Assembly: GCA_019244185.1 (NCBI GenBank)
Contig: JAFATB010000022.1
Location: 32,001 to 96,000, forward strand
Direction: 5' to 3'
DNA length: 64,000 nucleotides
Origin: Acidobacteriota bacterium
GTDB taxonomy: Bacteria; Acidobacteriota; Thermoanaerobaculia; Gp7-AA8
The translations under genes and the position numbers were made by a program. This document shows, one piece after another, positions 1 through 64,000 of this stretch. The notes under the pieces were generated by a model. It searched no databases. It saw only the letters and a list, made by a program, of their open reading frames with translations, and had not been told where the DNA came from. Positions within the stretch are counted from its first letter, which is position 1; every line of letters begins with the position of its first letter.

Positions 1-644
1 GGGTTCACCGCTTCGGCGAGGATGACGTACGTCCACGAGATCGCGTTCATCACGCGGAACGAGTCGAAGATCTCCGGCAGCGCCGCCGGCACGAGCACCG
101 TTCGGATGACCTGCCACTTCGACGCGCCGAGCGTCAGCGCTGTCTGCACGAGTTCCTCGGGCACCAGACGGATCGCGGAGACGACCACCGGCAGGAGGTA
201 GACGAAGACGCCGAGAAAGAGGAACGCGATCTTTTCCTTCTCGTAGATGCCGAACCAGAGGATGAGCAGCGGGATGAACGCGGAGATCGGCATGTAGCGC
301 AGCGGCGCCATGATCGACTCGAACACCGCGTGCAGCGGCGTGAACGCGCCCATGAAGATGCCGAGCGGCAGCGCGATGCCGGCCGCGAGGAGAAACGCGA
401 GCACGATGCGCCGCGTCGAGATGAGGATCGCGGTCATGAGGTCGTAGCGGAAGAAGAGCTGCAGCGTGCCGCGGATCGTCTCGGTCGGCGAGGGGAGAAA
501 GTCCGGCGGCGCGAAGCCGCCGTAGCTGATGAGACACCACACGCCGAGGACGAGCAGCGGCATGACGATGCCGAGGGCCGCCGACATGCCGCGCGGGAGC
601 GGCTGCCGGATCGACCAGATCGATGCGCTGCGCGATCTCGCCAT
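1..644 (-). CDS. NitT/TauT-family ABC transporter permease (3' end outside window)
   Basis: Not in ORF track. ATG at 644 overlaps the upstream TAA. Manual translation MARSRSASIWSIRQPLPRGMSAALG...PLRYMPISAFIPLLILWFGIYE...EELVQTALTLGASKWQVIRTVLVPAALP shows TM helices plus an EAA-like loop. Confidence 0.9.
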   Translation of the reverse strand, partial: MARSRSASIWSIRQPLPRGMSAALGIVMPLLVLGVWCLISYGGFAPPDFLPSPTETIRGTLQLFFRYDLMTAILISTRRIVLAFLLAAGIALPLGIFMGAFTPLHAVFESIMAPLRYMPISAFIPLLILWFGIYEKEKIAFLFLGVFVYLLPVVVSAIRLVPEELVQTALTLGASKWQVIRTVLVPAALPEIFDSFRVMNAISWTYVILAEAVN

Positions 645-2272
645 TACTGCGTCGCCAGCACCACTTTGATCTCGGTGCGGCGATTCAGCTGCCGTCCGGC
701 CTCCGTCGCGTTGTCGGCGATCGGATTCGTCGAGCCGCGGCCGATGGTCTGGAAGCGGTTCGGATCGATGTTCGGGAAGTTCTGCACGATGTAGTTCTTC
801 ACCGCGAGGGCGCGGCGCTCGGAGAGCGTCATGTTCGCCTGCGGCGCGCCGGTCGCGTCGGTGTTGCCTTCGACGCGCAGGTACGTGTTGCCGAACGACG
901 TCATCGTGTCGCCGAGCGAATCGAGGACGAAGAACGAGCCGGGCATGATCTGGTCGGAGCCGGGCGTGAAGTGAATCTCGATCTGCTTGTTGATGATGGC
1001 GCGGTCTTTCACCGACGGCGGCTTCGCGGCCACCTTCGGCTCCTCGACCTTCTGCGTCGCGTAGTCGGATGCGAGCGCGGAGACGAACTGCGTGTCCGCC
1101 CAGTCCTTCGCCTCGACCGGACGCGTGACGAGACCCTTCTTGCGCCAGATCACGAACGCGGTGTCGAAGAGCGTGTCGTAATGCGCGCGTCCGCCGGAGA
1201 GGCCGTAGAACTGCGCGTTGTCGGCGTACGGCGTGAGCTTGAGTCCGGAGAGCATGCCGGAGACGGTTTCGTCGTCGAGCTTGAGCGCCTTGCCGACGAT
1301 CGCGTTCGAGCCGGCCGGATCGTTCTTCATCTGCTCGATGCCTTCGAACCAGCCGTGCACGAAGTCGCGCAGCGTTTCCGGCGCCTGCTGGATGATGTCC
1401 TGCCGCGCCACGAGCGTGTCCGCGATGATGTTCGTCGCGGCGGTCGTGGAGACGAGGACGTGCGCCGCATCGCCGCGCGCGGCGACGGCCGCGGAGAGAT
1501 CCGGCTCCCACGTCACGGCGGCGTCGACCTGGCTGGCCTTGAACATCGCCGCGGCCGCGGGCGCGTCCGTCGAGAAGATGATGTTCTTCTCGACCTCGTT
1601 GCGATCGGCGGGGCTGAGGCCCGACTGCGACAGCAGATACAGAAGCAAAAAGTGCGACGGCGTGAACTGCGTGCACGCGATCTTGTGGCCTTTGAGGTCT
1701 TCGATCGATTTGATCGTCGCGAGCGAGACGATGCCGTCGCCGCCGCGCGACCAGTCCTGCATCATGATCGAGCGCGCGTGCTGGTTGTTCTCGCTCAGCA
1801 CCGACGCCTCGCGCGCCCAGTTGTCGACCGTGTCCCACATGACGTCGATGTCGCCTTTGCGGAACGCGGCGAGCTTCGCCGCCGGGTCTTCGATGAGGAC
1901 GAACTTCACCTCGGTGTTGAACTTCTTCTGATACATCGACGCCGGATTCGGATCGAGCCCGCCGTTGTAGACGATGCCCGGCGAGTGGCCGGCCCACGTG
2001 TTAATGGCCACGACCAGCGGGCGGTTGAGGCGTCCGCTGCCCTGCAGCGCGACCGGCTGCACGCCGTTCGAGCCGGCGTCGCGCGCGGCGTCGGCGGGCG
2101 CGTTCTTCAGCGCGTCGAAATCAGTCTTGGATACGTCGCCGGACGCGCTCTTCGACTCTTCGCCTCCGGCCCACTTCTTCACGTCGGCGCCTTTGTAGTG
2201 ATAGACGGCGTAGCCGACGACGACCAGGATGACGGCGGTGATGAACAGCTTCGCGAACGGGGTGAGTCTCAT
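644..2272 (-). CDS. ABC substrate-binding protein (NMT1/SsuA-like) fused to C-terminal OmpA peptidoglycan-binding domain
   Basis: N-terminal TM anchor; DWSRGGDGIV, VTWEPD and IADTLV SBP motifs; C-terminal VEGNTD...NMTLSERRA...GRQLNRRTEI OmpA signature. Confidence 0.9.
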   Translation of the reverse strand: MRLTPFAKLFITAVILVVVGYAVYHYKGADVKKWAGGEESKSASGDVSKTDFDALKNAPADAARDAGSNGVQPVALQGSGRLNRPLVVAINTWAGHSPGIVYNGGLDPNPASMYQKKFNTEVKFVLIEDPAAKLAAFRKGDIDVMWDTVDNWAREASVLSENNQHARSIMMQDWSRGGDGIVSLATIKSIEDLKGHKIACTQFTPSHFLLLYLLSQSGLSPADRNEVEKNIIFSTDAPAAAAMFKASQVDAAVTWEPDLSAAVAARGDAAHVLVSTTAATNIIADTLVARQDIIQQAPETLRDFVHGWFEGIEQMKNDPAGSNAIVGKALKLDDETVSGMLSGLKLTPYADNAQFYGLSGGRAHYDTLFDTAFVIWRKKGLVTRPVEAKDWADTQFVSALASDYATQKVEEPKVAAKPPSVKDRAIINKQIEIHFTPGSDQIMPGSFFVLDSLGDTMTSFGNTYLRVEGNTDATGAPQANMTLSERRALAVKNYIVQNFPNIDPNRFQTIGRGSTNPIADNATEAGRQLNRRTEIKVVLATQ

Positions 2273-2317
2273 GACGAACCTTTCTGCATTACGACACGCG
2301 ACGTCGACGACGCTGCG

Positions 2318-3022
2318 TTACATCGTCTTCTGTCCCTGCGCGGCCTGCTGCGCGGCCTTGCGCGCCTTCAGCTCCGCGAGCTCCTGCTTGGCCTGCACGT
2401 CGCCGACCTGATTGCGCAGGTTGGCCAGACGCGAGTCGAGCGACGTGTCGGAGAGCTCCTTGCCGAGGTTGGCCTCGGCGATGGTGTTCTTGATGTGCGT
2501 GCGGACGTTGTCGAGCGCGCGGACCTCGTCGTCGACGGAGAGACCGTCGAGCTGCTCCTGAATCTTGAGGCGCGCCTGCGCCGACTGCATCTTGGCCAGC
2601 ATCGAGTCGCGCTCGGCCTTCAGCTTGCGGATCTCCGACTGCACGGAGAGGAGCGACGACTTCGCGGAGTCGGCGTCGTTGCGCGCGCTCTCCATGTCCG
2701 TCTGCAGCTCGGCGAGATCGGCGTTGAGCTGGTTCTTTTTCTGGATCAGCACGACCGCGAGATCGTCCTGATTCGTTTCGACGGCGGTGTTGAGCTCCGC
2801 TTCGGTCTGCGCGAGCTCCGCCGTCGCGCTCTTGAAGCGGTCCGCGAGCTCGTCGCGCCTGCGGATGATCGCGGCGGTGGCACTCTTGAGCTTCGCGTAC
2901 TTGCCGACCATCGAGTTGATGGCGTTCTCGTACGCGATCTCCGGATGATCCTTCTCGATGTCGGAGATCCACAACGAGAGAAAACCCTTCCACAGATTGC
3001 CTAAACGTGAAAACACACCCAT
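2318..3022 (-). CDS. pspA: PspA/IM30 (Vipp1/ESCRT-III-like) family protein
   Basis: Amphipathic N-terminus [28 protein letters not shown], long coiled coil, C-terminal ELAELKARK; 234 aa. Confidence 0.85.
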
Positions 3023-3045
3023 GGTTTCTCCTCAGCTCCCCTTCG

Positions 3046-3702
3046 TCAGTTCGCCGGATTGGGCTCGTGCAGCTTCGGCGACTCGCGCACGACGCGCGCG
3101 ACGGCGTCCTGTCCGAAGAACTCGAGGACTTTCTGGACCTCGAGCTTCTTGGCGTTGCAGGACTTCATGACTTTCTGTTGTTCTTCAACGCGCTGCTGCA
3201 TGGCCGCGCGGAGATTGGCGATTTCTTCCTCGTACTTTTTGATGCGCGTCTCCGCCTCGGAGGTGATCTGCTCGGTGTCTTTCGCGCCGCCGCGGATGTA
3301 CGCGTCGAGCGCCTGCAGTTCTTCCGCGCCGGTCTCGATGATCTTCTCGATCGGCACGCCGAACGCGCGCAACGACGCCAGCACGATCTGCTTCTTGACG
3401 GCGTCCTCGGTTTCCGGCGGCAGGGAGTTGAGGAGGTCGAGCGTGCGCGAGACGCGCTGGTGCTCCTCGGCCGTGATGCCCGCGGCCTCGTAGACGCCGT
3501 CGAAGTCGACCTGGCCCGCAGGTGCGGTGGGCGGGGCGGAGGTGAAGACTTCCGGCGCCTGCGTCGCGCCCGCGTCGGCGGCGCCTTGGATCAGCGCGTC
3601 GTCCGGCGCGCCCGCGGTGCCGGCAGGGCCGCCGCTATCCGGTGAGTCCTGAACGACGAACCACCCCATGACCGTGGAGCCCCAGCTTTTTTTGTCCGAC
3701 AT
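3046..3702 (-). CDS. hypothetical protein with C-terminal coiled coil, first gene of the pspA operon
   Basis: GC3-biased ORF; ATG at 3702 (MSDKKSWGSTVMGWF); 23-nt gap to pspA; heptad-rich C-terminal half. Confidence 0.75.
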   Translation of the reverse strand: MSDKKSWGSTVMGWFVVQDSPDSGGPAGTAGAPDDALIQGAADAGATQAPEVFTSAPPTAPAGQVDFDGVYEAAGITAEEHQRVSRTLDLLNSLPPETEDAVKKQIVLASLRAFGVPIEKIIETGAEELQALDAYIRGGAKDTEQITSEAETRIKKYEEEIANLRAAMQQRVEEQQKVMKSCNAKKLEVQKVLEFFGQDAVARVVRESPKLHEPNPAN

Positions 3703-3764
3703 TGCGGCGACCAAAATATAGCATGCGCCGCCGGGGCCGCTTGTTTACCGGTTGACGTTGCCGG

Positions 3765-3798
3765 TTGACGTAGTCGTGAACTACGTTTATAGTTCACG
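3765..3798 (+). promoter_or_regulatory. sigma70-type promoter with overlapping palindromic operator; probable leaderless transcript
   Basis: TTGACG (3765-3770), 17 nt, TATAGT (3788-3793); ATG at 3802 with no SD. Inverted repeat CGTGAACTA-6nt-TAGTTCACG at 3775-3798. Confidence 0.75.
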
Positions 3799-3801
3799 TC
3801 T

Positions 3802-4203
3802 ATGAAGGCAGCCTCCAAAGTGCGCCCCGCGCTCTCCGGCCTCGAGCTCGAGGTGATGAATCTGATGTGGGACCTCGGCGAGGCGACGTCGGCGGAGCTC
3901 GTGGACGCGTTCACGCGGCGCCGGCCGCTGGCGGCGACGACGATCCGCACCGTGCTGGCAAAGATCGAGGAGAAGGGCTACGTGGAGCGCGTGCCGACGA
4001 CCGAGCGCGCGCTGCGCTACCGCGCCTCGATCCCGCGCGAGGCGGTGTCGACGCAGACGCTGCGGCAGCTGGTGGGACGCCTCTTCGGCGGCTCGCCGAA
4101 AGCGGCCATCGCGCAGCTGCTCGCGGACGAGGAGCTCGACGCCGATGAGCTGGCGGAGATTCAGAGGATGGTGAGCAAGCGGCGGAAGGAGTTGGGAAGG
4201 TGA
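3802..4203 (+). CDS. BlaI/MecI/CopY family transcriptional repressor
   Basis: LSGLELEVMNLMWDLG...LAATTIRTVLAKIEEKGYVER...LFGGSPKAAIAQLL winged-helix signature. Confidence 0.92.
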   Translation: MKAASKVRPALSGLELEVMNLMWDLGEATSAELVDAFTRRRPLAATTIRTVLAKIEEKGYVERVPTTERALRYRASIPREAVSTQTLRQLVGRLFGGSPKAAIAQLLADEELDADELAEIQRMVSKRRKELGR

Positions 4204-5456
4204 TGGCGACGCTGCTCGCGCAACGGCTGCTCCTCGCGTCCATCGAGACCACCTTCGCCACCTTGATCGTGCTCGCGGTGAGCGCGGTTGCGTTGCGTCG
4301 CGCGCCGCGGGCGGTGGCGCTGCTGTGGCTCGTCGTGCTGGCGAAGCCGCTCCTCACCATTGCGGGCGGCTCGTTCGTGCGCGTTCCCGTGCCGCGCGAG
4401 CTGCATGCGCCGTTGGCCGCGCGCGCGGAGGCGACGAAGGTGGTCACGCGTCGCGGTGGAGTCGCGCAGACGCGCGTCGCCACGACGACGCGGCAGCCGG
4501 CGAATGCGCTCGCGCTGGTCTGGCTCGCGGGCGCGCTCGCCGCCGGCGCGCGCTCGCTGTATCACCGGCAGCGGTTGCGGCGGATCGTCGCGAGCTCGCG
4601 TGTCGCGTCGCCGCGCATCGACGCCGCGCGTGCGGCGCTCGGAGGTTTCGCCGTCGAGGTGCGCATCAGCGATGCGCTCGATGGTCCGGCGATCGGCGGC
4701 GCGTTGCGTCCGGTCATCCTGATCCCCGCGTGGATGGACGCGCGGGCGGACGACGCGCAGCTCGCGTGGACGCTGCGTCACGAGCTGCGTCACGCCGGCG
4801 CGCGCGACACGCTGGCCCTCGCGCTGCGCGAGCTCGCGCTGATCGCGATGTGGTTCCATCCGCTGATCTGGCTCGCGGCGGCGAAGTGGGAGGGGGCGAC
4901 GGAGCGCGCGTGCGACCGTGACGTCGTGTCGAGCGACGCCGATGCCGTCGACTACGCGGACGCGCTCTACCGCACGCTGCTCCACGTGCGGCAGCAGCGA
5001 CGGCTGCAGCTCGCGGCCGGACTCTTCGCCACGCGCTCGAAGATCGGCACGCGCATCGCCGCGCTCGTCGAGCGTCCGCTCGCGCCGCGCGCGGGACGTC
5101 TCGGCGGCGCCGCCGCGTGCGCGATCGGCGCGATTCTCATCGCCGTCGGCTGTGGTCTCGCCGCGCCGCCGCGGCTGCATCACCATGGCAACGTCGAGGA
5201 GGTCTTCGACGACCATTCGTACGCGATGCAGTACGACGCCGTCATCGGCTTCGACGGCGATCGCATCGACAGCATCGCACCCGGCGGCTTCGTCGAAATG
5301 CGGGAGACGCGCGACGGCACGACGCGCACGCTGCGCCTCGACGGCACAACGAACGGCATCAGCCGCGCGTATGCGGTCGACGGCCACGATGCGCCGCCCG
5401 ATCCGGTGTTCGAGCGCGCGATGACGGTGCAACTCCGCAAATCGATGAACCGCTAA
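4200..5456 (+). CDS. M56 family (BlaR1/MecR1-like) membrane metallopeptidase
   Basis: HELRH zinc motif, WFHPLIW, ERACD; overlaps the repressor stop. No C-terminal penicillin-binding domain is visible. Confidence 0.88.
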   Translation: MMATLLAQRLLLASIETTFATLIVLAVSAVALRRAPRAVALLWLVVLAKPLLTIAGGSFVRVPVPRELHAPLAARAEATKVVTRRGGVAQTRVATTTRQPANALALVWLAGALAAGARSLYHRQRLRRIVASSRVASPRIDAARAALGGFAVEVRISDALDGPAIGGALRPVILIPAWMDARADDAQLAWTLRHELRHAGARDTLALALRELALIAMWFHPLIWLAAAKWEGATERACDRDVVSSDADAVDYADALYRTLLHVRQQRRLQLAAGLFATRSKIGTRIAALVERPLAPRAGRLGGAAACAIGAILIAVGCGLAAPPRLHHHGNVEEVFDDHSYAMQYDAVIGFDGDRIDSIAPGGFVEMRETRDGTTRTLRLDGTTNGISRAYAVDGHDAPPDPVFERAMTVQLRKSMNR

Positions 5457-5503
5457 CCACTCGTAACGCATCACAACCCGCTGCAGAAAAAGGAGGCAAT
5501 CCC

Positions 5504-7114
5504 ATGCCGCTGGCGACAGCTCTGTTCGTTCTCGCTGCCACACTCTCCCAACCGGTCGTGAAGACGCCGCTCGGCGTGAAGATCGACGACTTCATGACCC
5601 GCGTGGAGCGCCTCGGCTTCAGCGGCGCGCTGCTCGTCGCGAAGGACGGCGACGTCATCGTGCACAAGGGCTACGGCAAATTCTCGATCGACACCCTCGC
5701 GCCGGTCGGCTCGATCACCAAGCAGTTCACCGCCGCGGCGATCCTCGCGCTCGAAGAGGAAGGGAAGCTGCGCACGACCGATCCGATCACGAAGTACTTC
5801 CACGACGTGCCGCCGGACAAGCAGGGCATCACGCTGCATCACCTGCTCACGCACTCCGCCGGTTTCCCCGGCGCGATCGGCGACGACTACGATCCCGTCG
5901 GCCGCGACGCGTTCATCAAGCTGGCGATGGGCACGAAGCTCGAGTTCACGCCCGGCACGTCCTACGAGTACTCGAACGTCGGCTACTCGCTCCTCGGCGC
6001 GATCATCGAGATCGTCACCGGTCATCCGTACGAGCGCTATCTGCACGACCGGCTCTTCGTGCGCGCGGGCATGCTGCACACCGGCTACGTGATTCCGAAG
6101 TGGGATCGCACGAAGCTCGCGCACGGCTTCCGCGGCGGCGAGGACGAGGGCACGTTCCTCGACCGGCCGTGGGCGCCGGACGGGCCGTACTGGCACCTGC
6201 GCGCGAACGGCGGGATCATCTCGACGCCGGCGGACATGTACCGCTGGAGCCTCGCGCTCGACGGCGACAAGGTGCTGAGCGCGGCGTCGCGGAAGAAGCT
6301 TTTCACGCCGTACGTGCGCGAGGGCAACGCGCCGAGCTCGTACGCGTACGGCTGGGCGATCTATCCGCTGCCGAACGGCCACACCATCGTCATGCACAAC
6401 GGCGGCGACGGCACGTTCGCGGCGGACTTCCGGCGCTACGTCGACGACGGCATCGTCTACTACATCACCTCGAACGTCAGCGAGCGGCCGTCCATCGCCG
6501 TGAGCAAGTGGATCGGACGCCTCGCGACGGGACAGGGCGACGTGCCGATGCCGCCGAAGGTCAAGACGTTGACGAAAGAGGAGCTGCACAAGTTCGAGGG
6601 CACCCGCGACGGCATGCGCTTCACCGCCAACGCCAACGGCAGCGTGACGGCCGAGCCGCTGACGGCCGAGGCGTTCGCGCGGCTCGCGCCGTCGCCGGGA
6701 GCGCGGGCGCCGATGCTCGCGGAGGCGACGGAGCACGCGAAGGCGGTGATCGACGGGATCGTCGCGCGCGACTACAAGCCGCTGCAGACGGCGTTCGGCG
6801 GCGGGCGTTCGCTCGAGGAGATCACCGCGCGGCAGACGCGGGCGCGGCAGGAGCTCGAGTCGAAGTACGGCGCGCTGAAAGGCGCGACGATCGTCGGCAC
6901 GCGCGTCGAGCGGCAGGATCTGGCGACGGTGGTGCGGCTCGACTTCGAGCGCGGTGCGTCGTACGTCGTGCTCATGTGGGGCGGGCCGAAGAACCTGGTC
7001 GGGCTCCGGCTGGTGGACGAGATGCCGGGCTCGGTGTTCTATCCGGTCTCGGCGACGCAGCTCGCGTCGTACGACTTCACGACCGGCGAGACGCTGACGC
7101 TCGATCTTCCCTGA
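5504..7114 (+). CDS. secreted serine hydrolase, class C beta-lactamase/PBP-like family
   Basis: AGGAGG SD then ATG at 5504; signal-like N-terminus; SITK (SxxK), LLTHSAG, YEYSN, HNGG motifs. Confidence 0.88.
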   Translation: MPLATALFVLAATLSQPVVKTPLGVKIDDFMTRVERLGFSGALLVAKDGDVIVHKGYGKFSIDTLAPVGSITKQFTAAAILALEEEGKLRTTDPITKYFHDVPPDKQGITLHHLLTHSAGFPGAIGDDYDPVGRDAFIKLAMGTKLEFTPGTSYEYSNVGYSLLGAIIEIVTGHPYERYLHDRLFVRAGMLHTGYVIPKWDRTKLAHGFRGGEDEGTFLDRPWAPDGPYWHLRANGGIISTPADMYRWSLALDGDKVLSAASRKKLFTPYVREGNAPSSYAYGWAIYPLPNGHTIVMHNGGDGTFAADFRRYVDDGIVYYITSNVSERPSIAVSKWIGRLATGQGDVPMPPKVKTLTKEELHKFEGTRDGMRFTANANGSVTAEPLTAEAFARLAPSPGARAPMLAEATEHAKAVIDGIVARDYKPLQTAFGGGRSLEEITARQTRARQELESKYGALKGATIVGTRVERQDLATVVRLDFERGASYVVLMWGGPKNLVGLRLVDEMPGSVFYPVSATQLASYDFTTGETLTLDLP

Positions 7115-7117
7115 GAG

Positions 7118-7168
7118 GATGCGTCCCGGCCGATGTGAGCGGCCTCGGCCGGGACGTGAGGACGCATC
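7118..7168. repeat. GC-rich intergenic inverted repeats
   Basis: CGTCCCGGCCGA (7122-7133) pairs with TCGGCCGGGACG (7145-7156). GATGCGTCC (7118-7126) can alternatively pair with GGACGCATC (7160-7168). No U tract. Confidence 0.5.
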
Positions 7169-7212
7169 GGCGTCCGGCTGCACGAATCCTGCAACGTTGC
7201 GCTCGGTCGCTC

Positions 7213-10200
7213 ATGCCGCTGAATCAGGAACTCCTTCAGGACGAAGGCCGGATCGCCGCGCTACGCCGCTATGACATTCTGGGCGCGCGCTCGGACCCGG
7301 CATTCGACGATCTCACGCGGCTCGCGGCGCAGATCTGCAGCACGCCCGCCGCGGGGATCGCGCTGGTGGACGTCGACCGTCAGCTCTTTCTGTCGGAGAT
7401 CGGCATCGGCATCCGCGAGGTGCCGCTCGACCGCGCGATCTCGATCTTCGCGCTCGCGGAGGAAGACGCGCTGGTCGTGCCCGATCTCGCGGAGCACGAG
7501 GTCTTCGCGTCGCGGCGCGATCCGCGGTTCCGCTATCTCGCCGCGGTGCCGCTGCGGACGCCGGACGGCTACGCGATCGGCGCGCTGACCGTCATCGACG
7601 TCGTGCCGCGCCTGCTCAGCCATCAGCAGCTCGACGCGTTGCGCGCGCTGGCGCGGCAGGTGATGACGCAGCTCGAGCTGCGGCGGACGCTCGCCGAGCG
7701 CGAACGTTCCGCGGCCGCGCTGCGCGAGAGCGAAGAACGGTTCCGCGCCGCGTTCGAGCACGCGGTCGTCGGCATGGTCCTGACGGGCGGTGACGGCCGC
7801 GTGCTGCGCGCGAACCTCGCGTTCCAGGCGATCGTCGGCCGCACGGCGGACGAGCTGATCGGACGCGACTCGTACGACTACACGTATCCCGACGATCGCA
7901 ACGCGAACGTCGAATGGATCCGCAGCGTCGACACGGAAGAGATCAGCCACGCGACGTTCGAGAAGCGCTACGTCCGCAAGAACGGCGAGGTCGTGTGGGC
8001 GCGCGTGCATCTCTCGCCGGTGCGCGACGCCAGCGGCGATGCGCGCACATTGCTCGCGCTCGTCGAAGACGTCACCGAGCAGCGGCGCACCCGCGACGCG
8101 CTCGTGGAGACGCGGCGCCGCCTCGACTCCGCGCTGATCGCGGGTGAGGTGGCGACGTACGAGTGGAAAGTCGACAGCGACCGCCTCTGGGGCGACGCGA
8201 ACTTCGACCGCTTTTTCGGCGTCGCCCGCGACGCGGACGGCACCGCGCCGCTCGCGCGTTTCGTAGAGGCGATTCATCCCGACGACCACGCGCTCGTGCA
8301 GCAGAAGATCGCCCGGACGCTCGAAACGGGCGAGGAGTATGAGGCCGAGTACCGCATCGCCAACACGGCGGTCGAGCGCTGGGTCATCGCGCGCGGCCGC
8401 GTCACGTCCGATCCGAGCGACGGCACCCGCCGCTTCCACGGCGTCGTGCTCGACATCACCGCGCGCAAGCAGCTCGAGCAGGAGCTGGCGCGGCGCACGA
8501 ACATCTACGAGTCGATCCTCTCCGCGACCGACGACTTCGCGTATCTCTTCGCGCTCGACGGCACGTTCCTCTTCGCGAACCGGCGCCTGCTCGAAGTGTG
8601 GGGCAAGACGCTGCCCGAGATCGTCGGCGCGAGTCTCTACGACCTCGGCTATCAGGACTGGCACGCGCAGATGCATCTGCGCGAGCTGCGCGAGGTCATC
8701 GAGGAGAAGCACGCCATCACGGGCGAGGTGCCGTACATGGCGCCCACCGGCATCTTCGGCGTGTACGAGTACATCTTCACGCCGGTGTTCAACGAGCAGG
8801 GCGAGGTGGAAGTCATCGCCGGCACGACTCGCGACGTCACCGAGCGCAAGCGCGCAGAAGAGGAACATCGCAAGCTCGCCGAACAGCTGCGGCTCGCGCT
8901 CGACGCCGCGAAGATGGGCTGGTGGCAGTACGACCTGAAGACCGGCCGCGTGACGTGGGACGACCGCGTGCGCGAGCTGTACGGCGTCGATGCGAACGTG
9001 CAGGACTACGACGCCGTCCTCCACCACATGCACCCCGACGACGCGAAGATGGTCGACGCCGCGCTCGCCGCCGCGACCGATCCGCGCGATCCGCGGCCGT
9101 ACGACGTCGAGTACCGCCTGCTGCTGCCCGACGGCGGCGTGCGGTGGATCGCGTCGAAGGGCCAGGCGACGTTCGAAGGCGAAGGGGAGGAGCGTCACGT
9201 CGCGCTCTTCGTTGGCACGGCGCTCGATGTGACGGAGGCGAAGAACGCGCAGGCGGCGCTGGAAGCGAGCGAGGCGCGCTTCCGCCGGCTCGCCGACGCG
9301 ATGCCGCAGCTCGTCTGGACCGCCGACGGCGACGGCGCGATCGATTACTTCAACCGGCCGTTCCTCGAGTACACCGGCATGAGTGCCGCGACCGCCGACG
9401 CGGATTTCTGGAAAGACGTGCTGCATCCCGACGACTTCCCGGCCATGGCGAAGGCGTGGCGCGAGTCGGTGCGCACGGGCGCGCCGTTCGAAACGGAGTT
9501 CCGCATGCGCCGGCACTCCGACGGCGCGTACCGCTGGTTCTTCGCGCGCGCGTTGTCCGTGCGCGACAGCGCCACGGGCGAAGTGCGGTGGTTCGGAACC
9601 AGTACCGACGTTGACGATCAGCGCCGGCTGCTCGAAGAGAACCAGCGCCTCCTCGGCTCGGAGCGCACGGCGCGCGCCGATGCCGAGCGCGCCAGCCGCA
9701 TGAAGGACGAGTTCCTGGCCACGCTCAGCCACGAGCTGCGCACGCCGCTCAGCGCGATCCTCGGCTGGAGCCAGATCCTCGCGTCGGGCGATACGAGTCC
9801 GGAGGAGCTGACCGAGGGCATCGCCGTCATCCGCCGCAACGCGCGCGTGCAGGCGCAGATCATCGAGGACCTGCTGGAGATGAGCCGCATCATCTCGGGC
9901 AAGATCCGGCTCGACATCGAAGAAGAGCTCGACGTGCGCGATGTGATCTTTGCCGCGATCGACACGGTGCGTCCGGCAGCGAATGCGAAAGGCGTCGAGA
10001 TCGTGACGTCGATGGACGAGGGGTCGCAGCGCATCACCGGCGATCCGAACCGCCTGCAGCAGGTGTTCTGGAACCTGCTCAGCAACGCGGTGAAGTTCAC
10101 GCCGAAGGAAGGACGCATCGACGTGCGGCTGCACGACCGCACCTCTCACGTCGAGGTCGAAGTGGCCGACACCGGCGAAGGGATCTCTCCCGATTTCCTG

Positions 10201-10833
10201 CCGTACGTCTTCGACCGTTTCCGCCAGGCCGACGCCGGCACGACGCGCCGCCACGGCGGCCTCGGGCTCGGCCTCGCCATCGTCAAGCAACTCGTCGAAC
10301 TGCATGGCGGTTGGGTGCGCGCGTCGAGCGGCGGAGCGGGACGCGGCGCGACGTTCTCGGTGACGCTGCCGCTCGTGGCGGCGAAGCAGAATGACGACGA
10401 CCTGCAGCGCGAGCGCAAGCCGGAGAGCCGGCGCACGACGCTCGGCGGCGATCTGAGCGACGCCATCGGCGGACTGCGCGTGCTCGTCGTCGACGACGAG
10501 CCGGACGCGCGCGACGTCGTGCGCCGCGTGCTCGCCGACTGCGGCGTCGCGGTCACGACCGCGGCGTCGGCGGAGGAAGCGATCGCGCAGCTCGAGCAGC
10601 AGGCGTTCGACGTGCTCGTCAGCGACATCGGCATGCCGGGCGAAGACGGCTACTCGATGATCCGCCGCATCCGCGAGCGCTGGCCGTCGCTACCCGCCGT
10701 CGCGCTCAGCGCATACGCGCGGCCGGAAGATCGCGAGAAGGCGATGCGCGCGGGCTATCAGATGCACATCGCCAAGCCCGCGGAGCCGGTGCAAGTCATC
10801 GCGGCGGTGGCGTCGCTCGCGGATCGCGCGTAG
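7213..10833 (+). CDS. hybrid sensor histidine kinase GAF-(PAS/PAC)x5-HisKA-HATPase-REC
   Basis: ATG at 7213 within the longer ORF. GAF (RIAALRRYDIL...FDDLTRLAA), repeated HPDD/DVTE PAS motifs, FLATLSHELRTPL, NLLSNAVKFT, GGLGLGL, VLVVDDE...DIGMP. Confidence 0.92.
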   Translation: MPLNQELLQDEGRIAALRRYDILGARSDPAFDDLTRLAAQICSTPAAGIALVDVDRQLFLSEIGIGIREVPLDRAISIFALAEEDALVVPDLAEHEVFASRRDPRFRYLAAVPLRTPDGYAIGALTVIDVVPRLLSHQQLDALRALARQVMTQLELRRTLAERERSAAALRESEERFRAAFEHAVVGMVLTGGDGRVLRANLAFQAIVGRTADELIGRDSYDYTYPDDRNANVEWIRSVDTEEISHATFEKRYVRKNGEVVWARVHLSPVRDASGDARTLLALVEDVTEQRRTRDALVETRRRLDSALIAGEVATYEWKVDSDRLWGDANFDRFFGVARDADGTAPLARFVEAIHPDDHALVQQKIARTLETGEEYEAEYRIANTAVERWVIARGRVTSDPSDGTRRFHGVVLDITARKQLEQELARRTNIYESILSATDDFAYLFALDGTFLFANRRLLEVWGKTLPEIVGASLYDLGYQDWHAQMHLRELREVIEEKHAITGEVPYMAPTGIFGVYEYIFTPVFNEQGEVEVIAGTTRDVTERKRAEEEHRKLAEQLRLALDAAKMGWWQYDLKTGRVTWDDRVRELYGVDANVQDYDAVLHHMHPDDAKMVDAALAAATDPRDPRPYDVEYRLLLPDGGVRWIASKGQATFEGEGEERHVALFVGTALDVTEAKNAQAALEASEARFRRLADAMPQLVWTADGDGAIDYFNRPFLEYTGMSAATADADFWKDVLHPDDFPAMAKAWRESVRTGAPFETEFRMRRHSDGAYRWFFARALSVRDSATGEVRWFGTSTDVDDQRRLLEENQRLLGSERTARADAERASRMKDEFLATLSHELRTPLSAILGWSQILASGDTSPEELTEGIAVIRRNARVQAQIIEDLLEMSRIISGKIRLDIEEELDVRDVIFAAIDTVRPAANAKGVEIVTSMDEGSQRITGDPNRLQQVFWNLLSNAVKFTPKEGRIDVRLHDRTSHVEVEVADTGEGISPDFLPYVFDRFRQADAGTTRRHGGLGLGLAIVKQLVELHGGWVRASSGGAGRGATFSVTLPLVAAKQNDDDLQRERKPESRRTTLGGDLSDAIGGLRVLVVDDEPDARDVVRRVLADCGVAVTTAASAEEAIAQLEQQAFDVLVSDIGMPGEDGYSMIRRIRERWPSLPAVALSAYARPEDREKAMRAGYQMHIAKPAEPVQVIAAVASLADRA

Positions 10834-10941
10834 CAGCGCGCGCGACGTTCCCCGCAAGCGCAGCGCGAGCAGAAGGGCGCGAGCTCGCCGCGGTCCCGAC
10901 GGATGCGTTGCATCCGCCGGGACCTGGCGTTGAAGGCGAGA

Positions 10942-17058
<6,117 letters not shown>

Positions 17059-17196
17059 GGAATCCACCCCATCCTGAATTTGGTGTCGCGGAGCGCAGGA
17101 GCGTCCCGCGGGCAATGACTATTCGGTGAGACCGTTGATGCGGCGACTTTAACACGCGTCGCGGCGGCGGCACACGTGAATTCGGTGTGCAGACGC

Positions 17197-17224
17197 TTGA
17201 CAACGGCGGGGTGGATGTTAGTAT
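17197..17224 (+). promoter_or_regulatory. sigma70-type promoter
   Basis: TTGACA (17197-17202), 16 nt, TAGTAT (17219-17224) with extended -10 TG, in an AT-rich patch. Confidence 0.55.
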
Positions 17225-17296
17225 TTACGTAATTAAGTAGAAGCTGCACCGGCCACGGCGGCCGTGCCCTGTCCTCATTCCCCGAAAGGATCCCTC

Positions 17297-18214
17297 ATGA
17301 CCCAGCAAGTTTCCGTCGATCTCAGCACCGGCTCCGGCTATCAGCCGTTCCCGCCGGACATCTACACGCCGAGCAACGCCCAGGCCGCGCCGCTCTCTGA
17401 AAACCTCTACAACGAACGCACCGCGAAGGTGTGGGGCACCACCCCCGCGGAGTACGTCGCATGGTTCAACGGCCTCTGGCACACCGGCGATCCGTCGGGG
17501 TGGGGGCCGGAGGTCTTCACGTCCGATGCGATCATGCTCGATCCGACCGGCACGTCGACCGGCGCGGAGGCAGCGGCCGCCGACTTCCTGCTGCTCTTCA
17601 AGTACTTCCCCGACCTGCGCGGAGAGGTGATGAGCTGGGGCCACAACGGCACGGAGATCTTCATCAACTGGCGCTTCGTGGTCGGCAAGGGGATCAACTG
17701 CCCGGTGGTCGACAAGTTCTCGTTCGGCGGCGGCCTGGTCAGCTACCGCCAGGCGTACTTCGACACCATGACCCTGCTCGCGTATCTCATCGAGAACCAC
17801 GGCAGTGGTCCACTGGTTGACTATTTCCTCGACCGCTTCGCGCGCGAGGCCGGCGGCAAGGAAGTGCTGTTCCTCCCCGAGCTGCTCAAGGCGCTCGTCA
17901 CCGGTGTCGTCCGCCCCACCGCCGCGCCCCTCGGCGCGCCGCGCGTCCACGCGGAGCCGGGCAACGGCGTCGTGCACCTGTCGTGGTCGCCGGTTCCCGG
18001 CGCGCATTCCTACACCGTCAAGCGCTCGGCGACGCCGCGCGACCCGTACCCGTGGATCAAGCCGAACGTCACCGGCACGAGCTACACCGACGACGACGTG
18101 GAGAACGGCACGACCTACTACTACGTCGTCGCCGCCAACCGCGCGTCGAACGTTCTGCTGCCGCAGCGGCCGCTGCCCGTCTTCAGCGCCGAGCCGAAGC
18201 TGACCGTCCGCTAA
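17297..18214 (+). CDS. SnoaL/NTF2-like domain protein with C-terminal fibronectin type III domain
   Basis: AAAGGA SD. NTF2-like region VFTSDAIMLDP...FPDLRGEV...FINWRF...VSYRQAYFD; FN3 region VHLSWSPVPGAHSYTVKRS...NGTTYYYVVAA. Confidence 0.7.
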   Translation: MTQQVSVDLSTGSGYQPFPPDIYTPSNAQAAPLSENLYNERTAKVWGTTPAEYVAWFNGLWHTGDPSGWGPEVFTSDAIMLDPTGTSTGAEAAAADFLLLFKYFPDLRGEVMSWGHNGTEIFINWRFVVGKGINCPVVDKFSFGGGLVSYRQAYFDTMTLLAYLIENHGSGPLVDYFLDRFAREAGGKEVLFLPELLKALVTGVVRPTAAPLGAPRVHAEPGNGVVHLSWSPVPGAHSYTVKRSATPRDPYPWIKPNVTGTSYTDDDVENGTTYYYVVAANRASNVLLPQRPLPVFSAEPKLTVR

Positions 18215-18235
18215 GCAACGCGAAGAGGAGGATTC

Positions 18236-18769
18236 GTGATCGATCCAGCGAACATTCCGTCCACCGTCTACTACCTCTCCGGAGCGGTCGCGCTCGCGGG
18301 GTGGCTGTCGATCTTCTTCTTTCCGCGGCGGACGTGGTCGACGTTCTGGTTCGGCGGCATCATCGCGCCGGTGATCCTCTGTCTGCTCTCGACCTTCCTC
18401 CTGCTGACGTCGTGGTTCCAGCCGCCCGCGGCGAGCGTCTTCGACTATCTGAAGCTTTCCACCGTCTACCGGCAGTACGGCAACACGGGATTGCTCGCGG
18501 TGACGCTCATCGACATCATCGCCATGAACCTCGTCGTCGGCGCGTGGATGGCGCGGAAGGCGCGGCAGGTCGGCATCTCGTACGTGTACCTCTTCCCGTG
18601 CCTGCTCTTCATGACCGTCGCTCCGGGCGGCGGGTTCCTGATCTTCGCGATCGTCGTCTCGGTGCAGGGGCGCTGGGGCACGCTGGAGACTGCCGACGCG
18701 GGCTGGGGCAACGAGTCGCGGCCGGTGAGCGCCACGCCGTCGAGCAAGCTGCAGACGCTCGTCCACTAA
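18236..18769 (+). CDS. divergent ABA4-like (DUF4281) membrane protein
   Basis: GAGGAGG SD; about 4 TM segments; colinear with the 22808 paralog (GW.../VGAWMAR/LFPCLL). Confidence 0.65.
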   Translation: MIDPANIPSTVYYLSGAVALAGWLSIFFFPRRTWSTFWFGGIIAPVILCLLSTFLLLTSWFQPPAASVFDYLKLSTVYRQYGNTGLLAVTLIDIIAMNLVVGAWMARKARQVGISYVYLFPCLLFMTVAPGGGFLIFAIVVSVQGRWGTLETADAGWGNESRPVSATPSSKLQTLVH

Positions 18770-18788
18770 AGAACCATCGCATCAAACG

Positions 18789-18828
18789 CAATGAGGCGGC
18801 GCGTCATCGCGCCGCCTCATTGTTTTTT
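18789..18828 (+). terminator. intrinsic terminator between convergent genes
   Basis: Perfect 15-bp stem CAATGAGGCGGCGCG-TCAT-CGCGCCGCCTCATTG followed by T6. Confidence 0.85.
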
Positions 18829-18846
18829 GCGGAAGGTCGTTCTCTG

Positions 18847-20940
18847 TTATCGCCGCTGTACGAACCATGCGGCGCCGACCAGCGACAGCGCGAGGAGCAC
18901 GAGGCCGAGCGGCGAGAGCGCCGGCACCTGCGAGACCGTCGCGGCCGCGGCGGTGCTGGCGTTGTTGGCCGGGTTCGGATCGACGTTCGACGCCGTGACC
19001 GTGGCCGTGTTCGTGATCTCCATCTGCGTCGACGGCAGCGTCACGACGAGCGAGATCGTCGCGGTCGCCGACGGCGCGAGCGTGCCGAGGGTGCACGTGA
19101 CGACGGACGTGCCGCTGCACGAGCCCTGCGACGGCGTCGCGCTGACGTACGTCGTGCCGGCCGGAAGGACGTCGGTGACCGTCGTGCCGACGGCGTAGCC
19201 GGGACCGTTGTTGGTCACGGTGATCGTGTACGTCGCGTCGGCGCCCACCGGATAGCGATTCGAGCTGGCCGTCTTCGTGATCGAGAGATCGGTGGGTCCG
19301 AGGGTGACGTCCGTCGATGCGGTGGCGGTGTTGTTCGCCGGATTCGGATCGGAGGTCGTCGACGAGACATTCGCGGTGTTCGAGACCGCGCCGGTGGTGG
19401 TCGGCGTGAGCGTGAACGAGAAGTCGAAGGTCGCCGTCGCGCCGGCGGCGAGCGAGGCGATCGTGCAGGTGATCGTGCCGCTCGCGCCGACCGCGGGCGT
19501 CGTGCACGAGAACGTGGGACCGCTGGTCTGCGTCTCCGAGACGAACGTCGTGCCGGCGGGGAGCGTGTCGGTGAGCGACACGTTCGCCGCGGCGGACGGC
19601 CCGTTGTTCGTGACGCCGACGTTGTACGTGATCGTGTCGCCGTTCTGCGCGCCCGTCGGGCCGTTCTTTGTCACGGCGACGTCGGCGATCGGCGTGACGG
19701 CCGTGGTCACGCTCGAGCTGTCGTTCGCCGGATTCGTGTCGAAGCTGTCGGTGAACGCGTTCGCCGTGTTCGTGTATCCGGTGGTGCCGCCGGTGTTGAG
19801 CGTGAGCGTGAACGTTGCGGACTGGCCGGAGCCGAGGAGGCTGAGCGTGCAGCCGGCGGTGCCGTTCGTGCCCACCGCGGGCGCGGCGCAGTTGGCGGGC
19901 GTTCCCGTGTTCTGCACCAGAGACACGAACGTGGTACCGGCGGGGAGCGTGTCGGTGAAGCCGGCGTTCGTCGCGGTGTCGGCGCCGCTGTTGCTGAGCA
20001 CGATCGTGTACGGGACGTCCTCGCCCGCGTTCGCCGTCGCCGGGCCGCTCTTCACGACCCCGACATCGACCGCGGAGACCGTGAGCGTCGTCGCCGCGGT
20101 GTCGTTCTCCGAGTTGCTGTCGTTGTCCGCGGAGACGGCGACGTTGTTCTCCGCGCTCGTGCCGCTCGGCGTGTCCGCGGGCACGTGCTCGGTGAGCGTG
20201 AACGTGGCCGATGAGCCGGCGGGGAACGAGGCGATGGTGCAGGTGATCGTGCCGCCGGTCGAGCCGGCAGCCGGCGTCGAGCACGACAGCGTCGGACCGC
20301 TGTCCTGCGTGAACGAGACGAACTCCAGCAGCCCGGACGTCTGATCGGTGAGCTGCACGGTCGTCGCCGGCGCGGGACCGTTGTTCGTGATGCCGATGGT
20401 GTAGACGACGTTCGTGTTCGGACCGGCCGAGGAGGGGCCGTTCTTCGTGACGGCCATGTCGCTCGTCGGCGAGGGCGGCGTCGATGTCGTCGCGACGCCG
20501 GAGTTGTTCTCGTCGTTCGGATCGAACGTCTCCGAAGAAGCGGTGGCGATGTTCACGAACGACGTGCTGTCGGGCGTGCCGGCGGGAATGGCGTAGACGA
20601 TCGTGAACTCGGCGAAGTCGCCGGCGGCGAGCAGCGCCGCGGTGCAGTTCACGCTGCCGGTCGTGTCGCCGACGGAAGGCGTCGAGCAACTGAACGGCGT
20701 GCCGTCGGTCTGCGTCGCGGAGACGAACGTCATGCCCGCGGGAAGCGGATCGTCGAGCGTGACGAAGGCCGCGTCGTCGGCGCCGAGGTTCGTGACCACG
20801 ACGTCGTAGGAAACGTTCGAGCCGGCGGTGGCCTGGTCGGGGCCGGTCTTCGTGACGAGGAGGTCGGCCTCCTGCGCGGCCAGCAGCGGCGCGAGGAGCA
20901 GGGCGGCGGCAAGGAGCAACAGACGCCGATAAGTGTTCAC
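18847..20940 (-). CDS. surface protein with 5 DUF11 repeats and IPTL-CTERM-like anchor
   Basis: Probable GTG start at 20940 (MNTYRRLLLLAAALLLAPLLAA signal); xDxxVTKxGP repeats; C-terminal VPALSPLGLVLLALSLVGAAWFVQRR. Confidence 0.85.
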   Translation of the reverse strand: MNTYRRLLLLAAALLLAPLLAAQEADLLVTKTGPDQATAGSNVSYDVVVTNLGADDAAFVTLDDPLPAGMTFVSATQTDGTPFSCSTPSVGDTTGSVNCTAALLAAGDFAEFTIVYAIPAGTPDSTSFVNIATASSETFDPNDENNSGVATTSTPPSPTSDMAVTKNGPSSAGPNTNVVYTIGITNNGPAPATTVQLTDQTSGLLEFVSFTQDSGPTLSCSTPAAGSTGGTITCTIASFPAGSSATFTLTEHVPADTPSGTSAENNVAVSADNDSNSENDTAATTLTVSAVDVGVVKSGPATANAGEDVPYTIVLSNSGADTATNAGFTDTLPAGTTFVSLVQNTGTPANCAAPAVGTNGTAGCTLSLLGSGQSATFTLTLNTGGTTGYTNTANAFTDSFDTNPANDSSSVTTAVTPIADVAVTKNGPTGAQNGDTITYNVGVTNNGPSAAANVSLTDTLPAGTTFVSETQTSGPTFSCTTPAVGASGTITCTIASLAAGATATFDFSFTLTPTTTGAVSNTANVSSTTSDPNPANNTATASTDVTLGPTDLSITKTASSNRYPVGADATYTITVTNNGPGYAVGTTVTDVLPAGTTYVSATPSQGSCSGTSVVTCTLGTLAPSATATISLVVTLPSTQMEITNTATVTASNVDPNPANNASTAAAATVSQVPALSPLGLVLLALSLVGAAWFVQRR

Positions 20941-21070
20941 GAATCGTGTTCTAAACGTTGGCCGGGAAGAAAGCAATCGGAATCCTCTGACGCGGACGCA
21001 TCATTGCCGCAGTTCCTAATTTACATATTGCCATAACTACTTACTCGCTGCTATCCTGCCGCTCATCCCG

Positions 21071-21523
21071 ATGAAGACGATCGCGGCTTACGCAACGTTA
21101 CTCGCGCTGGCGCTCGTCGCCGAAGCCTCGCTGCTGCGCGCCGGACGCGGTCTGCGCGCGCCGGTGTCGCTCGGCGGTACGTGGGAAGTGCGGACGGGCG
21201 GCAGCGGCGGTGTTTTGCCGAACACGCAGACGCTCTCGATCGAGCAGACCGGCCCCGATCTCGACCTGCACCTCGGCAACGTCGCGCTGCGCGGCTCGCT
21301 CCACGGCACGGCCATCCGCGCGTGGGGCGCGACGTCGTTCTCCGGACGCCTCGACGGCGACGCCATCCGCGGACGTTTCGAGCCGGAGGGCGCGACGTTC
21401 GTCGCGGCGCGCGTGCGCGAGCCGCGCGGCGAAACGCGCGCCGCGCCGGCACGCCACGCCGCGCGCGCCGGCGCTCCTGCGCCGTCCAAACGCAACATCA
21501 CCCTGCCGGAGGGCACGCTGTGA
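21071..21523 (+). CDS. hypothetical exported/membrane-anchored protein coupled to the antiporter
   Basis: Hydrophobic N-terminus and beta-rich body; GTGA overlap with the next gene. Upstream TTGCCA (21028-21033), 18 nt, TATCCT with extended TG. Confidence 0.6.
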   Translation: MKTIAAYATLLALALVAEASLLRAGRGLRAPVSLGGTWEVRTGGSGGVLPNTQTLSIEQTGPDLDLHLGNVALRGSLHGTAIRAWGATSFSGRLDGDAIRGRFEPEGATFVAARVREPRGETRAAPARHAARAGAPAPSKRNITLPEGTL

Positions 21524-22770
21524 ACGAGCTGGCGACGACGCTCCTGCAGATCATCATCGTCGTCCTCGCCGGACGCGCGTGCGGCGCGCTGCTGAAGCGT
21601 TTCCGGCAGCCGGTCGTCGTCGGCGAAGTGGTGGCCGGCATCATCCTCGGACCGTCGCTTTTCGGGCGGCTCGCGCCGGACGCGTTCGCCGCGGTGTTCC
21701 CGGCGCACAGCGTCTCCATCCTGCTCTCGCTCAGCCAGGTCGGCCTGATCTTCTTCATGTTCCTGGTCGGCCTCGAGTTCGCGCCGGGTCTCATGCGCGA
21801 GCGGCGCGAGAGCATCATCGTCATCAGCCACATCAGCATCATCGTGCCGTTCCTGCTCGGCACCGGTCTCGCGCTCTATCTCTATCCGCGCGTCTCGGAT
21901 GCGAGCGTGCCGTTCCGCAGCTTCGCGCTGTTCCTCGGCACGTCGATGAGCATCACCGCGTTCCCGGTGCTCGCGCGCATCCTCGAGGAGCGGCACCTGC
22001 TCCGGTCGCGCATGGGCAACAGCGTCATCGCCTGCGCGGCGGTCGACGACGTGACGGCGTGGTGCATCCTCGCCTTCGTCGTGGTGGTCGCGCGCGCGAG
22101 CGATCCCGCGCAACTCGGCGTGCGCCTCGGACTCGTCGCCGTCTACGCGATCGCGATGATCGCCGGCGTGCGTCCGCTGCTTCGCAAGCTGCTGCCGCGC
22201 GTGAAGCAGTTGTCGGACGAAGCGGTGCTCGCCGCGGTGCTGCTGGTCGTGCTCGCGTCGTCGACGCTGACGGAGCTCCTCGGCATCCACGCGCTGTTCG
22301 GCGCGTTCCTCGTCGGCGCGATCCTGCCGCGCGACGCGCAGCTCACGCAGACGCTCGTCGCGCAGACGCGGGGGCTGACGCGCGTCATCTTCCTGCCGCT
22401 CTTCTTCGCGGTGACGGGTCTGCGCACGAACGTCGGATTGCTCAGCGGTCCGGGCCTGTGGCTCTGCTGCGCGCTCGTCCTCGTCGTCGCGGTGGGCGGG
22501 AAGCTCGGCGGCGCGATGTTCAGCGCGAAGGCGTCGGGGTTCTCCTGGCGCGAGTCGGCGGCGGTGGGCGTGCTGATGAACACGCGCGGCCTCATGGAGA
22601 TGGTCGTGCTGAACGTCGGCCTCGACATCGGCGTCATCTCGCGCGGTCTCTTCACGATGATCGTGATCATGGCTCTCGTCACCACCGCGGCCACGACGCC
22701 GCTGCTCGACCGGCTCGTGCACGGACTGCGCGAGCTGCCGGCCGGCGGCGAGGTGGACGTCGCGGCGTAG
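21520..22770 (+). CDS. CPA2 family cation:proton antiporter
   Basis: GTG at 21520; QPVVVGEVVAGIILGPS, SITAFPVLARIL, AAVDD, LMNTRGLME motifs. Confidence 0.92.
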   Translation: MNELATTLLQIIIVVLAGRACGALLKRFRQPVVVGEVVAGIILGPSLFGRLAPDAFAAVFPAHSVSILLSLSQVGLIFFMFLVGLEFAPGLMRERRESIIVISHISIIVPFLLGTGLALYLYPRVSDASVPFRSFALFLGTSMSITAFPVLARILEERHLLRSRMGNSVIACAAVDDVTAWCILAFVVVVARASDPAQLGVRLGLVAVYAIAMIAGVRPLLRKLLPRVKQLSDEAVLAAVLLVVLASSTLTELLGIHALFGAFLVGAILPRDAQLTQTLVAQTRGLTRVIFLPLFFAVTGLRTNVGLLSGPGLWLCCALVLVVAVGGKLGGAMFSAKASGFSWRESAAVGVLMNTRGLMEMVVLNVGLDIGVISRGLFTMIVIMALVTTAATTPLLDRLVHGLRELPAGGEVDVAA

Positions 22771-22807
22771 TTCGTCGTTCGAATTTTTTCGAGAGAGAGA
22801 GGTGCAC

Positions 22808-23257
22808 ATGAACCTGGCTCTGGCATTCAAGCTCGCGTTCGGACTGTCGGTCATTGGCTGGATCGCGCTCTTCCTGCGGCCGCGCAGCCGGATGGTGAAC
22901 TACGTGTTCTCCGGGATGATGCTGCCCGTGGCGTTCGCGGTGCTGTACACGTTCCTCTGTATTTATTACTGGCACAGCGCGAGCGGCTCGTTCCTGGAGC
23001 GCTTCGGCAGTCTCGACGGCACCCTGCGCATGTTCAATCAGTCCAAGGGGCTGCTGTTCGCGGGGTACGTGCACTACCTCGCGTTCGATCTCTTCATCGG
23101 CTCGTGGATCGCGCGGCGAGCCACGGCAGACAAGATGTCGTACGCGGTTCTCTTCCCATGTCTCTTCCTGACGCTGGTGTTCGGTCCGGCGGGGCTGCTG
23201 CTCTATCGCGTGATCGTGCGTGCGCGCGGCGGCCCGATGCTGGACGACCTCTTCTGA
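22808..23257 (+). CDS. ABA4-like (DUF4281) membrane protein
   Basis: Canonical GYVHYLAFDLFIGSWI and PCLFLTLVFGPAGLLLY motifs. Confidence 0.85.
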   Translation: MNLALAFKLAFGLSVIGWIALFLRPRSRMVNYVFSGMMLPVAFAVLYTFLCIYYWHSASGSFLERFGSLDGTLRMFNQSKGLLFAGYVHYLAFDLFIGSWIARRATADKMSYAVLFPCLFLTLVFGPAGLLLYRVIVRARGGPMLDDLF

Positions 23258-23292
23258 CCGCCGCGCCAACGCAACTTCCTGGAGATCTCCTC

Positions 23293-24675
23293 ATGTCGGT
23301 GTCCGAACGGTTCGATGTGATTGTGGTCGGCGCGCGTTGCGCCGGCTCGCCGCTGGCGACGTTCCTCCAGCGCGCGGGATTGTCGGTCTGCGTCGTCGAC
23401 CAGGCCGAGTTTCCGAGCGACACGCTCTCGACGCACATGTTTCAGCTGAGCGGGATCGAGATCCTGCAGAAGCTCGGCGCGCTCGACGGCATCCTCGCCG
23501 AAGGCGCGCCGCCGATCACGGACTGCTACATGAAGTTCGAGGATGTCGACCTCTCCGGACCGCCGCGCCTGCGGCCGCACGATCCGAAAGTGCCGATGCT
23601 CTGCGTGCGCCGCATTGCGCTCGACGTGCACCTCGTCGCCGCGGCGCGCGCCGCGGGCGTGGAGATGCGCCTCCATCGACGTGTCGTCGGTCTCATTGAA
23701 GACGACGGCCGCGTCGTCGGCGTGCGCACGGTCGATCGCGAAGGCAAAGTCGCGACGCTGCGCGCGGACCTCGTCGTCGGCGCCGACGGACGTCTGTCGA
23801 CGATCGCGCGGCTCACCGGCGCGCGCCGCTATCACGTCACGACCAGCGAGCGGATGAGCAGCTGGGCGTATTACCGCGGCGTGCCGAAGCAGCCGGTGGC
23901 GAAGGTCTACTACCACCGCAAGGGCGACGACTTCGTGGTCGCGGCGCCGGCGGACAACGGCCATTTCGTGGCCATCGTCTGCCCGTCGCTCGACGAGCGC
24001 GAGGCGTACCGCGTCGACGGCGAGGGCGCGTACTGGCGGACCATCGAAGGTTGCGCGCCGGTCGCGGAGCTCGTGCGCGGCGCCGAGCGCGTGACGAAGT
24101 TCCGCGGCCTCACGCGCTTCGAGGGCTTCTTCCGCGAAGCGACCGGGCGGGGCTGGGTGCTCGCCGGCGACGCGGGACACTTCAAGGATCCGACGCCGGG
24201 GCAGGGCATCTCCGATGCGCTGCGCCAGGTCGAGAAGCTGTCCGAGGCGATCGTGCGCGGCTTCTCGCGTCCCGACCGTCGCGACGAAGAGCTGCGCCGC
24301 TGGTGGCGCTGGCGCGACGCCGACGCGATGCAGCACTACTGGTTCGCGGCCGACATCGGCAAGCGCGGCCCGATCTCGCCCGTGCTGCTGGAGATCCTCC
24401 GCGGCGTCGCCGCGAACGAAGAGCTGCGTCAGGACTTCCTCGACATCTTCCTCCACCGCGCGTATCCGCGAGAGGTCTTCGGCTTCGGCGCGCTCGCCAT
24501 GGCCACCGCGCGCATGCTGGCCGATCCGCACAAGCGCCGCGGCGCCCTCGGCGAGGCGGCCAAGCTCGTGGCCGAGGAGCTCGGGCGGCGCAAGCAGGCC
24601 CTGCGTCCGCGGCTCACCGAGAAGGCCATCGTCGACGAGATGCAGTTCGATCAGCAGACCACCAGCGCGGCGTGA
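23293..24675 (+). CDS. NAD(P)/FAD-dependent oxidoreductase (geranylgeranyl reductase/FixC-like fold)
   Basis: GGAG SD; DVIVVGARCAG, VVGADG and LAGDAGHFKDPTPGQGISDA FAD fingerprints. Confidence 0.85.
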   Translation: MSVSERFDVIVVGARCAGSPLATFLQRAGLSVCVVDQAEFPSDTLSTHMFQLSGIEILQKLGALDGILAEGAPPITDCYMKFEDVDLSGPPRLRPHDPKVPMLCVRRIALDVHLVAAARAAGVEMRLHRRVVGLIEDDGRVVGVRTVDREGKVATLRADLVVGADGRLSTIARLTGARRYHVTTSERMSSWAYYRGVPKQPVAKVYYHRKGDDFVVAAPADNGHFVAIVCPSLDEREAYRVDGEGAYWRTIEGCAPVAELVRGAERVTKFRGLTRFEGFFREATGRGWVLAGDAGHFKDPTPGQGISDALRQVEKLSEAIVRGFSRPDRRDEELRRWWRWRDADAMQHYWFAADIGKRGPISPVLLEILRGVAANEELRQDFLDIFLHRAYPREVFGFGALAMATARMLADPHKRRGALGEAAKLVAEELGRRKQALRPRLTEKAIVDEMQFDQQTTSAA

Positions 24676-24735
24676 TGCGTCCGTAGCGCGGCGTGACGCG
24701 AGCGCGTCGCGCCGCGCCCGCGCGTGTCGCGCGTC

Positions 24736-26793
24736 TCAGTTGCGCCGGTCGTTCACGTAGCGGTCGCGGTCGTTCATCCGATAGTAGAAGCGGCGCATGA
24801 GGACCGCGCCGATGGCCAGCACCACCAGTTGGAACAGGCCGTTGCCGAGGACGGAGAAAAAGTCCTGCAAGAACGTGCGCGGCGAGTCGCCGAAGCCGCC
24901 GTAGTACGACATGAACTGCGCGACCACCATGACCAGCGCAGCGGTCGTGGCGATGGTGACGGCGCTGGCGACCCACTGGATGATCAGCTTCGCCGTCTCC
25001 GCGGCCTTGCTGACCAGCGGCACGATGTTGATCGAGCTGAGCGACTCGACGGTCTTCTGCACGCGGTAGAGAAGCTTGACGCCGGAGTCGAAGCCCTGCT
25101 CGAGGCGTGTGAAGATGCGCGGGCTGCAGAACTGGCGCAGGCGTTTGTGCAGCCGCCGCTTCGCGCGCCGCCCCGCGCCGCGCTCGTAGTAGCGGAACTC
25201 CTTGTAGGGATTTTGGTCGTGGTCGAGGCGCGCGGCGATCGTGTCGGCGAGCATCGACGCGCGGATCATGCGCAACGTGTTGAGGCGCATCGGAATCTGG
25301 AACTCGCGCGTGAGGCGCATGAAGCCGAGCCACAGCCGCGACGACACGCGCTCGTACCACGCCGAGTTCTTGCTCTTGATCGCGTAGAGATCGTTCCAGA
25401 ACATCTGCTCGAGCCGCGCGCCGAATTCGTCCTTGTCGATCGGCGGCAGCGGCTCGATGATCGCCATGGCCGCCTGCACCATCCCGCCGATGTCGTTCAC
25501 GCTCTGCGCGTCGAACCACGCCCGCCACGAGTTGAGCTCGCGCCGGTTGAACGAGCCGCACGAGCCGAAGTCGATCAGCACGATGCGGTTCCCCGGCTGC
25601 ACGAGGATGTTCGCCGGATGCAGGTCGGCGTGGAAAAAGATGTTCTCGAAGTTGTTGTAGCGCGAGATCAGCTGCACCCGCCGCGCGAGCAGCACCGGAT
25701 CGAGGCGCATCTGATGGAGGCGTTCCTGCGCGGCGAGGTCCTTCGTCTCGAGCGCGGTGATGATCTCGTTCATCCAGACGCCGCAGACGAACTCCGAGAC
25801 CAGCACCTCGTGGTTCGATTCGTCGGGGAAGATCTTCGGCGCGGTGACGAAGTGGAACTGCCGCTCCTTGCGCATGCGCCGGCGGTAGAGCTCCGAGAAG
25901 CGCGCCTCGCGCACGAAGTCGAGCTCCTCGAAGAGCATCGTGCTCAGCTCGTGGAGGAAGTTCTTCGTGAAGCCGGGGCGGAAGAGGAACACCTCCGCGA
26001 CGGCGAGCAGCCAGCCGAAGGCGCGCATGTCGGCGGCGAGGATGTTGCCGATGTTGGGACGCCGCACCTTCACCGCGACTTCCTCGCCGGTGTGCAGCAC
26101 CGCGTGGTAGACGCAGGCCACCGACGCGGAGCCGATCGGCGCGCGGTCGAACTGCCGGAAGAGCTCCGCGATCGGCTTGCCGGTCGTGCGCTCGATCGTC
26201 GCCACGGCGCTCTCGAACGGCATCGGCGGCACTTTGTCGAGCATGCTCTCGAGCTCGCGCGTGTAGGCGTAGGGGAAGAGGTCGAGCCGCATCGAGAGCT
26301 GCTGGCCGACCTTGATGAACGTGGTCCCGAGCGACTCGAACGTCTCGCGCAGCCGGCGCGCGCGCTGATGCTGGCTGTCGCGGCCGCGCAGGCGGTCGCT
26401 GACGATGCCGAGGCCGAACTGCATTGCGCCGCGTAGCCAGACCAGGAGGCGCAGCGTCGTCTGCAGCAAGCCCGCGTTGAACTGTTCCTCGCGGCGCACC
26501 GGCGGCAGCGCGGATTGCCGTCCGGTCTGGACGCCCAGTCCGGGCGGGCGTCGGAACTCGTGCTCGAAGATCGGCGAGCGTTCCACCGGCGTCTCGAGCA
26601 GCTCCCGGAACGCGAGCCAATCCTCGGTGGCCTCGGCCGCCGCGCGGCGCACTTTGCGCTGGCGGCGCGGCTCGTTGTTCGACGGCACGGCCGTGGGCGC
26701 GGTCAGCGCCGCCAGCACCAGCTCGGTCCGTTCGCCGGCGGAGGGTGATTCGGAGATGGGGAGGGACACGCCGAGATATTTTGCCCGATACAT
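24736..26793 (-). CDS. AarF/ABC1/UbiB family atypical kinase with C-terminal TM helices (start uncertain)
   Basis: FIKVGQQLS (KxGQ), IGSASVACVY, VAVKV, EELDF, FFHADLHPANI, IDFG. Confidence 0.88.
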   Translation of the reverse strand: MYRAKYLGVSLPISESPSAGERTELVLAALTAPTAVPSNNEPRRQRKVRRAAAEATEDWLAFRELLETPVERSPIFEHEFRRPPGLGVQTGRQSALPPVRREEQFNAGLLQTTLRLLVWLRGAMQFGLGIVSDRLRGRDSQHQRARRLRETFESLGTTFIKVGQQLSMRLDLFPYAYTRELESMLDKVPPMPFESAVATIERTTGKPIAELFRQFDRAPIGSASVACVYHAVLHTGEEVAVKVRRPNIGNILAADMRAFGWLLAVAEVFLFRPGFTKNFLHELSTMLFEELDFVREARFSELYRRRMRKERQFHFVTAPKIFPDESNHEVLVSEFVCGVWMNEIITALETKDLAAQERLHQMRLDPVLLARRVQLISRYNNFENIFFHADLHPANILVQPGNRIVLIDFGSCGSFNRRELNSWRAWFDAQSVNDIGGMVQAAMAIIEPLPPIDKDEFGARLEQMFWNDLYAIKSKNSAWYERVSSRLWLGFMRLTREFQIPMRLNTLRMIRASMLADTIAARLDHDQNPYKEFRYYERGAGRRAKRRLHKRLRQFCSPRIFTRLEQGFDSGVKLLYRVQKTVESLSSINIVPLVSKAAETAKLIIQWVASAVTIATTAALVMVVAQFMSYYGGFGDSPRTFLQDFFSVLGNGLFQLVVLAIGAVLMRRFYYRMNDRDRYVNDRRN

Positions 26794-26816
26794 TTAAAAA
26801 AGTCACGCCATACTGC

Positions 26817-26854
26817 TTGACATAAAGCAGGATGCTGATATAGCTTTACGTCAA
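26817..26854. promoter_or_regulatory. inverted repeat/promoter in divergent intergenic region
   Basis: TTGACATAAAGC-14nt-GCTTTACGTCAA, 11/12 palindromic; the left arm starts with a consensus -35. Confidence 0.55.
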
Positions 26855-26883
26855 TCATTAAGGCACAGAGGAAGGAGTCAGCG

Positions 26884-27150
26884 ATGGCAGCGAACTCGAA
26901 CGCGCCGATCATTCTCGATGTCGGCAAGGCAAGCCGGAGACAGATCCGCGAATTGGCCCAGGGCTGTGGAAAGCTCGCGGGGGACGTCCAGGATGCAGTG
27001 GCCGAAGTGACGGCCACACTCGGCGACGACAACGGAGGCGACGAGCAGCGCCAGCTCGTGCCGGTCGTGCTGGTCTACCGGAAGAAGCAGCGCAAGAAGC
27101 GGCGTGCCCGTGGCGGTGGCCGCGGCGGCAGCCTCTTCCCCTGGTTCTGA
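26884..27150 (+). CDS. small basic hypothetical protein (DUF6200-like by recollection)
   Basis: AAGGAG SD; PIILDVGK...QIRELAQGCGKL...VPVVLVYRKKQRKKRR. Confidence 0.7.
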   Translation: MAANSNAPIILDVGKASRRQIRELAQGCGKLAGDVQDAVAEVTATLGDDNGGDEQRQLVPVVLVYRKKQRKKRRARGGGRGGSLFPWF

Positions 27151-27183
27151 GACAACCGCGAAGACGAAGGAGGGAAGCTCGCG

Positions 27184-27801
27184 ATGGCAACCGATTCGAA
27201 ACGTCCCGGCGCGGCCGGGAGCCCCGATCCGATCGCCGGCGCGTCCGTCGGCGGCGCGTCCGTCGGCGGCACGCATGCGCCGGAAGCGCAGACGACGACC
27301 TACGGCGCGCAGCTGACGACCACGCACGCGTCGACGCACAATCCGACGCCGCCGCCCCCGCCGCGTCCCCGTCCGGACGGCGGCGGCAACGGCGGCAACC
27401 GCGACGACGGGCCGGAGCCGATCATCACCGCGCCGGTCTACTTCAAGCGCCGCTCGCGCAACAAACGGCGCCGCAACAAGAAGAAGTACACGAAGGGCAC
27501 CAAGCCGTTCCAGCGCGTGTCGCGCGGCGCGGTCTGGTCCGGCTACCGCGTGGGCAACGGCTTCGCGCGCGGCTTGCGCACCTTCGCGCGCCGTTCCGAC
27601 CGCTCGGCCAACCGGCGCAAGGACGGCTTCGTGCGCTACGCGCTGCGCGACGCGTCGGCCGGCTTCAACTCCGCCGCGCGGCAGTGGGGACGCGCTCCCG
27701 GCGAGATCGCGAACCGCATCGGTACGCGCCTCGTCCGCAACACCGCGTTCGCCGTGAACAACTTCGTCCCCTTCAACCCGTTCAATTTCGGCCGCCGGTG
27801 A
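27184..27801 (+). CDS. basic low-complexity hypothetical protein (DUF6312-like by recollection)
   Basis: AAGGAGG SD; disordered Pro-rich N-terminus, then KRRSRNKRRRNKKKYTKG...RSANRRKDGF. Confidence 0.7.
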   Translation: MATDSKRPGAAGSPDPIAGASVGGASVGGTHAPEAQTTTYGAQLTTTHASTHNPTPPPPPRPRPDGGGNGGNRDDGPEPIITAPVYFKRRSRNKRRRNKKKYTKGTKPFQRVSRGAVWSGYRVGNGFARGLRTFARRSDRSANRRKDGFVRYALRDASAGFNSAARQWGRAPGEIANRIGTRLVRNTAFAVNNFVPFNPFNFGRR

Positions 27802-27912
27802 CGGTAGCCGGACGGACCGGCCACGGTCCGACCTCGGTGGTGGTTGGTGGTGGCGGACTCCGTGGGTTGCAGGCCCCACGGATCCGCCACCCCATTTTCA
27901 GAAAGTCAACTT

Positions 27913-28461
27913 ATGGACCGAATCAGCAAAGCCGTCTATCGACTCTGGGGCTCCCTCGGCACGAACGACAAGTTGCACGACACGCCGCGCTTCGCCGACG
28001 AGCTCTCCGCTCAATGCAGCACCGGCAAGCTCGCGCTGCGCGACGAGCGCGTCAGCAAGTGGTCGTACGGCGAGCAGCTCGAACACCTCTACCGCAGCAG
28101 TCACTACGTCCTCGACCGGCTCGAGGAAGCGATGAGCGGCGCGAACGCGGACGAGCGCCGCGGCGTGTGGGGCCACGGCCTCATGACCGCCGGCTTCATC
28201 CCGCGCGGCTTCTTTCCGACCATCCCGCCGCTCGAGCCGGAAGGCGGCACGATCGATCAGATCGGACCGCTGCGCGAGTCTCTGAAGAAGCGGCTCGCCG
28301 AAGTCGACCTCGATCTGCGCCGCATCAAGGCCAGTCCCGGCCGCAGCCTCCATCCCCGGATGAAGTGGCTCACCTCGAGCGAATGGTTCTTCTTCGCCGA
28401 CGTCCACCACCGCCATCACCTCTCCATCATGCGCGACATCGCGCGCACCGCCCGCCGCTAG
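27913..28461 (+). CDS. DinB/YfiT family putative metalloenzyme
   Basis: KWSYGEQLEHL, HPRMKWLT and HHRHH match the DinB His-triad pattern. Confidence 0.75.
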   Translation: MDRISKAVYRLWGSLGTNDKLHDTPRFADELSAQCSTGKLALRDERVSKWSYGEQLEHLYRSSHYVLDRLEEAMSGANADERRGVWGHGLMTAGFIPRGFFPTIPPLEPEGGTIDQIGPLRESLKKRLAEVDLDLRRIKASPGRSLHPRMKWLTSSEWFFFADVHHRHHLSIMRDIARTARR

Positions 28462-28471
28462 AGCGACTCCC

Positions 28472-29113
28472 ATGATCCGAAAACTCCTCACCGCGCTCCT
28501 CGCGTCGTGCGCCATCTACGGATTGCCGGCGCTCGCTCATCCGGACATCTTCCGCACGCCGCAGTTCTGGATCCTGATCGCGTTCGCCGTCGGGATCTCC
28601 GCGTTCCAGCCGGCGTACAAGCCGGTCGACGCGTCGGCGCCGAAACACGACCGCGGCACCGCGGCGCAGATCGTCTGGTCGGTGTATCTCACGCAGCTCA
28701 TCGGGATCCTCGAGGCCGTGTTCGTGCGCTATCCCGACAGCTTCCGCTGGGACGCGGTGACGACGGCCGCGCTCGTCCTCATGGCCGCCGGACTGGCGCT
28801 GCGCGTCTGGGCCGTGCTCACGCTCGGCCGCTTCTTCACCTGGTTCATCACGGTGTACGAGGATCACCAGGTGATCCGCACCGGACCGTTCCGCTTCATC
28901 CGCCATCCGTCGTACGGCGGCGCGCTGCTGCTGTTCGTCGGCACGCTGCTCTTCATCCACGCGTGGGTCGGCGCCGCGCTGTCGCTCGCCTTTCAGCTCT
29001 TCGCATACGTCCGCCGCATCCGCTACGAAGAAGCGATGATGATCGAGCGCCTGGGCAAGCCTTACGTCGTGTACACGCGCGAAGTGCGCGCGCTCGTGCC
29101 GCTGCTCTGGTGA
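28472..29113 (+). CDS. isoprenylcysteine carboxyl methyltransferase (ICMT/PEMT) family membrane methyltransferase
   Basis: TLGRFFT...DHQVIRTGPFRFIRHPSYGG...RIRYEEAMM...Y..Y. Confidence 0.88.
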   Translation: MIRKLLTALLASCAIYGLPALAHPDIFRTPQFWILIAFAVGISAFQPAYKPVDASAPKHDRGTAAQIVWSVYLTQLIGILEAVFVRYPDSFRWDAVTTAALVLMAAGLALRVWAVLTLGRFFTWFITVYEDHQVIRTGPFRFIRHPSYGGALLLFVGTLLFIHAWVGAALSLAFQLFAYVRRIRYEEAMMIERLGKPYVVYTREVRALVPLLW

Positions 29114-31098
29114 CGCGGCCGGAGCTCCGCTTCGAGCTCGTCGTCGATTTCGTTCAGGAACTCGATGAGCTTCGCGGCGAAGAGCTCCGGCCGTTCCTCG
29201 TGTGACGAGACGCTCGCGAACGGAATGATCTCGAGCCGCCGCGCGCCCGGAATCGTGTCGAGCAACTTCCTGCCGTACGACGGCGAGTAGTACGCGTTGT
29301 CGGCGCCCCAGACGATCAGCGTCGGCACGTCGAGCTGCGCGAGCGACTGATTGAGCATCGCGACGTCGTTGTCTCGTAGCGTACGAAAGAAGCGCGTGAG
29401 GTGCCGGCGTCGCGCGGGCGTGCCGGCCACGGTGTCGCGATAGCGGCGGATGCGCTCCGGCGTGAGCAGCGAGCGGTCGTGCACGAGTCTTCCGAAGCCG
29501 AACGACGAGCGCGCGACGAGCGGCACGCGCATCAGCGATGCGAGCAGTGCCGCGCCGCCGGGGATGCGCATCAGTGACGCGAGGCGCGCCGCGTGCGGCG
29601 GCGGCCACGGGCCCTGCGCGTCGGAGTCGGAGAGCGTGAGGCTGCGCACGCAATGCGGCCAGCGCACGGCGAAGAACTCCGCGACGACGCAGCCGCTGTC
29701 GTTGCCCACGATGTGCGCGGACGCGATGCCGAGCGCGGATAACAGCCCGCGCACGCGCGCGGCCTGGGCCGACAGCGTGTAATCGGCGGATGGCGGAGCG
29801 TCGGTGTCGCTGATGCCGAGGGTCTCGATGATGAGAGCGCGGCGTTTCGTGGCCACCACGCGCTCGACGACGGCGTCCCACGCGTGCGCGCCTGCGAAGC
29901 CGTGCAGAAACACGACCGGCGTGCCGCTGCCGATGTCTCGGTACGCGACGTTGACGTCGCCGACCTGATGGAAGCGCTTCTCGGTGAACGCCGGATCGTC
30001 GCGCGTGACGGAGACCGCGTGGATCGCGGCGCGTTCGGAGCGCGGCTGTAACTCGTCGTCGATTGCGATGCTCGGCGCGACGCTGCGCGCATCGGCCGCG
30101 CGCACCGCGGTCTCGAGCCATTGCGCGGGATCGGGACGCGTGAGCGCGAACGGCGCGAGCGCGAGATCGGCGCGATAGGTGTCGAACACCGGCCCCTGAT
30201 GCAACAGTTCGAGACTGCGCGCGGGCAGCATCCACGCGGCGATGCGCGGCAGCAGCAGCGCGCCGCGTTTGCGTCCGCGGCCGCGCGCGGCGATCGCCGC
30301 CGCTTCCTTCACCGGCAGCGACGCGTGCCAGCCGCAGGCGAGATGAAATGTCCCGTCCGCGCCGGCGCAGGCGAGAGAGGCGATCGCGGCGCCCACGTAG
30401 TCGGCGGGAACGAAGTCGATGCGCGCGCGGCCGTCGCCGGGAAGCGCCTTCGACGACGCGAGCGCCGCGAGCAGCGGATACGCGCCGCCGAGGTGGAACG
30501 CGGCGCCGTTCTTCGCGCGGCCGAGCGTATGGCTCGGGCGGTAGATGGTCACGCGATCGCTGACGCGCGACTCGCGCAGCCGCACTTCCGCCTCGAACTT
30601 GCTGCGCTCGTACGCGTTGTGGAAGCGCTGGCCGCAGTCGAGATCGAACTCCGTCAGGAGTCCGCGCCGCGCGCCGCCGACGAAGCCGGTCGACAGATGA
30701 TGCAGGCGCAGCACGGGATTCCGTTCGAGGAGACGGATCCAGTTTTCGACCGGCAGCACGTTCGCCTGGCGCGCGAGCTCGAGGTTCTGATCGGTCGTCT
30801 CGCGTTGCGCGCAATGGATGCCGACGTCGAACGACGCCGCGAGCTCGTCCCACGCGCCGATCGAGAGGCCGAAGCGCGGCAGGCGCAGATCGCCCATGAC
30901 GATCGTGACGCGGCGCGCGAGCGGTCCGACGTACGCTTCGAGATGGCTGATGAGGCGCGTGCGCGCGGCTTCGTCGAACGGCAGCAGCAGGCGCAGCGAA
31001 TCCACGTCGGGATGCGACAGCAGCTCGCGCAGCACCTCCGCGCCGGCGAGCGTCGCCGCGCCGGTGAGCAGGATCCGCGACTTCGGGGTCGGTCTCAC
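29062..31098 (-). CDS. thioester-reductase-like SDR fused to alpha/beta hydrolase
   Basis: GTG at 31098 with AAGGAG SD. ILLTGAATLAG, GDLRLPRFGL, YERSK, IYRPS, DFVPADY; then VFLHGF, HIVGNDSG, IVWGADN, HEERP. Confidence 0.8.
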   Translation of the reverse strand: MRPTPKSRILLTGAATLAGAEVLRELLSHPDVDSLRLLLPFDEAARTRLISHLEAYVGPLARRVTIVMGDLRLPRFGLSIGAWDELAASFDVGIHCAQRETTDQNLELARQANVLPVENWIRLLERNPVLRLHHLSTGFVGGARRGLLTEFDLDCGQRFHNAYERSKFEAEVRLRESRVSDRVTIYRPSHTLGRAKNGAAFHLGGAYPLLAALASSKALPGDGRARIDFVPADYVGAAIASLACAGADGTFHLACGWHASLPVKEAAAIAARGRGRKRGALLLPRIAAWMLPARSLELLHQGPVFDTYRADLALAPFALTRPDPAQWLETAVRAADARSVAPSIAIDDELQPRSERAAIHAVSVTRDDPAFTEKRFHQVGDVNVAYRDIGSGTPVVFLHGFAGAHAWDAVVERVVATKRRALIIETLGISDTDAPPSADYTLSAQAARVRGLLSALGIASAHIVGNDSGCVVAEFFAVRWPHCVRSLTLSDSDAQGPWPPPHAARLASLMRIPGGAALLASLMRVPLVARSSFGFGRLVHDRSLLTPERIRRYRDTVAGTPARRRHLTRFFRTLRDNDVAMLNQSLAQLDVPTLIVWGADNAYYSPSYGRKLLDTIPGARRLEIIPFASVSSHEERPELFAAKLIEFLNEIDDELEAELRPRHQSSGTSARTSRVYTT

Positions 31099-32234
31099 AG
31101 GGACACTCCTTGTTCGACGCCGGCGAGCACGTGCGCGGCGGAGTAGCGCGACATCCACCAGCGCTGCAGCGGCAGCGTCGGCTTGAGCAGCGGGTCGTAC
31201 GCCTTGATGTAGAGGTACTGGTCTTCGAGCGTGCCGCCGAGGCGTGTCTTCGGCACGTACGAGCTCTGGCCGAGCCACAGCGTCTGGATGCCGCGCTCGA
31301 TCGCGCGCTGGATGCCGGTGTAGTTGAGCAGGTTGTAAATGAGGCCGCTGTCCGGCAGGTCGTAGTCGATGCCGATGCGTTTGTTCTGCTGCTCGCGCTC
31401 GTCGTAGAAGATCATCAGCGAGCCGGCGATGTGGCCGTCGTTGCGCTCGCAGACGACGAGCTCCGTGCGCGGGCTCCTCGTGCGCGCGCATTCGACGAAG
31501 AAGCGCGGGCCGAGCTCCTCGAACTGGTACTTCGCCTTGAGGAACACCGCGCGATGCAGCGGAAAGACGCGCGGGATCATCGACTCGAAGTCCTCGATCG
31601 CGCGCAGCGTGTACGTTCCCTCGGCCTTGTGGAACTGCTTGCGCGCGTGCTTGCGGCCGTTCTTCGAGAGCTGCTTGGTGAGGTAGTCCTCGAACGACGC
31701 GTACGCGGTGTTGATGCGGATCGTCGGCAGCGAGAAGCCTTCCGTGTAGCCGGCGCGGCGGAACACCGCGCGGTCTTCGGCGGGGAAGTCGCGGTGGATG
31801 TCCTTCAGCATCGCCAGCTGCGCGTGATGCTGTTTGGCCACGCCGTCGAGCGCGCGCAGCAGCAGCTGCAGCGCGGTGGCGTGGTCGGTGAGCTCGGGAT
31901 GCATCGGAATCCAGCCGCGGTCGGAGATGAGGCAGCCGGTGACGGCGACGCGCGTCGCGATCGCAGAGCCGACGCCGCTCACGAGCGCGTCGTAGCCGGT
32001 CTGGATCGCCTTCGGCAGCAGCGCGTTGAAATTCAGATTGCTGCCGACGTAGACCGGCGTGAACGCGACGACGGTGCCGTCGTCTTCGACGGTCAGATAA
32101 CGGACGTGCAGCTCGCCCCACAGCGAGCGTTCCATCGCCCGCAGCAGGCCGAACGAGAAATCGAGTCCGGTCGGCAGCGGCGCGAGCTGCGCGGCCCCGA
32201 TCTCGTCGATCGACTCATAGACGTGCGCGCGCAT
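31095..32234 (-). CDS. FemAB-like/BioF2-like tandem GNAT transferase
   Basis: SFEDYL..LSKNGRK, GIDY, IQRAIERG...LGQSSYVPKTRLG motifs. Confidence 0.8.
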   Translation of the reverse strand: MRAHVYESIDEIGAAQLAPLPTGLDFSFGLLRAMERSLWGELHVRYLTVEDDGTVVAFTPVYVGSNLNFNALLPKAIQTGYDALVSGVGSAIATRVAVTGCLISDRGWIPMHPELTDHATALQLLLRALDGVAKQHHAQLAMLKDIHRDFPAEDRAVFRRAGYTEGFSLPTIRINTAYASFEDYLTKQLSKNGRKHARKQFHKAEGTYTLRAIEDFESMIPRVFPLHRAVFLKAKYQFEELGPRFFVECARTRSPRTELVVCERNDGHIAGSLMIFYDEREQQNKRIGIDYDLPDSGLIYNLLNYTGIQRAIERGIQTLWLGQSSYVPKTRLGGTLEDQYLYIKAYDPLLKPTLPLQRWWMSRYSAAHVLAGVEQGVSL

Positions 32235-33225
32235 GGCTCACGACCTTTCGCTGAAAGGCATCGAACGTGTCGCGGGTGTCGGAGGCGAGATCGCCGGCGA
32301 GCGCGCGCACGCGTTGCCGCGCGTCGTCGCTCATGTCGTACGCAAACGGACCGAAGCCGCGCGCGGCCAGGAACGTCGCCGTCGCGCGGAACGTGCGCGG
32401 CAGCACCGCATCGACCCACGCCGCGTCGGACACGGCGATGGTCCACGTGTTGACCAATTGCTCGATGAACGATAGCGCGGCGTCGACGAGCGCGGGATTC
32501 TGCAGCGCGGGGAGCAGCGCGACGGCGATGAGCGTGCCGAGGTCGAAGGCGGGATCGCCGCAGCAAACGCCTTCGAAGTCGACCAGCGCGACCGGCGCGC
32601 CGCGGCGCACGAGGAGGTTCTTGCTCCAGAGGTCCGCGTGGATGAGGCACTCGCGATGCGCTTCCATCTCCGCGCGGATGCCGTCCCATTGCTCGGCGAA
32701 CACCTGCCGCGCGCCGGGCGCGAGCAGTCCGTCGAACACGATCCTGCGCACGATCGCTTCCTCCTGCGCGGGACGCGGCGACGCCTTGCCGCGCGTGCAC
32801 GCGTGCACCGCGCCGAGGCCGCGGCCGAGCGGTTGCGCGGCCTCGAGGAGCAAATCGAAGTCGTCGCGAATGACGTTGAAGAGCACCGCGCGTCCTTCGC
32901 CGACGTCCGTCATCGCCAGCGCGAACTCGTCGCGGTCGACGAACAGCACTTCCGGGATCAGCACCTCGCCTCCCGCGAACGCGCGGAACTGCCACAGTCC
33001 CGCGGCCTCGGAGAACACGCGCTCGCGCGGCAGCTTCACCGGCAGACGCTTCGGCTGCTCCGGAATGACTTTGAGGTACAGGCTGCGCCCGTAGACTTCG
33101 ACGCGATAGACGTAGTTGATGTTCGACAGCGCGCCGTCCTCGGTCACGGAGACCGGCGCGTCGTCGCGCAGCTTCAGACCACGGCGGACGATCGATGCGA
33201 CGTCGGCGACGACGGCGGTGGTCAT
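32215..33225 (-). CDS. APH/methylthioribose-kinase-like phosphotransferase
   Basis: ATG at 33225 overlaps the upstream TGA; NINYVYRV, LYLK, LIHADLWSKN, VDFE...GDPAFDLG. Confidence 0.85.
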   Translation of the reverse strand: MTTAVVADVASIVRRGLKLRDDAPVSVTEDGALSNINYVYRVEVYGRSLYLKVIPEQPKRLPVKLPRERVFSEAAGLWQFRAFAGGEVLIPEVLFVDRDEFALAMTDVGEGRAVLFNVIRDDFDLLLEAAQPLGRGLGAVHACTRGKASPRPAQEEAIVRRIVFDGLLAPGARQVFAEQWDGIRAEMEAHRECLIHADLWSKNLLVRRGAPVALVDFEGVCCGDPAFDLGTLIAVALLPALQNPALVDAALSFIEQLVNTWTIAVSDAAWVDAVLPRTFRATATFLAARGFGPFAYDMSDDARQRVRALAGDLASDTRDTFDAFQRKVVSHARARL

Positions 33226-34184
33226 GGGATGGCCTCCGGCAACCCCATGTACGTGAGGCGGCTGTTCTGCATCTCCGTCGACCACGTATGCGCGGCGATG
33301 AGGCGCTCTTCGGGCGTCGTGTCGATGAGCCGCTTGCCCGGCCAGATCTCGTAGTCGCCGACGACGTCCGCGTGCTGCTCGAGCCCCGCCTGGAAGAAGA
33401 GCTCGCGCTTGATGATCACGTCTTGCGTCGGCAGTGTCGCCCACAGCTGGCGCCCGCGCGTGATGATGTCGAGGACGTGCGGCTTCGCCTCGGGATGCTC
33501 GCGAAGATAGTCGCGCACCGTCGAGCTCCCGACCGTGAGGTGGCGGATCTCGTCGATGTTCGCGCCGCGCTCGATCTGCGCCGCGGGTGGATCGAGCAGC
33601 CGCCACTTGCGCTCCGACAATTCCGCCGCCGGCGCGAGCACGCCTTCGACGAGGATCGTGAGGATCACCACGCCGGCGATGAAGTCACGCTGATCGCGGA
33701 TCAGCGGCAGCGCGAAGGCTTCGAGCGGATGCAGGATCGCGCGCGCGTCGTCGCCGCTGATGCGCCAGATCGTGTCGAACAGCTCCTGCTCCGGCACGCC
33801 GAGCTCGAGGAGATGTCCGCGGAAGACGCGCGAATGCCGCGCCTCGTCGATGAGCTGCGTGCCGAAGAACTCCATCGTGTAGACGTCCGGCGCCGCGGCG
33901 ATGATGTACGTGATCGAGCGCGTCGCGATTTCCTCGGCGATGGACCGGAACGCGAACTCGTTCATGATCGCCTCGCGCAGCGGCCCGGCCTCGAGCATGT
34001 ACGCCGGCACGCGCGCGTTCGGCGCGTGGCCGTGCACCATGCCCGCGAGCGTGCCCTGCGGCACGGCCGTGAACCAGTAGTCGAGATCGCAGTCGCGCGG
34101 CGTGAGCTCGAGGCGGCTCGCGCCTTCGATGAGCGTCGGCGCCTCCGTCCAATCCGCCTCGCGCGGAATCGTGGTGGTCGTCAT
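33222..34184 (-). CDS. vlmB: VlmB-like non-heme diiron enzyme (putative azoxy synthase)
   Basis: Diiron ligands AEE...DEARH...VEG...DEIRH. LELTPRDCDLDYWFTAVPQGTL and EFAFRSIAEE match VlmB-like proteins as recalled; context supports. Confidence 0.8.
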   Translation of the reverse strand: MTTTTIPREADWTEAPTLIEGASRLELTPRDCDLDYWFTAVPQGTLAGMVHGHAPNARVPAYMLEAGPLREAIMNEFAFRSIAEEIATRSITYIIAAAPDVYTMEFFGTQLIDEARHSRVFRGHLLELGVPEQELFDTIWRISGDDARAILHPLEAFALPLIRDQRDFIAGVVILTILVEGVLAPAAELSERKWRLLDPPAAQIERGANIDEIRHLTVGSSTVRDYLREHPEAKPHVLDIITRGRQLWATLPTQDVIIKRELFFQAGLEQHADVVGDYEIWPGKRLIDTTPEERLIAAHTWSTEMQNSRLTYMGLPEAIP

Positions 34185-34197
34185 CTGGTCAACTCCT

Positions 34198-34662
34198 TTA
34201 CCAAGTGCCGGCGGCCTGGTAGTCGCGCTCGAAGCGGCGATAAGCCTCGTGCTTCACCGGCTCGAAGGCGGTGCCGAACGGCTTGTAGATGTTCCCGAAG
34301 ACGGAGCGGTCGCCGCAGAGATGGATCGGGAACGCGAGCATCGCCCACTCCAGCCGGCCGCCGATCGCGTACCAGATCGCGCAGAACAGCACCGTCGTGG
34401 CGAAGCTGTGGCCGAAGTTGTAGAGCTGGTGGATCACGGTCGGGATCGAGCGGTGCTCGCCCGAGCAGCGGAAGTAGTAGCAGTACAGACCGGGGAACGT
34501 GCCGAGGACGTCGGGCAGCGCGAACGCCCACGCGAAGTGCCACCAGTTCACCTCGCGCACGTGCAGCAGCAGCACGCCGAAGGCGGTGAACATGAGCACG
34601 GCCCAGTCGATGCGCTCGAGCGTGTAGATCGTCGGCGTGTGAAAGAGATTGTGTTTGTCCAT
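34198..34662 (-). CDS. vlmO: VlmO-like small integral membrane protein (putative hydrazine synthase)
   Basis: 154 aa with 4 hydrophobic segments; PD..G, LYNFGHS and PIHLCGDRSVFGNIYKPFGTAFEP; lies between vlmH-like and vlmB-like genes. Confidence 0.75.
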   Translation of the reverse strand: MDKHNLFHTPTIYTLERIDWAVLMFTAFGVLLLHVREVNWWHFAWAFALPDVLGTFPGLYCYYFRCSGEHRSIPTVIHQLYNFGHSFATTVLFCAIWYAIGGRLEWAMLAFPIHLCGDRSVFGNIYKPFGTAFEPVKHEAYRRFERDYQAAGTW

Positions 34663-34680
34663 GGCAGGGGATCCTTTGAT

Positions 34681-35808
34681 TTACGCGACTTGCATCGGCT
34701 TGCCCATGAGGTAGCCGTCGATGGCGGAGGCGACGGAGAGGCGCGACGGCGGATGGAACGCGAGCGCGCGCGCGGCGGCGTAGAGATACGAGACGTCGGG
34801 TGTCTTGATGAAGGCCATGCCGCCGAGGAGCTCGGTGGCGCGGACGGTGACCCGCTCGATGGCCTGCTGCACGGCGAAGCGCACCAGCAGCGACTGCACG
34901 AGGATGCCCTCGCCGCGCTCGCCGGTCTGCATCGCGCGCGCGACGCCTTCGAGCGATGTCATCGCGCCTTCGAGATCGATGGCGAGCTGCATCCGCTCGG
35001 CGATGTCGCCGCGTCCGTGCGTGAAGACTTTTTCCGCGAGCGCGGACGCGACGCCGAGGTACGAGGCGGAGACGAGCAGCTCGAACCAGAGGAAGCCGCC
35101 CGCTTCGACCGCGTCGAGACTCTCCTCGACCTCGGGGAAGAAGAGCTGTTCGTCGGCGATCTGCACGTCGGTGAGGCAGAGCTCCTCGCTCTCCGCGCCG
35201 CGAAGCACGGTGCTGCTCCAGAACGGCTTGCGGGTGATGCCTTCCGCGTCCGCGGGCACGACCGCCACCGCGCGGCGGCTGCCGTTGCCGTTGTTGCTCG
35301 GCACCGAGACGCTCGCGGTGAGGATGTGCATCGAGTTCGACAGGCTGCACGGCTTCTTGCTGCCGTTGATGCGATAGCCGCCGCCGTCCTGCGGCGTGGC
35401 CTTCATCAGCGGATCGAGGATGCTCGTGCCGGTGCGGCCTTCCGCGAACCCCGAGGCGACCAGGAGCTGCCCGCCCGCGATCTGCTGGAGCAGCTCCACC
35501 GTGTAGTCGCCGTAGAAGAGGTACTCGACCAGCGTCGCCACCGAGAAGTTGTGCATCGTCATCGCGATGGCGAGCGACGGCGAGCGCGTGGCCACGGCGC
35601 GGTGGATCTGGATGGCCTCCGCGGGCGTGGCGCCTTTGCCTCCGTGCTCGGCCGGCACGAGCAGCCCCGCGCCCTCGAGCTCGCGGAGGATGGTGAGGCC
35701 GGGATTGCCCGGCTTCTCGATCTCCATGAGCGGGATTTCCTGCAGTTTCGCGTCGAGTGTGGGGAGGAACTTTTCGAGCGTCTCCCGATCCCTTTTCAGG
35801 AAGTTCAT
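34681..35808 (-). CDS. vlmH: VlmH-like flavin-dependent alkylamine N-hydroxylase (acyl-CoA dehydrogenase fold)
   Basis: GLLVPAEHGGKGA...RSPSLAIAMTMHNFS, ASGFAEG, GSKKPCSLS, LLGGMAF, LAFHPPSR resemble isobutylamine N-hydroxylase as recalled. Start at 35808 follows GAGGGG. Confidence 0.82.
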   Translation of the reverse strand: MNFLKRDRETLEKFLPTLDAKLQEIPLMEIEKPGNPGLTILRELEGAGLLVPAEHGGKGATPAEAIQIHRAVATRSPSLAIAMTMHNFSVATLVEYLFYGDYTVELLQQIAGGQLLVASGFAEGRTGTSILDPLMKATPQDGGGYRINGSKKPCSLSNSMHILTASVSVPSNNGNGSRRAVAVVPADAEGITRKPFWSSTVLRGAESEELCLTDVQIADEQLFFPEVEESLDAVEAGGFLWFELLVSASYLGVASALAEKVFTHGRGDIAERMQLAIDLEGAMTSLEGVARAMQTGERGEGILVQSLLVRFAVQQAIERVTVRATELLGGMAFIKTPDVSYLYAAARALAFHPPSRLSVASAIDGYLMGKPMQVA

Positions 35809-35893
35809 GACGTACCCCTCGCTGAATTGTTTTTTGCGCGACCGGTTCATTTATAGAGCTGATCCATAAAAAAGTAAAGATCGAAAAATAGCA

Positions 35894-35922
35894 TTGACAA
35901 GTTCCATAAGGACGCCTATAAA
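35894..35922 (+). promoter_or_regulatory. sigma70-type promoter in the AT-rich divergent control region of the cluster
   Basis: TTGACA (35894-35899), 17 nt, TATAAA (35917-35922); A-tracts upstream (UP-element-like). Confidence 0.6.
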
Positions 35923-35976
35923 TGCAGACTCGCAATCCGGTCAGCTGCAGACTTCAGGAGAACCCACGGACTCACT

Positions 35977-38900
35977 ATGGCGACGCCTTCGCTGGTTCAT
36001 CTGCTTCAGGAGCGCGCGGACGAGCTTCCCGGCCACCGCTCGTACACCTTTCTCGCCGGCGGTGAAGAATCGGAGAGCCTGACGTTCGCGCGGCTGAACC
36101 GGCGCGCGCGCGCCATCGCCGCGCGGCTGCAGCGCCTCGGCGCGAAAGGGGAGCGCGCGCTGCTGCTCTATCCGGCCGGCACCGAATACATCGCCGCGTT
36201 TTACGGCTGCCTGGCCGCGGGAACCGTCGCGGTGCCCGGCTATCCGCCGCGCATGAACCGCAACCTCAACCGCCTCGAGTCCATCATCAAGGATGCGGAG
36301 GCGCGCTTCGCGCTGACTACCGACGCCGTCTACCGCCAGCTCAGCGAGCGCTTCGACGAGTCACCGAGCCTCAAACGCCTGCAGTGGGTCGTCACCGATC
36401 CGATCGCGGAAGATGAGGCGGACGGCTGGACCGATCCGAACGCGACGCGCGAGACGCTCGCGTTTCTCCAGTACACGTCCGCATCGACCTCCGCGCCGAA
36501 GGGCGTCATGGTCACGCACGGCAACATCCTCCACAACCAGGTCCTGATGAAGGAGGCGGTGCAGCACGACCGCAACACGATCGCCGTCTCCTGGCTGCCG
36601 CTGTTCCACGACATGGGACTGATCAGCATCGTCCTCTCGTCGCTGTACAACGGCATCCCGTGCTATCTCGTCGCGCCGGTCGATTTCCTGAAGAAACCGC
36701 GGCTGTGGCTCGAGGCGATCAGCAAGTACGGCGCGACGTTCAGCGGTGCGCCCGACTTCGGCTACCAGCTCTGCGTCGAGCGCATCAGCGCCGAGGAGCG
36801 CGCGAAGCTCGACCTGTCGAAGTGGCGGGTCGCGTTCAACGGCTCGGAGCCGATCCGCTCGGACACGCTGCGCCTCTTCACCGAGACGTTCGCCGAATGC
36901 GGCTTTCGTCCGACCTCGATGTTCCCGTGCTACGGCCTCGCGGAGAACACGCTCTTCGCGAGCGGCCGCTTTCACGACGGTCCGACGTCGTTCTCGCGCG
37001 CGAGTCTCGAGCGTCATCGTCCCGCGCCGGCGACGGAAGGTCATTTGGCGCAGCTCGTCAGTTGCGGCAAGGCGCTGCTCGACTCCCGCATCGTCATCGC
37101 CGATCCGAAGACGCGCCGACGCTGCGGCGAAGGTGAAGTCGGCGAGATCTGGCTGGCCAGTCCGAGCGTCGCGCAGGGCTACTGGAATCAGCCGCGGCTG
37201 AGCGAGGAAACGTTCCGCGCGCAGACGCTCGACGGCGACGGTCCGTTCCTCCGCACCGCGGACCTCGGCTTCTTCCACGCCGGTGAGCTCTTCATCACCG
37301 GCCGCATCAAGGACCTCATCATCATCCGCGGACGCAACCTCTGCCCGCAGGACATCGAACAGACGGTCGAAGCGTGCGACGCGGCGATCCAGCCGACGTT
37401 CGTGGCCGCGGTCGCGGTCGACGCGGGCACCAGCGAGCGGCTGGTCATCGTCGCGGAAATCCGGCGCGAGGCGCGACGCGAGCTCGATACCGAGGAGATC
37501 GTGCGGAAGATCCGGAACGCGGTAGCGGCGGAGTTCGCGGTGGAAGTGTCCGCGGTCGTGCTGCTGCGTCCGGGACAACTGCCGAAAACGTCGAGCGGCA
37601 AGACGCAGCGCGCGCACGTGAAGCAGCAGTTCCTCGACGGCCAGCTGAAGACGGCCATGATCGCGGAGTGGCGTGACGAGAACGCGTTCCGCGCGAACGA
37701 TCCCGAGCCGCCGCGCGCGCCGAAACACGCGCCGACGCAGGAGCGCATCGAGAGCTGGCTCGTGCAGCGCATCGCCGCGCAGACGAAGATCCCCGCGACG
37801 CGCATCGACCGCACCGCCTCGCTCCTCGTCTACGGACTCGACTCGGTCGTGCTCGTGGCGATCTTCGGCGAGCTCGAAGACGCGTTCCGCGTCACGCTCG
37901 ATCTCGACCGCATCTTCCACGGCGAGCCGTCGCTGCGCGAAGTCGCGCAACGCGTGCACGCCGCGACGCGCGCGACGGCGGCGACGGCAGATGTTCCCGC
38001 GCCTGCGCCTGTTGCCGCGCCCGCGCGTCCGCAGCCGGTGCCCACCGAAGCGCCGCCCGCGCAACCGGCATCCGTGCTGCCGATCGCGAAGCCGAAGAAG
38101 CTCACGCTCGGCAACACCGACGCGACGGCCGCGTCTCCGACGCCGAAGCCGGTGCTCGCCGCGGTGCCCGACACCAGACACGAAGAACGCGCGCCGAAGC
38201 CGAAGCATCCCTTCCGCACGCACGTCAATCCCGAGCTCGGGCGCGTGCTCGAGCAGATGGCCATGGACAAGTCGTTCGTGCGCGGCGAGGGGAGCTGGCT
38301 TTGGGATGAAGCGGGGCGCCGCTACCTCGATTTCCTCGCGCAGTACGGCGCGCTACCGTTCGGCTTCAATCCGCCGCGTATCTGGTCGGCGCTGAACGCC
38401 GTGCGCGCGACCGCGGAGCCGAGCTTCGTGCAGCCGTCGTATCTCAACGCCGCGGGCGAGCTCGCGAAACGACTGCTCGCCGTCGCGCCTCCGGGCATGG
38501 CGTACGTGACGTACGCGAACAGCGGCGCGGAAGCGATCGAGGCGGCGATCAAGCTCTGTCGCTCGACGACGAAGCGCCACGACATCCTCGCCGCGGGCAA
38601 CGGCTTCCACGGCAAGACGCTCGGCGCGCTCTCCGCGACGGACAAGGAGAAATACCAGAAAGGCTTCGGCGCGCCGGTACCCGGCTTCCACTACGTCCCG
38701 TACGGCGACGCGGACGCGCTGCGGCGCGCGCTCGCCGGCGGCCGCTACGCCGCGTTCCTCGTCGAGCCGATCCAGGGCGAGGGCGGCATCGTTGAGCCGC
38801 CGGCGGGTTACCTCCGGCTCGCGCGCAAGCTGTGCCGCGAGGCGGGCACGCTCTTCGTCGCCGACGAGATCCAGACGGGACTCGGCCGCACTGGCGCGAT

Positions 38901-40839
38901 GTTCGTCTGCCGCGAGCTCGGCATCACGCCCGACGTGATGACCGTCGCGAAAGCGCTCGGCGGCGGTCTCGTTCCGATCGGCGCGTGCCTCGCCACCGCG
39001 GCCGCGTACAACGAAGACTTCGCGCTGAAGCACACGTCGACGTTCGCGGGGAACACGCTCGCATGCCGCGCCGGCATCGCGACGCTCGATCTGTTGGAAG
39101 CCGACAGCGGCGCGCTCGTCGCGCAGGTGAAAGCGAACGGCGCACGATTGAAGGACGCGCTGCTCGCGCTCGCCGATCGCTATCCCGGTCTCATCGCGGA
39201 AGTCCGCGGACGTGGCTACTTCCTCGGCCTGCGCCTCGGGCTCGACCGTCATTCCGTCGACGACGGTCTCCTCGGCTACCTCGGCGAACAGGAAGCGCTG
39301 ACCGCGATCGTCGTCAGCCATCTGCTGCACGTCGAAGGCGTGCGCGTCGGCTTCACGCTCAATCACGGCGGCGTGCTGCGCATCGAGCCGCCGCTCACGG
39401 CGACGTGGGAGGAGTGCCAGTTCTTCCTCGCCGCGCTCGAGCGCGTGCTCGTGCGCATCGACCGCCGCAACCTCGCCGCGCTGACCTCGCAGGTGACGGG
39501 CTTCCGTCCTGCCGTCGCGGCGGAAGTCGTGAGACCCCGCGTGACGGAGCTCCCGCGAAAAGCGCGGCTCGACGTGCGCGCCGGCGATGGACGCTTCGCG
39601 TTCCTCGTCCATCCGCTGGCGTGGAAGGACTACGGCGACATCGACGAGAGCCTCGCGCCGCTCTCCGGCGAACAGCTGGCGAAACTCTCCGGCGCGCTGG
39701 CCGACAACTTCGATCCGATGGTCGTCGGCGAGACGCGTATCACCGCCGAGAACGGCAAGACCGCGTACGGCGAGTTCATTCTCGTGCCGCGCCGCGCCGA
39801 GGAGCTGCGCGCGCTGCCGCCCGAACAGGCGGTGAGCGAGATCCGCGAAGCCGTGCGCGTGGCGCAGAAGCGCGGCGCGAAGATCGTCGGCCTCGGCGCG
39901 TACACCTCCGTCGTCACGCAGGGCGGCCTCTCACTGGTCGGTGAAGGCCTGCCCGCGATCACCACTGGAAACTCCTACACCGTCATTGCCGCGCGGCAAA
40001 CGATCCGTCTCGCGTCGGCTGATCGAGGCTGGCAGCTCCCGCGACGAACCGTCGCGGTCCTGGGCGCCGGCGGCTCGATCGGGCAGGCGCTGTCCGTCCT
40101 CCTTGCGCGCGACACCGGCCGTTTGCTGCTGATCGGGAACCCCGCACATCCCGACGAAAGCCGTGAGCGTCTGCTGCAGGTCGCGGGACGGATCGTTTGC
40201 TCGCTCGATCAATTGAAAGGATTCGCGCCCGGTTCGGTCGCCAGCTGGGTTGCAGAGCTGGCGATCGAGGCGCCGCAGAAGCCGGATCGCGCGACGTTGA
40301 TTCGCCTGGGCGAGGAGTTCATCGCGCGCACGGGCGCCGTGGAGCTCGGCGTCGACGCCGCGCAGTTCCTGCCGCGCGCGGACGTCGTGGTCTGCTGCAC
40401 GAGCACGACCGAGCGCATGGTCACCGAAGAAACGCTGCGGCGCGAAGCGATCGTGTGCGACGTCTCGCGGCCGTCGAACGTCGGCGCGCACGTGCGCGCG
40501 CGGCGCCCGGACGTCCTCGTGCTCGACGGCGGCGTGGTGCGGTTGCCCGGCAGCTCGCAACTCGGCTTCAACGCCGGCATCGGCAAAACGAACGCGTACG
40601 CCTGCATGGCGGAAACGATGATGCTCGCGCTCGAACAGCGCTATCGCGACGCGAGCCTCGGATTCGATCTTTCGCTCGACAACGTGCTGGAGATGGAACG
40701 GCTCGCGGAAGCAACGGGCTTCCGCGTGGTCTCACGGAAACAGGCCCCCGAAGCATTGACAGTGATGCGACTCCTTAGTCGGGAGGAGAACGAGGCGCAA
40801 GTCCTCGAGGGGGCTCCACCGCTTTCCGCGACGTCGTGA
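35977..40839 (+). CDS. four-domain FAAL-ACP-class III aminotransferase-acyl-ACP-reductase-like protein (putative fatty amine synthase)
   Basis: FAAL: FLQYTSASTSAPKG, SWLPLFHDMGLI, PCYGLAE, LPKTSSGK. ACP: YGLDSV. Aminotransferase: EPIQGEGG, DEIQTGLGRTG, AKALGGG. Reductase: FAFLVHP, GLGAYTS, TTGNSYT, GAGGSIG, YACMAETM. Confidence 0.88.
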   Translation: MATPSLVHLLQERADELPGHRSYTFLAGGEESESLTFARLNRRARAIAARLQRLGAKGERALLLYPAGTEYIAAFYGCLAAGTVAVPGYPPRMNRNLNRLESIIKDAEARFALTTDAVYRQLSERFDESPSLKRLQWVVTDPIAEDEADGWTDPNATRETLAFLQYTSASTSAPKGVMVTHGNILHNQVLMKEAVQHDRNTIAVSWLPLFHDMGLISIVLSSLYNGIPCYLVAPVDFLKKPRLWLEAISKYGATFSGAPDFGYQLCVERISAEERAKLDLSKWRVAFNGSEPIRSDTLRLFTETFAECGFRPTSMFPCYGLAENTLFASGRFHDGPTSFSRASLERHRPAPATEGHLAQLVSCGKALLDSRIVIADPKTRRRCGEGEVGEIWLASPSVAQGYWNQPRLSEETFRAQTLDGDGPFLRTADLGFFHAGELFITGRIKDLIIIRGRNLCPQDIEQTVEACDAAIQPTFVAAVAVDAGTSERLVIVAEIRREARRELDTEEIVRKIRNAVAAEFAVEVSAVVLLRPGQLPKTSSGKTQRAHVKQQFLDGQLKTAMIAEWRDENAFRANDPEPPRAPKHAPTQERIESWLVQRIAAQTKIPATRIDRTASLLVYGLDSVVLVAIFGELEDAFRVTLDLDRIFHGEPSLREVAQRVHAATRATAATADVPAPAPVAAPARPQPVPTEAPPAQPASVLPIAKPKKLTLGNTDATAASPTPKPVLAAVPDTRHEERAPKPKHPFRTHVNPELGRVLEQMAMDKSFVRGEGSWLWDEAGRRYLDFLAQYGALPFGFNPPRIWSALNAVRATAEPSFVQPSYLNAAGELAKRLLAVAPPGMAYVTYANSGAEAIEAAIKLCRSTTKRHDILAAGNGFHGKTLGALSATDKEKYQKGFGAPVPGFHYVPYGDADALRRALAGGRYAAFLVEPIQGEGGIVEPPAGYLRLARKLCREAGTLFVADEIQTGLGRTGAMFVCRELGITPDVMTVAKALGGGLVPIGACLATAAAYNEDFALKHTSTFAGNTLACRAGIATLDLLEADSGALVAQVKANGARLKDALLALADRYPGLIAEVRGRGYFLGLRLGLDRHSVDDGLLGYLGEQEALTAIVVSHLLHVEGVRVGFTLNHGGVLRIEPPLTATWEECQFFLAALERVLVRIDRRNLAALTSQVTGFRPAVAAEVVRPRVTELPRKARLDVRAGDGRFAFLVHPLAWKDYGDIDESLAPLSGEQLAKLSGALADNFDPMVVGETRITAENGKTAYGEFILVPRRAEELRALPPEQAVSEIREAVRVAQKRGAKIVGLGAYTSVVTQGGLSLVGEGLPAITTGNSYTVIAARQTIRLASADRGWQLPRRTVAVLGAGGSIGQALSVLLARDTGRLLLIGNPAHPDESRERLLQVAGRIVCSLDQLKGFAPGSVASWVAELAIEAPQKPDRATLIRLGEEFIARTGAVELGVDAAQFLPRADVVVCCTSTTERMVTEETLRREAIVCDVSRPSNVGAHVRARRPDVLVLDGGVVRLPGSSQLGFNAGIGKTNAYACMAETMMLALEQRYRDASLGFDLSLDNVLEMERLAEATGFRVVSRKQAPEALTVMRLLSREENEAQVLEGAPPLSATS

Positions 40840-42452
40840 GCGCGCTCGGCGAGCTCGCCGCATGGGCGCACGGGCTGCGTCTCGACGACGTGCCGCCGTT
40901 CGTGCGCGCGCGTGCCGTCGACCAACTGCTCTCGACGCTCGGCGCGATGTACGCCGGCGCCGCGAGCGAGCTCGGTCCGAAGCTCGACCTCTTGTTCGCG
41001 GACGTTGCGCCGGAGACGACGCGCGAGGCCATGCGCATGGCCTCGTGGTCGATGGTGCTCGACTACGACGACGTCATGCTCGGCGGTCACACGAGCCATT
41101 CAGCGGTCGTCGTGCCGCTCGCGTTCGCGGACGGGCATTCCGGCGCGGAGCTGCTGCTCGCGCAGATCGTTGCGAACGAGATCGCCGCGCGCGTGAACAT
41201 GGTCTGCGCCGTCGGCTCGACGCGCGGGCAGATGGCGACGCACCTTCATCTCCTCGCCGCCGCCGCCGCGCGTGCGAAGCTCGAAGGTCTCGATGCCGCG
41301 ACGTTCGCGGATGCGCTGTCGTTCGCGCTCGCGTATCCCGCGCAGGCGCTCTATCCCGCGTTTCTCGGCAGCGACGCGAAGGCGCTCTGCGCCGCGCTGC
41401 CAGTCCGCGCCGGCATCGAAGCGGTCGACGCGGTGCGCGCGGGACTGCGCGCGCCGGGTGAGGTACTCGACGGCCCGCGCGGCTTCTTCGCGACGCATGC
41501 GCGCGTGCCGGTGCGCGATTTTCTCGGCGGACTCGGCACGCGCTGGCACACCGCGACGAACAGCTTCAAGATCTACCCCGTCTGCGGCTATCTCTGCTCC
41601 GCGGTCGACGCGACGCTCGACCTCGTGCGCACGTATGACGTCGACGCGGACGACGTCGCGTCCGTCGACGTGCACGCGTCGCTCTTCACGGTCGGCATGG
41701 ACGCGCATTCCGTTCCCTACATTGACGGCCCGCGCTCACCGATCGCGGCGCTCACGTTCTCGACGCCGTTCGTGATCGCGTCTGCGATCCGCGCGCGTGC
41801 ATTCACGCCGGCGCAGCTCGAACGCGCGTGGATCGAAGACGAGCGCGTGTGGCAGCTCGCCGCGCGCGTACAAACGCGCCACGATCCGCGCCTCACGCGC
41901 GACGCGCTCACCGCGGACATCCCGATCGGCGCCGCGCTACGCCGCGTGAAGAAGTGGCAGGCCGGGGGATTCGCGTGGAGCATTGCCGCGACGGCATTCG
42001 GCCGCGCGGGGCGTCTGCGCCGTCCGGTCGAAACGCTGCGTCTCATCGCGGGACTCACCGCTGCGGCAGGCGATCGCGCGCCGATGGAGTTCGAGCGCGC
42101 GACGAAGCCGATGGGCGCGCGCGTCGCGATGCGTCTGCGCGACGGCCGCACGCTCGAACGCGAGGTGTCGATCCCGCGCGGCTTCGCGGGCGGCATTGAT
42201 GACATCCGCACGCTGATGATTCACAAGTTCCTCGCCGCCGCCGCGCCGGAGCTCGGCAGCGCGCGGGCCGCCACCGCCGCCGTCGCGCTCGAACACTACG
42301 AGTCGCTCTCGCCCGACGGCGTCGCGCGCCTCGTCGACGTGCTCGCGCGCGAGACGCCGCCGTTCACCCGCGCATCAGCCGCGGCGGCAGCATCCACTCC
42401 AGCGATGCGTGGCGGCCGCTCCAGCGAAGGCCGTAGCAGCCGCCTTTCTTGA
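40836..42452 (+). CDS. MmgE/PrpD family protein (putative VlmK-like lyase)
   Basis: GTGA overlap; LDYDD...GHTS, FKIYPVCGYLCSAVDA, FSTPFVIA, REVSIPRG...KF. Confidence 0.85.
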   Translation: MSALGELAAWAHGLRLDDVPPFVRARAVDQLLSTLGAMYAGAASELGPKLDLLFADVAPETTREAMRMASWSMVLDYDDVMLGGHTSHSAVVVPLAFADGHSGAELLLAQIVANEIAARVNMVCAVGSTRGQMATHLHLLAAAAARAKLEGLDAATFADALSFALAYPAQALYPAFLGSDAKALCAALPVRAGIEAVDAVRAGLRAPGEVLDGPRGFFATHARVPVRDFLGGLGTRWHTATNSFKIYPVCGYLCSAVDATLDLVRTYDVDADDVASVDVHASLFTVGMDAHSVPYIDGPRSPIAALTFSTPFVIASAIRARAFTPAQLERAWIEDERVWQLAARVQTRHDPRLTRDALTADIPIGAALRRVKKWQAGGFAWSIAATAFGRAGRLRRPVETLRLIAGLTAAAGDRAPMEFERATKPMGARVAMRLRDGRTLEREVSIPRGFAGGIDDIRTLMIHKFLAAAAPELGSARAATAAVALEHYESLSPDGVARLVDVLARETPPFTRASAAAAASTPAMRGGRSSEGRSSRLS

Positions 42453-42840
42453 GATCGACGTCGCCGCTCATGCCCGTGAGCGAAAGCATGAACGCGGAGA
42501 GCGTCGGCTCGTGGCCGACAAAGTACGCGGCCGGTTCCTTGACGTCGTGCAGGAACTCACGGAACGCATCGGGATCGCTGCCCGGCACGAGCGCATCCGT
42601 GATGTAAAACGCGAGCTTGCCGCCGTATGCCTCCGCCACCCACGCCCCCGTCTCCCGCGCGCGCACCAGCGGGCTGCTGTAGATCGCCTCGGCCTCGGGG
42701 ACGAGGCGCGCGAGCGTCTTCGCGATCTCCTGCATCTTGGCGTTGCCTTCCGCCGTGAGACGGCGTTCGGCATCGGCCTTGTGGCCTTTGTCTTCGGCGA
42801 TGCCGTGGCGGAGGAGGATGAGCAGTCCGTCGCGTTTCAT
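42364..42840 (-). CDS. sixA: SixA-like histidine phosphatase
   Basis: ATG at 42840 overlaps the patatin stop; LLRHGIAE, RRLTAEG, SSPLVRARET, VGHEP, LKKGG. Confidence 0.85.
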   Translation of the reverse strand: MKRDGLLILLRHGIAEDKGHKADAERRLTAEGNAKMQEIAKTLARLVPEAEAIYSSPLVRARETGAWVAEAYGGKLAFYITDALVPGSDPDAFREFLHDVKEPAAYFVGHEPTLSAFMLSLTGMSGDVDLKKGGCYGLRWSGRHASLEWMLPPRLMRG

Positions 42841-45800
42841 GACGTCTTGATCGTCTCGTCGGCCGCGGTGATGAGGCCGCAGAGCGTCATGTCCTTCGCG
42901 TACGCGGCGATCTGGTCGACCGCGTACAGGCCGAGGCGGCGGTAGCTCTCGAACTGCGACTCGCTGAAGAACTGATCGCCGGTGGTCTCGTGCGGGAACG
43001 TCGGCGAATTCATGGCGTAGTTCAGCACATCGCGCGGTCCTTTCTTGTAGACCACCGGCTTGATGTAGAGCAGGCGGCCGTTCTCCGCGTCCTCGCCGTC
43101 GACCGCTTTGTAGTTGATGGTGCCGACCGCGCAGTATTTCTCCGGCGTCCGCTTCTTCTTGTCGGGCGGGATGATGCCGATGTCGTCGATGTCGATCGGC
43201 ACGCCGAGGTCGATGCGGATCTTGCGCAGCGCGTTGCCGAGATCGTCGTAGATGTACTTCGGATCGGCGCCCGCGTCGGTGACGACGATGCAGTGGCAGC
43301 GGCGCAGCACCATCTCGTAGATGCCGAGGTTCTCGAAGTGACCGCCGTCGGAGAGGTAGACGTAGCCGTACGTGTCGTCGGAGTTGCCCGTCGCCTCGCG
43401 CAGGAACGGGATGATCGACGAGCGCGGGTTCCGGCGGCGATACGTTTCGAGCGGTCCGTTGCCGGCCAGACCGGGATTGCCGAGCCACCAGCCGAGGCGG
43501 ACGTTGAAGAGCGTCATGAGGAACGCGAGCGCCGGCGACGAGTGGTAGCCCATGTTCGGGCTCGCGGCCGCGCCGGAGATCGTGACCGCGGTGCCGAGCG
43601 AGATCTCGCCGTAGTCGCGCGTGTCGCGGTAGCCGAGGTTGCGGTTGCCCGAGGCGAGCGGCGACACGGTCATCGATTCGGCCTTGCGTTCCTGCCACGC
43701 GAGGTCGGCGCCACTGGTGAGATTGAGCGTGACGTTGATGACGTGCATCGGGCGCGCGTTCGCGAGCGGCTTGAGCGTCCCCGGGAACTTCGCCTCGATG
43801 CGCAGGCGGTTGTCGAGCATGCGATGCACGCCGTCGATCGTGCTCCACGTGAACGGCCGCGCGTCGACGGTGAGGCCGCTGAACGCGGGATCGGTGGCCA
43901 GCGTTTTCGTGGCGATGATCTCGTTCACTTCGCCGAGGAGCGTGAGGCCCGCCTGCGCGAGGAACTGCGCGGCGGGGACGAGGAGATCGTCGGCGCAGAG
44001 CAGCGGCATCGGCGACGGATAGAGGGCGTCGTCGAACGCTTTCTCGATGAAGCGGCGGTTGCGCAGCGGGCGCTGCGCGCGATCGGCGGCGGGCGTTTTC
44101 GGATCGAACTCGCGCGGCAGATCGCGCGTGGCGATGAGCGCATTCAGCGATTGCGAGACAGCGCGCGCCCGCGCCTCGGTCGTCGCCGGCACGTCGGCCA
44201 GCTGCTCTTTCTTCGCCGCCCAGAGAAACGCGAGACGCGTTCCGGCCGCCGCGTTTTTCAGCGCGAGGTACGCGCCGTCGGCGTCGCGGAAGCTGTACAC
44301 CCAGATGTACTCCGGACGGAGGTCGTGCATCTCGAGGTTGTCGTCGGCGTCGAAGCCGGTGAAGGCGTTCGGACGCCGGCTCCAGCGCGAGGCGCCGAGG
44401 TACGCGCGCACGAGGCGGTTGCGATACATCGCGTGCATCGAGAAGACGTTCACGCCGATGAAGCGCGAGATCAGCAGCGCGACCGATGGCAGCCCGAGCA
44501 CGAGCAGCAGCAGCGCCCACGGATCGCTGTTCTGCACGAGGCGGAGGTGTTCGAGCGAGCGGACGCGCGGCACGTTCGCAACCGGCTTCTCGACGATCTT
44601 GGCGGGCAGCTTCGCGACGTTCGCGATGTACGTGCGCGACGCGGCGTCGGCGCGGCGCACGTCGGCCGAGATCGCGCTCGCGTCGACCGGCTTGAATTCC
44701 GGAAACGTTTTCTGCAGCGCCCACGTGGTGCCGGTGGAGATGAGCGCCAGGATCCAGAGGACGAACAGCGGCACGGCGATGGCGAGGCCGAGATTCATCG
44801 CCGTCGACGACGCGGACGCGTCCTCTTTCGACTGGCCGGCGTTCGTCTTCGAGCTGCGGCCGGCGAGGAGCGAGAAGAGGCCCGCGCCGCCGCCCGCGGC
44901 GGAGAGGAGCTTCGGCAGGTGATGGATCGCGACCGGGCCGTAGATCGCGACCGCGCAGAGCACGGCCCAGCCGATGCCGCCGATGAGCACCCAACCGCAC
45001 GCGCGCGCCCACCACTCGCGATCGAAATCGTGGTTCTGCTGGCTGGCGATGCCGACGAAGAGCGCGCATTGGAGAAACAGCACGCAGATGACGAGCGGCA
45101 CGGCGAAGCAGACGTACATCGCCGTCGCGGCGCTGAGCGTGCCAGCGTCGTTGATCGGCCAGCGCACGGCGTCGACGAGCTTCGTCGGCGCGAGCGGATC
45201 ATCGAAGAGGCGCGTGAGCCGCCAGCCGAGGAGGCCGCCGAGCGCGCCCGCGGCGAGCGCCGCGGCAAGCTCGAGGGAGAGCCGGAGCAGCCTGGGCCGC
45301 TTGGGGGTGATCGAATCGCGGCGCGCGGCGACGGCCACACTGAAGTAGCGCGCGAAGAAGACGCCCCACGCGACGAGACAGAGCGCGACGCTGGCGACGA
45401 AGAACCAGCGCGGGCCGAGCTGCCTGCCGGGATTGGCGGCGAGATACCACGCCCACGCGAGCATCAGCGCGAACGTGCCGGCGAGGAACGGCGCGAGGCA
45501 GCGCAGGATGAAGCTGCCGTCCGTCAGCGCGCTCTTCTTCTCCGACGCCGTATCGGCGATCGGCCGTTTCCCCACCTGATACAGCAGCGCCTCGGCGAGC
45601 AGCAGCATGCCCAGGATCGTGACGAACTTCGTGCTCGACACGCCGCCGACGTCCACCGCCGGATGCCTCACCGCGGCGACGACGAGGCGCGGGATCGCGA
45701 GCACGCCGGCGAGCAGCGGGATCAGCACGATCCAGTTCAGCAGCAGGTTGCGCAGATACGTGGCGACGAGCGCCCACGTGTCGGCGGAGAGGATGCCGAG

Positions 45801-46595
45801 CTTCGGCGTGAGGTAGTTGCTGTACGCGCGCAGGTGGCGCAGCGGCAGCGGCTCGGGTTGGAGGCGATCGGCCGGCGCGGCCGTGAGCATCGCCGAGATG
45901 CCGCGGATGCCCCACGGATCGCGGCGCATCCACGACGAGAGCCAGCTGCCGATGTAGCCGCCGCCGGAGACGGTGGAGACGAAGTCGAACTGTTCGAGAA
46001 GGCCGCGTTTCGCGAGCCCCTGCATCACGCCGAGCGCGAACGTTGCGCTGCGGATGCCGCCGCCGGAGATCGACAGCGCGGTGCGCAGTTTCTTCTCCTC
46101 CCGCGCGCGTTTGTGGATGCGCGCGACGACGGTGGCGTAATGCGCGTCGGCGGCCGAGCGCGTGGCGCCGTCGAACAGCAGATCGAACATCTGCCGGTTG
46201 ACGTTGTAAACCTCGTGCGCGTCGTAGTCGCCCGCGTCGCCGGTGCCGTCGTACGGCGCCTTCTTCGCCGAGGCGAAGGCGGGGTGTTCGAAGAGCCAGC
46301 GGCGCGTCTTGCCGTCCTCCGGCGCGAGCGTGTCGAGGATCGCGTTCACCTCCTCGGCGACCGACTTGCGGTCCTTCGGATCGTAGCCTTTGAGGTTGCG
46401 CCAGTTCGCGAAGACGGGCGGGACGTCCTGCTTCGCGTCGAGGAAGCGTTCGGAGAGCCGGCGTGCGAGGTCGCGCGCGTCGGCGACGTCGTCCATCGTC
46501 AGCGTCCAGCGCGACGGCAGCGGATCGGCGGGACCGTAGAGGCGCACGTACTCCTCGTGCAGGATGTCGCCGAGCGACATCGGAAGCGAAGCCAT
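42837..46595 (-). CDS. multi-TM patatin/cPLA2-like phospholipase
   Basis: SGGGIRSA oxyanion motif, STVSGGG nucleophile, ISGAAASP, LSDGGHFENLG; many TM helices between the catalytic halves. Confidence 0.85.
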   Translation of the reverse strand: MASLPMSLGDILHEEYVRLYGPADPLPSRWTLTMDDVADARDLARRLSERFLDAKQDVPPVFANWRNLKGYDPKDRKSVAEEVNAILDTLAPEDGKTRRWLFEHPAFASAKKAPYDGTGDAGDYDAHEVYNVNRQMFDLLFDGATRSAADAHYATVVARIHKRAREEKKLRTALSISGGGIRSATFALGVMQGLAKRGLLEQFDFVSTVSGGGYIGSWLSSWMRRDPWGIRGISAMLTAAPADRLQPEPLPLRHLRAYSNYLTPKLGILSADTWALVATYLRNLLLNWIVLIPLLAGVLAIPRLVVAAVRHPAVDVGGVSSTKFVTILGMLLLAEALLYQVGKRPIADTASEKKSALTDGSFILRCLAPFLAGTFALMLAWAWYLAANPGRQLGPRWFFVASVALCLVAWGVFFARYFSVAVAARRDSITPKRPRLLRLSLELAAALAAGALGGLLGWRLTRLFDDPLAPTKLVDAVRWPINDAGTLSAATAMYVCFAVPLVICVLFLQCALFVGIASQQNHDFDREWWARACGWVLIGGIGWAVLCAVAIYGPVAIHHLPKLLSAAGGGAGLFSLLAGRSSKTNAGQSKEDASASSTAMNLGLAIAVPLFVLWILALISTGTTWALQKTFPEFKPVDASAISADVRRADAASRTYIANVAKLPAKIVEKPVANVPRVRSLEHLRLVQNSDPWALLLLVLGLPSVALLISRFIGVNVFSMHAMYRNRLVRAYLGASRWSRRPNAFTGFDADDNLEMHDLRPEYIWVYSFRDADGAYLALKNAAAGTRLAFLWAAKKEQLADVPATTEARARAVSQSLNALIATRDLPREFDPKTPAADRAQRPLRNRRFIEKAFDDALYPSPMPLLCADDLLVPAAQFLAQAGLTLLGEVNEIIATKTLATDPAFSGLTVDARPFTWSTIDGVHRMLDNRLRIEAKFPGTLKPLANARPMHVINVTLNLTSGADLAWQERKAESMTVSPLASGNRNLGYRDTRDYGEISLGTAVTISGAAASPNMGYHSSPALAFLMTLFNVRLGWWLGNPGLAGNGPLETYRRRNPRSSIIPFLREATGNSDDTYGYVYLSDGGHFENLGIYEMVLRRCHCIVVTDAGADPKYIYDDLGNALRKIRIDLGVPIDIDDIGIIPPDKKKRTPEKYCAVGTINYKAVDGEDAENGRLLYIKPVVYKKGPRDVLNYAMNSPTFPHETTGDQFFSESQFESYRRLGLYAVDQIAAYAKDMTLCGLITAADETIKTS

Positions 46596-46652
46596 GAATT
46601 GTCCCCCTTGCTCGTTAGGAGTGCCGTGGCGGAGGGTTTCCCTACCGCCGGG

Positions 46653-49202
46653 TCATGAACTCACGGTAACGCTTTCCGACTCGCGCGCGAGCGCGAGCGC
46701 GCGGCGGAATGCGCCGGCGAGCGTGCCGACGTCGCGGGCGAGCAGCGACTCGTGATCGCCGTCGACGTCGTAGATGTCGAGGCGTCCCACGCCGACGCGC
46801 AGCCAGCCGAGGTCGCGCTCGACGCGGGCGGCGCCCATGCCGTGGCGCGCGCGGAACAGCGAGACCGCGCCGCCGTACGGCTGCAGCGTGAAGCCGCGCC
46901 GCGACGACATGTACGTGTTGTTCGCCTGCTGGAGCATGCGCGGGAGGCGGCGGCGCAGCGCTTTCGTCGGCCGCGTCACGGCCTCGCGCGCGTAGTAGAC
47001 GCCGCGTCGCGGATCGCGGCGCAGCATCACGAAGCGGTTGGCGATGCGCTTCCAGACGGACGTGCGCATGTCGCTCGCGCTCGAGTCGATGAGGCCGATG
47101 AATGCGACGCGCTCGCCGGCGCGCTCCATCTGCCGCGCGACCTCGTAGGCGAGCTGGCCGCCGACGGAGTAGCCGGCGAGAAAGTACGGGCCGTGCGGCT
47201 GGATGGCGCGGATCGCGTCGCCGTAGACGGCGGCGATCGCGGCGTAGGTCACGGGGAACACGCCGCGCGCGAAGCCGTGATGCTGCAGTCCCCAGAACGG
47301 CTGCTCGCTGCCGATCTGCGCGGCGAGATCGCGAAAGACCATGACGCTGCCGCCGCCGCCGGAGACGCAGAAGAGCGGCGGCACGGAGTCGCTGCCACGC
47401 TGCACGAGCACGGCCACTCGGTCGGTGACGGTGGTGCCGCGCAGATAGTCGGCCATTTTGCGGATGGTGTTGAGCTCGAGGAGCAGCGAGAGCGCGATCG
47501 CATGTCCCGTGGCGCGCGCGACCTCGGCGACGAGGTGGGCGGCCACGACGCTCTCGCCGCCGTGATCGTTGAAGAAGTCGTCGTCGACGTGCACGGTCGT
47601 GCCGAGGACGCGCGACCACACTTCGACGAGCTGCCGTTCGATGTCGTTCGTCGCGCCGTGATCCTCGCCGGTCTCGCGGTCGTCGCGCGCGGCGAGCGCG
47701 GCGCGGTCGACTTTCGCGTTGCGCGTCATCGGAATCGCATCGAGCGCGTAGATGCGCTGCGGCACCATCCACGACGGCGCGGTCTCGCGCAGCTTGGCGC
47801 GGATCGCGCGCGCGTCGCAACGCTTGCCGTCGCGCATGACCACGTACGCGACGAGCCGCTGCTCGCCTTCCTCGTCCGTCTTGCCGACGATCACCGCGTC
47901 GCGGACTTCGCCCGTGGCGATGAGCAGCGCCTCGACCTCGGTCGGATCGATGCGGCGGCCGTGGATCTTGAGGCGCGCATCCTTGCGGCCGACGAAGTAG
48001 TGGAGGCCGCTCGCGTCGCGCTTGGCGAGATCGCCGGTGTAGAACGTGCGGCGCTCCGGATCGTCGGGATGGAAGACGAAGCGCTGCGCGGTGAGCTCGG
48101 GATTCTTCCAGTAGCCGTCCGCGACTTCCTCGCTGCGGACGACGATCTCGCCCGGCTCGCCGTCTGGGACGTCGTTGCCGTCTTCGTCGATGAGGCGCAC
48201 GGCGACGTCGGGATATGGATAGCCCATCGGCACGAGCGGACCGGGGATGGGCGTGTCGTGATCGATGCTCCAGCTGAAGACGCGCCCCGACTCCGTCGAC
48301 GCGAAGCCGAGCGCCAGCACGCAGCCGCGCGGGAAGTACTTTTTGTAGGACTCGACGTCGGCGACCGTGATCTTGTCGGCGCCGACGCGCAGCTTCTTCA
48401 CGCTGGAGACGTCGAGGCTCGGCCCCGACGCCGCGATGAGGCGGCGGAAGAGCGACGGCGTGAGGCTGAGCAGCGTGATGCGCTCGCGGCGGATGTAGTC
48501 GGCGAGCGCGGTGAGGCTCTCGCTGCGCACGTCGAACGCGCACATGGTCGAGCCGGTGAGGAGCGAGCCGAAGATGTTGCTGGCCGCGCGCGTGTAGCCG
48601 GGGAGCGCGGTGTAGCTCGCGCGCTCGCCGGGCGCGCGTCCCCAGCGCCGCGACTGCAGCGTCGTTTTTTCGACGAATCTCCGGTGAGACGTCAGGATGC
48701 CTTTCGGCTTCCCCGTCGTTCCGGAGGTGTAGATGACGTAGACGAACGGATGCGGCGCGCGCGCAGGAGGTTTGGCGGTGAGCTCGCGTGAGAAGGGACG
48801 AAGCGTGGCGAAGGGCAGCGCGCGCGCGGACGCCGGCGCGATGAACTCGTCGTCGACCAGACAGGCGCCCGCGTCGGATTCGCGGAGGAGCAGCGCCACG
48901 CGCTCGTCGGGATCGGACGCGTCGATCATCACGAAGAAGTGTCCCGCCTTCACCACCGCCATCGCCGCGGGGACGAGGCTGATGCTGTCGCTCGTGACGA
49001 TGGCCACGGGTCGATCGACCGGCGCGTTCAGCGCGGCGAGATCGGCGGCGATGGCATCGGACCAGCGGTCGATCTCCACGTACGTGTAGACGCGGTTGCC
49101 GGCGGTGAGCGCGGGCGCGTCGGGCGCGGCGTCGACGACCTCGCGGAAGCGCTGCGTGATGGTGACTTCACTGGGCATCGTGTTCACGGACATCGCGTTC
49201 AC
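46653..49202 (-). CDS. stand-alone NRPS-like A-T-TE protein (start 49202 GTG or 49193 ATG)
   Basis: YTSGTTGKPKG, FYTGDL, RLKIHGRRID, NAKVDR; carrier motif FFNDHGGES; TE GYSVGG...GDH. Confidence 0.85.
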   Translation of the reverse strand: MNAMSVNTMPSEVTITQRFREVVDAAPDAPALTAGNRVYTYVEIDRWSDAIAADLAALNAPVDRPVAIVTSDSISLVPAAMAVVKAGHFFVMIDASDPDERVALLLRESDAGACLVDDEFIAPASARALPFATLRPFSRELTAKPPARAPHPFVYVIYTSGTTGKPKGILTSHRRFVEKTTLQSRRWGRAPGERASYTALPGYTRAASNIFGSLLTGSTMCAFDVRSESLTALADYIRRERITLLSLTPSLFRRLIAASGPSLDVSSVKKLRVGADKITVADVESYKKYFPRGCVLALGFASTESGRVFSWSIDHDTPIPGPLVPMGYPYPDVAVRLIDEDGNDVPDGEPGEIVVRSEEVADGYWKNPELTAQRFVFHPDDPERRTFYTGDLAKRDASGLHYFVGRKDARLKIHGRRIDPTEVEALLIATGEVRDAVIVGKTDEEGEQRLVAYVVMRDGKRCDARAIRAKLRETAPSWMVPQRIYALDAIPMTRNAKVDRAALAARDDRETGEDHGATNDIERQLVEVWSRVLGTTVHVDDDFFNDHGGESVVAAHLVAEVARATGHAIALSLLLELNTIRKMADYLRGTTVTDRVAVLVQRGSDSVPPLFCVSGGGGSVMVFRDLAAQIGSEQPFWGLQHHGFARGVFPVTYAAIAAVYGDAIRAIQPHGPYFLAGYSVGGQLAYEVARQMERAGERVAFIGLIDSSASDMRTSVWKRIANRFVMLRRDPRRGVYYAREAVTRPTKALRRRLPRMLQQANNTYMSSRRGFTLQPYGGAVSLFRARHGMGAARVERDLGWLRVGVGRLDIYDVDGDHESLLARDVGTLAGAFRRALALARESESVTVSS

Positions 49203-49957
49203 TCTCTCATCTGCCACGGCGCGACGCGCTGTAGCAGCCATTGAATGGTGGCGTTGATGGTGATCCCGATCAGCGAGCAGACGATCACGCCGACGTACAG
49301 ATTCTCGATCCGCATCGTCTGCCACGCCAGCCAGATGATCGACCCGATCCCGCGCGTTGTCACGGTGAATTCGATGGCGATGGTCACCAGCAAGCCGATA
49401 TTCGCGGCGATGCGCACGCCGCTCAGGATCATCGGCAGGCTGCCCGGCAGCAGCACGTGGCGGAACAGCGCCATGCGACTGCCGCCGTAGCTGCGCACCA
49501 CTTCGAAGTAGAGCGGCGAGATGTCGCGCGCGCCCGCGGCGGCGTTGATCAGCGTCGGGAAGAAGACCGTCAGCGCGATCGCGGCGAGCGTCGACCATTC
49601 CGAAACGCCGAAGATCACGATGAAAAGCGGGAAGAGAACGATCTTCGGAATCGGATGCAGCGCGGCCAGGAACGGATCGGCGATGCGGCGCATGCGCGGC
49701 GACCAGCCGACGATGAGGCCGAAGACGATGCCGGGGATGCCTCCGAGCATCGCGCCGCCGAGAAAGCGCATCAGCGTGAGCGAGACATTCTCGAGCAGAT
49801 CCTCGCGCCACAGGCGCGGGAACCCGGCCAGGATGCGCGTCGGCGGCGGGAAGATGGTCGACGAGATCCACTCGTTGCGCGCGGCCAGCTCCCACGCCGC
49901 GAACAGCACGACGGCGATGGCGGCGGCGATGGCGCGGTCTTTCGCGGTCGGCTTCAT
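49199..49957 (-). CDS. NitT/TauT ABC transporter permease
   Basis: ATG at 49957 overlaps the ATPase stop; HPIPKIVLFPLF, EVVRSYGGS...VLLPGSLP. Confidence 0.9.
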   Translation of the reverse strand: MKPTAKDRAIAAAIAVVLFAAWELAARNEWISSTIFPPPTRILAGFPRLWREDLLENVSLTLMRFLGGAMLGGIPGIVFGLIVGWSPRMRRIADPFLAALHPIPKIVLFPLFIVIFGVSEWSTLAAIALTVFFPTLINAAAGARDISPLYFEVVRSYGGSRMALFRHVLLPGSLPMILSGVRIAANIGLLVTIAIEFTVTTRGIGSIIWLAWQTMRIENLYVGVIVCSLIGITINATIQWLLQRVAPWQMRE

Positions 49958-50727
49958 TGCGGCACCCACAGGCTCTGCCGCACTTCCTCTTCGAGGATGT
50001 CCCAGATGCGGCGGCGGATGTCCGCGGCGTCGCGCGTGTCGAGCACGCCGAGGTCGCGCGGCCGCGCGAACGGCACGCGGATCTCTTCGCGGATGCGGCC
50101 GGGGCGTCCGCTCATCACGAGAATGCGATCGCTGAGCAGGATCGCTTCCTCGATGTCGTGCGTCACGTGCACGACCAGCTTCCGGTGCTCCTGCCAGATG
50201 CGCAGCAGCTCCTGCTGCAGCACGAGCTTCGTCTGCGCGTCGAGCGATCCGAACGGCTCGTCGAGCAGGAGGATCTGCGGATCGGCGACGAACGCGCGGG
50301 CGATCCCGACGCGCTGGCGCATGCCGATCGACAGCTCGTGCGGATGGTGCCGCAGGAAGCGCTCCAGCCCGACCTGCACGATGAAGTGCCGCGCGCGCTC
50401 GCGCGCCTCGGCGCGACCGACGTCCTGAAAGCGCAGGCCGAGGGCGACGTTCTCGTGCACGTCGTACCACGGAAGAAGACCGTGGTCCTGAAAGACGAGC
50501 GACGTGCGCAGCCGCGCGCCGGCCGGATCGTCGAACGCGACGCGCCCCGCGCTCGGCGCGATGAGTCCCGCGATGATCTTGAGGAGCGTGGTCTTGCCGC
50601 AGCCGCTCGGGCCGACGATGGTGAGGAACTCCGCGCCGCGCGCGGCGAAGCTCACGCCGGCCAGCGCGGGAGTTGCGCGGCGGTCGTGGCCGTAGGCTTT
50701 CGCAACCTCATGGAGCGCGAAGCTCAT
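49954..50727 (-). CDS. NitT/TauT ABC transporter ATP-binding protein
   Basis: GPSGCGKT, LSIGMRQR, LLLDEPF, VTHD. Confidence 0.93.
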   Translation of the reverse strand: MSFALHEVAKAYGHDRRATPALAGVSFAARGAEFLTIVGPSGCGKTTLLKIIAGLIAPSAGRVAFDDPAGARLRTSLVFQDHGLLPWYDVHENVALGLRFQDVGRAEARERARHFIVQVGLERFLRHHPHELSIGMRQRVGIARAFVADPQILLLDEPFGSLDAQTKLVLQQELLRIWQEHRKLVVHVTHDIEEAILLSDRILVMSGRPGRIREEIRVPFARPRDLGVLDTRDAADIRRRIWDILEEEVRQSLWVPQ

Positions 50728-50737
50728 GCAGCCGGCG

Positions 50738-51739
50738 TCAGTGCGCCGCCACCGCCGCGTCGATGTAGCTCGGGTTCCACCAGCGCGACGCCGGGACGTC
50801 CGCGTCGAGGTAGCTGTTCTTCCGCGACCACGCCAGGAAATCGTTCATGGCCGGCACGGAGACGCGCGCGTCGTTCGCGATCGGCTGCCAGCACGCGCGG
50901 CGGATGATGTCCGGCGGCAGCTTCGTGTAGCGGGCCATGATGGCCACGTTGCGGTCGGTCTTGCCCTCGTTGTACTTGCGCGCGCCGCGCAGATACGCGC
51001 GCATGAAGCGGCGCCCGAGCTCCGGATCGTCGTTGAGGAGGCGCTTGCCGAAGAGGATGACGCCGAACTGCACGCCCGGCGCGACCTCGTCCATGCGCGC
51101 GACGACTTTCGAGACGCCCGCGGCGACGTTGTTGCTGAGCGTAGGCTCCTGCGTGTAGCGAATCGCGTCGATCTGCTTGCTGTGCGAGCGGAAGTACTCG
51201 GCGTTTCCGCCGACGCCCTGCGGCAGCTGCGCGAACTCGACGTCGTTGCGCGTGAGGTGCTCGTGCGCGAGGAGGCGGTCGATGAGGTACTCGGTGATGC
51301 CGCCGCGGATGATGGCGAAGCGCTCGCCTTTGAAGCTCTTCGTGCGCGCGATGCGCTCCGCCGTCTCCGGTGTCGCCGCGAACGCCTCCGCCGAGCAGCG
51401 CCCCGGCTCCGCGTGGCCGCGGTCGGCGACGATCTGCATCGGGACGCCTTTGGCCATGAGGTTGAAGAGCCCCGAGCGCACCGGCGTCGACAGCACGTCC
51501 ACTTTGCCGGTGGTCAGCGCGACGAGCGCGGAGTTGACGTCGAGCGGCACGAACTCGACGCGGATGCCCTCGGCCGCGAAGTAGCCTTCGTCGTTCGCGA
51601 CCATCAGCGGACCGTAGCCGAGGTTCGGATTCAGGTTCATGCGCAGCGTGGCCATCGCGGGGCGCTGCGCGGGCTGCTCGTGCCGGCACGCGACAGCGGC
51701 GGCGACCACGAGCAACGCGCCGAGGAGAATGCGTTTCAA
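50738..51739 (-). CDS. NitT/TauT ABC substrate-binding lipoprotein
   Basis: TTG at 51739 overlaps the receptor stop; lipobox AAVAC; GYFAAEGIRVEFV, QEP, RFMRAYLRG. Confidence 0.85.
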   Translation of the reverse strand: MKRILLGALLVVAAAVACRHEQPAQRPAMATLRMNLNPNLGYGPLMVANDEGYFAAEGIRVEFVPLDVNSALVALTTGKVDVLSTPVRSGLFNLMAKGVPMQIVADRGHAEPGRCSAEAFAATPETAERIARTKSFKGERFAIIRGGITEYLIDRLLAHEHLTRNDVEFAQLPQGVGGNAEYFRSHSKQIDAIRYTQEPTLSNNVAAGVSKVVARMDEVAPGVQFGVILFGKRLLNDDPELGRRFMRAYLRGARKYNEGKTDRNVAIMARYTKLPPDIIRRACWQPIANDARVSVPAMNDFLAWSRKNSYLDADVPASRWWNPSYIDAAVAAH

Positions 51740-53790
51740 TGCGCGCTCCCGTACGAGGTCGGCATGCGCATGCGGAAGCCCATCGTGAACGCGCGCGGCT
51801 GGCCGTTGCGGAACGAGTTCGGCGTGAGGACGTAGAAGTAGTGTTCGTCGAGCGCGTTCTCGAGCATCGCGTACGCGTCGATCCACGGCCGCAGCGGATG
51901 CGAGACCGCGAGGTCGAGGATGCGGTGCGCGGGCGCGGGGACGACGTTCGCCGGCTCGCCGTACGAGCGGCTCACGACACGCCAGCGCACGTCGGCGCTC
52001 GTGCCGCGCGTGGTCAGGTAGCGCAATCCGAGCGAGCCGTAATGCGGCGCGACGTCGGGCAGCACGTTGCCTTCGATGCTGCGATCGGTCGGGTTGTCGA
52101 CGAGCGTGGAGTCGGAGTACGTGTACCCCGCGTCGACCGAGAATTTCGGCGTGACCTGCACGTCCGTCATCAGCTCGACGCCCTGCGCGCGCGCGCTGCC
52201 GGCGTTGATGTTCTGCACGACGTTGCCGCCGCCGCCCGCCACCGGCACGCGCACCTGCAGGCCCTTGATGTCGTTGCGGAAGACATTGACTTCGACGTGC
52301 GCGCGCGGGTTGCCCCACTCGTAGCCGACCTCCGCGCCGGTGAGCGTCTCCGGCTTGAGGAACGGATTGGCCATGACGGTGCTCTGGCCGGACATCGAGT
52401 TGCGATAGAGCTCGCGCAGCGTCGGCGCGCGGAAGCCGCGGTACGCCGCGCCGCGGATCGCGGAGCTGCCGTTCAGCGCGTAGCGGAGCGAGAGGCGCGG
52501 GTCGAGCTGGCGCGACGTCGTGGACGGATAGACCGTCGTCGCGCCGCCGAGGACGACGTCGGAGGCGCCGGTGTTCGTGAAGTAATCGTAGCGGGCGCTG
52601 AGCAGCGCCTCGAAGCGCGTGACCGGGCGCCAGCTGGCCTGCGAGTACAGGCCGGCGAAACGCTGATGCCCGGTGAGCACGTCGCGCTGCGTCACGCGCG
52701 CGTTGCGATCCATGTTCGTGGTGTGGTCGGTCGCGTCGATGTCGGTGACGTCGACGCCGAACGAGTAGAACGCGAGCGCGCCGGAGCGCTGGCGCGAGTA
52801 GTCGACGGACGCGCCGGTCTCGTTGCCCGGCACCGTGCTGTCGGAGGAGACCCATTCCGCGGCGCGCGCGCCGATGGTCGACGCGGTGGCGATGCGCATG
52901 TTCTCGTGCTGATGGAAGAGCGTCGCGGAGAAGAGTCCCGAGCTGCCGACCGCGGTCTGGAGACCGCTGGAGAAGTCGGCGATCTCGCGCTTCACATACG
53001 AGAGGTGCGTGCCCTGCGAGACGTCCACTTCCGCGGTGCTGCCTTTGACGTACGCGTTGGTCCGGTCGCTCGGGCGGTATTCGGCGCGCGCGGTCGTGAT
53101 CGCGCTGTCGAGCCAGCCCGGCGCGTCGATCGCGCCCGGCGTTGGGACACGGATGGTTCCGTTCGTGTTCCAGCGGTCGTGGCTGAGGCGCACCGCCCAG
53201 CGGCTGCTCAGCATCTCGTCGATCGTCAGCGCCTGCTGCTGCGAGGCGTCGGTGCCGTATGAAGTCAGCACGCGCACCTCGTCTTCGTCGACGGGGCGGG
53301 TGAGGAGGTTGATCGTGCCGCCGACGGCGAAGTTGCCGAAGAGACTCGCGTTCGCGCCGCGCACGACCTCGACCTGCTTGAGCGAGTCGATCGGCACCTT
53401 CTGCCATTCGATCGTGCCGTAATACGGATCGTGAATGGGCACGCCGTCGAGGAGCACGAGCGCGCGCTGGCCGCCCAGGCCGCGCATCGAGACACGGTGG
53501 TTCTGTACGCCGGTGTTCGCCGCGCTGGCGATCGGCATGTTCACGCCGGGGATCGTGCGCAGGATGTCGTCGATCGTATGCGCGGGCGTCGCCTTCAGCT
53601 TCGCTTCCGGCACGACCGTCGTGCTGATCGGCAGCTCGCTCACCGCGCGCTCGCTGCGCGTGGCGGTGACGACGACCGTCTCCTCGACTTTCGGCTTTTT
53701 GTCGGCGGCTTCTTTTTCGCCGGCGGGGGCTTCCTGGGCGAAAACAGGCAGAGCGAGAGCAGTGAGCAGCAGGAGCGCGGAGCGGCGCAA
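51736..53790 (-). CDS. TonB-dependent receptor
   Basis: TTG at 53790 after AAGGAG; signal peptide; ETVVVTATR, LVLLDGVP, VEVVRG, GFRAPTLRELY, PETL, ENALD. Confidence 0.9.
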   Translation of the reverse strand: MRRSALLLLTALALPVFAQEAPAGEKEAADKKPKVEETVVVTATRSERAVSELPISTTVVPEAKLKATPAHTIDDILRTIPGVNMPIASAANTGVQNHRVSMRGLGGQRALVLLDGVPIHDPYYGTIEWQKVPIDSLKQVEVVRGANASLFGNFAVGGTINLLTRPVDEDEVRVLTSYGTDASQQQALTIDEMLSSRWAVRLSHDRWNTNGTIRVPTPGAIDAPGWLDSAITTARAEYRPSDRTNAYVKGSTAEVDVSQGTHLSYVKREIADFSSGLQTAVGSSGLFSATLFHQHENMRIATASTIGARAAEWVSSDSTVPGNETGASVDYSRQRSGALAFYSFGVDVTDIDATDHTTNMDRNARVTQRDVLTGHQRFAGLYSQASWRPVTRFEALLSARYDYFTNTGASDVVLGGATTVYPSTTSRQLDPRLSLRYALNGSSAIRGAAYRGFRAPTLRELYRNSMSGQSTVMANPFLKPETLTGAEVGYEWGNPRAHVEVNVFRNDIKGLQVRVPVAGGGGNVVQNINAGSARAQGVELMTDVQVTPKFSVDAGYTYSDSTLVDNPTDRSIEGNVLPDVAPHYGSLGLRYLTTRGTSADVRWRVVSRSYGEPANVVPAPAHRILDLAVSHPLRPWIDAYAMLENALDEHYFYVLTPNSFRNGQPRAFTMGFRMRMPTSYGSAH

Positions 53791-53801
53791 GATGTCTCCT
53801 T

Positions 53802-53873
53802 GACGTTGGACGAGTCCGGGACGTTGGACGAGTTCGGACGGGGCCAGTATAGCCGCCGCGCCGCGCGAAGCAA
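53802..53873 (-). promoter_or_regulatory. candidate promoter and 5'-UTR direct repeat of the TonB-ABC operon
   Basis: Minus strand TTGCTT-16nt-TATACT (53873-53846). GACGTTGGACGAGT occurs twice (53802, 53820), adjacent to the SD. Confidence 0.45.
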
Positions 53874-53914
53874 TCGGCGGACACCGACCGACTTGCCTCC
53901 GTATCTGAGGACGC

Positions 53915-55423
53915 ATGTATGCTCCCGCGACCGTGAACGCAGCCCCTGTCCGCGCTCCGACGACCCGCGCCCTCATGGGCCGCGCCCGCCCGTACGTTTC
54001 CTCGCACTGGGGCACCGCGCTGGCCATGCTCGCCGTGTTGACGGCGTACACCTTCTTCACGAGTAAAGGAACGATGGAGTTCCGTCGCATCCCGTGGGAC
54101 CAGTCGTATTACGCGAGTCTCACCGAGAGCATGCGCTACGGACACGTCTCGCTGATGCAGAGCCCCGACCCGCGGCTCGCGCAGATGAAGAACCCGTACG
54201 ACTACAACGCCCGCGGCGCCGAGAGCATCGACTTCCTGTGGGACCTCAGCTACTTCCGCGGCAAGTACTACCTCTATTTCACCGTCCTGCCGGTGTTCCT
54301 CGTCTATCTGCCGTTCCGCTGGATCGGCGGCGGCTATCCGTCGGACCAGCTCGTGACGCTGCTGTTCTCGGCGTGGTCGTTCCTCCTGCTGGTCGCGTTC
54401 GCGAAACGCGCATTGCGCGGGCGGAAGCTGCACCTGCCGTTCGCGTTGTGGGTGCTGCTGATCGGCTTCGGCAATACGGTCTGCTTCAATGCGACCGAGG
54501 TGCGGATGTACGAGGTGGCGATCGCGTGCGGCATGGCCATGTCGGCGACGTGGGCGTATGCGCTGCTCCGCTTCAGCGAAGAACCGACCATTCGCCGCGC
54601 CGCCTGGATGGCGCTGTGGCTCGCGCTCGCGATCGCGTCGCGGCCGAACTTCGGAGTGCTGCTGCTCGTGGCCGGACTCGCGCTCTGGAAGACCGCGGAT
54701 CGCTGGCGCATCATCCGCGCGGCGCTCGTGCCGCTCGCGGTCGTCGCGATCGCGCTCATGGCGTACAACGTCGCGCGCTTCCGCAAGCCGCTCGAGTTCG
54801 GGGTCACGTACCAGATGACGTTTCCCGACATGCGCCAGCACAAGGTCTGCAGCCTCTGCAAGCCGAACGAGTTCCTGCGCCTCGTCAACAACCTCGTGCA
54901 CTACGAGTTCTGGGCGCCGAGCGTCGGCGGCAAGTTCCCGTTCGTCGACCTGCAGCGCAACCGCCTCGATCCCGACGTCTCGTACGGCGGCGGCGCCGAG
55001 CAGACCGTCGGCGTCGGCGCGCTCGTGCCGATCACGATCCTCGGCTCGCTCTTCGCGCTGCTGTTCGTGCTGCGCCGCGATGCCGGGTCCGATCCGCCGC
55101 TGCGCGGCGCACTGCGCGTCATGGCCGGCGCGTGGCTGATCCTTCTCGGACTGTCCACCTGCTGGTGGGTCACCGCACGCTACACGCTCGACTTCATGAT
55201 GCTCATGACGGCGTCGAGCGCGGTCATCGTCGAATACGGCCTCGATTGGCTCGGCGACCTCGGCATCCGGCTGCGCCCGCTGCGCGTGCTTCTCGTCGCG
55301 CTCGCGTGCTACACGATCGCCATCGGATTCGAAGCCGGCTTCATGGGCGTGAACGGCGCGTTCGCGCGCGTCGCGCCCGACCTCTTCCAGAAGCTCGCAA
55401 AGTACGGCTCGCAGACACAATAG
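53915..55423 (+). CDS. multi-TM membrane protein, possibly GT-C-fold glycosyltransferase-like
   Basis: About 11 hydrophobic segments; first periplasmic loop DQSYY...WDLSYFRGKYYLYF; SRPN; ARYTLDF. Confidence 0.65.
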   Translation: MYAPATVNAAPVRAPTTRALMGRARPYVSSHWGTALAMLAVLTAYTFFTSKGTMEFRRIPWDQSYYASLTESMRYGHVSLMQSPDPRLAQMKNPYDYNARGAESIDFLWDLSYFRGKYYLYFTVLPVFLVYLPFRWIGGGYPSDQLVTLLFSAWSFLLLVAFAKRALRGRKLHLPFALWVLLIGFGNTVCFNATEVRMYEVAIACGMAMSATWAYALLRFSEEPTIRRAAWMALWLALAIASRPNFGVLLLVAGLALWKTADRWRIIRAALVPLAVVAIALMAYNVARFRKPLEFGVTYQMTFPDMRQHKVCSLCKPNEFLRLVNNLVHYEFWAPSVGGKFPFVDLQRNRLDPDVSYGGGAEQTVGVGALVPITILGSLFALLFVLRRDAGSDPPLRGALRVMAGAWLILLGLSTCWWVTARYTLDFMMLMTASSAVIVEYGLDWLGDLGIRLRPLRVLLVALACYTIAIGFEAGFMGVNGAFARVAPDLFQKLAKYGSQTQ

Positions 55424-55435
55424 AATCGCGCGTCT

Positions 55436-58345
55436 ATGCGCCGACTGTTCTGCGTCCTCTTCTTCGCAAACCTCTTCGCGCTCGCAGCCTCCGCACAACT
55501 CGACCCGTCGCGCTTCGCCGAGATGCGCTGGCGGCACATCGGCCCGTTCCGCGGCGGACGCACCGTCGCCGCCGTCGGCATCCCCTCGCAGCCGCACACC
55601 TTCTACATCGGCGTCAACAACGGCGGCGTCTGGAAGACCACCGACGCGGGCCGCATCTGGACGCCGATCTTCGACGACCAGCCGACCGGCTCCATCGGCG
55701 CGATCGCGGTCGCGCCGTCCGATCCGAACGTGATCTACGCCGGCAGCGGCGAAGGTCTGCAGCGCCCCGATCTTTCCACCGGCGACGGTATCTACAAATC
55801 CACCGACGCCGGCGCCACCTGGACGCACCTTGGCCTCCGCGACGGCCAGCAGATTCCGATGATCGCCGTCGATCCGCGCGATCCGAACCGCCTCTTCGTC
55901 GCGGTGTTGGGACATCCCTACGGCCCGAACGTCGAGCGCGGGATCTTCCGCTCGGTGGACGGCGGCCGCACGTTCGAGCGCGTGCTCTATCGCGACGAGA
56001 ACAGCGGCGGCATCGACGTCGTCATCGATCCGGCGAATCCGCAGCTCGTCTACGCCGCGTTGTGGGACGCGCGGCAGGGTCCGTGGGAGAACGGCACGTT
56101 CCGCGGCACCGGCAGCGGCTTGTACAAGTCGACCGACGGCGGCACGACGTGGCGGATGCTGACCAATGGCTTGCCGACGCCTCAGCAGGGACTCTCGCGC
56201 ATCGGACTCGACCTGGCGCGCACCGACTCGCGCCGTCTGTTCGCTGTGGTCAGCACGTCCGGCGAGGTGAAGGGCGGCGGCCTCTATCGCTCCGACGACG
56301 CGGGCGAGACGTGGACGAACGTCAACGACGACATCCGCCTGTGGGGACGCGACGGCGACTTCAACGAGGTGCGCATCGACCCCGCGAACGCGAACGTGGT
56401 CTACGTCGCGAACATCGTCACGTGGAAGTCGACCGACGGCGGCAAGACGTTCGCGGCGTTCCGCGGCGCGCCGGGCGGCGACGACTATCACCGCATCTGG
56501 CTCAATCCGACGAACCCGAACATTGTCCTCATCGCGTCGGATCAAGGCGCGATCGTCACGCTCAACGGCGGCGCGACGTGGAGCTCCTGGTACAACCAGC
56601 CCACCGCGCAGATGTACCACGTCAACACCGACAACGCCTTTCCGTATCGCGTCTGCGGCGGCCAGCAGGAGAGCGGCTCCGCGTGCGTGGCCAGCCGCGG
56701 CGACGAGGGACGCATCACGTTCCGCGACTGGCGCCCGGTCGGCGTCGAGGAGTACGGCTACGCCGTGCCCGATCCGCTGGATCCCGATGTCGTCTACGGC
56801 GGCAAGCTGACGCGCTGGGATCGCCGCACCGGTCAGGTGCAGGACATCACGCCGCGCCCCCTCGGCGGCGCCGGCTATCGCGTGCTCCGCACGCAGCCGG
56901 TCGTGTTCTCGCCGATCGATCCGCACGTCCTCTACTTCGCCTCGAACACGCTGTGGAAGACGACGAACGGCGGCAACTTGTGGACCGAGATCAGCCCCGA
57001 CCTCACGCGCAAGACGTGGAGCGTGCCGGCGAACGTCGGCGTGTACGCGCCGACCGTGACGCCGAAGCAGCGCGGCGTGATCTACGCCGTCGCGCCGTCG
57101 CCGCTCGACGCGAACCGCATCTGGGCCGGCACGGACGACGGCCTGCTGCACGTCACCACCGACGGCGGCAAAACGTGGAGCGACGTCACGCCGCCGTCGC
57201 TCGTGCCGTGGGCGAAGGTCTCCATCCTCGAGGCCTCGCACTTCGACGCGCGGACCGCCTACGCCGCGATCAACACGTTCCGCCTCGACGACTTGCGCCC
57301 GCACATCCTGCGCACGCGCGACGGCGGCAAGACGTGGAGCGAGATCGTGAACGGCATTCCCGCCGCCGGCATCATCAACGTCGTCCGCGAAGATCCGAAA
57401 ACGCGCGGCCTGCTCTTCGCCGGCAGCGAACGCGAGGTGTACGTCTCGTCCGATGACGGCGAGCACTGGCAGTCGCTGCGTCTCAACATGCCCGCGTCGT
57501 CGATCCGCGACCTCGTGCTGAAGGATGACGATGTCGTCGTCGCCACGCACGGCCGAGGATTCTGGATCCTGGACGACATCGAGCCGCTGCGGCAGGTCTC
57601 GCGCGTCAGCGGCGCCGCGTATCTCTTCGCACCGCAGCGCGCGTGGCGTCTGCGCGGCAACCTCAACACCGACACGCCGCTGCCGCCCGACGAGCCGGCC
57701 GGCGAGAATCCGCCCGACGGCGCCATCATTGATTACTGGCTCGCGTCGAATGCCACCGGCGTCGTGACGCTGGAGATCCTCGACGCGAACAACAACGTCC
57801 TGCGCCGCTACGCGAGCGACGATCCGGTCGAGCCGGTCTCCGACGAAGGCAACGTGCCGCGCTGGTGGATCCGCCCGCGCCGTCCGCTCGCCACCACCGC
57901 GGGCATGCATCGCGTGACGTGGGACATGCACAACACTCCATTGCACGAGGAGCGCGAGAGCTTCCCGATCGCGGCGACGCCGGAAGACACCGCGCCGAAC
58001 GCCGCCGCGGTGTGGGTGCTGCCCGGCACGTACACCGTGCGCCTCACCGCGAACGGTGTGACGACCACGCGCCCGCTCGTCGTGCAACTCGACCCGCGCG
58101 TGAAGGCGCCGCTGTCCGCGCTGCAGCAGCAACACGATCTCTCCATGCGCGTGTACGTTGCGCTGGCAGGGGCGCTGGCGCGCGCGCGCGGCGCGAAGCC
58201 TGCCGCGAGCCCGGCCGCCGCGGACGCTACCGCTAACAATGACAAGGCCGACGCGTTGCGCGGCCTGCTCGAGATCCTGCAGAGCGCCGACGTCGCGCCG
58301 TCGGCGCAGCTCGTCGCGGCCGTCGAGGAGGCGCTGCGGCAGTGA
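55436..58345 (+). CDS. secreted BNR/Asp-box (VPS10/YCF48-like) beta-propeller glycosyl-hydrolase-like protein
   Basis: Signal peptide, WRHIGPFRGGR, many S/T-x-DGG-x-TW Asp boxes, ATHGRGFWILDD. Confidence 0.88.
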   Translation: MRRLFCVLFFANLFALAASAQLDPSRFAEMRWRHIGPFRGGRTVAAVGIPSQPHTFYIGVNNGGVWKTTDAGRIWTPIFDDQPTGSIGAIAVAPSDPNVIYAGSGEGLQRPDLSTGDGIYKSTDAGATWTHLGLRDGQQIPMIAVDPRDPNRLFVAVLGHPYGPNVERGIFRSVDGGRTFERVLYRDENSGGIDVVIDPANPQLVYAALWDARQGPWENGTFRGTGSGLYKSTDGGTTWRMLTNGLPTPQQGLSRIGLDLARTDSRRLFAVVSTSGEVKGGGLYRSDDAGETWTNVNDDIRLWGRDGDFNEVRIDPANANVVYVANIVTWKSTDGGKTFAAFRGAPGGDDYHRIWLNPTNPNIVLIASDQGAIVTLNGGATWSSWYNQPTAQMYHVNTDNAFPYRVCGGQQESGSACVASRGDEGRITFRDWRPVGVEEYGYAVPDPLDPDVVYGGKLTRWDRRTGQVQDITPRPLGGAGYRVLRTQPVVFSPIDPHVLYFASNTLWKTTNGGNLWTEISPDLTRKTWSVPANVGVYAPTVTPKQRGVIYAVAPSPLDANRIWAGTDDGLLHVTTDGGKTWSDVTPPSLVPWAKVSILEASHFDARTAYAAINTFRLDDLRPHILRTRDGGKTWSEIVNGIPAAGIINVVREDPKTRGLLFAGSEREVYVSSDDGEHWQSLRLNMPASSIRDLVLKDDDVVVATHGRGFWILDDIEPLRQVSRVSGAAYLFAPQRAWRLRGNLNTDTPLPPDEPAGENPPDGAIIDYWLASNATGVVTLEILDANNNVLRRYASDDPVEPVSDEGNVPRWWIRPRRPLATTAGMHRVTWDMHNTPLHEERESFPIAATPEDTAPNAAAVWVLPGTYTVRLTANGVTTTRPLVVQLDPRVKAPLSALQQQHDLSMRVYVALAGALARARGAKPAASPAAADATANNDKADALRGLLEILQSADVAPSAQLVAAVEEALRQ

Positions 58346-59973
58346 CGATTCCGCGCCTCACGCGCTTCCTCACGCAGCTCATCAGCGAGACGAGCGCGCT
58401 CTCCGTCGACGACACGCTCGCGCTCGCGGAGCAGGCGCCGCAGCTCGACGACGACCCGGAGCTCGCGCACGAGATCCGCGACTTCCGCGCGCTCCTCGGC
58501 CGCTTCCGTCTCAACGCCGCGCCGATCGAGTCGCTGCTCGCGCATCCCGTCTCCCGCGCGCTCGAGGCGTTTCTCCTCGCGTTCCCGATTCCCTTTCACG
58601 ACGAGCACATTCACCTCACCGGCTCGCTCGACGCCGAGTTCGTCTGGTCTCGCCTCGGCGCACTGCTCGACGGTCCCGACCGCGCGCTGTACGAGGCCAA
58701 GATCGCGGAGGTCTACGGCCCCGACGCGCTGCCGATCCGCGGCGTCGCCGACGTCGACCGCCTCATCCGCCTGCGCGATGAAGACCGCTTCGATCGCTAC
58801 CTCAAGATCCTCTATCTCCCCAAGCTGATCCTCACGACGCGCGAGGCGCACCGCGCCGCCGCGTACCACATGGCCTCGCGACTCTGGCGTACGTCGAACG
58901 TCGGCTCGCTGCGCCTGAAGTTCACGCTGTTCCGCGAGACCACCGATCCCTCCGAGCAGATCCCCGGCCTCGGCGCGCTGACGCCCGAGGACGTGCTGCT
59001 GGGGCTGTGCGAAGGCTTTCGGGAGTTTCAAGCGGAGCAGCGCGAGTTCCGCTTCATCCTCTCGCCGAGCTTCCGCAAGGAGCCGGGCTTCTACGACGCC
59101 ACGCGCTACGCGTCGAAACGCGAGAGCTTCGACGATCAGGTGCGGCAGATCATCGACCTGCTCAAGAAGCATCCCGAGCTGCGCGACGTGCTGACGGAAG
59201 TCGACACCGTCGGCAACGAGCGCGGCTTCTATCGCAAGGCGCACTTTCAGGAGATGCGCGTCGGCATGCGCAAGCTGCAGGCGTACGGCCTGCGCACGCG
59301 CAGCCATCACGGCGAGACGTGGAACACGCTGCGGCAGGGCGTGCAGGCCGTCGATAACGCGATGAACATCTGGTACGTCGACGCCATCGAGCACGGCCTC
59401 TCGCTCGGCATCAATCCCAACTTCTACTTCCACGCGCTGCTGCAGCGCATCCTCCGCGCGAACCGCCGTGGCGAGCCGATCGCGCCGCACTCGCGCGAGC
59501 TCGCGGAGCTGATGGACATGGACACCAGCGGCCGCGAGGAGATCCGCGAGAAGCTCGTGCGCGGCGAGCCGCTCACGGATTCCGAAGCGACGCTGGCGAC
59601 GAAGACGAAGTTCCACCACGCGCGCGAGGTTGAGCACTACCAGCACGACGTGCTCAATCGCATGATCGACAAGCGCCTCACGCTCGTCTCGCTGCCGTCG
59701 TCGAACAAGAAGCTCACCGGCGCGCTCGCCGACTATGCCGACCATCCGTTTTCCTGGTGGGAGAAAAAAGGCCTCCGCCTCGGCGTCGGCACCGACAACG
59801 ACATCACGCTCTCGACGAGCCTCGTCCGCGAGATGCTGATCCTGCTCTACACCGATCCGCTCGAGCTCAAGCTCGCCAAACTCCTCATCGTCACCACCGG
59901 CGAAACGCGCCGCTCGCACCTGTCGCATCTGCTGTGGGAGATGCGGAAGGGTGGGGGAGCCCAGGGAAACTGA
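58342..59973 (+). CDS. adenosine/AMP deaminase-like amidohydrolase
   Basis: DEHIHLTGSL, HHGE, IEHG and GTDN metal/catalytic motifs; GTGA overlap with the upstream gene. Confidence 0.75.
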   Translation: MTIPRLTRFLTQLISETSALSVDDTLALAEQAPQLDDDPELAHEIRDFRALLGRFRLNAAPIESLLAHPVSRALEAFLLAFPIPFHDEHIHLTGSLDAEFVWSRLGALLDGPDRALYEAKIAEVYGPDALPIRGVADVDRLIRLRDEDRFDRYLKILYLPKLILTTREAHRAAAYHMASRLWRTSNVGSLRLKFTLFRETTDPSEQIPGLGALTPEDVLLGLCEGFREFQAEQREFRFILSPSFRKEPGFYDATRYASKRESFDDQVRQIIDLLKKHPELRDVLTEVDTVGNERGFYRKAHFQEMRVGMRKLQAYGLRTRSHHGETWNTLRQGVQAVDNAMNIWYVDAIEHGLSLGINPNFYFHALLQRILRANRRGEPIAPHSRELAELMDMDTSGREEIREKLVRGEPLTDSEATLATKTKFHHAREVEHYQHDVLNRMIDKRLTLVSLPSSNKKLTGALADYADHPFSWWEKKGLRLGVGTDNDITLSTSLVREMLILLYTDPLELKLAKLLIVTTGETRRSHLSHLLWEMRKGGGAQGN

Positions 59974-60152
59974 CGCGCGGCCGCGCGACCGAACGCGCGG
60001 CTCGCAGCGATCTGCGCTCGCACTGCGTTCGACCGACGCCCGAACGCATTCGGTACTTGCCGCGACGCGATCTTCCGGCGCACGGGCGCAGCGTGCCGCC
60101 GTCGCGTGGGATGAACGCGGCCAACGACGGCAGGAATACGACCGCGGTTCGC

Positions 60153-60572
60153 ATGAAAGCCGGAACGCGACGCTTGAAATCCAGAATCGGTCGCACGAAA
60201 GCCAGAATCGGTCGCATGAAATCCAGAACGCGACGCGTGAAATCCAGAACGCGACGCGTGAAAACCAGAATTCATGGCGTGAAATCCAGAATCGGTCGCA
60301 TGAAAGCCAGAATCGCTCGCGTGAAATCCAGAACGCGACGCGTGAAAACCAGAATTCATGGCTTGAAAACCAGAATCGGTCGCATGAAAGCCAGAACGCG
60401 ACGCATGAAATCCAGAACGCGACGCATGAAAACCAGAATCGGACGCGTGAAAACCAGAATTGGACGCGTGAAAACCAGAATCGAACGCGTGAAATCCAGA
60501 ATTGGACGCGTGAAATCCAGAATTGGACGCGTGAAAACCGGAACGCGTCGCGTGAACGCCACGACGCGTCGC
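60153..60572. repeat. tandem array of 20 imperfect 21-bp units
   Basis: Units of the form (A/G/T)TGAAA(T/A/G)CCAGAA + variable 5 nt + CGC/GGC, counted by hand from 60153; the last unit is degenerate. Confidence 0.92.
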
Positions 60573-60952
60573 GTGCTCGGCTTTTCAATGTAATCGCGCC
60601 AACCGCGAGGCGTACACTCTGGGCAGGCATTCCGGAGCGGATGCCCTGCGTCATCGCTCGCATGCGATCTACCGTGAATCGAATGATGCCTGCGGGGAGC
60701 GCACGGCGCGATTTCGCGGTCGTCGTCGGCGTCCTCCTGCTCGTCCTCGCCGCCGAGGCCTTCTATGTGATCCGGTTCGACCTCCAGGAGCGCAGCGCCG
60801 GTGCCGCCCGGCGCCCTTCGAGATGACCGATCTCGCGCAGGCGCTCCGCATCGCGCTGGCGTGAGATTCACCGCATGCAGCAAACGCTGCAGCTGACGCG
60901 TCACCGCGCAGCTGAGCGCGCAAGATCAACACGCGTTTTCAAGACGGCAGCG

Positions 60953-61252
60953 ATGACGGTTCAAACGCGTTTGTCGATTCTGACTCTCACCTGGATCGTC
61001 GGTGGCTTCACGACGGCGACGCTCGCTCTGTTCGTCTCTCCTTGGTTCTTGTTCGCGACAGCCTTCATCTTGTGCGTGACCGGTGTGCTCATCGAGCGGA
61101 CACGCTGTTCGCATTGTGGTCACCCCTTGCTGCGTCGCCATGTCCGCTTAGGGCCGTTGTCGATCCCGTACTACTGGACTACGGTGCCGGTGAACTGCGG
61201 TCGCTGCGCTTCTAGACAGCCCTCACGCGGCGTGCGTGTCGGTTCATGCTGA
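60953..61252 (+). CDS. small 2-TM protein with CxxC...CxxC zinc-ribbon-like motif
   Basis: Two hydrophobic helices, then CSHC and CGRC; more AT-rich codons than the neighbours. Confidence 0.5.
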   Translation: MTVQTRLSILTLTWIVGGFTTATLALFVSPWFLFATAFILCVTGVLIERTRCSHCGHPLLRRHVRLGPLSIPYYWTTVPVNCGRCASRQPSRGVRVGSC

Positions 61253-61352
61253 CCTCGCCTCAGAATCCCGCGACCGACCACGCACCGTAACGAAGGTTTG
61301 ACCCTCTTCGCGACACTCCATATTGAGGCGACCGCTGGCGCGCGGTCCCGAC

Positions 61353-62741
61353 ATGAGTACTCCCGACGGGAACTTTCAGAGATTCCTGCAGGCGGCACCC
61401 GACGCAATCGTAGTGGTCGATGGTCGCGGTGTGATCGTCGGGACGAACGCGCTGACCGAGGAGATGTTCGGCTACGGGGCGGAAGAACTCCTCGGGCAGC
61501 GGGTGGAGTTGCTGATCCCGCAGCGCTTCCGCCAGGGTCACGAGCACGAACGCGATGCGTATGCGGCGGCGCCGCGCACGCGCCCGATGGGACTCGATCG
61601 CGAGTTGTGGGGACGGCGGAAGTCGGGACAGGAGTTTCTCGTCCAGATCAGCCTCAGTCCGATCGAGTCGGGCGGCGAGACGCTGGTGACGAGCATCATC
61701 CGCGACGTCACGACGCAGCGCGCGGCGGAAGCGCGTTTCCGGGCTCTGCTCGAATCCGCGCCGGACGGCATCGTCGTCGTCGACTCCTACGGCACGATCG
61801 TCATCGTCAACTCGCAGACCGAGCGGCTCTTCGGCTACACGCGTCAGGAACTCGTCGGCCAGCCGATCGAATTGCTCGTGCCCGAACGCGCGCGCGAGCG
61901 GCACACCGGCGAACGCGTCGCCTACGCGGCGGATCCCCGGCTGCGTCCGATGGGCGCGGGACGCGCGCTGAGCGGCCGCACGAAAGACGGGCGCGAGTTC
62001 CCGGTCGAGATCAGCCTCAGTCCGCTCGTCACCGATCAGGGCCGCATGGTGATGAGCATCGTGCGCGACATCACCGAGCGCCGGCATGCCGAGGAGACCA
62101 TCCGGGCGTCGCTGCGCGAGAAAGAAGCGATGCTCCGCGAGATCCATCATCGCGTGAAAAACAACCTGCAGGTCACCTCCAGCCTGCTGCGTCTTCAGGC
62201 CTCCGCCATCGACGATTCCGCGACGCGCCAGATCTTCGAAGAGACGGAGAACCGCATTCGCTCGATGGCGCTCGTGCACGAGAAGCTGTACCAGTCGACC
62301 GATCTCTCGCGCATCGATTTCGCCGATTACATCCGCTCGCTCGGGCTGCTGCTCTTCAACGGCTCCGCGCTGAATCCGGAGAAGATCGTGCTGCGCGTCG
62401 CCGGACCGCCGATCTTCCTCAGCATCGACGACACGGCGGTGCCGTGCGGTCTCATCATCAACGAGCTGCTCTCGAACGCGCTCAAGCATGCGTTCCCCGG
62501 CGGCCGCGCGGGCGAGATCCGCGTCGAGCTGACGGACGGCGCGGACGGTTGGATTCATGTGGTCGTGCGCGACGACGGCGTCGGCCTGCCGCCGGATTTC
62601 GACATGAACAAGGCGGAGACGCTCGGCCTGCGCCTCGTGCAGGGTCTCGCGCAGCAGATCGACGGCCGCGTCGCCGTCGAGCGCGGGCAGCGCGGCGCGA
62701 CGTTCGTCTTCGCGTTTCCGCGGGAACGGGTCCGTACATGA
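61353..62741 (+). CDS. PAS-PAS HisKA_2-type sensor histidine kinase
   Basis: Two APD(A/G)IVVVD PAS domains; REIHHRVKNNLQ, NELLSNALKHAF, DDGVG, LGLRLV. Confidence 0.93.
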   Translation: MSTPDGNFQRFLQAAPDAIVVVDGRGVIVGTNALTEEMFGYGAEELLGQRVELLIPQRFRQGHEHERDAYAAAPRTRPMGLDRELWGRRKSGQEFLVQISLSPIESGGETLVTSIIRDVTTQRAAEARFRALLESAPDGIVVVDSYGTIVIVNSQTERLFGYTRQELVGQPIELLVPERARERHTGERVAYAADPRLRPMGAGRALSGRTKDGREFPVEISLSPLVTDQGRMVMSIVRDITERRHAEETIRASLREKEAMLREIHHRVKNNLQVTSSLLRLQASAIDDSATRQIFEETENRIRSMALVHEKLYQSTDLSRIDFADYIRSLGLLLFNGSALNPEKIVLRVAGPPIFLSIDDTAVPCGLIINELLSNALKHAFPGGRAGEIRVELTDGADGWIHVVVRDDGVGLPPDFDMNKAETLGLRLVQGLAQQIDGRVAVERGQRGATFVFAFPRERVRT

Positions 62742-64000
62742 CCGCGCGCATTCTCGTCGTCGAAGACGAGACGATCGTGGCGATGGATCTCGCCGCGACG
62801 TTGCGCCGCCTCGGCTACAGCGTCGTCGGCACGGTCGACAACGGGAGCGACGCGATCAATGCCGCGGCGGCGCTGCACCCCGACCTCGTGCTGATGGACA
62901 TCCGCATCAAGGGTCCGACGGACGGCATCGAGACCGCGCGGCTGCTGCACGGCGAACAGTCCGCGCCGGTCGTGTTTCTCACCGCGCACGCGGATGTCGA
63001 CACCGTCGAACGCTCGAAGCTCGCCGCGCCGTACGGCTATCTCGTCAAGCCGTTCGACGAGCGTGCGCTGCACCGCGTCGTGGAGGTCGCACTGCAACGC
63101 ATCGCCGCCGACCGCGCCGAGCGCGAGGAAGCCGCCGACGCGCTCTGGCACAGCGAGCAGCGCTTCCGCCTGCTCGTCGACGCGGTCAAGGACTTCGCGA
63201 TCTTTACACTCGATCCCAGCGGCCGCGTGGCGACGTGGAACGCCGGCGCCGAGCGGCTGACCGGCTACTCCGCGGAAGACGTCCTCGCCAAGCCGATCGA
63301 TCTCATCCGGCCGCGCGACGCCACGCCGCTGGCCGAGATCTTCCCGCGCGTGCACGAAGAGGGAAGCGCGGAATGGGACGGCACCGGCATCCGCAAAGAC
63401 GGCACGCGCTATCTCTTCCACGCGTACTGCACGACCATGAAGACGCGTAGCGGACAGACGCTCGGCTATGTCTTCGTCTCGCGCGACGTCACCGAGCAGC
63501 GCAGCCTCGAGGCGCAGCTCGCGCAGGCGCAGAAGCTCGAGTCCCTCGGCCATCTCGCCGGCGGCGTCGCGCACGACTTCAACAACATGCTGATGGTGAT
63601 CTTCTCGCGCACCGACCTGCTGCTGCGCGAGGTGACGGTCGAACGGCAGCGCCGCTATCTGGGCGACATCCGCGCCGCCGCGGCGAAGAACCGCGATCTC
63701 ACGCAGCAGCTACTCGCCGCCGCGCGCCAGCAGGTGCTCGAGCCACAGATCGTCAATATCAACGAGATCATCGCCTCCGCGGTCCGGCTGCTGCGGCCGA
63801 CGCTCGGCGAGCAACTCGACATCCACGTCGAGCTCGAGGAGCCGCTGTGGAGCGTCTACGCCGACGCCGGCAAGCTGCATCAGGTGCTGATGAACCTCTC
63901 CATCAACGCGCGCGATGCGATGCCGGACGGCGGCACGCTGATGATCGAGAGCCGCAACGTGCGCGTCGACGCGTCGTACTCGCGGCTGCACATCGGATTG
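62738..64000 (+). CDS. REC-PAS-HisKA-HATPase hybrid kinase (3' end outside window)
   Basis: Not in ORF track. ATGA overlap; MTARILVVEDE...DLVLMDIRI...YLVKPF, PAS, QKLESLGHLAGGVAHDFNN, NLSINARDAM. Confidence 0.92.
   Translation, partial: MTARILVVEDETIVAMDLAATLRRLGYSVVGTVDNGSDAINAAAALHPDLVLMDIRIKGPTDGIETARLLHGEQSAPVVFLTAHADVDTVERSKLAAPYGYLVKPFDERALHRVVEVALQRIAADRAEREEAADALWHSEQRFRLLVDAVKDFAIFTLDPSGRVATWNAGAERLTGYSAEDVLAKPIDLIRPRDATPLAEIFPRVHEEGSAEWDGTGIRKDGTRYLFHAYCTTMKTRSGQTLGYVFVSRDVTEQRSLEAQLAQAQKLESLGHLAGGVAHDFNNMLMVIFSRTDLLLREVTVERQRRYLGDIRAAAAKNRDLTQQLLAAARQQVLEPQIVNINEIIASAVRLLRPTLGEQLDIHVELEEPLWSVYADAGKLHQVLMNLSINARDAMPDGGTLMIESRNVRVDASYSRLHIGL

Follow-up and report, generated by a model that had tools for sequence, protein, structure and literature searches.

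A probable valanimycin/azodyrecin-type gene cluster for an aliphatic N-N compound in an Acidobacteriota bacterium

We describe a block of genes in an Acidobacteriota bacterium that is likely to be a valanimycin/azodyrecin-type cluster for an aliphatic N-N compound, most probably an azoxy compound, with the product itself still unproven. The block lies in a stretch of 64,000 nucleotides that was analyzed as a whole and is referred to here as the window. An earlier sequence-only reading had described six coupled minus-strand genes and two plus-strand genes around an AT-rich divergent spacer, and this held for coordinates, gaps, and GC content; the domains it had named (ACAD, APH, FemAB-like GNAT, NAD_binding_4/Abhydrolase_1, fatty-amine synthase, and MmgE/PrpD) were likewise all found. 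All eight genes are present as intact open frames, six of them in a minus-strand run (34681-35850, 34198-34662, 33222-34184, 32215-33225, 31095-32234, and 29062-31098, with gaps of 18, 13, -4, -20, and -4 nt) and two as a plus-strand pair (35977-40839 and 40836-42452), the second of which starts within the last 4 nt of the first. Each proposed start is an ATG or GTG, several are preceded by an AGGAG-like stretch, and starts are translationally coupled across the cluster genes. The divergent intergenic region (35851-35976, without strand) has a GC content of 42.9%, compared with 68.1% in the window. Read by eye, it contains TTGACA and TATAAA separated by 17 nt (35894-35922) and directed at the plus-strand gene; a consensus scan of the spacer returned no promoter site, since the scan accepts only T as the final base of the second hexamer.

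On the basis of homology, we consider it very probable that the three core azoxy (N-N) enzymes known from Streptomyces are encoded here, and the earlier claim that VlmH-, VlmO-, and VlmB-like genes stand in a row thus held. The first (34681-35850, minus strand, with the ATG at 35808 as its likely start) carries Pfam ACAD domains and is assigned by homology as a VlmH-type ACAD-fold flavin-dependent amine N-hydroxylase: it shares 44% identity over its full length (381 aligned columns, E 2e-107) with the ACAD-family gene of a Streptomyces cluster and 74 to 85% identity with its counterparts in the eight nearest Acidobacteriota loci (L004 to L011), and its closest solved relatives are flavin monooxygenases of the DszC type. 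The second (34198-34662, minus strand, 154 amino acids) is by homology a VlmO-type integral membrane hydrazine synthase, which would form the N-N bond. It shares 38% identity (E 5e-26) with the gene that occupies the VlmO position in the canonical Streptomyces cluster, flanked there by the ACAD-family and flavin-reductase genes. Residues D51, H85, H114, and D118 of the 154-residue protein, invariant in all 81 of the 81 homologs, fit D51, H82, H110, and D114 of VlmO, the iron ligands found essential by mutagenesis (PMC11705231). Its match to DUF4260 is weak (E 0.11); similarity to this family has been reported for Ady6/VlmO too. The third (33222-34184, minus strand, 320 amino acids) is assigned by homology as a VlmB-type non-heme diiron oxygenase, predicted to take a hydrazine via azo to azoxy. 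It matches the "Putative VlmB homolog" of PDB entries 6d9f/8wvr over residues 4 to 319 (E 2.4e-106), shares 56 to 65% identity with actinobacterial homologs, and keeps E84, E114, H117, E180, E188, D211, E212, and H215 invariant (alignment A1). Azoxy formation has been shown for VlmB and AzdB (PMC11705231; azodyrecin preprint, bioRxiv 10.1101/2023.10.13.562208). The best matches are therefore a VlmB homolog and DszC-type monooxygenases, not ordinary ferritins or acyl-CoA dehydrogenases.

The order of the three genes is common to the acidobacterial and Streptomyces clusters, except that Streptomyces has a flavin reductase gene between the VlmO and VlmB positions (the RefSeq-annotated canonical cluster reads DUF2156, ACAD, hypothetical, flavin reductase, VlmB-like, SerRS). 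The sequence-only reading had missed that the present cluster encodes no flavin reductase; the sole PF01613 match of the genome lies on another contig, C14. VlmA-type and VlmJ-type genes are also absent from the cluster, which instead holds a FemAB-like GNAT and an APH kinase.

Upstream supply of the amine can be read from the large plus-strand gene (35977-40839), which encodes a four-domain fatty-amine synthase of 1620 amino acids comprising a FAAL, an ACP, a class-III transaminase, and an AAR-type thioester reductase. Pfam recovers AMP-binding, PP-binding, and Aminotran_3 domains, and the NCBIfam fatty-acid--AMP ligase model matches with E 1.7e-130. Across its last 445 residues, the protein matches the PigE model in that model's N-terminal part (E 1.4e-39), long-chain acyl-ACP reductase (E 1.4e-22), and PDB entries 4ppm and 6jzq; the motifs GLDSV and GAGGSIG occur at residues 620 and 1363. 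This domain logic is that of the characterized TamA and TamH pair, joined in one chain; together, PtTamA and PtTamH have been shown to make amines from fatty acids in vitro (PMC9594044), and the azodyrecin cluster encodes a reductase and a transaminase for its fatty amine (bioRxiv 10.1101/2023.10.13.562208). Judged by domain homology to TamA/TamH, the fused enzyme should, in all likelihood, convert fatty acids to fatty amines. Alternatively, the locus could encode a hydrocarbon or fatty-aldehyde pathway, in which the AAR-type reductase yields an aldehyde, the diiron protein is an aldehyde-deformylating oxygenase, and no N-N bond is made. In favor of this hypothesis, the large protein's C-terminal domain has cyanobacterial acyl-ACP reductase among its relatives, and PDB entry 6d9f was reportedly deposited in a study of aldehyde-deformylating activity. 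However, a class-III transaminase domain sits between ACP and reductase, as in the amine-forming TamH, VlmH- and VlmO-type genes flank the diiron gene in each of the 12 other loci from Acidobacteriota and in the majority of those from Actinomycetota, and the shown activity of VlmB and AzdB is azoxy formation, so that we regard this alternative as very improbable.

Returning to the azoxy reading, its least certain step is aminoacyl transfer. The FemAB-like GNAT (31095-32234, minus strand) is proposed, by inference only, as an O-aminoacyl transferase in place of VlmA. It scores 39.6 bits against Pfam FemAB_like (cut-off 27) and 31 bits against Acetyltransf_6 (cut-off 22); comparison with VlmA-type proteins detects no similarity (hhalign E 0.26; BLASTP E 6.6). 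No characterized member of PF04339 was found in the searched literature naming that family; given these two negatives, the use of aminoacyl-tRNA by the GNAT is a guess. Of the 69 Actinomycetota loci, 57 have a VlmA-type gene (counted within the fetched locus, i.e., the match plus 10 kb on each side), and none of the Acidobacteriota loci has one. The GNAT shows the reverse pattern: in 10 of 12 Acidobacteriota loci it shares a gene run with VlmB and lies downstream of VlmH by three or four genes. One acidobacterial genome, L041, keeps VlmH, VlmO, VlmB, APH, ICMT, and PrpD without such a GNAT at E <= 1e-10, so the GNAT may not be the obligatory acyl donor enzyme.

Next to the GNAT lies a fusion of a thioester-reductase-type SDR domain and an alpha/beta hydrolase (29062-31098, minus strand; Pfam NAD_binding_4, E 1.2e-27, and Abhydrolase_1, E 3e-13) whose role is unresolved. 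The closest solved relatives of its N-terminal half are terminal reductases of PKS/NRPS systems (8v1x and MxaA, 4u7w). The thioester-reductase part occurs in 10 of 12 Acidobacteriota loci, each time adjoining the GNAT (only the reductase half aligned in L004, L007, L015, L036, and L092), and both are missing in L041, a co-occurrence suggesting that they act as a pair. It is the second reductase of the cluster and has no place in the proposed scheme; its constant pairing with the GNAT had gone unremarked in the earlier reading.

These observations admit a rival in which VlmH, VlmO, and VlmB do make an N-N compound, but a VlmA-family (PF09924) protein encoded elsewhere, not the GNAT, esterifies the hydroxylamine. 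The GNAT and thioester reductase would then perform other tailoring, e.g., acylation and reduction, and the product would not be an azoxy-acrylate methyl ester. The lack of similarity between GNAT and VlmA, the retention of the core in L041, and the joint presence and absence of GNAT and reductase speak for it, as do two PF09924 matches in the window's own genome outside the cluster, on contigs C2 and C5, either of which could conceivably perform the transfer. Against it, these matches lie in open frames of 876 and 531 amino acids (the latter on C5), and the larger may, by size alone, be closer to an MprF-like membrane lipid aminoacylase than to the VlmA type of about 340 amino acids. Moreover, the distributions of GNAT and VlmA across the two phyla run against it, and the same-genus genome G016, about 90% complete, has a GNAT-containing cluster without any PF09924 match. 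On balance, we find this rival unlikely.

The two remaining genes are proposed to act after azoxy formation. The APH-family kinase (32215-33225, minus strand; Pfam APH, E 1e-14) is inferred to phosphorylate a side-chain hydroxyl, as VlmJ does; it has no detectable relation to the VlmJ family and is confined to Acidobacteriota loci. The sequence-only reading had written of "a kinase" and of a "FemAB-like" protein rather than of VlmJ and VlmA homologs, wording that proved accurate because neither is detectably related to those families. The MmgE/PrpD-family protein (40836-42452, plus strand; Pfam MmgE_PrpD_N, E 4.5e-22, and MmgE_PrpD_C, E 1.8e-18) would be a VlmK-like lyase eliminating phosphate. 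It shares 31 to 44% identity with MmgE/PrpD genes in actinobacterial VlmB loci, only 28 to 29% with other family members in an acidobacterial genome, and scores just 29 bits against the cut-off of 950 for true PrpD. Both genes are present in nine loci and neither in two, with one undetermined, and are thus concordant in all 11 scorable loci.

The proposed extent of the cluster, 29062-42452, held only in part. Its right edge stands, with the SixA-like and patatin-like genes past 42452 not conserved with the cluster, but the conserved block extends leftward to about 23293, an extension that had been missed and whose genes include those of an ICMT-type methyltransferase and of a halogenase-like flavoprotein. 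Moving left, the first gene encodes an ICMT/PEMT-family membrane methyltransferase (28472-29113, plus strand; Pfam ICMT, E 2.7e-19, and PEMT, E 5.6e-16; NCBIfam isoprenylcysteine O-methyltransferase, E 1e-18 but under the model's cut-off), whose 3' end overlaps that of the thioester-reductase gene by 52 nt. Seven of the 12 Acidobacteriota loci have it, at 47 to 77% identity, and it is a possible carboxyl O-methyltransferase for the product, by inference. It is followed by a DinB-superfamily protein (27844-28461, plus strand; DinB_2, E 3.3e-06), which adjoins the ICMT gene in L005, L006, L007, L010, and L011 at 49 to 63% identity, and by two small ORFs: a weakly conserved one (27184-27801, plus strand; GC3 0.92, no Pfam family) with partial matches of 46 to 52% in L005, L007, and L011, and a DUF6200 protein (26839-27147, plus strand; E 2.8e-15) with tblastn matches in the same five loci as DinB. 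Beyond these lie an ABC1/UbiB-type atypical kinase (24736-26793, minus strand; ABC1, E 2.4e-51), conserved at 55 to 60% identity in the corresponding place in L005, L007, L010, and L011 and at 43% elsewhere in L006, whose membership in the pathway is possible but uncertain, and an FAD-dependent oxidoreductase (23293-24675, plus strand; FAD_binding_3, E 7.4e-26). The latter is related to flavin-dependent halogenases (closest solved relatives 5bul, CmlS, and CndH) and lacks the WxWxIP motif; five of the 12 Acidobacteriota loci carry a homolog with 65 to 77% identity next to the cluster, at one or the other of two positions. The oxidoreductase is likely a tailoring enzyme to which no role can be assigned.

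The gene set was found again in 12 other Acidobacteriota genomes, confirming that the genes co-occur: VlmH, VlmO, and VlmB in all 12, GNAT, thioester reductase, and APH in 10 each, and PrpD in or beside nine. Among Actinomycetota VlmB loci, VlmO is present in 67 of 69 and VlmH in 62. The nearest loci share 54 to 85% identity and are labeled Thermoanaerobaculia, Pyrinomonadaceae, Bryobacterales, and Holophagales; a same-genus genome is labeled Thermoanaerobaculia, and the cluster is chromosomal. The earlier inference of a diderm host fits these relatives, which are diderm and nonactinobacterial, and the TonB-dependent receptor and OmpA-domain protein encoded in the window, and its statement that the architecture was not known is consistent with our finding no description of this cluster in the literature searched. 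One could still argue that an actinobacterial cluster was acquired horizontally and that what is left of it is decaying or silent and makes no product. Its distribution is patchy, with VlmB matches in 2 of 24 other same-genus genomes and none in a phylum-wide sample of 400 other genomes, and no RNA data turned up for it. In contrast, every gene is intact with coupled starts, identity is retained across four acidobacterial groups, and the best 120 database relatives of the VlmB protein (clusters at 90% identity) are all at least 69% identical, the named ones being Acidobacteriota. A quick VlmB tree further splits 68 Actinomycetota rows from the Acidobacteriota rows (SH-aLRT 87), with one long-branch Streptomyces row as an exception, so recent import does not look likely. 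We therefore hold the remnant explanation to be very unlikely.

Under the preferred reading of a functional azoxy cluster, the 1620-amino-acid enzyme would adenylate a fatty acid, load it onto its own ACP, reduce the thioester to an aldehyde, and transaminate this to a fatty amine, as inferred from TamA/TamH domain homology. The VlmH-type monooxygenase would N-hydroxylate the amine (by homology) with reduced flavin from a reductase encoded elsewhere, and an amino acid would be esterified onto the hydroxylamine oxygen, for which the GNAT, possibly with aminoacyl-tRNA, is a candidate by inference only, as it is not a VlmA homolog. The VlmO-type enzyme is predicted to convert the ester into a hydrazine by rearrangement (from homology and the conserved metal ligands) and the VlmB-type enzyme to oxidize it to azoxy (strong homology), after which the APH kinase (inference) and the VlmK-like protein (homology) would phosphorylate and eliminate the side-chain hydroxyl to give an azoxy-acrylate, whose carboxylate the ICMT-type enzyme may methylate. 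Aminoacyl transfer by the GNAT, the identity of the amino acid, the long chain of the amine and its length, and the final azoxy-acrylate structure, as also claimed earlier, all remain inferred possibilities, and no product is known. Nevertheless, the core azoxy enzymes together with the fused fatty-amine enzyme point to a long-chain azoxy lipid as the probable product. If this is true, as seems likely, a soil acidobacterium would make a long-chain azoxy lipid, a kind of compound not yet described outside the actinobacteria.

We read the locus at 29062-42452 as a likely N-N cluster of the Vlm type that draws on a fatty amine; its product is inferred and not shown. The minus strand of this 68% GC window, in which real genes can be distinguished by their third-position GC, encodes here an ACAD-fold protein (VlmH-type; 34681-35850, with the likely start at 35808), a 154-aa membrane protein (VlmO-type; 34198-34662), a 320-aa protein (VlmB-type; 33222-34184), an APH kinase (32215-33225), a FemAB-like GNAT (31095-32234), and a fusion of a thioester reductase and an alpha-beta-hydrolase (29062-31098). 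These six genes are spaced by 18, 13, -4, -20, and -4 nt, and all start with ATG or GTG. On the plus strand, a 1620-aa four-domain protein (35977-40839) is followed by an MmgE/PrpD gene (40836-42452), which overlaps its end by 4 nt. The divergent spacer between the two strands' genes measures 126 nt and has 43% GC. A consensus promoter scan of 35700-36100 returned no site, and a TTGACA/TATAAA pair was seen by eye only.

The three genes next to the spacer carry the N-N assignment. No Pfam or NCBIfam model reaches the 320-aa VlmB-type protein, whose sole match among solved sequences is the "Putative VlmB homolog" (PDB accession no. 6d9f and 8wvr; E = 2.4e-106, residues 4-319) and whose Streptomyces homologs carry the RefSeq label "VlmB-like protein." The VlmO-type protein has only a weak match to DUF4260 (E = 0.11), the same weak likeness that the azodyrecin authors gave for Ady6/VlmO (PMC9379638). 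In tblastn searches, 67 of 69 Actinomycetota loci have a VlmO-type gene with 33 to 47% identity next to their VlmB homolog. BLASTP aligned the VlmO-type protein with a "hypothetical protein" of a RefSeq-annotated Streptomyces plasmid cluster (38% identity, E = 5e-26), which sits between ACAD-family and flavin-reductase genes. Its residues D51, H85, H114, and D118 are invariant in 81/81 aligned homologs and, allowing for small loop deletions in the actinobacterial sequences, fit D51, H82, H110, and D114, the residues found essential in VlmO by mutagenesis (PMC11705231). Across 381 aligned columns, the VlmH-type protein shares 44% identity (E = 2e-107) with the product of the ACAD-family gene in the same Streptomyces cluster, a neighbor of VlmB-like genes and not the characterized VlmH itself. 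Among solved structures, the VlmH-type protein comes closest to DszC-type flavin monooxygenases rather than to acyl-CoA dehydrogenases. By homology, the locus has the full trio of proteins that build and oxidize the N-N bond of valanimycin and azodyrecin, and in the same order. The sequence-only reading had proposed VlmH-, VlmO-, and VlmB-like genes in a row within tightly spaced genes on either side of a divergent spacer, and this held: coordinates, gaps, and the 43% GC spacer were confirmed, and homology to all three proteins was found. Two outcomes that would have refuted it were not met either, since the VlmH-type protein does not group with ordinary acyl-CoA dehydrogenases and the cluster genes recur in 12 other Acidobacteriota loci.

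The amine for this core would come from the 1620-aa protein, which consists of a fatty acyl-AMP ligase domain (NCBIfam, E = 1.7e-130), an ACP with the motif GLDSV, a class-III transaminase (Pfam, E = 1.9e-85), and a C-terminal domain with the motif GAGGSIG. This last domain resembles the N-terminal part of the PigE model (E = 1.4e-39) and a long-chain acyl-ACP reductase (E = 1.4e-22), as well as the solved PigE and AAR chains. The protein meets the TamA/TamH feature set of adenylation, ACP, class-III transaminase, and AAR-family reductase, and PtTamA (adenylation-ACP) together with PtTamH (transaminase-AAR-type reductase) turns fatty acids into amines in vitro (PMC9594044). It thus shares its domain set, leading from fatty acid to fatty amine, with TamA and TamH of tambjamine YP1 biosynthesis in Pseudoalteromonas tunicata and with PigE of prodigiosin biosynthesis. 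However, TamA and TamH are two proteins, whereas all four domains lie in one chain here, and the amine made by TamA/TamH/PigE feeds a bipyrrole condensation, whereas that of the window would feed an N-N pathway. The acidobacterial locus L041 encodes the same four domains as two genes, split exactly as in TamA/TamH. The earlier designation of the 1620-aa protein as a fatty-amine synthase is therefore a sound inference from the domain set; its activity is inferred and its chain length undetermined. Four-domain fusions with FAAL, ACP, and transaminase domains (P0319, P0326, P0328, and P0330) were also seen in other records, those named Wenzhouxiangellaceae and Allohahella being about 40% identical over 98% of the query and a "Proteobacteria bacterium" record 43%; the hit in an Alteromonadaceae record (46%) covered no more than 52% of the query. 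A single-chain enzyme converting fatty acids to amines would be of biocatalytic interest, as has been argued for the two-protein form in the TamA/TamH work (PMC9594044).

The aminoacyl transfer step is one at which the locus departs from its literature counterpart. VlmA belongs to PF09924 (DUF2156) in the literature, and a VlmA-type gene was matched by tblastn in none of the Acidobacteriota loci, versus 57 of the 69 Actinomycetota loci; the genome holding the window has two PF09924 matches, only on contigs C2 and C5 and outside the cluster. The cluster instead encodes the FemAB-like GNAT, which scores above the Pfam gathering cut-offs for PF04339 (39.6 bits; cut-off, 27) and PF13480 (31 bits; cut-off, 22). 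One possibility is that this GNAT is itself a VlmA homolog. This was rejected: when hhalign compared a profile of 23 GNAT homologs with one built from the VlmA-type sequences of the loci, the probability was 0.23 and the E value 0.26, and a BLASTP comparison with an annotated DUF2156 protein had an E value of 6.6. A profile search of the PDB likewise yielded nothing meaningful for the GNAT (best E = 0.018, to phage baseplate proteins), phmmer had the same outcome, and the only ESM Atlas hits were GNAT clusters of the same two Pfam families, without structure. Its close relatives are a tight group of 170 proteins at E <= 0.001, at least 120 of which are 61% or more identical, and the named organisms among these 120 are Acidobacteriota. 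No characterized member of PF04339 was found in the literature searched naming the family. Because of its position in the cluster and because VlmO needs such an ester, we nevertheless prefer the reading that the GNAT, though not detectably related to VlmA, O-aminoacylates the hydroxylamine, perhaps from an aminoacyl-tRNA as Fem transferases do. We hold this with clearly less confidence than the Vlm-type assignment, since donor, fold, and activity are all inferred.

The kinase step may show a similar exchange. VlmJ-type kinases belong to PF19279, and the three PF19279 matches in the genome holding the window all lie outside the cluster, the nearest at C7:321076, far from the window. The cluster has an APH-family kinase, which co-varies with the MmgE/PrpD gene: of the 12 other acidobacterial loci, nine have both and two have neither, and one on a short contig remained undetermined. 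In the loci without APH and PrpD (L036 and that of genome G005), no PrpD match was found genome-wide. Since the loci are relatives, this co-occurrence is not a statistic, and we take it as suggestive only. The MmgE/PrpD protein shares 31 to 44% identity with those encoded in actinobacterial VlmB loci and only 28 to 29% with further members of its family from an acidobacterial genome. A VlmR-type flavin reductase is absent from the cluster; the sole PF01613 match in the genome is on contig C14.

The conserved block extends to the left of the eight genes, where an ICMT-family methyltransferase, DinB, two small ORFs, an ABC1 kinase, and an FAD-dependent oxidoreductase recur in loci labeled Thermoanaerobaculia, Bryobacterales, and Holophagales; two Pyrinomonadaceae loci instead have the gene for the FAD protein immediately before the large gene. 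This FAD_binding_3 protein (23293-24675, plus strand) accompanies the cluster in 5 of the 12 acidobacterial loci, where it occupies one of two positions. Flavin-dependent halogenases (5bul, CmlS, and CndH) are the solved proteins closest to it, but the WxWxIP motif, a halogenase signature, is absent, so that halogenase activity is no more than possible. The ICMT gene, present in 7 of the 12 loci, is by analogy with azodyrecin a candidate carboxyl methyltransferase for the product; in azodyrecin biosynthesis this methylation is done by a methyltransferase unrelated to ICMT (PMC9379638). The ICMT and reductase-hydrolase genes converge and share 52 nt at their 3' ends (29062-29113). The thioester-reductase domain of the latter gene resembles terminal reductases of PKS/NRPS and occurs in 10 of the 12 loci, always adjoining the GNAT; in five of these loci the alignment was confined to the reductase half. 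Because the 1620-aa enzyme has its own reductase, this second one is without a role in the scheme of the sequence-only reading, which ran from fatty acid through amine, hydroxylamine, and hydrazine to an azoxy-acrylate.

To the right of 42452, genes are not conserved with the cluster. Among them are genes for a patatin-like protein of 1252 aa and, at 46653-50111, for an NRPS-like protein with adenylation, thiolation, and thioesterase domains, both within 42837-50111 on the minus strand. Elsewhere in the window, 10942-17118 (minus strand) encodes a 2058-aa protein with seven DUF11 repeats, Calx-beta, and an endonuclease/exonuclease/phosphatase domain, and several high-GC3 ORFs opposite this gene are probably its shadows. 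At 4149-7114 (plus strand), the gene for a BlaR1/M56-type peptidase precedes one of the beta-lactamase family (PF00144), which lies in an overlapping stretch.

Contig 7 of a 5.3-Mb genome in 26 contigs carries the window, and the cluster is also found in a same-genus genome labeled Thermoanaerobaculia bacterium (L005 in G016). With one genome taken per species, 301 of 343 pattern matches encoded a VlmB relative. The eight best loci (73 to 77% identity) are all from Acidobacteriota MAGs, and the best 80 divide into 11 Acidobacteriota and 69 Actinomycetota; the remaining 221 may hold other phyla. Occurrence is sparse: VlmB was found in 2 of 24 other same-genus genomes, in none of 400 further genomes taken evenly from the phylum, and, among plasmid matches, exclusively in Streptomyces (13/13). 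The acidobacterial type is common among metagenome-derived proteins, the best 120 of 1507 relatives all being at least 69% identical. Eight DNA sequencing runs were found, labeled rhizosphere, rock, root, and soil metagenomes, and three of them could be where this DNA came from; no RNA run was found, which says nothing on expression. In a quick maximum-likelihood tree of VlmB (SH-aLRT support, arbitrary midpoint root, L002 omitted as a duplicate of L005), 68 Actinomycetota rows lie on one side of a branch with SH-aLRT 87, and 13 Acidobacteriota rows plus one long-branch Streptomyces row lie on the other. The tree argues against a recent import from Streptomyces, but does not settle the history.

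Two related loci differ in content. L092 (G005:C92:62000-81900, ~7400-19100) is a second, divergent Vlm-type locus in a same-genus genome, with a 53% identical VlmB. It encodes a PigE-like 863-aa transaminase protein, the VlmH/O/B core, a short reductase, a GNAT, DUF5996, and an asparagine-synthase-like gene; APH is missing, and PrpD has no match anywhere in that genome. L041 (391-12646) holds MacB-/HlyD-type export genes, then the split FAAL-ACP and transaminase-reductase genes, then VlmH/O/B, APH, and ICMT, with PrpD just beyond the fetched range; a GNAT of this family was not found in its genome at E <= 1e-10.

Compared with the valanimycin cluster (vlm) of Streptomyces viridifaciens and Kitasatospora setae, the locus shares the VlmH, VlmO, and VlmB homologs in H-O-B order, a VlmK-like gene of the MmgE/PrpD family, and a kinase. 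In contrast, VlmA (PF09924/DUF2156), VlmR, VlmJ (PF19279), and the seryl-tRNA synthetase VlmL are not encoded in the window's cluster, which has the FemAB-like GNAT and the APH kinase instead. The amine of valanimycin arises by valine decarboxylation, whereas here it is expected from a fatty acid via FAAL-ACP-transaminase-reductase, and the host is a diderm acidobacterium, unlike the valanimycin producers. With the azodyrecin (azd/ady), elaiomycin, and KA57-A clusters of Streptomyces, the locus has in common the VlmH/O/B core, a reductase and class-III transaminase, and a long-chain alkyl part predicted to derive from fatty acid; the azodyrecin carboxylate is methylated, and the ICMT-type enzyme could do likewise. 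Yet azodyrecin biosynthesis uses a separate reductase (AzdP) and transaminase (AzdQ) rather than one four-domain protein, a PF04072 methyltransferase (Ady1) rather than an ICMT-type one, and a VlmA-type aminoacyl transferase, a type missing from the cluster here. Moreover, the pairing of a kinase with PrpD points to a product that, unlike azodyrecin, ends in a dehydro-amino acid in the manner of valanimycin. Besides lacking genes of the VlmA, VlmJ, and VlmR types, the locus differs from canonical Vlm clusters in its second reductase, fused amine synthase, ICMT, and host phylum.

In the literature searched, characterized VlmO/VlmB-type pathways all stem from Streptomyces or Kitasatospora (PMC11705231, PMC9379638, bioRxiv 10.1101/2023.10.13.562208), and characterized or mined clusters are all actinobacterial (PMC11705231, PMC9379638, PMC13755311, azodyrecin preprint); the Beilstein survey searched actinobacteria only. 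We found no paper in the open literature linking valanimycin or azoxy biosynthesis with Acidobacteria and, from 2022 on, no title on a non-actinobacterial azoxy cluster. Supplements and the primary VlmO/VlmB paper (Shi et al., JACS 2023) were outside the scope of this search, and the genome mining of the latter may already mention non-actinobacterial homologs. In public annotation, the label "VlmB-like protein" is already attached to some proteins of Acidobacteria, so that annotation pipelines do detect the homology; no discussion of it was found in the literature searched.

It is tempting to go further and to propose that Acidobacteria make long-chain azoxy lipids by their own pathway, a reading that could as easily prove wrong as right. 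It would combine the VlmH/O/B core, which is shared with Actinomycetota and forms a separate acidobacterial lineage in the quick tree, with three unrelated replacement steps: the GNAT for VlmA, APH for VlmJ, and the four-domain synthase for the amine. The thioester reductase beside the GNAT would mark a further step absent from known azoxy pathways. Natural azoxy compounds, such as valanimycin, elaiomycin, the azodyrecins, and the jietacins, are rare and bioactive, and Acidobacteria are a dominant soil phylum that is chemically almost unexplored. The locus should be of interest to natural-product and enzyme chemists alike. The replacement of VlmA gives the GNAT family PF04339 a testable function, and this uncharacterized family would, if the assignment is true, gain its first reaction, the O-aminoacylation of a hydroxylamine. 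The exchange of VlmA and VlmJ for unrelated enzymes would also amount to a natural experiment on which steps are constrained (H, O, and B) and which are replaceable. If the conserved acidobacterial version is real, enzymatic N-N bond formation would extend to a diderm phylum, and a new family of lipid-like azoxy metabolites would be indicated for soil and rhizosphere communities.

What the first reader, a model, noticed from the sequence alone, without database searches (positions are those of the whole stretch)
31095..32234. FemAB-like GNAT as a possible non-orthologous replacement for VlmA
As I recall, VlmA belongs to the MprF C-terminal (DUF2156-like) aminoacyl-tRNA transferases, and no such gene is visible here. 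The operon instead has a FemAB-like/BioF2-like tandem GNAT, a fold whose FemABX members use aminoacyl-tRNA. Inference: it O-aminoacylates the hydroxylamine and supplies the second nitrogen. Alternatively it is an acyl-ACP/CoA N-acyltransferase.
Basis: inference. Interest (0 to 1): 0.7.

Follow-up and report, generated by a model that had tools for sequence, protein, structure and literature searches.

The report
FemAB-like transferase replacing VlmA in azoxy cluster
An Acidobacteriota gene cluster has the core enzymes that make the nitrogen-nitrogen (azoxy) bond of valanimycin-type antibiotics, but the usual tRNA-dependent aminoacyl transferase is missing and an unrelated-in-sequence FemX-like double-GNAT enzyme sits there instead, probably doing the same step.

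Summary
The ORF at 31095-32234 (-) is real. It encodes a 379-aa tandem GNAT (Pfam FemAB_like and Acetyltransf_6). It lies in a translationally coupled operon with clear homologues of VlmH (44% identity), VlmO (37%, D/H/H/D residues kept) and VlmB (53%). A VlmK homologue (40%) is transcribed divergently.

No DUF2156/PF09924 (VlmA-type) gene is in the window. Of 9 other genomes that carry the cluster, 8 have no PF09924 match at all, one of them 99% complete.

Among 80 metagenomic VlmB loci, 19 carry this GNAT, 10 carry DUF2156 and none carries both. All 5 Streptomyces VlmB loci examined carry DUF2156.

The GNAT shows no sequence or profile similarity to VlmA-like proteins. Its AlphaFold model is closest to aminoacyl-tRNA-dependent transferases: Sbb17, FemX and FemA at Z 21.7-22.5, MprF/aaPGS at 18.5-19.4. 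CoA-dependent tandem GNATs score 16.9 or less.

Best reading (about 0.6): it aminoacylates a long-chain alkylhydroxylamine from aminoacyl-tRNA, probably seryl-tRNA, and so feeds VlmO and VlmB.

Caveats: no biochemistry exists. One genome keeps only the GNAT-reductase pair without VlmB. One locus lacks the GNAT at its usual place. The window's own genome has an unlinked stand-alone DUF2156.

I found no report of this variant in the papers searched.

The parts
31095..32234 (-). Target: FemAB_like/Acetyltransf_6 tandem GNAT, 379 aa. Proposed aminoacyl transferase that is the functional analogue of VlmA.
   Evidence: Pfam hits. AF2 model. Fold searches. The start overlaps the kinase stop by 20 nt, and its TGA overlaps the GTG start of the next gene.
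32215..33225 (-). APH-family (PF01636) kinase, 336 aa. Proposed analogue of VlmJ, which is of the DAGK/YegS type in Streptomyces.
   Evidence: Pfam APH E 1e-14. Weak NCBIfam hits to LxmK, MTR kinase and homoserine kinase. No similarity to the L014 DAGK. ATGA overlap with the VlmB stop.
33222..34184 (-). VlmB-like non-haem di-iron oxidase, 320 aa.
   Evidence: 53% identity, E 4e-118, to a PGAP-annotated 'VlmB-like protein' of Streptomyces plasmid NZ_CP108116. DEARH and IDEIRH motifs are invariant.
34198..34662 (-). VlmO-like integral membrane protein, 154 aa. N-N bond-forming hydrazine synthase homologue.
   Evidence: 36.6% identity, E 3e-29, to the VlmO-position protein of L014. Its best Pfam match is DUF4260, E 0.11, far below the cut-off. 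D51, H85, H114 and D118 are invariant in 10 of 10 aligned sequences.
34681..35850 (-). VlmH-like acyl-CoA-dehydrogenase-fold flavin N-hydroxylase, 389 aa. The true start may be the ATG at 35808.
   Evidence: 43.6% identity, E 9e-101, to the VlmH-position ACAD of L014. Pfam Acyl-CoA_dh_M/N. Top NCBIfam hit is DszC.
29062..31098 (-). Thioester reductase (NAD_binding_4) fused to an alpha/beta-hydrolase. Proposed to release the fatty aldehyde from the carrier domain.
   Evidence: Pfam and NCBIfam. GTG start at 31098 overlapping the GNAT stop, with AAGGAG upstream. The hydrolase half is missing or split off in 4 of 10 genome loci.
35977..40839 (+). 1620-aa fatty acyl-AMP ligase, carrier domain, class-III aminotransferase and a C-terminal NAD(P)-binding-like domain. 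Proposed supplier of the long-chain amine.
   Evidence: Pfam and NCBIfam FAAL/PigE hits. The C-terminal 460 aa give only weak Rossmann hits.
40836..42452 (+). VlmK-like MmgE/PrpD family protein. Proposed phosphate-eliminating dehydratase.
   Evidence: 39.6% identity, E 2e-73, to the VlmK-position PrpD of L014. Pfam.
28472..29113 (+). ICMT/PEMT-family membrane methyltransferase, a conserved neighbour. Possibly makes the carboxyl methyl ester.
   Evidence: Pfam ICMT E 2.7e-19. Present in 7 of 10 genome loci and in 11 of the 19 metagenomic GNAT loci.
27844..28461 (+). DinB_2 family protein, a conserved neighbour of unknown role.
   Evidence: Pfam. Present in 6 of 10 genome loci.

Best explanation
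The gene encodes a FemX-fold double-GNAT aminoacyl transferase that performs the VlmA step in a valanimycin-type aliphatic azoxy pathway of Acidobacteriota.

Proposed route:
1. The 1620-aa FAAL-carrier-aminotransferase protein, with the trans thioester reductase, turns a fatty acid into a long-chain amine (inferred).
2. The VlmH homologue N-hydroxylates that amine (by homology).
3. The GNAT transfers an amino acid from aminoacyl-tRNA onto the alkylhydroxylamine (inferred). The amino acid is most likely serine, because a VlmK homologue and a kinase are kept.
4. The VlmO homologue rearranges the ester to a hydrazine, and the VlmB homologue oxidises it to the azoxy group (by homology).
5. The APH-type kinase and the PrpD-type enzyme dehydrate the serine part to a vinyl azoxy acid. 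The ICMT-type enzyme may then methylate the carboxylate (inferred).

The GNAT has no detectable sequence relationship to VlmA. It shares only the tandem-GNAT fold, so this is a non-orthologous displacement. It is accompanied by a second displacement, an APH kinase in place of the DAGK-type VlmJ.
For: Homology of the core:
- BLASTP to a valanimycin-like Streptomyces plasmid locus gives VlmB 53% (E 4e-118), VlmH 44% (E 9e-101), VlmK 40% (E 2e-73) and VlmO 37% (E 3e-29).
- The VlmO D/H/H-x3-D residues are invariant in 10 of 10 aligned sequences. Passages of PMC11705231 name D51, H82, H110 and D114 as essential.

No VlmA:
- PF09924 is absent from the window.
- A DUF2156 HMM finds nothing in 10 of 10 related genome loci.
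- 8 of 9 other cluster-bearing genomes have no PF09924 match anywhere. One of them, G434 (the genome of L010), is 99% complete with 2% contamination.

Linkage:
- The ACAD-membrane-diiron-APH-GNAT-reductase order is kept in 8 of 10 genome loci. One more is cut by a contig end.
- In metagenomes the GNAT follows the kinase in 20 of 21 loci whose sequence continues past the kinase.
- In a differently built cluster of a same-genus genome (L105: stand-alone aminotransferase, SRPBCC, no kinase, no PrpD), a 50%-identical GNAT still sits next to ACAD-membrane-diiron.

Mutual exclusion:
- 80 metagenomic VlmB loci: GNAT 19, DUF2156 10, both 0, neither 51.
- 5 of 5 Streptomyces plasmid VlmB loci examined, out of 13 hits, have DUF2156 and no GNAT.
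- In the VlmB tree no DUF2156 locus falls inside the GNAT clades.

Fold:
- The 8 best of 48161 chains are all aminoacyl-tRNA-dependent: Sbb17 Z 22.5, FemX 22.1, FemA 21.7, FemX_Wv 21.7, MprF/aaPGS 19.4-18.5. The best CoA-dependent tandem GNAT scores 16.9. Foldseek agrees.
- The Q/R-x-x-G-x-G/A CoA motif, recalled from my own knowledge, is absent from the beta4-alpha3 loop, which reads DYDxxDSG.
- A conserved basic helix SKNGRKHARKQF and an invariant K328 in GQSSYxPKxRxGG are present.

By elimination, the conserved set has no other candidate acyl or aminoacyl transferase and only one adenylation domain, which is of the fatty-acid type.
Against: - No biochemical evidence exists. The donor (tRNA), the acceptor and the amino acid are all inferred.
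- Genome G008 (locus L011, a 5.19-Mb chromosome) keeps an intact 70%-identical GNAT plus reductase. It has no VlmB and no VlmH orthologue anywhere in the genome, and the flanking genes are unrelated. The pair can therefore persist, or function, without the azoxy core.
- L071 has VlmB-kinase-ICMT-flavin reductase with no GNAT after the kinase. The contig is cut upstream.
- The window's own genome has a stand-alone DUF2156 on contig C5 that could act in trans. It is only 22-27% identical to VlmA-like proteins, lies among unrelated genes, and has 40-43% identical orthologues in two relatives. One of these (G015) was among the genomes in which no VlmB was found.
- A Rhizobium plasmid relative (25% identity) sits in a lipid-type cluster with no tRNA link. 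No member of PF04339 has a tested function that I could find.
- The profile comparison had low alignment diversity (Neff 1.9).
- Completeness is unknown for 7 of the 8 PF09924-free genomes.
- Fold similarity does not show function.
Confidence: 0.6

Rival explanations
1. The GNAT does acylate the hydroxylamine or amine intermediate, but from a thioester donor rather than from tRNA. The donor would be an acyl- or aminoacyl-carrier protein, the carrier domain of the 1620-aa protein, or CoA.
For: - Most GNATs use CoA thioesters (general knowledge).
- CoA-dependent tandem GNATs still match at Z 13-17, and a clavulanate-pathway tandem GNAT is among the Foldseek top ten.
- The gene always lies next to a thioester reductase, and a carrier domain is in the cluster.
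- The Rhizobium relative lies in a lipid-type cluster.
Against: - All 8 top structural matches use aminoacyl-tRNA.
- No CoA pyrophosphate motif is present, and the loop where it would lie is acidic.
- The only adenylation domain in the conserved set is a fatty acyl-AMP ligase, so no aminoacyl thioester is made locally. VlmO/VlmB chemistry needs an amino-acid amine nitrogen, according to the passages read in PMC11705231.
Confidence: 0.2
2. The GNAT is a tailoring or unrelated enzyme, and another protein does the VlmA step. Candidates are the alpha/beta-hydrolase fused to the reductase, a host DUF2156/MprF acting in trans, or an aminoacyl-tRNA synthetase acting directly.
For: - The own genome has a free-standing DUF2156 on C5 and an MprF-like gene on C2.
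- One locus (L071) has the kinase but no adjacent GNAT.
Against: - 8 of 9 other cluster genomes have no PF09924, one of them 99% complete.
- The hydrolase half is absent or split off in 4 of 10 genome loci, while the GNAT is present in all 10.
- GNAT and DUF2156 never share a VlmB locus.
- The GNAT stays with the H-O-B core even where the kinase, PrpD and ICMT are absent (L105).
Confidence: 0.1
3. The GNAT and the reductase form an independent two-gene unit that merely travels with the azoxy genes. It might, for example, aminoacylate or acylate a reduced lipid such as a fatty alcohol or aldehyde product.
For: - L011/G008 has an intact GNAT plus reductase and nothing else of the cluster in a 5.19-Mb chromosome.
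- The GNAT-then-reductase order is invariant in the 10 genome loci.
Against: - This is a single case against 28 loci where the GNAT lies beside VlmB (9 genome and 19 metagenome loci), and it may be a remnant of cluster loss.
- In L105 the full reductase lies far upstream of the GNAT, and only a 236-aa fragment-like NAD_binding_4 ORF (E 2e-4) is beside it.
- The subfamily is compact. It has 3 full-length 50%-identity representatives, then drops to 30% identity or less.
Confidence: 0.08

Closest known systems
Valanimycin (vlm) cluster of Streptomyces viridifaciens / Kitasatospora setae, and the valanimycin-like locus on Streptomyces sp. NBC_00212 plasmid NZ_CP108116 (L014)
   Same: VlmH, VlmO, VlmB and VlmK homologues at 37-53% identity. 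The implied logic is the same: hydroxylamine, then aminoacyl ester, hydrazine, azoxy, and finally phosphorylation and elimination. That logic comes from passages of PMC11705231, PMC13755311 and the bioRxiv preprint 10.1101/2023.10.13.562208.
   Different: - No DUF2156 VlmA; a FemAB_like GNAT instead.
- No DAGK-type VlmJ; an APH kinase instead.
- No flavin reductase, seryl-tRNA synthetase, permease or valine decarboxylase in the cluster.
- The amine comes from a FAAL-carrier-aminotransferase plus reductase, so the alkyl part should be long-chain.
- The host is Acidobacteriota, not Streptomyces.
Azodyrecin (ady/azd), KA57-A and elaiomycin-type clusters (long-chain aliphatic azoxy compounds)
   Same: A fatty amine made by a class-III aminotransferase, N-hydroxylation, the VlmO/VlmB pair and a carboxyl methyl ester in azodyrecin. 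The Streptomyces plasmid loci L015 and L018 show the ACAD-aminotransferase-SRPBCC-O-R-B layout, which the variant locus L105 resembles.
   Different: Those clusters use a DUF2156 transferase (Ady7/AzdA). The methyltransferase there is of the LCM family (PF04072), not ICMT. Genome mining in PMC9379638 used PF09924 as the search handle in actinobacteria, so it could not have found this variant.
FemX/FemA peptidoglycan transferases, and the streptothricin-pathway aminoacyl-tRNA-dependent peptide synthases Sbb17/Sba18 (the Orf11 type)
   Same: The best structural matches are Z 21.7-22.5 over 270-305 residues. They share the double GNAT with the substrate site between the halves. A conserved Lys lies near the C-terminus, at roughly the position of FemX Lys305. 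This is a rough linear estimate, not a residue-level alignment.
   Different: - 10-16% identity only.
- No hit to PDB sequences even with a family profile.
- The Pfam FemAB family PF02388 does not appear even at E <= 10.
- The acceptor would be a hydroxylamine oxygen or nitrogen of a lipid-like molecule, not a peptide or sugar amine.
PF04339 / COG3146 'FemAB_like' proteins, such as AlpO of the argolaphos cluster and Arabidopsis At2g23390
   Same: The target passes the PF04339 cut-off. The authors suggested that AlpO is an aminoacyl-tRNA peptide ligase but did not test it (passage of PMC8976061).
   Different: Identity to the general family is 30% or less. No family member has a demonstrated activity in the papers I found. 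A pterin-related prediction for COG3146 was invalidated (PMC3223725 table row).

Membership tests
VlmA-type DUF2156 / LPG_synthase_C (PF09924) aminoacyl-tRNA transferases | Match to the PF09924 profile | tested here: not met
   A Pfam scan at E <= 10 lists only PF04339 and PF13480. My DUF2156 HMM finds nothing in any GNAT locus.
VlmA-type DUF2156 / LPG_synthase_C (PF09924) aminoacyl-tRNA transferases | Sequence or profile similarity to VlmA-position proteins of vlm-like clusters | tested here: not met
   BLASTP E >= 1. hhalign of A1 against A3 gives probability 0.3%, E 0.24. Both alignments have low diversity.
VlmA-type DUF2156 / LPG_synthase_C (PF09924) aminoacyl-tRNA transferases | Tandem-GNAT fold like the aaPGS/MprF C-terminal domain | tested here: met
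   MprF/L-PGS chains score Z 18.5-19.4, rmsd 3.6-4.0 over 260-279 residues.
VlmA-type DUF2156 / LPG_synthase_C (PF09924) aminoacyl-tRNA transferases | Transfers Ser from Ser-tRNA to an alkylhydroxylamine | not testable with these tools
   Needs an enzyme assay.
FemABX-type aminoacyl-tRNA-dependent transferases | Match to the Pfam FemAB family (PF02388; accession recalled) | tested here: not met
   Not listed in Pfam scans at E <= 10. No PDB FemX or FemA sequence is hit by the protein or by its family profile.
FemABX-type aminoacyl-tRNA-dependent transferases | Double GNAT fold with FemX/FemA as nearest structures | tested here: met
   FemX 6snr Z 22.1, FemA 1lrz 21.7, FemX_Wv 4ii9 21.7, Sbb17 22.5. 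These are the top 4 of 48161 chains. Foldseek E 1e-12.
FemABX-type aminoacyl-tRNA-dependent transferases | Catalytic Lys (FemX_Wv Lys305, DhpH-C Lys329; passages of PMC12945691) | tested here: inconclusive
   K328 is invariant in 33 of 33 sequences within GQSSYxPKxRxGG. Its equivalence to Lys305 rests only on a rough linear position, because no residue-level structural alignment was available.
FemABX-type aminoacyl-tRNA-dependent transferases | Uses aminoacyl-tRNA as donor | not testable with these tools
   Needs an assay or a protein-tRNA co-fold.
Pfam FemAB_like (PF04339) / Acetyltransf_6 (PF13480) | Score above the curated gathering cut-off | tested here: met
   39.6 bits against 27, and 31.0 bits against 22.
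Acyl-CoA-dependent GNAT N-acyltransferases | Q/R-x-x-G-x-G/A pyrophosphate-binding motif in the beta4-alpha3 loop (motif recalled from own knowledge) | tested here: not met
   The loop 289-296 reads DYDxxDSG in the alignment rows printed. The regex matches only at scattered non-homologous positions, in 9 of 33 sequences and not in the target.
VlmHOB-type aliphatic azoxy biosynthetic system | VlmH, VlmO and VlmB homologues clustered together | tested here: met
   44%, 37% and 53% identity to the corresponding genes of L014. The VlmO metal residues and VlmB di-iron motifs are conserved.
VlmHOB-type aliphatic azoxy biosynthetic system | DUF2156 VlmA, DAGK-type VlmJ and flavin reductase VlmR in the cluster | tested here: not met
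   None is in the window. The own genome has only distant copies elsewhere: DUF2156 on C2 and C5, DAGK on C4, flavin reductase on C14.
VlmHOB-type aliphatic azoxy biosynthetic system | Product contains an azoxy (N-N) bond | not testable with these tools
   No product is known for any Acidobacteriota locus.

The most novel reading that the evidence does not exclude
A compact subfamily of the large, functionally blank PF04339/COG3146 'FemAB_like' family is a new class of aminoacyl-tRNA-dependent transferase that arose separately from VlmA. It O-aminoacylates lipid hydroxylamines. It defines a previously unseen, VlmA-independent route to N-N bonded (vinyl-azoxy) lipids in Acidobacteriota. It would also give the first functional foothold for a family that reaches into plants.
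Probability: 0.45. Interest if true: 0.78.

Novelty: new variant of a known kind. Interest (0 to 1): 0.68.

Why it matters
**Reach of genome mining.** The aliphatic azoxy pathways named in the papers I read come from Streptomyces or Kitasatospora. The mining study I read in passages (PMC9379638) searched actinobacteria with PF09924, the VlmA family, as its handle. A VlmA-free variant shows that this handle misses part of the diversity and that the chemistry reaches another phylum, Acidobacteriota, here known almost only from metagenome-assembled genomes.

**A testable function for an unknown family.** The finding proposes a concrete activity for PF04339/COG3146, for which I found no demonstrated activity.

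**A natural experiment.** Two steps are replaced together: the transferase (DUF2156 to FemAB_like GNAT) and the kinase (DAGK to APH). Comparing the two versions could show what VlmO and VlmB really require of their substrate.

**Use in biocatalysis.** A soluble FemX-like enzyme that aminoacylates hydroxylamines would be a useful tool for making N-N bonds.

Tried and rejected
- **PDB sequence searches.** The single protein and the family profile found no relatives with solved structures.
- **NCBIfam.** No model matches the GNAT.
- **Earlier findings of this scan.** Nothing near the place or by sequence.
- **Fused forms.** A search among proteins of 663-2000 aa found none. The tool itself calls this weak evidence.
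- **tRNA genes.** None in the window. There is no second seryl-tRNA synthetase in the genome, only one tblastn match, on C13. There is therefore no cluster-linked tRNA or synthetase clue, as is also the case for azodyrecin.
- **Phylum-wide co-occurrence.** This was uninformative. VlmB was found in only 1 of 401 sampled genomes, the own one. Within the genus the GNAT gives 6 of 35 genomes at E <= 1e-10. These are G000 plus three close matches (77, 74 and 51% identity) that have VlmB 0.7-1 kb away, and two weak matches (33 and 26%) in genomes without VlmB.
- **First DUF2156 HMM.** It contained one mis-cut sequence from the own C5 gene. I rebuilt it from the clean alignment A3 and obtained the same 15 loci. 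The tblastn also used that mis-cut query.
- **VlmB tree.** It is the quick IQ-TREE because the careful search did not finish. VlmB matches shorter than 296 residues were dropped. The GNAT label needs 2 changes on the tree, and starred branches force only 1, so neither a single origin nor the direction of the replacement is shown.
- **L056.** It looks like a mis-joined contig end and was ignored.
- **Type-C metagenomic loci** (for example L083: flavin reductase, hydrolase, VlmB, MMPL, DAGK, LCM, PrpD). They do not reach the transferase gene and count as 'neither'.
- **ESM Atlas.** It only returned the same two Pfam families.
- **Streptomyces BHT-5-2 hit H24.** The record carries no annotation, and I did not follow it up.
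- **Novelty searches.** None was found.

Full report
**1. The observation**

The window is about 68% GC, so I called genes by codon-position GC. ORF 31095-32234 on the minus strand (379 aa, ATG start) has the strong GC3 signal of a real gene (0.93). It passes the Pfam gathering cut-offs for FemAB_like PF04339 (39.6 bits) and Acetyltransf_6 PF13480 (31 bits). NCBIfam has no model for it. Neither the protein nor a 33-sequence family profile hits any PDB sequence.

**2. The surroundings**

The gene sits in a minus-strand operon. In order of transcription the genes are:
- an acyl-CoA-dehydrogenase-fold protein, 34681-35850;
- a 154-aa membrane protein, 34198-34662;
- a 320-aa ferritin-like protein, 33222-34184;
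- an APH-family kinase, 32215-33225;
- the GNAT;
- a thioester reductase fused to an alpha/beta-hydrolase, 29062-31098.

The last four genes are translationally coupled. There is an ATGA overlap between the ferritin-like gene and the kinase, a 20-nt overlap between the kinase and the GNAT, and a GTGA overlap between the GNAT and the reductase.

Two genes are transcribed divergently. One encodes a 1620-aa fatty acyl-AMP ligase, carrier domain, class-III aminotransferase and NAD(P)-like domain (35977-40839). The other encodes an MmgE/PrpD protein (40836-42452).

**3. Are these really vlm genes?**

A tblastn of the 320-aa protein against plasmids found 13 Streptomyces records at 49-53% identity. 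All 13 are annotated 'VlmB-like protein'. One of them (NZ_CP108116, locus L014) has the full valanimycin layout: DAGK, PrpD, serS, DUF2156, ACAD, a small hypothetical protein, flavin reductase, VlmB-like, permease and decarboxylase.

BLASTP of the window's proteins against that locus gave:
- VlmB 53%, E 4e-118;
- VlmH-position ACAD 44%, E 9e-101;
- VlmK-position PrpD 40%, E 2e-73;
- VlmO-position membrane protein 37%, E 3e-29.

The membrane protein keeps D51, H85, H114 and D118 in all 10 aligned sequences from both phyla. This matches the D, H, H-x3-D set reported as essential for VlmO (passages of PMC11705231). The di-iron motifs of VlmB are invariant. The GNAT has no similarity to the DUF2156 protein (E >= 1), nor the APH kinase to the DAGK.

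**4. Is VlmA missing?**

Passages of PMC9379638 equate VlmA with PF09924. In the window's own genome (98.9% complete), PF09924 matches only contig C2, in an 876-aa MprF-like frame, and contig C5. The window is on C7.

The C5 gene is a free-standing DUF2156. It lies among AraC, DUF4386 and GGDEF genes. It is 22-27% identical to VlmA-like proteins. It has 40-43% identical orthologues in two relatives, and one of these (G015) was among the genomes where no VlmB was found.

Ten related loci in genome contigs are all named Acidobacteriota: Thermoanaerobaculia, Pyrinomonadaceae, Bryobacterales, Holophagales and Ca. Angelobacter.
- 8 of 10 have the full ACAD-membrane-diiron-kinase-GNAT-reductase order.
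- 1 is cut by its contig end.
- 1 (L011) has only the GNAT and the reductase.

PF09924 was found in only 1 of these 10 genomes. That is 1 of the 9 that carry VlmB. One PF09924-free genome (G434, the genome of L010) is 99% complete with 2% contamination. A VlmA-type enzyme is therefore not a general requirement of this cluster.

**5. Mutual exclusion**

I scanned metagenome contigs with a VlmB alignment spanning both phyla. Of 188 confirmed relatives, the best 80 were kept. HMMs for the GNAT family and for VlmA-like DUF2156 gave the following:
- GNAT in 19 loci;
- DUF2156 in 10 loci;
- both in 0 loci;
- neither in 51 loci, mostly short contigs.

Where sequence continues past the APH kinase, the GNAT follows in 20 of 21 loci. 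The exception is L071. GNAT loci carry the APH kinase. DAGK matches occur only in loci without the GNAT.

All 5 Streptomyces plasmid loci that I opened, of 13, have DUF2156 next to ACAD, the VlmO-position gene, flavin reductase and VlmB. Some metagenome loci duplicate genome loci (for example L067 and L013), so the counts are not all independent.

In a quick maximum-likelihood VlmB tree (90 rows), GNAT-type loci form two groups. One has 41 rows (SH-aLRT 94) and the other 7 rows (96). No DUF2156 locus lies inside either. One origin is neither shown nor excluded, and the root is only a midpoint.

**6. A second architecture**

A same-genus genome (G415, locus L105) has a different layout: asparagine-synthase-like, an unknown gene, reductase, stand-alone aminotransferase, SRPBCC, ACAD, membrane protein, di-iron protein, a short NAD_binding_4-like ORF, then a 50%-identical GNAT and DUF5996. 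It has no kinase, PrpD or ICMT. The GNAT therefore follows the H-O-B core rather than the tailoring genes.

**7. The protein itself**

AlphaFold2 with a 33-sequence alignment gave pLDDT 87.1 and pTM 0.87, with two GNAT halves.

The all-against-representatives structural search covered 48161 chains. It ranked only aminoacyl-tRNA-dependent enzymes in the first eight places:
- Sbb17, Z 22.5;
- S. aureus FemX, Z 22.1;
- FemA, Z 21.7;
- Weissella FemX, Z 21.7;
- four MprF/aaPGS entries, Z 19.4-18.5.

Next came a protein of unknown function at Z 17.0, then CoA-dependent tandem GNATs at 16.9 and below. Foldseek gave the same picture.

hhalign of the GNAT family against 11 VlmA-like DUF2156 proteins found nothing (probability 0.3%). 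The relation to VlmA is therefore at most a shared ancient fold.

Three sequence features fit this reading:
- The loop where CoA-using GNATs carry Q/R-x-x-G-x-G/A (a recalled motif) reads DYDxxDSG.
- A basic helix, SKNGRKHARKQF, is conserved.
- K328 is invariant in GQSSYxPKxRxGG. By rough linear position it lies where FemX has its catalytic Lys305 (passages of PMC12945691). I could not verify this residue by residue.

The subfamily is compact. Among 1.84 billion 50%-identity representatives there are three full-length ones at 45-81% identity, then a drop to 30% or less in the broad family. In total 958 proteins score E <= 1e-3. No fused forms were found.

**8. Mechanism**

Mapping by enzyme class leaves one vlm function (transferase) and one conserved unexplained transferase-fold protein. 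It also leaves one vlm function (kinase) and one conserved unexplained kinase. The only adenylation domain is of the fatty-acid type, so no aminoacyl thioester is made locally. Aminoacyl-tRNA is the donor that fits both the fold and the chemistry.

Keeping VlmK together with a kinase points to serine. The FAAL-carrier-aminotransferase plus reductase points to a long alkyl chain. The ICMT-type enzyme suggests a methyl ester.

All steps after the homology assignments are inference.

**9. Against**

- L011/G008 keeps an intact GNAT-reductase pair. It has no VlmB and no VlmH orthologue in a 5.19-Mb chromosome, and its neighbours are unrelated.
- L071 lacks the GNAT at the usual place.
- The own genome has a spare DUF2156.
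- A Rhizobium relative sits in a lipid-type cluster.
- No PF04339 member has a tested activity in the papers I found.

**10. Novelty**

Searches for VlmA/VlmO/VlmB, azoxy with Acidobacteria, PF04339/DUF482/COG3146, valanimycin with FemX/GNAT, and VlmB-like/DUF4260/aliphatic azoxy found no report of a VlmA-free vlmHOB cluster or of one outside actinobacteria.

I read passages only, not whole texts, of PMC9379638, PMC11705231, PMC12945691, PMC13755311, PMC8976061, PMC3223725 and bioRxiv 10.1101/2023.10.13.562208. I did not read the primary VlmA paper (Garg et al. 2008); I cite it only through those reviews.

**Verdict.** This is a new variant of a known pathway, with a testable new activity for an uncharacterised enzyme family.

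Noticed in passing
window 32215-33225 (-): A second apparent non-orthologous swap in the same cluster. An APH-family kinase (PF01636; weak NCBIfam hits to LxmK, MTR kinase and homoserine kinase) stands where Streptomyces clusters have the DAGK/YegS-type VlmJ. In the metagenomic loci, APH goes with the GNAT and DAGK only with non-GNAT loci.
   Followed up: partly
L011 10001-12245 (genome G008): An intact 70%-identical GNAT plus a thioester reductase stand alone between TPR, sigma-factor and TonB genes on one side and DUF5122/FG-GAP and ATP-grasp genes on the other. The 5.19-Mb chromosome has no VlmB and no VlmH orthologue. This is either a remnant or an independent function.
   Followed up: partly
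L105 (G415:C92:62000-81000): A variant azoxy-type cluster in a same-genus genome: AsnB-like, a 432-aa protein with no Pfam hit, reductase, aminotransferase, SRPBCC, VlmH/O/B homologues, a short NAD_binding_4-like ORF, GNAT (50% identity) and DUF5996. It has no kinase, PrpD or ICMT.
   Followed up: partly
G415:C66:19287-20102: The only PF09924 match in that genome lies in an open frame of 4316 aa (E 1.6e-19). This may be a DUF2156 domain fused into a giant protein.
   Followed up: no
window 39457-40836 (+): The C-terminal 460 aa of the 1620-aa FAAL-carrier-aminotransferase protein match only weak Rossmann-type profiles (Shikimate_DH E 4e-4, THF_DHG_CYH_C E 1e-3). This is an unassigned NAD(P)-like domain alongside a separate trans reductase.
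   Followed up: partly
window 28472-29113 (+) and 27844-28461 (+): An ICMT/PEMT-type membrane methyltransferase and a DinB_2 protein are conserved next to the cluster. ICMT is in 7 of 10 genome loci and DinB in 6 of 10. Further out, an ABC1/UbiB-type kinase (24736-26793) and an FAD monooxygenase (23104-24675) are also syntenic.
   Followed up: partly
window 10942-17118 (-) and 18847-21000 (-): Two very large DUF11-repeat surface-type proteins (2058 and 717 aa). The first also has Calx-beta and an endonuclease/exonuclease/phosphatase domain. The plus-strand ORFs overlapping them are probably antisense artefacts.
   Followed up: partly
window 42837-50111 (-): A 1271-aa patatin-domain protein is followed by an NRPS-like adenylation-carrier-thioesterase protein (1152 aa, with an unassigned 320-aa N-terminus) and an ABC ATPase. 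None of the three was seen in the related genome loci; only the patatin gene was actually searched for there.
   Followed up: no
window 3793-7114 (+): A BlaI-type repressor, a BlaR1 M56 sensor and a 730-aa protein with a beta-lactamase-family domain lie in a row.
   Followed up: no
L102 (Rhizobium leguminosarum plasmid pRL23b4) 1862-9857: A 25%-identical PF04339 protein lies in an operon with a HAD phosphatase, a class-III aminotransferase, an arginase-family protein, a fatty acid desaturase, an alpha/beta-hydrolase, EamA transporters and a cyclopropane-fatty-acyl-phospholipid synthase. This may be an uncharacterised aminolipid pathway.
   Followed up: no

Follow-up and report, generated by a model that had tools for sequence, protein, structure and literature searches.

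A putative single-chain fatty amine synthase beside valanimycin-like genes in an Acidobacteriota bacterium

Can a free fatty acid be turned into a fatty amine on a single polypeptide and, if so, for which pathway? The question is raised by a long gene in a 64,000-nucleotide stretch of DNA from an Acidobacteriota bacterium, hereafter the window. An earlier note had read its product as a fusion of the tambjamine proteins TamA and TamH, replacing the valine decarboxylase VlmD as amine source. On bioinformatic grounds, we consider it likely that the protein is a self-contained synthase that makes fatty amines with all steps in cis and supplies them to an azoxy pathway of the valanimycin type. Its nearest named relatives are Acidobacteriota MAGs.

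Domain architecture and relatives of the fusion

The frame runs uninterrupted from ATG to TGA in both the ORF call and the translation, encodes 1620 residues and has a GC3 of 0.87, a typical coding value (window GC 68%). From the N- to the C-terminus we found a fatty acyl-AMP ligase (FAAL), a carrier protein (ACP), a class III transaminase and a thioester reductase resembling acyl-ACP reductase (AAR), with Pfam matches above gathering scores for AMP-binding, AMP-dom_DIP2-like, PP-binding and Aminotran_3 (table 1). The earlier note had proposed these domains with their key residues and a Pro/Ala linker after the ACP. All of this is borne out by Pfam, PDB matches, motif positions and relatives: the six motifs that it quoted are all in the translation, and the linker is in place. 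Motif conservation was read from an alignment of 30 four-domain relatives, in which S623, K992, G1363/A1364/G1366/G1369 and C1543 are all invariant. Since the E-values are strong in four domains, and 62 other full-length relatives occur among the 120 best matches, this parse does not arise by chance.

Table 1. Features of the fusion gene and of its neighbourhood (positions in the window; res, residues of the fusion protein)
Feature	Position	Strand	Basis
Whole gene, FAAL-ACP-transaminase-thioester reductase	35977..40839	+	ORF, four domains, full-length relatives
Fatty acyl-AMP ligase domain, res 1-580	35977..37716	+	Pfam, NCBIfam FAAL models, PDB matches
P-loop TSASTS, res 167-172	36475-36492	+	Read in translation
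A10 motif SSGKTQR	37591-37611	+	K542 invariant in 30-relative alignment
Carrier (ACP) domain, res 594-660	37756..37956	+	Pfam PP-binding, E 1.4e-10
GLDS with phosphopantetheine Ser623, res 620-623	37834-37845	+	S623 invariant, 30/30
Pro/Ala-rich linker, about res 665-745	37969..38211	+	44% Pro+Ala over 661-750; consensus unconserved
Class III (omega) transaminase domain	38209..39486	+	Pfam Aminotran_3, PigE model, PDB
AKALGGG with PLP Lys992, res 991-997	38947-38967	+	Motif in 63/63 four-domain relatives
AAR-like thioester reductase domain	39586..40764	+	PDB sequence matches, AlphaFold model, Foldseek
TTGNSYT, res 1329-1335	39961-39981	+	Read in translation
GAGGSIG, res 1363-1369	40063-40083	+	G1363/A1364/G1366/G1369 invariant
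YACMAE with catalytic-type Cys1543, res 1541-1546	40597-40614	+	C1543 invariant
MmgE/PrpD-family gene (VlmK-like)	40836..42452	+	Pfam MmgE_PrpD_N/C; 18/25 related loci
AT-rich divergent intergenic region, 126 bp	35851..35976	.	Read from sequence
ACAD-fold flavin monooxygenase, VlmH-like candidate amine N-hydroxylase	34681..35850	-	Pfam, DszC-type; 19/25 loci
Small membrane protein, VlmO-like, candidate hydrazine-forming enzyme	34198..34662	-	Weak DUF4260; syntenic
VlmB homologue (P0122), non-haem di-iron azoxy-forming oxygenase family	33222..34184	-	PDB match; 16/25 loci
APH-type kinase, start codon uncertain	32215..33354	-	Pfam APH, E 8.6e-15; weak LxmK match; syntenic
FemAB-like GNAT transferase, VlmA-like candidate aminoacyl-tRNA transferase	31095..32234	-	Pfam FemAB_like; syntenic
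NAD_binding_4 thioester reductase + alpha/beta hydrolase fusion, start uncertain	29062..31146	-	Pfam, NCBIfam
DinB-family gene, then ICMT-family membrane methyltransferase	27844..29113	+	Pfam DinB_2, ICMT/PEMT

The ligase domain comprises an AMP-binding match at residues 11-403 (E 8.9e-66, 222.7 bits, cut-off 29.9) and an AMP-dom_DIP2-like match at residues 446-559. The A3 P-loop and the A10 lysine of the ANL adenylation fold are present, T167, S168 and K542 being invariant. That the P-loop reads TSASTS instead of TSGSTG had been correctly remarked; this form is normal for the clade (51 of its 63 four-domain members) and is a clade signature and no defect. The best adenylating-enzyme NCBIfam models are FAAL models such as PRK05850, yet their scores lie under the curated cut-offs. 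Among PDB entries the first match is 7r7g (E 1.5e-156), followed by FadD32, FadD23, FadD28 and the FAAL 3pbk, with 3kxw also matching. About 37 residues between YGLAEN (319-324) and VSCG (about 361), which align to 7r7g with small gaps, are presumably the FAAL-specific insertion. The PP-binding domain, with its phosphopantetheine serine, directly follows the FAAL, as in a TamA-type didomain.

Beyond the linker the arrangement is that of TamH, a class III transaminase with its PLP lysine followed by an AAR-like domain with GxGxxG and cysteine. The Aminotran_3 match covers residues 767-1158 (E 1.9e-85), and the NCBIfam PigE model extends over this part of the protein. The best PDB matches of the transaminase are putrescine aminotransferase (4uox, E 3.6e-78) and PigE (4ppm, E 4.5e-77), the same pair described as nearest to the TamH transaminase (PMC9594044). 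The C-terminal stretch of about 400 residues gave no Pfam match above threshold. It aligns to the N-terminal domain of PigE (4ppm residues 2-336, E 3.2e-23) and, in the PDB sequence search, to cyanobacterial AAR (6jzq, E 1.6e-16), with Cys1543 placed opposite the cysteines of FACFAE in AAR and NGCMAE in PigE. The AlphaFold model of the domain (pLDDT 90, pTM 0.89) has AAR 6jzu_A as its top Foldseek match (E 4.8e-24, TM 0.82 on target). The AAR model TIGR04058 gave E 1.3e-22 but 80.5 bits against an equivalog cut-off of 449.7, and structural alignment leaves only 21-23% identity to AAR, with the fusion domain some 60-70 residues longer; the domain is a homologous AAR fold and no AAR orthologue. 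The other NCBIfam scores also fall under their curated cut-offs, at 436 of 775 bits for the FAAL model PRK05850 and 516.5 of 850 for the PigE equivalog NF053554, in which the domain order is reversed. Because of these shortfalls, we infer function at family level and do not assign it.

The four-domain fusion is no rarity among database sequences. Of the 120 proteins that match the reductase domain best, 63 show this four-domain layout and a further 51 have the transaminase and reductase alone, at TamH-like length. Database names of these relatives are all generic (e.g., "aminotransferase class III-fold"), and our literature search found no published description of the fusion. A scan of a genome collection with a 30-protein alignment gave at least three four-domain loci (L001, L006 and the partial L010) among the matches listed, most of which are FAAL-only or transaminase-reductase loci. 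Among 400 other genomes of the phylum, sampled with a stricter prefilter, there were three FAAL-only matches and no other four-domain protein, a count to be read as a floor and not as proof of absence. Matches in the ESM Atlas were confined to another architecture, in which FAAL-ACP is joined to an aminotransferase of class I/II.

Gene neighbourhood and a predicted azoxy pathway

The fusion gene is followed by a MmgE/PrpD-family gene whose GTG start overlaps its TGA stop (GTGA), and is preceded by a divergent intergenic region with TTGACA, a 17-nt spacer and TATAAA, and with AGGAG ahead of the ATG; we take this to be a putative promoter region. On the other side lie five minus-strand genes reminiscent of valanimycin biosynthesis. 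The clearest is the VlmB-family di-iron oxygenase, which matches the PDB entries 6d9f/8wvr ("Putative VlmB homolog") with E 3.2e-106 over residues 27-342; our literature search found no relevant paper on 6D9F/8WVR. The VlmA and VlmH counterparts are recognisable at family level only. The first of these has a FemAB_like match of 39.6 bits (E 4.8e-10, cut-off 27) and no significant match in the PDB, VlmA itself being described as FemABX-like (PMC12945691); the second has an Acyl-CoA_dh_M match of 33.3 bits, exactly at the cut-off, with DszC-type NCBIfam and PDB matches. The small membrane protein has a weak DUF4260 match (E 0.11), as likewise reported for Ady6 (PMC9379638), and by-eye numbering from its ATG (34662) gives D51, H85, H114 and D118, which compare with the metal-binding D51/H82/H110/D114 of VlmO (PMC11705231).

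Related loci with useful flanks, which came from a metagenome scan, share this arrangement. Every one of the 12 loci whose flank on that side extends for at least 4.5 kb carries the monooxygenase, VlmO-like, VlmB-like, kinase and FemAB-like genes. Further out, the second reductase-hydrolase gene is syntenic in 9 of 25 loci, a count limited by contig ends, and the DinB and ICMT genes accompany the cluster where flanks are longest. The patatin and A-T-TE neighbours of the window occur in none of the 25. In a quick tree, the 13 reductase domains that are azoxy-linked group together in a single clade (SH-aLRT 96). Across the window, 37 scanned ORFs gave no match to decarboxylase families, and the flavin reductase (VlmR) and dedicated tRNA synthetase (VlmL) families went undetected among them. 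OmpA and TonB genes are also present in the window. The proposal that the fusion takes the place of VlmD is thus supported by context, the vlm-like neighbours travelling with the fusion and no decarboxylase being among the scanned ORFs.

With the azoxy logic taken from PMC11705231 and PMC9379638, the following route can be envisaged. The FAAL would adenylate a free fatty acid and load it onto the Ser623-phosphopantetheine of the carrier in the same chain. The acyl group would pass to Cys1543 of the AAR-like domain, where NAD(P)H would reduce the thioester to a fatty aldehyde, and the transaminase, with PLP on Lys992, would convert the aldehyde into a primary fatty amine, probably at the expense of Glu or Ala. 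The neighbouring ACAD-fold monooxygenase could then N-hydroxylate the amine and the FemAB-like enzyme esterify the product to an aminoacyl group. The VlmO-like protein may rearrange this ester to a hydrazine, which the VlmB homologue would oxidise to the azoxy group. Finally, the kinase and the PrpD-like protein would act like VlmJ and VlmK in dehydrating a side chain derived from Ser. From homology for the first three steps, up to the amine, and from gene context for the others, we infer amine formation by the fusion and an azoxy product of the cluster; the most probable end product of the conserved gene set is a long-chain natural product with an azoxy (N=N-O) group.

Known amine systems and competing readings

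The order of domains agrees with TamA followed by TamH, as the earlier note had it. In Pseudoalteromonas tunicata these two proteins are described as making the tambjamine YP1 tail with the same four activities, converting fatty acids into amines via acyl-ACP and not acyl-CoA, the TamH reductase being AAR-like with a catalytic cysteine (PMC9594044). The likeness, which is drawn by description, is between two polypeptides in a bipyrrole alkaloid context and one chain with a Pro/Ala linker among vlm-like azoxy genes. PigE, of the prodigiosin MAP pathway (4ppm), shares both C-terminal domain families, its residues 398-742 aligning to our transaminase, but has the reductase first and is without adenylation or carrier domain; thioester reduction followed by transamination is described for it (PMC8341465). 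Cyanobacterial AAR (6jzq/6jzu) has the fold, the TTGN and GxGxxG motifs and the aligned catalytic cysteine in common with the fusion but, unlike it, stands alone and supplies ADO with aldehyde for making alkanes. In Streptomyces albus, TabQ/TabJ/TabE/TabA are described as taking acyl-ACP through aldehyde to fatty amine for the tambjamine BE-18591, as four discrete proteins; their reductase, TabE, resembles ALDH and has no relationship to AAR (preprint 10.1101/2025.08.11.669332).

Alkylamine supply, the role proposed here for the fusion, falls to VlmD in valanimycin biosynthesis and, in that of azodyrecins, to Ady2 with Ady4 and to AzdP with AzdQ, the amine being described as hydroxylated by a VlmH-type enzyme (PMC9379638; preprint 10.1101/2023.10.13.562208). 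VlmD, unlike the fusion, is a valine decarboxylase, and azodyrecin clusters have separate, only predicted genes for a dehydrogenase or fatty acyl reductase and for a transaminase, with no FAAL-ACP fusion described. In cyanobacteria, the noc cluster of the N-N-O metabolite nocuolin A is described with a predicted FAAL, ACP, acyl-ACP reductase, aminotransferase, N-monooxygenase and methyltransferase (PMC5333925), a resemblance by description to functions that are only predicted and sit on separate genes.

Might the protein stop at an aldehyde or alcohol, its transaminase being only structural or serving another pathway substrate, for example an amino-acid-derived keto or aldehyde intermediate? 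AAR by itself is described as releasing aldehyde (PMC9594044; preprint 10.1101/2024.10.28.620694), and the cluster encodes a second reductase, because of which its redox steps are not fully assigned. Nevertheless, we regard this outcome as improbable: the AKALGGG lysine motif is retained in every one of the 63 four-domain relatives, the nearest solved transaminases use terminal aldehyde/amine pairs, and the TamH/PigE pairing is described as reducing and then transaminating the same chain (PMC9594044; PMC8341465).

Equally doubtful is a fatty amine destined for a non-azoxy use, such as an N-acyl amine, an amino lipid or an alkaloid tail, with the vlm-like genes forming a separate pathway. TamA and TamH are described as serving a pyrrole alkaloid (PMC9594044), and two more distant four-domain relatives lie in other contexts, L001 beside a PKS module and L006 beside HAD, DHDPS and transaminase genes; given these, the fusion as such does not imply azoxy chemistry. 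Against such a use stand the five adjoining vlm-like genes in all 12 sufficiently flanked loci, the intergenic region that they have in common with the fusion, and the absence of any match to pyrrole/MBC-type or other acceptor-pathway families among the scanned ORFs.

A C-terminal terminal amidation domain (TAD), releasing a fatty amide, is very improbable. Next after AAR in the fold comparison comes the TAD of carmabin (9e4s, E 1.7e-17, TM 0.63-0.64), and the TTG motif and cysteine are described in TAD too, the chemistry of which is itself given as unproven (preprint 10.1101/2024.10.28.620694). In sequence, however, the domain is far nearer PigE and AAR than TAD (E 0.011), and amidation would deprive the fused transaminase of its substrate. 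Finally, an assembly or annotation artefact joining TamA-like and TamH-like genes, to which the split form at L027 (FAAL-ACP and transaminase-reductase genes 5 kb apart) and the many transaminase-reductase proteins might point, can be set aside given the uninterrupted frame, 62 other four-domain proteins of 1526-1813 residues from independent assemblies and a 1593-residue open frame without internal stops in a genome of the same genus.

Implications for azoxy and fatty amine biosynthesis

To our knowledge, the known producers of aliphatic azoxy compounds are all actinomycetes. We give even chances to the wider proposition that a self-sufficient fatty acid-to-primary-amine synthase and its conserved partners mark out a family of clusters in Gram-negative soil bacteria, directed to azoxy lipids that are valanimycin-like but have long chains. 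If so, aliphatic azoxy biosynthesis would be on record for the first time in bacteria other than actinomycetes, together with a new mode of amine supply.

There is demand for enzymes that convert fatty acids into fatty amines, a class of bulk chemicals. A natural single chain with four predicted activities and its carrier in cis is a ready-made candidate biocatalyst, beside the TamA/TamH pair published as a fatty acid-to-amine cascade (PMC9594044). It also offers a model for one carrier domain visiting three active sites. For the discovery of new N-N natural products, the region from about 27.8 to 42.5 kb defines a gene set that is precise and open to testing. Its context would carry the conserved azoxy cascade VlmH/A/O/B over to substrates with long chains, in soil bacteria that have not been cultured or are little studied.

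Domain composition of the fusion protein

The earlier note read this gene as a fatty acyl-AMP ligase (FAAL), a carrier domain (ACP), a class III transaminase (AT) and a thioester reductase (TR) within one chain, i.e., as a fusion of TamA and TamH. In a window with a GC of about 68% throughout, the frame is open over its whole length (table), and Pfam, NCBIfam and PDB matches cover all four domains, in agreement with a four-domain single chain. The motifs named in the note were all located, and the Pro/Ala linker that it placed after the ACP is present as well, Pro+Ala making up 44% of residues 661-750, beyond the PP-binding domain. Fatty acyl-AMP ligase models rank top at the N-terminus in NCBIfam (PRK05850, E 1.7e-130) and the PigE model aligns in three stretches, with all of these scores below the curated whole-protein cut-offs. 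Among PDB sequences, those found for the FAAL part are 7r7g (E 1.5e-156), 3kxw, FadD32, FadD23, 3pbk and FadD28, and those for the transaminase part putrescine aminotransferase (4uox, E 3.6e-78) and PigE (4ppm, E 4.5e-77).

For the last ~400 residues, the only Pfam match is a sub-threshold one to Shikimate_DH. Scanned alone, the C-terminal 443 residues match two models, PigE (over positions 50-191 and further on) and the acyl-ACP reductase model TIGR04058 (E 1.3e-22), as well as the PDB sequences of PigE (4ppm residues 2-336, E 3.2e-23) and of the acyl-ACP reductase AAR (6jzq, E 1.6e-16); YACMAE of the fusion is aligned with FACFAE of AAR and NGCMAE of PigE. For an AlphaFold model of residues 1190-1600 (39-sequence alignment; pLDDT 90, pTM 0.89), Foldseek ranks AAR chains first (6jzu_A, E 4.8e-24, TM 0.82 on target), the "terminal amidation domain" of carmabin next (9e4s, E 1.7e-17, TM about 0.63) and unrelated Rossmann dehydrogenases after it (TM < 0.4). 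The domain aligns to both AAR and PigE, and its predicted fold is closest to AAR.

Features of the fusion protein and of the window (Pfam domains are above gathering score)
Feature	Position	Strand	Match or remark
Fusion ORF	35977-40839	+	ATG start, 1620 uninterrupted codons, GC3 0.87
AMP-binding	residues 11-403		Pfam, E 8.9e-66
AMP-dom_DIP2-like	residues 446-559		Pfam
PP-binding	residues 594-660		Pfam
Aminotran_3	residues 767-1158		Pfam, E 1.9e-85
ACAD-fold protein		-	DszC-type matches
154-aa membrane protein, VlmO-like		-	weak DUF4260 match, E 0.11
320-aa protein		-	PDB 6d9f/8wvr "Putative VlmB homolog", E 3.2e-106
APH-type kinase		-	family match
FemAB-like GNAT protein		-	family match
NAD_binding_4 thioester reductase + alpha/beta hydrolase, one protein	29062-31146	-	conserved with cluster
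ICMT-family methyltransferase and DinB-family gene	beyond 29062-31146		family matches
Patatin-like, 1271 aa	42840-46652	-	short patatin match only; adjoins cluster
NRPS-like A-T-TE	46656-50111	-	~300 family-less N-terminal residues, then A-T-TE; adjoins cluster
BlaI/BlaR1-type repressor + M56 peptidase pair	3793-5453		just upstream of sensor kinase
Hybrid sensor kinase, 1788 aa	5467-10830	+	many PAS, HisKA, HATPase_c, receiver domain
DUF11-repeat protein, 2058 aa	10945-17118	-	Calx-beta + endonuclease/exonuclease/phosphatase domain
DUF11-repeat protein, 717 aa	18850-21000	-
ORFs opposite DUF11-repeat genes	11198-13729, 19256-20341	+	GC3 0.93-0.98, no family matches; look like antisense shadows

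Gene neighbourhood and synteny

Between the fusion and a divergent row of minus-strand genes, from the ACAD-fold to the reductase-hydrolase protein, lies an AT-rich region of 126 bp in which TTGACA, 17 nt and TATAAA were read by eye. The TGA stop of the fusion overlaps the GTG start of a downstream MmgE/PrpD-family gene. The VlmO homologue Ady6 likewise has a weak DUF4260 match (excerpts of PMC9379638), and the membrane protein in the row carries D51, H85, H114 and D118 (counted by eye), the essential residues of VlmO being D51/H82/H110/D114 (PMC11705231). VlmA is described as FemABX-like (PMC12945691). For the reductase-hydrolase protein, no matching role was found in the known azoxy pathway, and the 37 ORFs scanned across the window gave no match to decarboxylase, flavin reductase or aminoacyl-tRNA synthetase families.

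Synteny was assessed by tblastn of the window proteins over all fetched loci, the clade of the fusion comprising 25 (24 metagenome contigs and the genome G016). Where a locus has >= 4.5 kb of flank on the relevant side, it carries the full set of ACAD-like, VlmO-like, VlmB-like, kinase and FemAB-like genes (12/12). Over the whole clade, the ACAD-like gene is found in 19/25 and the VlmB-like gene in 16/25; loci without them extend <= 481 bp past the N-terminal (upstream) end of the fusion, which is the side of the ACAD-like gene in the window, and one (L100) has no ACAD-like match in the 2.4 kb past its PrpD-like gene. The latter gene occurs in 18/25 loci and is absent from a ~50%-identity subclade (L107, L115, L116, L176), in which the ACAD-like gene directly follows the fusion. 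The patatin-like and A-T-TE genes fall outside the conserved set, since 0/25 loci have them.

Other arrangements were also found. In an Entotheonellaceae MAG (L001), a PKS DH-ER-KR-ACP module (3-4265, +) immediately precedes a four-domain gene (4293-9086, 47% identity), and fusions of this type may also finish polyketide chains as amines. An Anaerolineae MAG (L006) has its four-domain gene adjoining HAD, DHDPS and transaminase genes, while in L027 FAAL-ACP and AT-TR are encoded by two genes at a distance of 5 kb. In a quick maximum-likelihood tree built from 39 reductase domains, the 13 azoxy-linked four-domain sequences group in a single clade (SH-aLRT 96); L001 is its sister (98), and L006 stands apart. 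Cultured Rhodococcus strains (L011, L012, L014, L015, L017) possess TamH-type AT-TR genes, within 10 kb of which no FAAL homologue occurs, and the most divergent branch of the tree is that of their reductase domains.

Distribution and motif conservation

In a database search with fusion residues 1180-1620, 263 of the 7995 candidates scored reached E <= 1e-3, with generic names ("aminotransferase class III-fold...") and with Terriglobia, Pyrinomonadaceae and Acidobacteriota MAGs as the organisms named. The 120 listed of these 263 were sorted by architecture, using blastp and one segment for each of the four domains: 63 were FAAL-ACP-AT-TR (query counted), 51 AT-TR of TamH-like length, three ACP-AT-TR, and three AT-TR followed by an adenylation domain; precomputed Pfam adds a carrier domain, missed by this census, to the AT-TR proteins P0100, P0105 and P0120. 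The adenylation-last architecture (P0076, P0111, P0112; loci L151-L153, L156, L158) is ~1400 aa long, with no carrier domain detected.

Among the matches listed, AKALGGG occurs in 63/63 four-domain proteins, [YF]ACMAE in 61/63 and the strict Rossmann pattern in 44/63. Their P-loop reads YTSAST in 51, YTSGST in nine and lies outside the search pattern in three; TSASTS, which the earlier note contrasted with the usual TSGSTG, is therefore the norm for the clade. In a 30-sequence alignment, however, the Rossmann-motif residues G1363, A1364, G1366 and G1369 are invariant, as are S623, K992, C1543 and the A10 lysine K542.

Across whole genomes the gene is sporadic. Among 24 other same-genus genomes, a match over the entire four-domain length is found only in G016, in two segments of 76% and 60% identity and with a frame open for 1593 aa, a tally in which the unpublished G002 and G024 count as non-matches and the unpublished G030 is a same-class genome only. 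Among 400 sampled other genomes of the phylum, three matches were found at E <= 1e-170, all FAAL-only and none four-domain, a lower bound because the first look in this search was stricter.

Proposed chemistry and relation to known systems

TamA activates a fatty acid by adenylation and charges its built-in ACP with it; TamH, in which a class III transaminase is fused to an AAR-like reductase (GxxGxxG, putative catalytic Cys887), performs NADH-driven reductive chain offloading and then aldehyde amination, using acyl-ACP and not acyl-CoA (excerpts of PMC9594044 and preprint 10.1101/2025.08.11.669332). In AAR, the acyl group is moved to Cys294 before hydride transfer (excerpts of PMC9594044 and preprint 10.1101/2024.10.28.620694). 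By homology, the FAAL domain would adenylate a fatty acid and load it on Ser623 within one chain, the acyl group would pass from this carrier to Cys1543 and be reduced, and transamination would follow at Lys992 of the same chain.

In the azoxy cascade, the amine is N-hydroxylated by VlmH/R, VlmA catalyses aminoacyl-tRNA-dependent esterification, VlmO gives the hydrazine and VlmB the azoxy group, and VlmJ and VlmK then act in phosphorylation and dehydration (excerpts of PMC11705231 and PMC9379638). Since the conserved neighbours are compatible with each of these steps at family level, homology and synteny suggest that the fusion supplies the amine for a long-chain pathway of the valanimycin type. 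Ady1 makes a methyl ester in azodyrecins; that the window pathway does the same is only a guess.

TamA and TamH are two chains of another pathway, whereas the fusion is one. PigE has the reverse domain order and lacks the loading domains, the fusion scoring below its model cut-off, and AAR is a stand-alone enzyme whose equivalog score the TR domain misses. From the sources as excerpted, the nocuolin A cluster has separate predicted FAAL/ACP, AAR, aminotransferase and N-monooxygenase genes (PMC5333925), and Ady2/Ady4 and AzdP/AzdQ are predicted amine routes in azodyrecin clusters. Our literature search, which covered few subscription papers, found neither a description of the four-domain fusion nor azoxy clusters outside actinomycetes, and earlier mentions are possible.

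Domains, homology and synteny support, on bioinformatic grounds, the reading of the protein as a natural TamA-TamH-type fusion inside a conserved vlm-like cluster. Such fusions are common in soil metagenomes and so far uncharacterised. The mechanism is no surprise, and the sequences are already in public databases under generic names. The fusion is attractive as a candidate one-protein fatty amine biocatalyst and as a possible way in to non-actinomycete azoxy metabolites.
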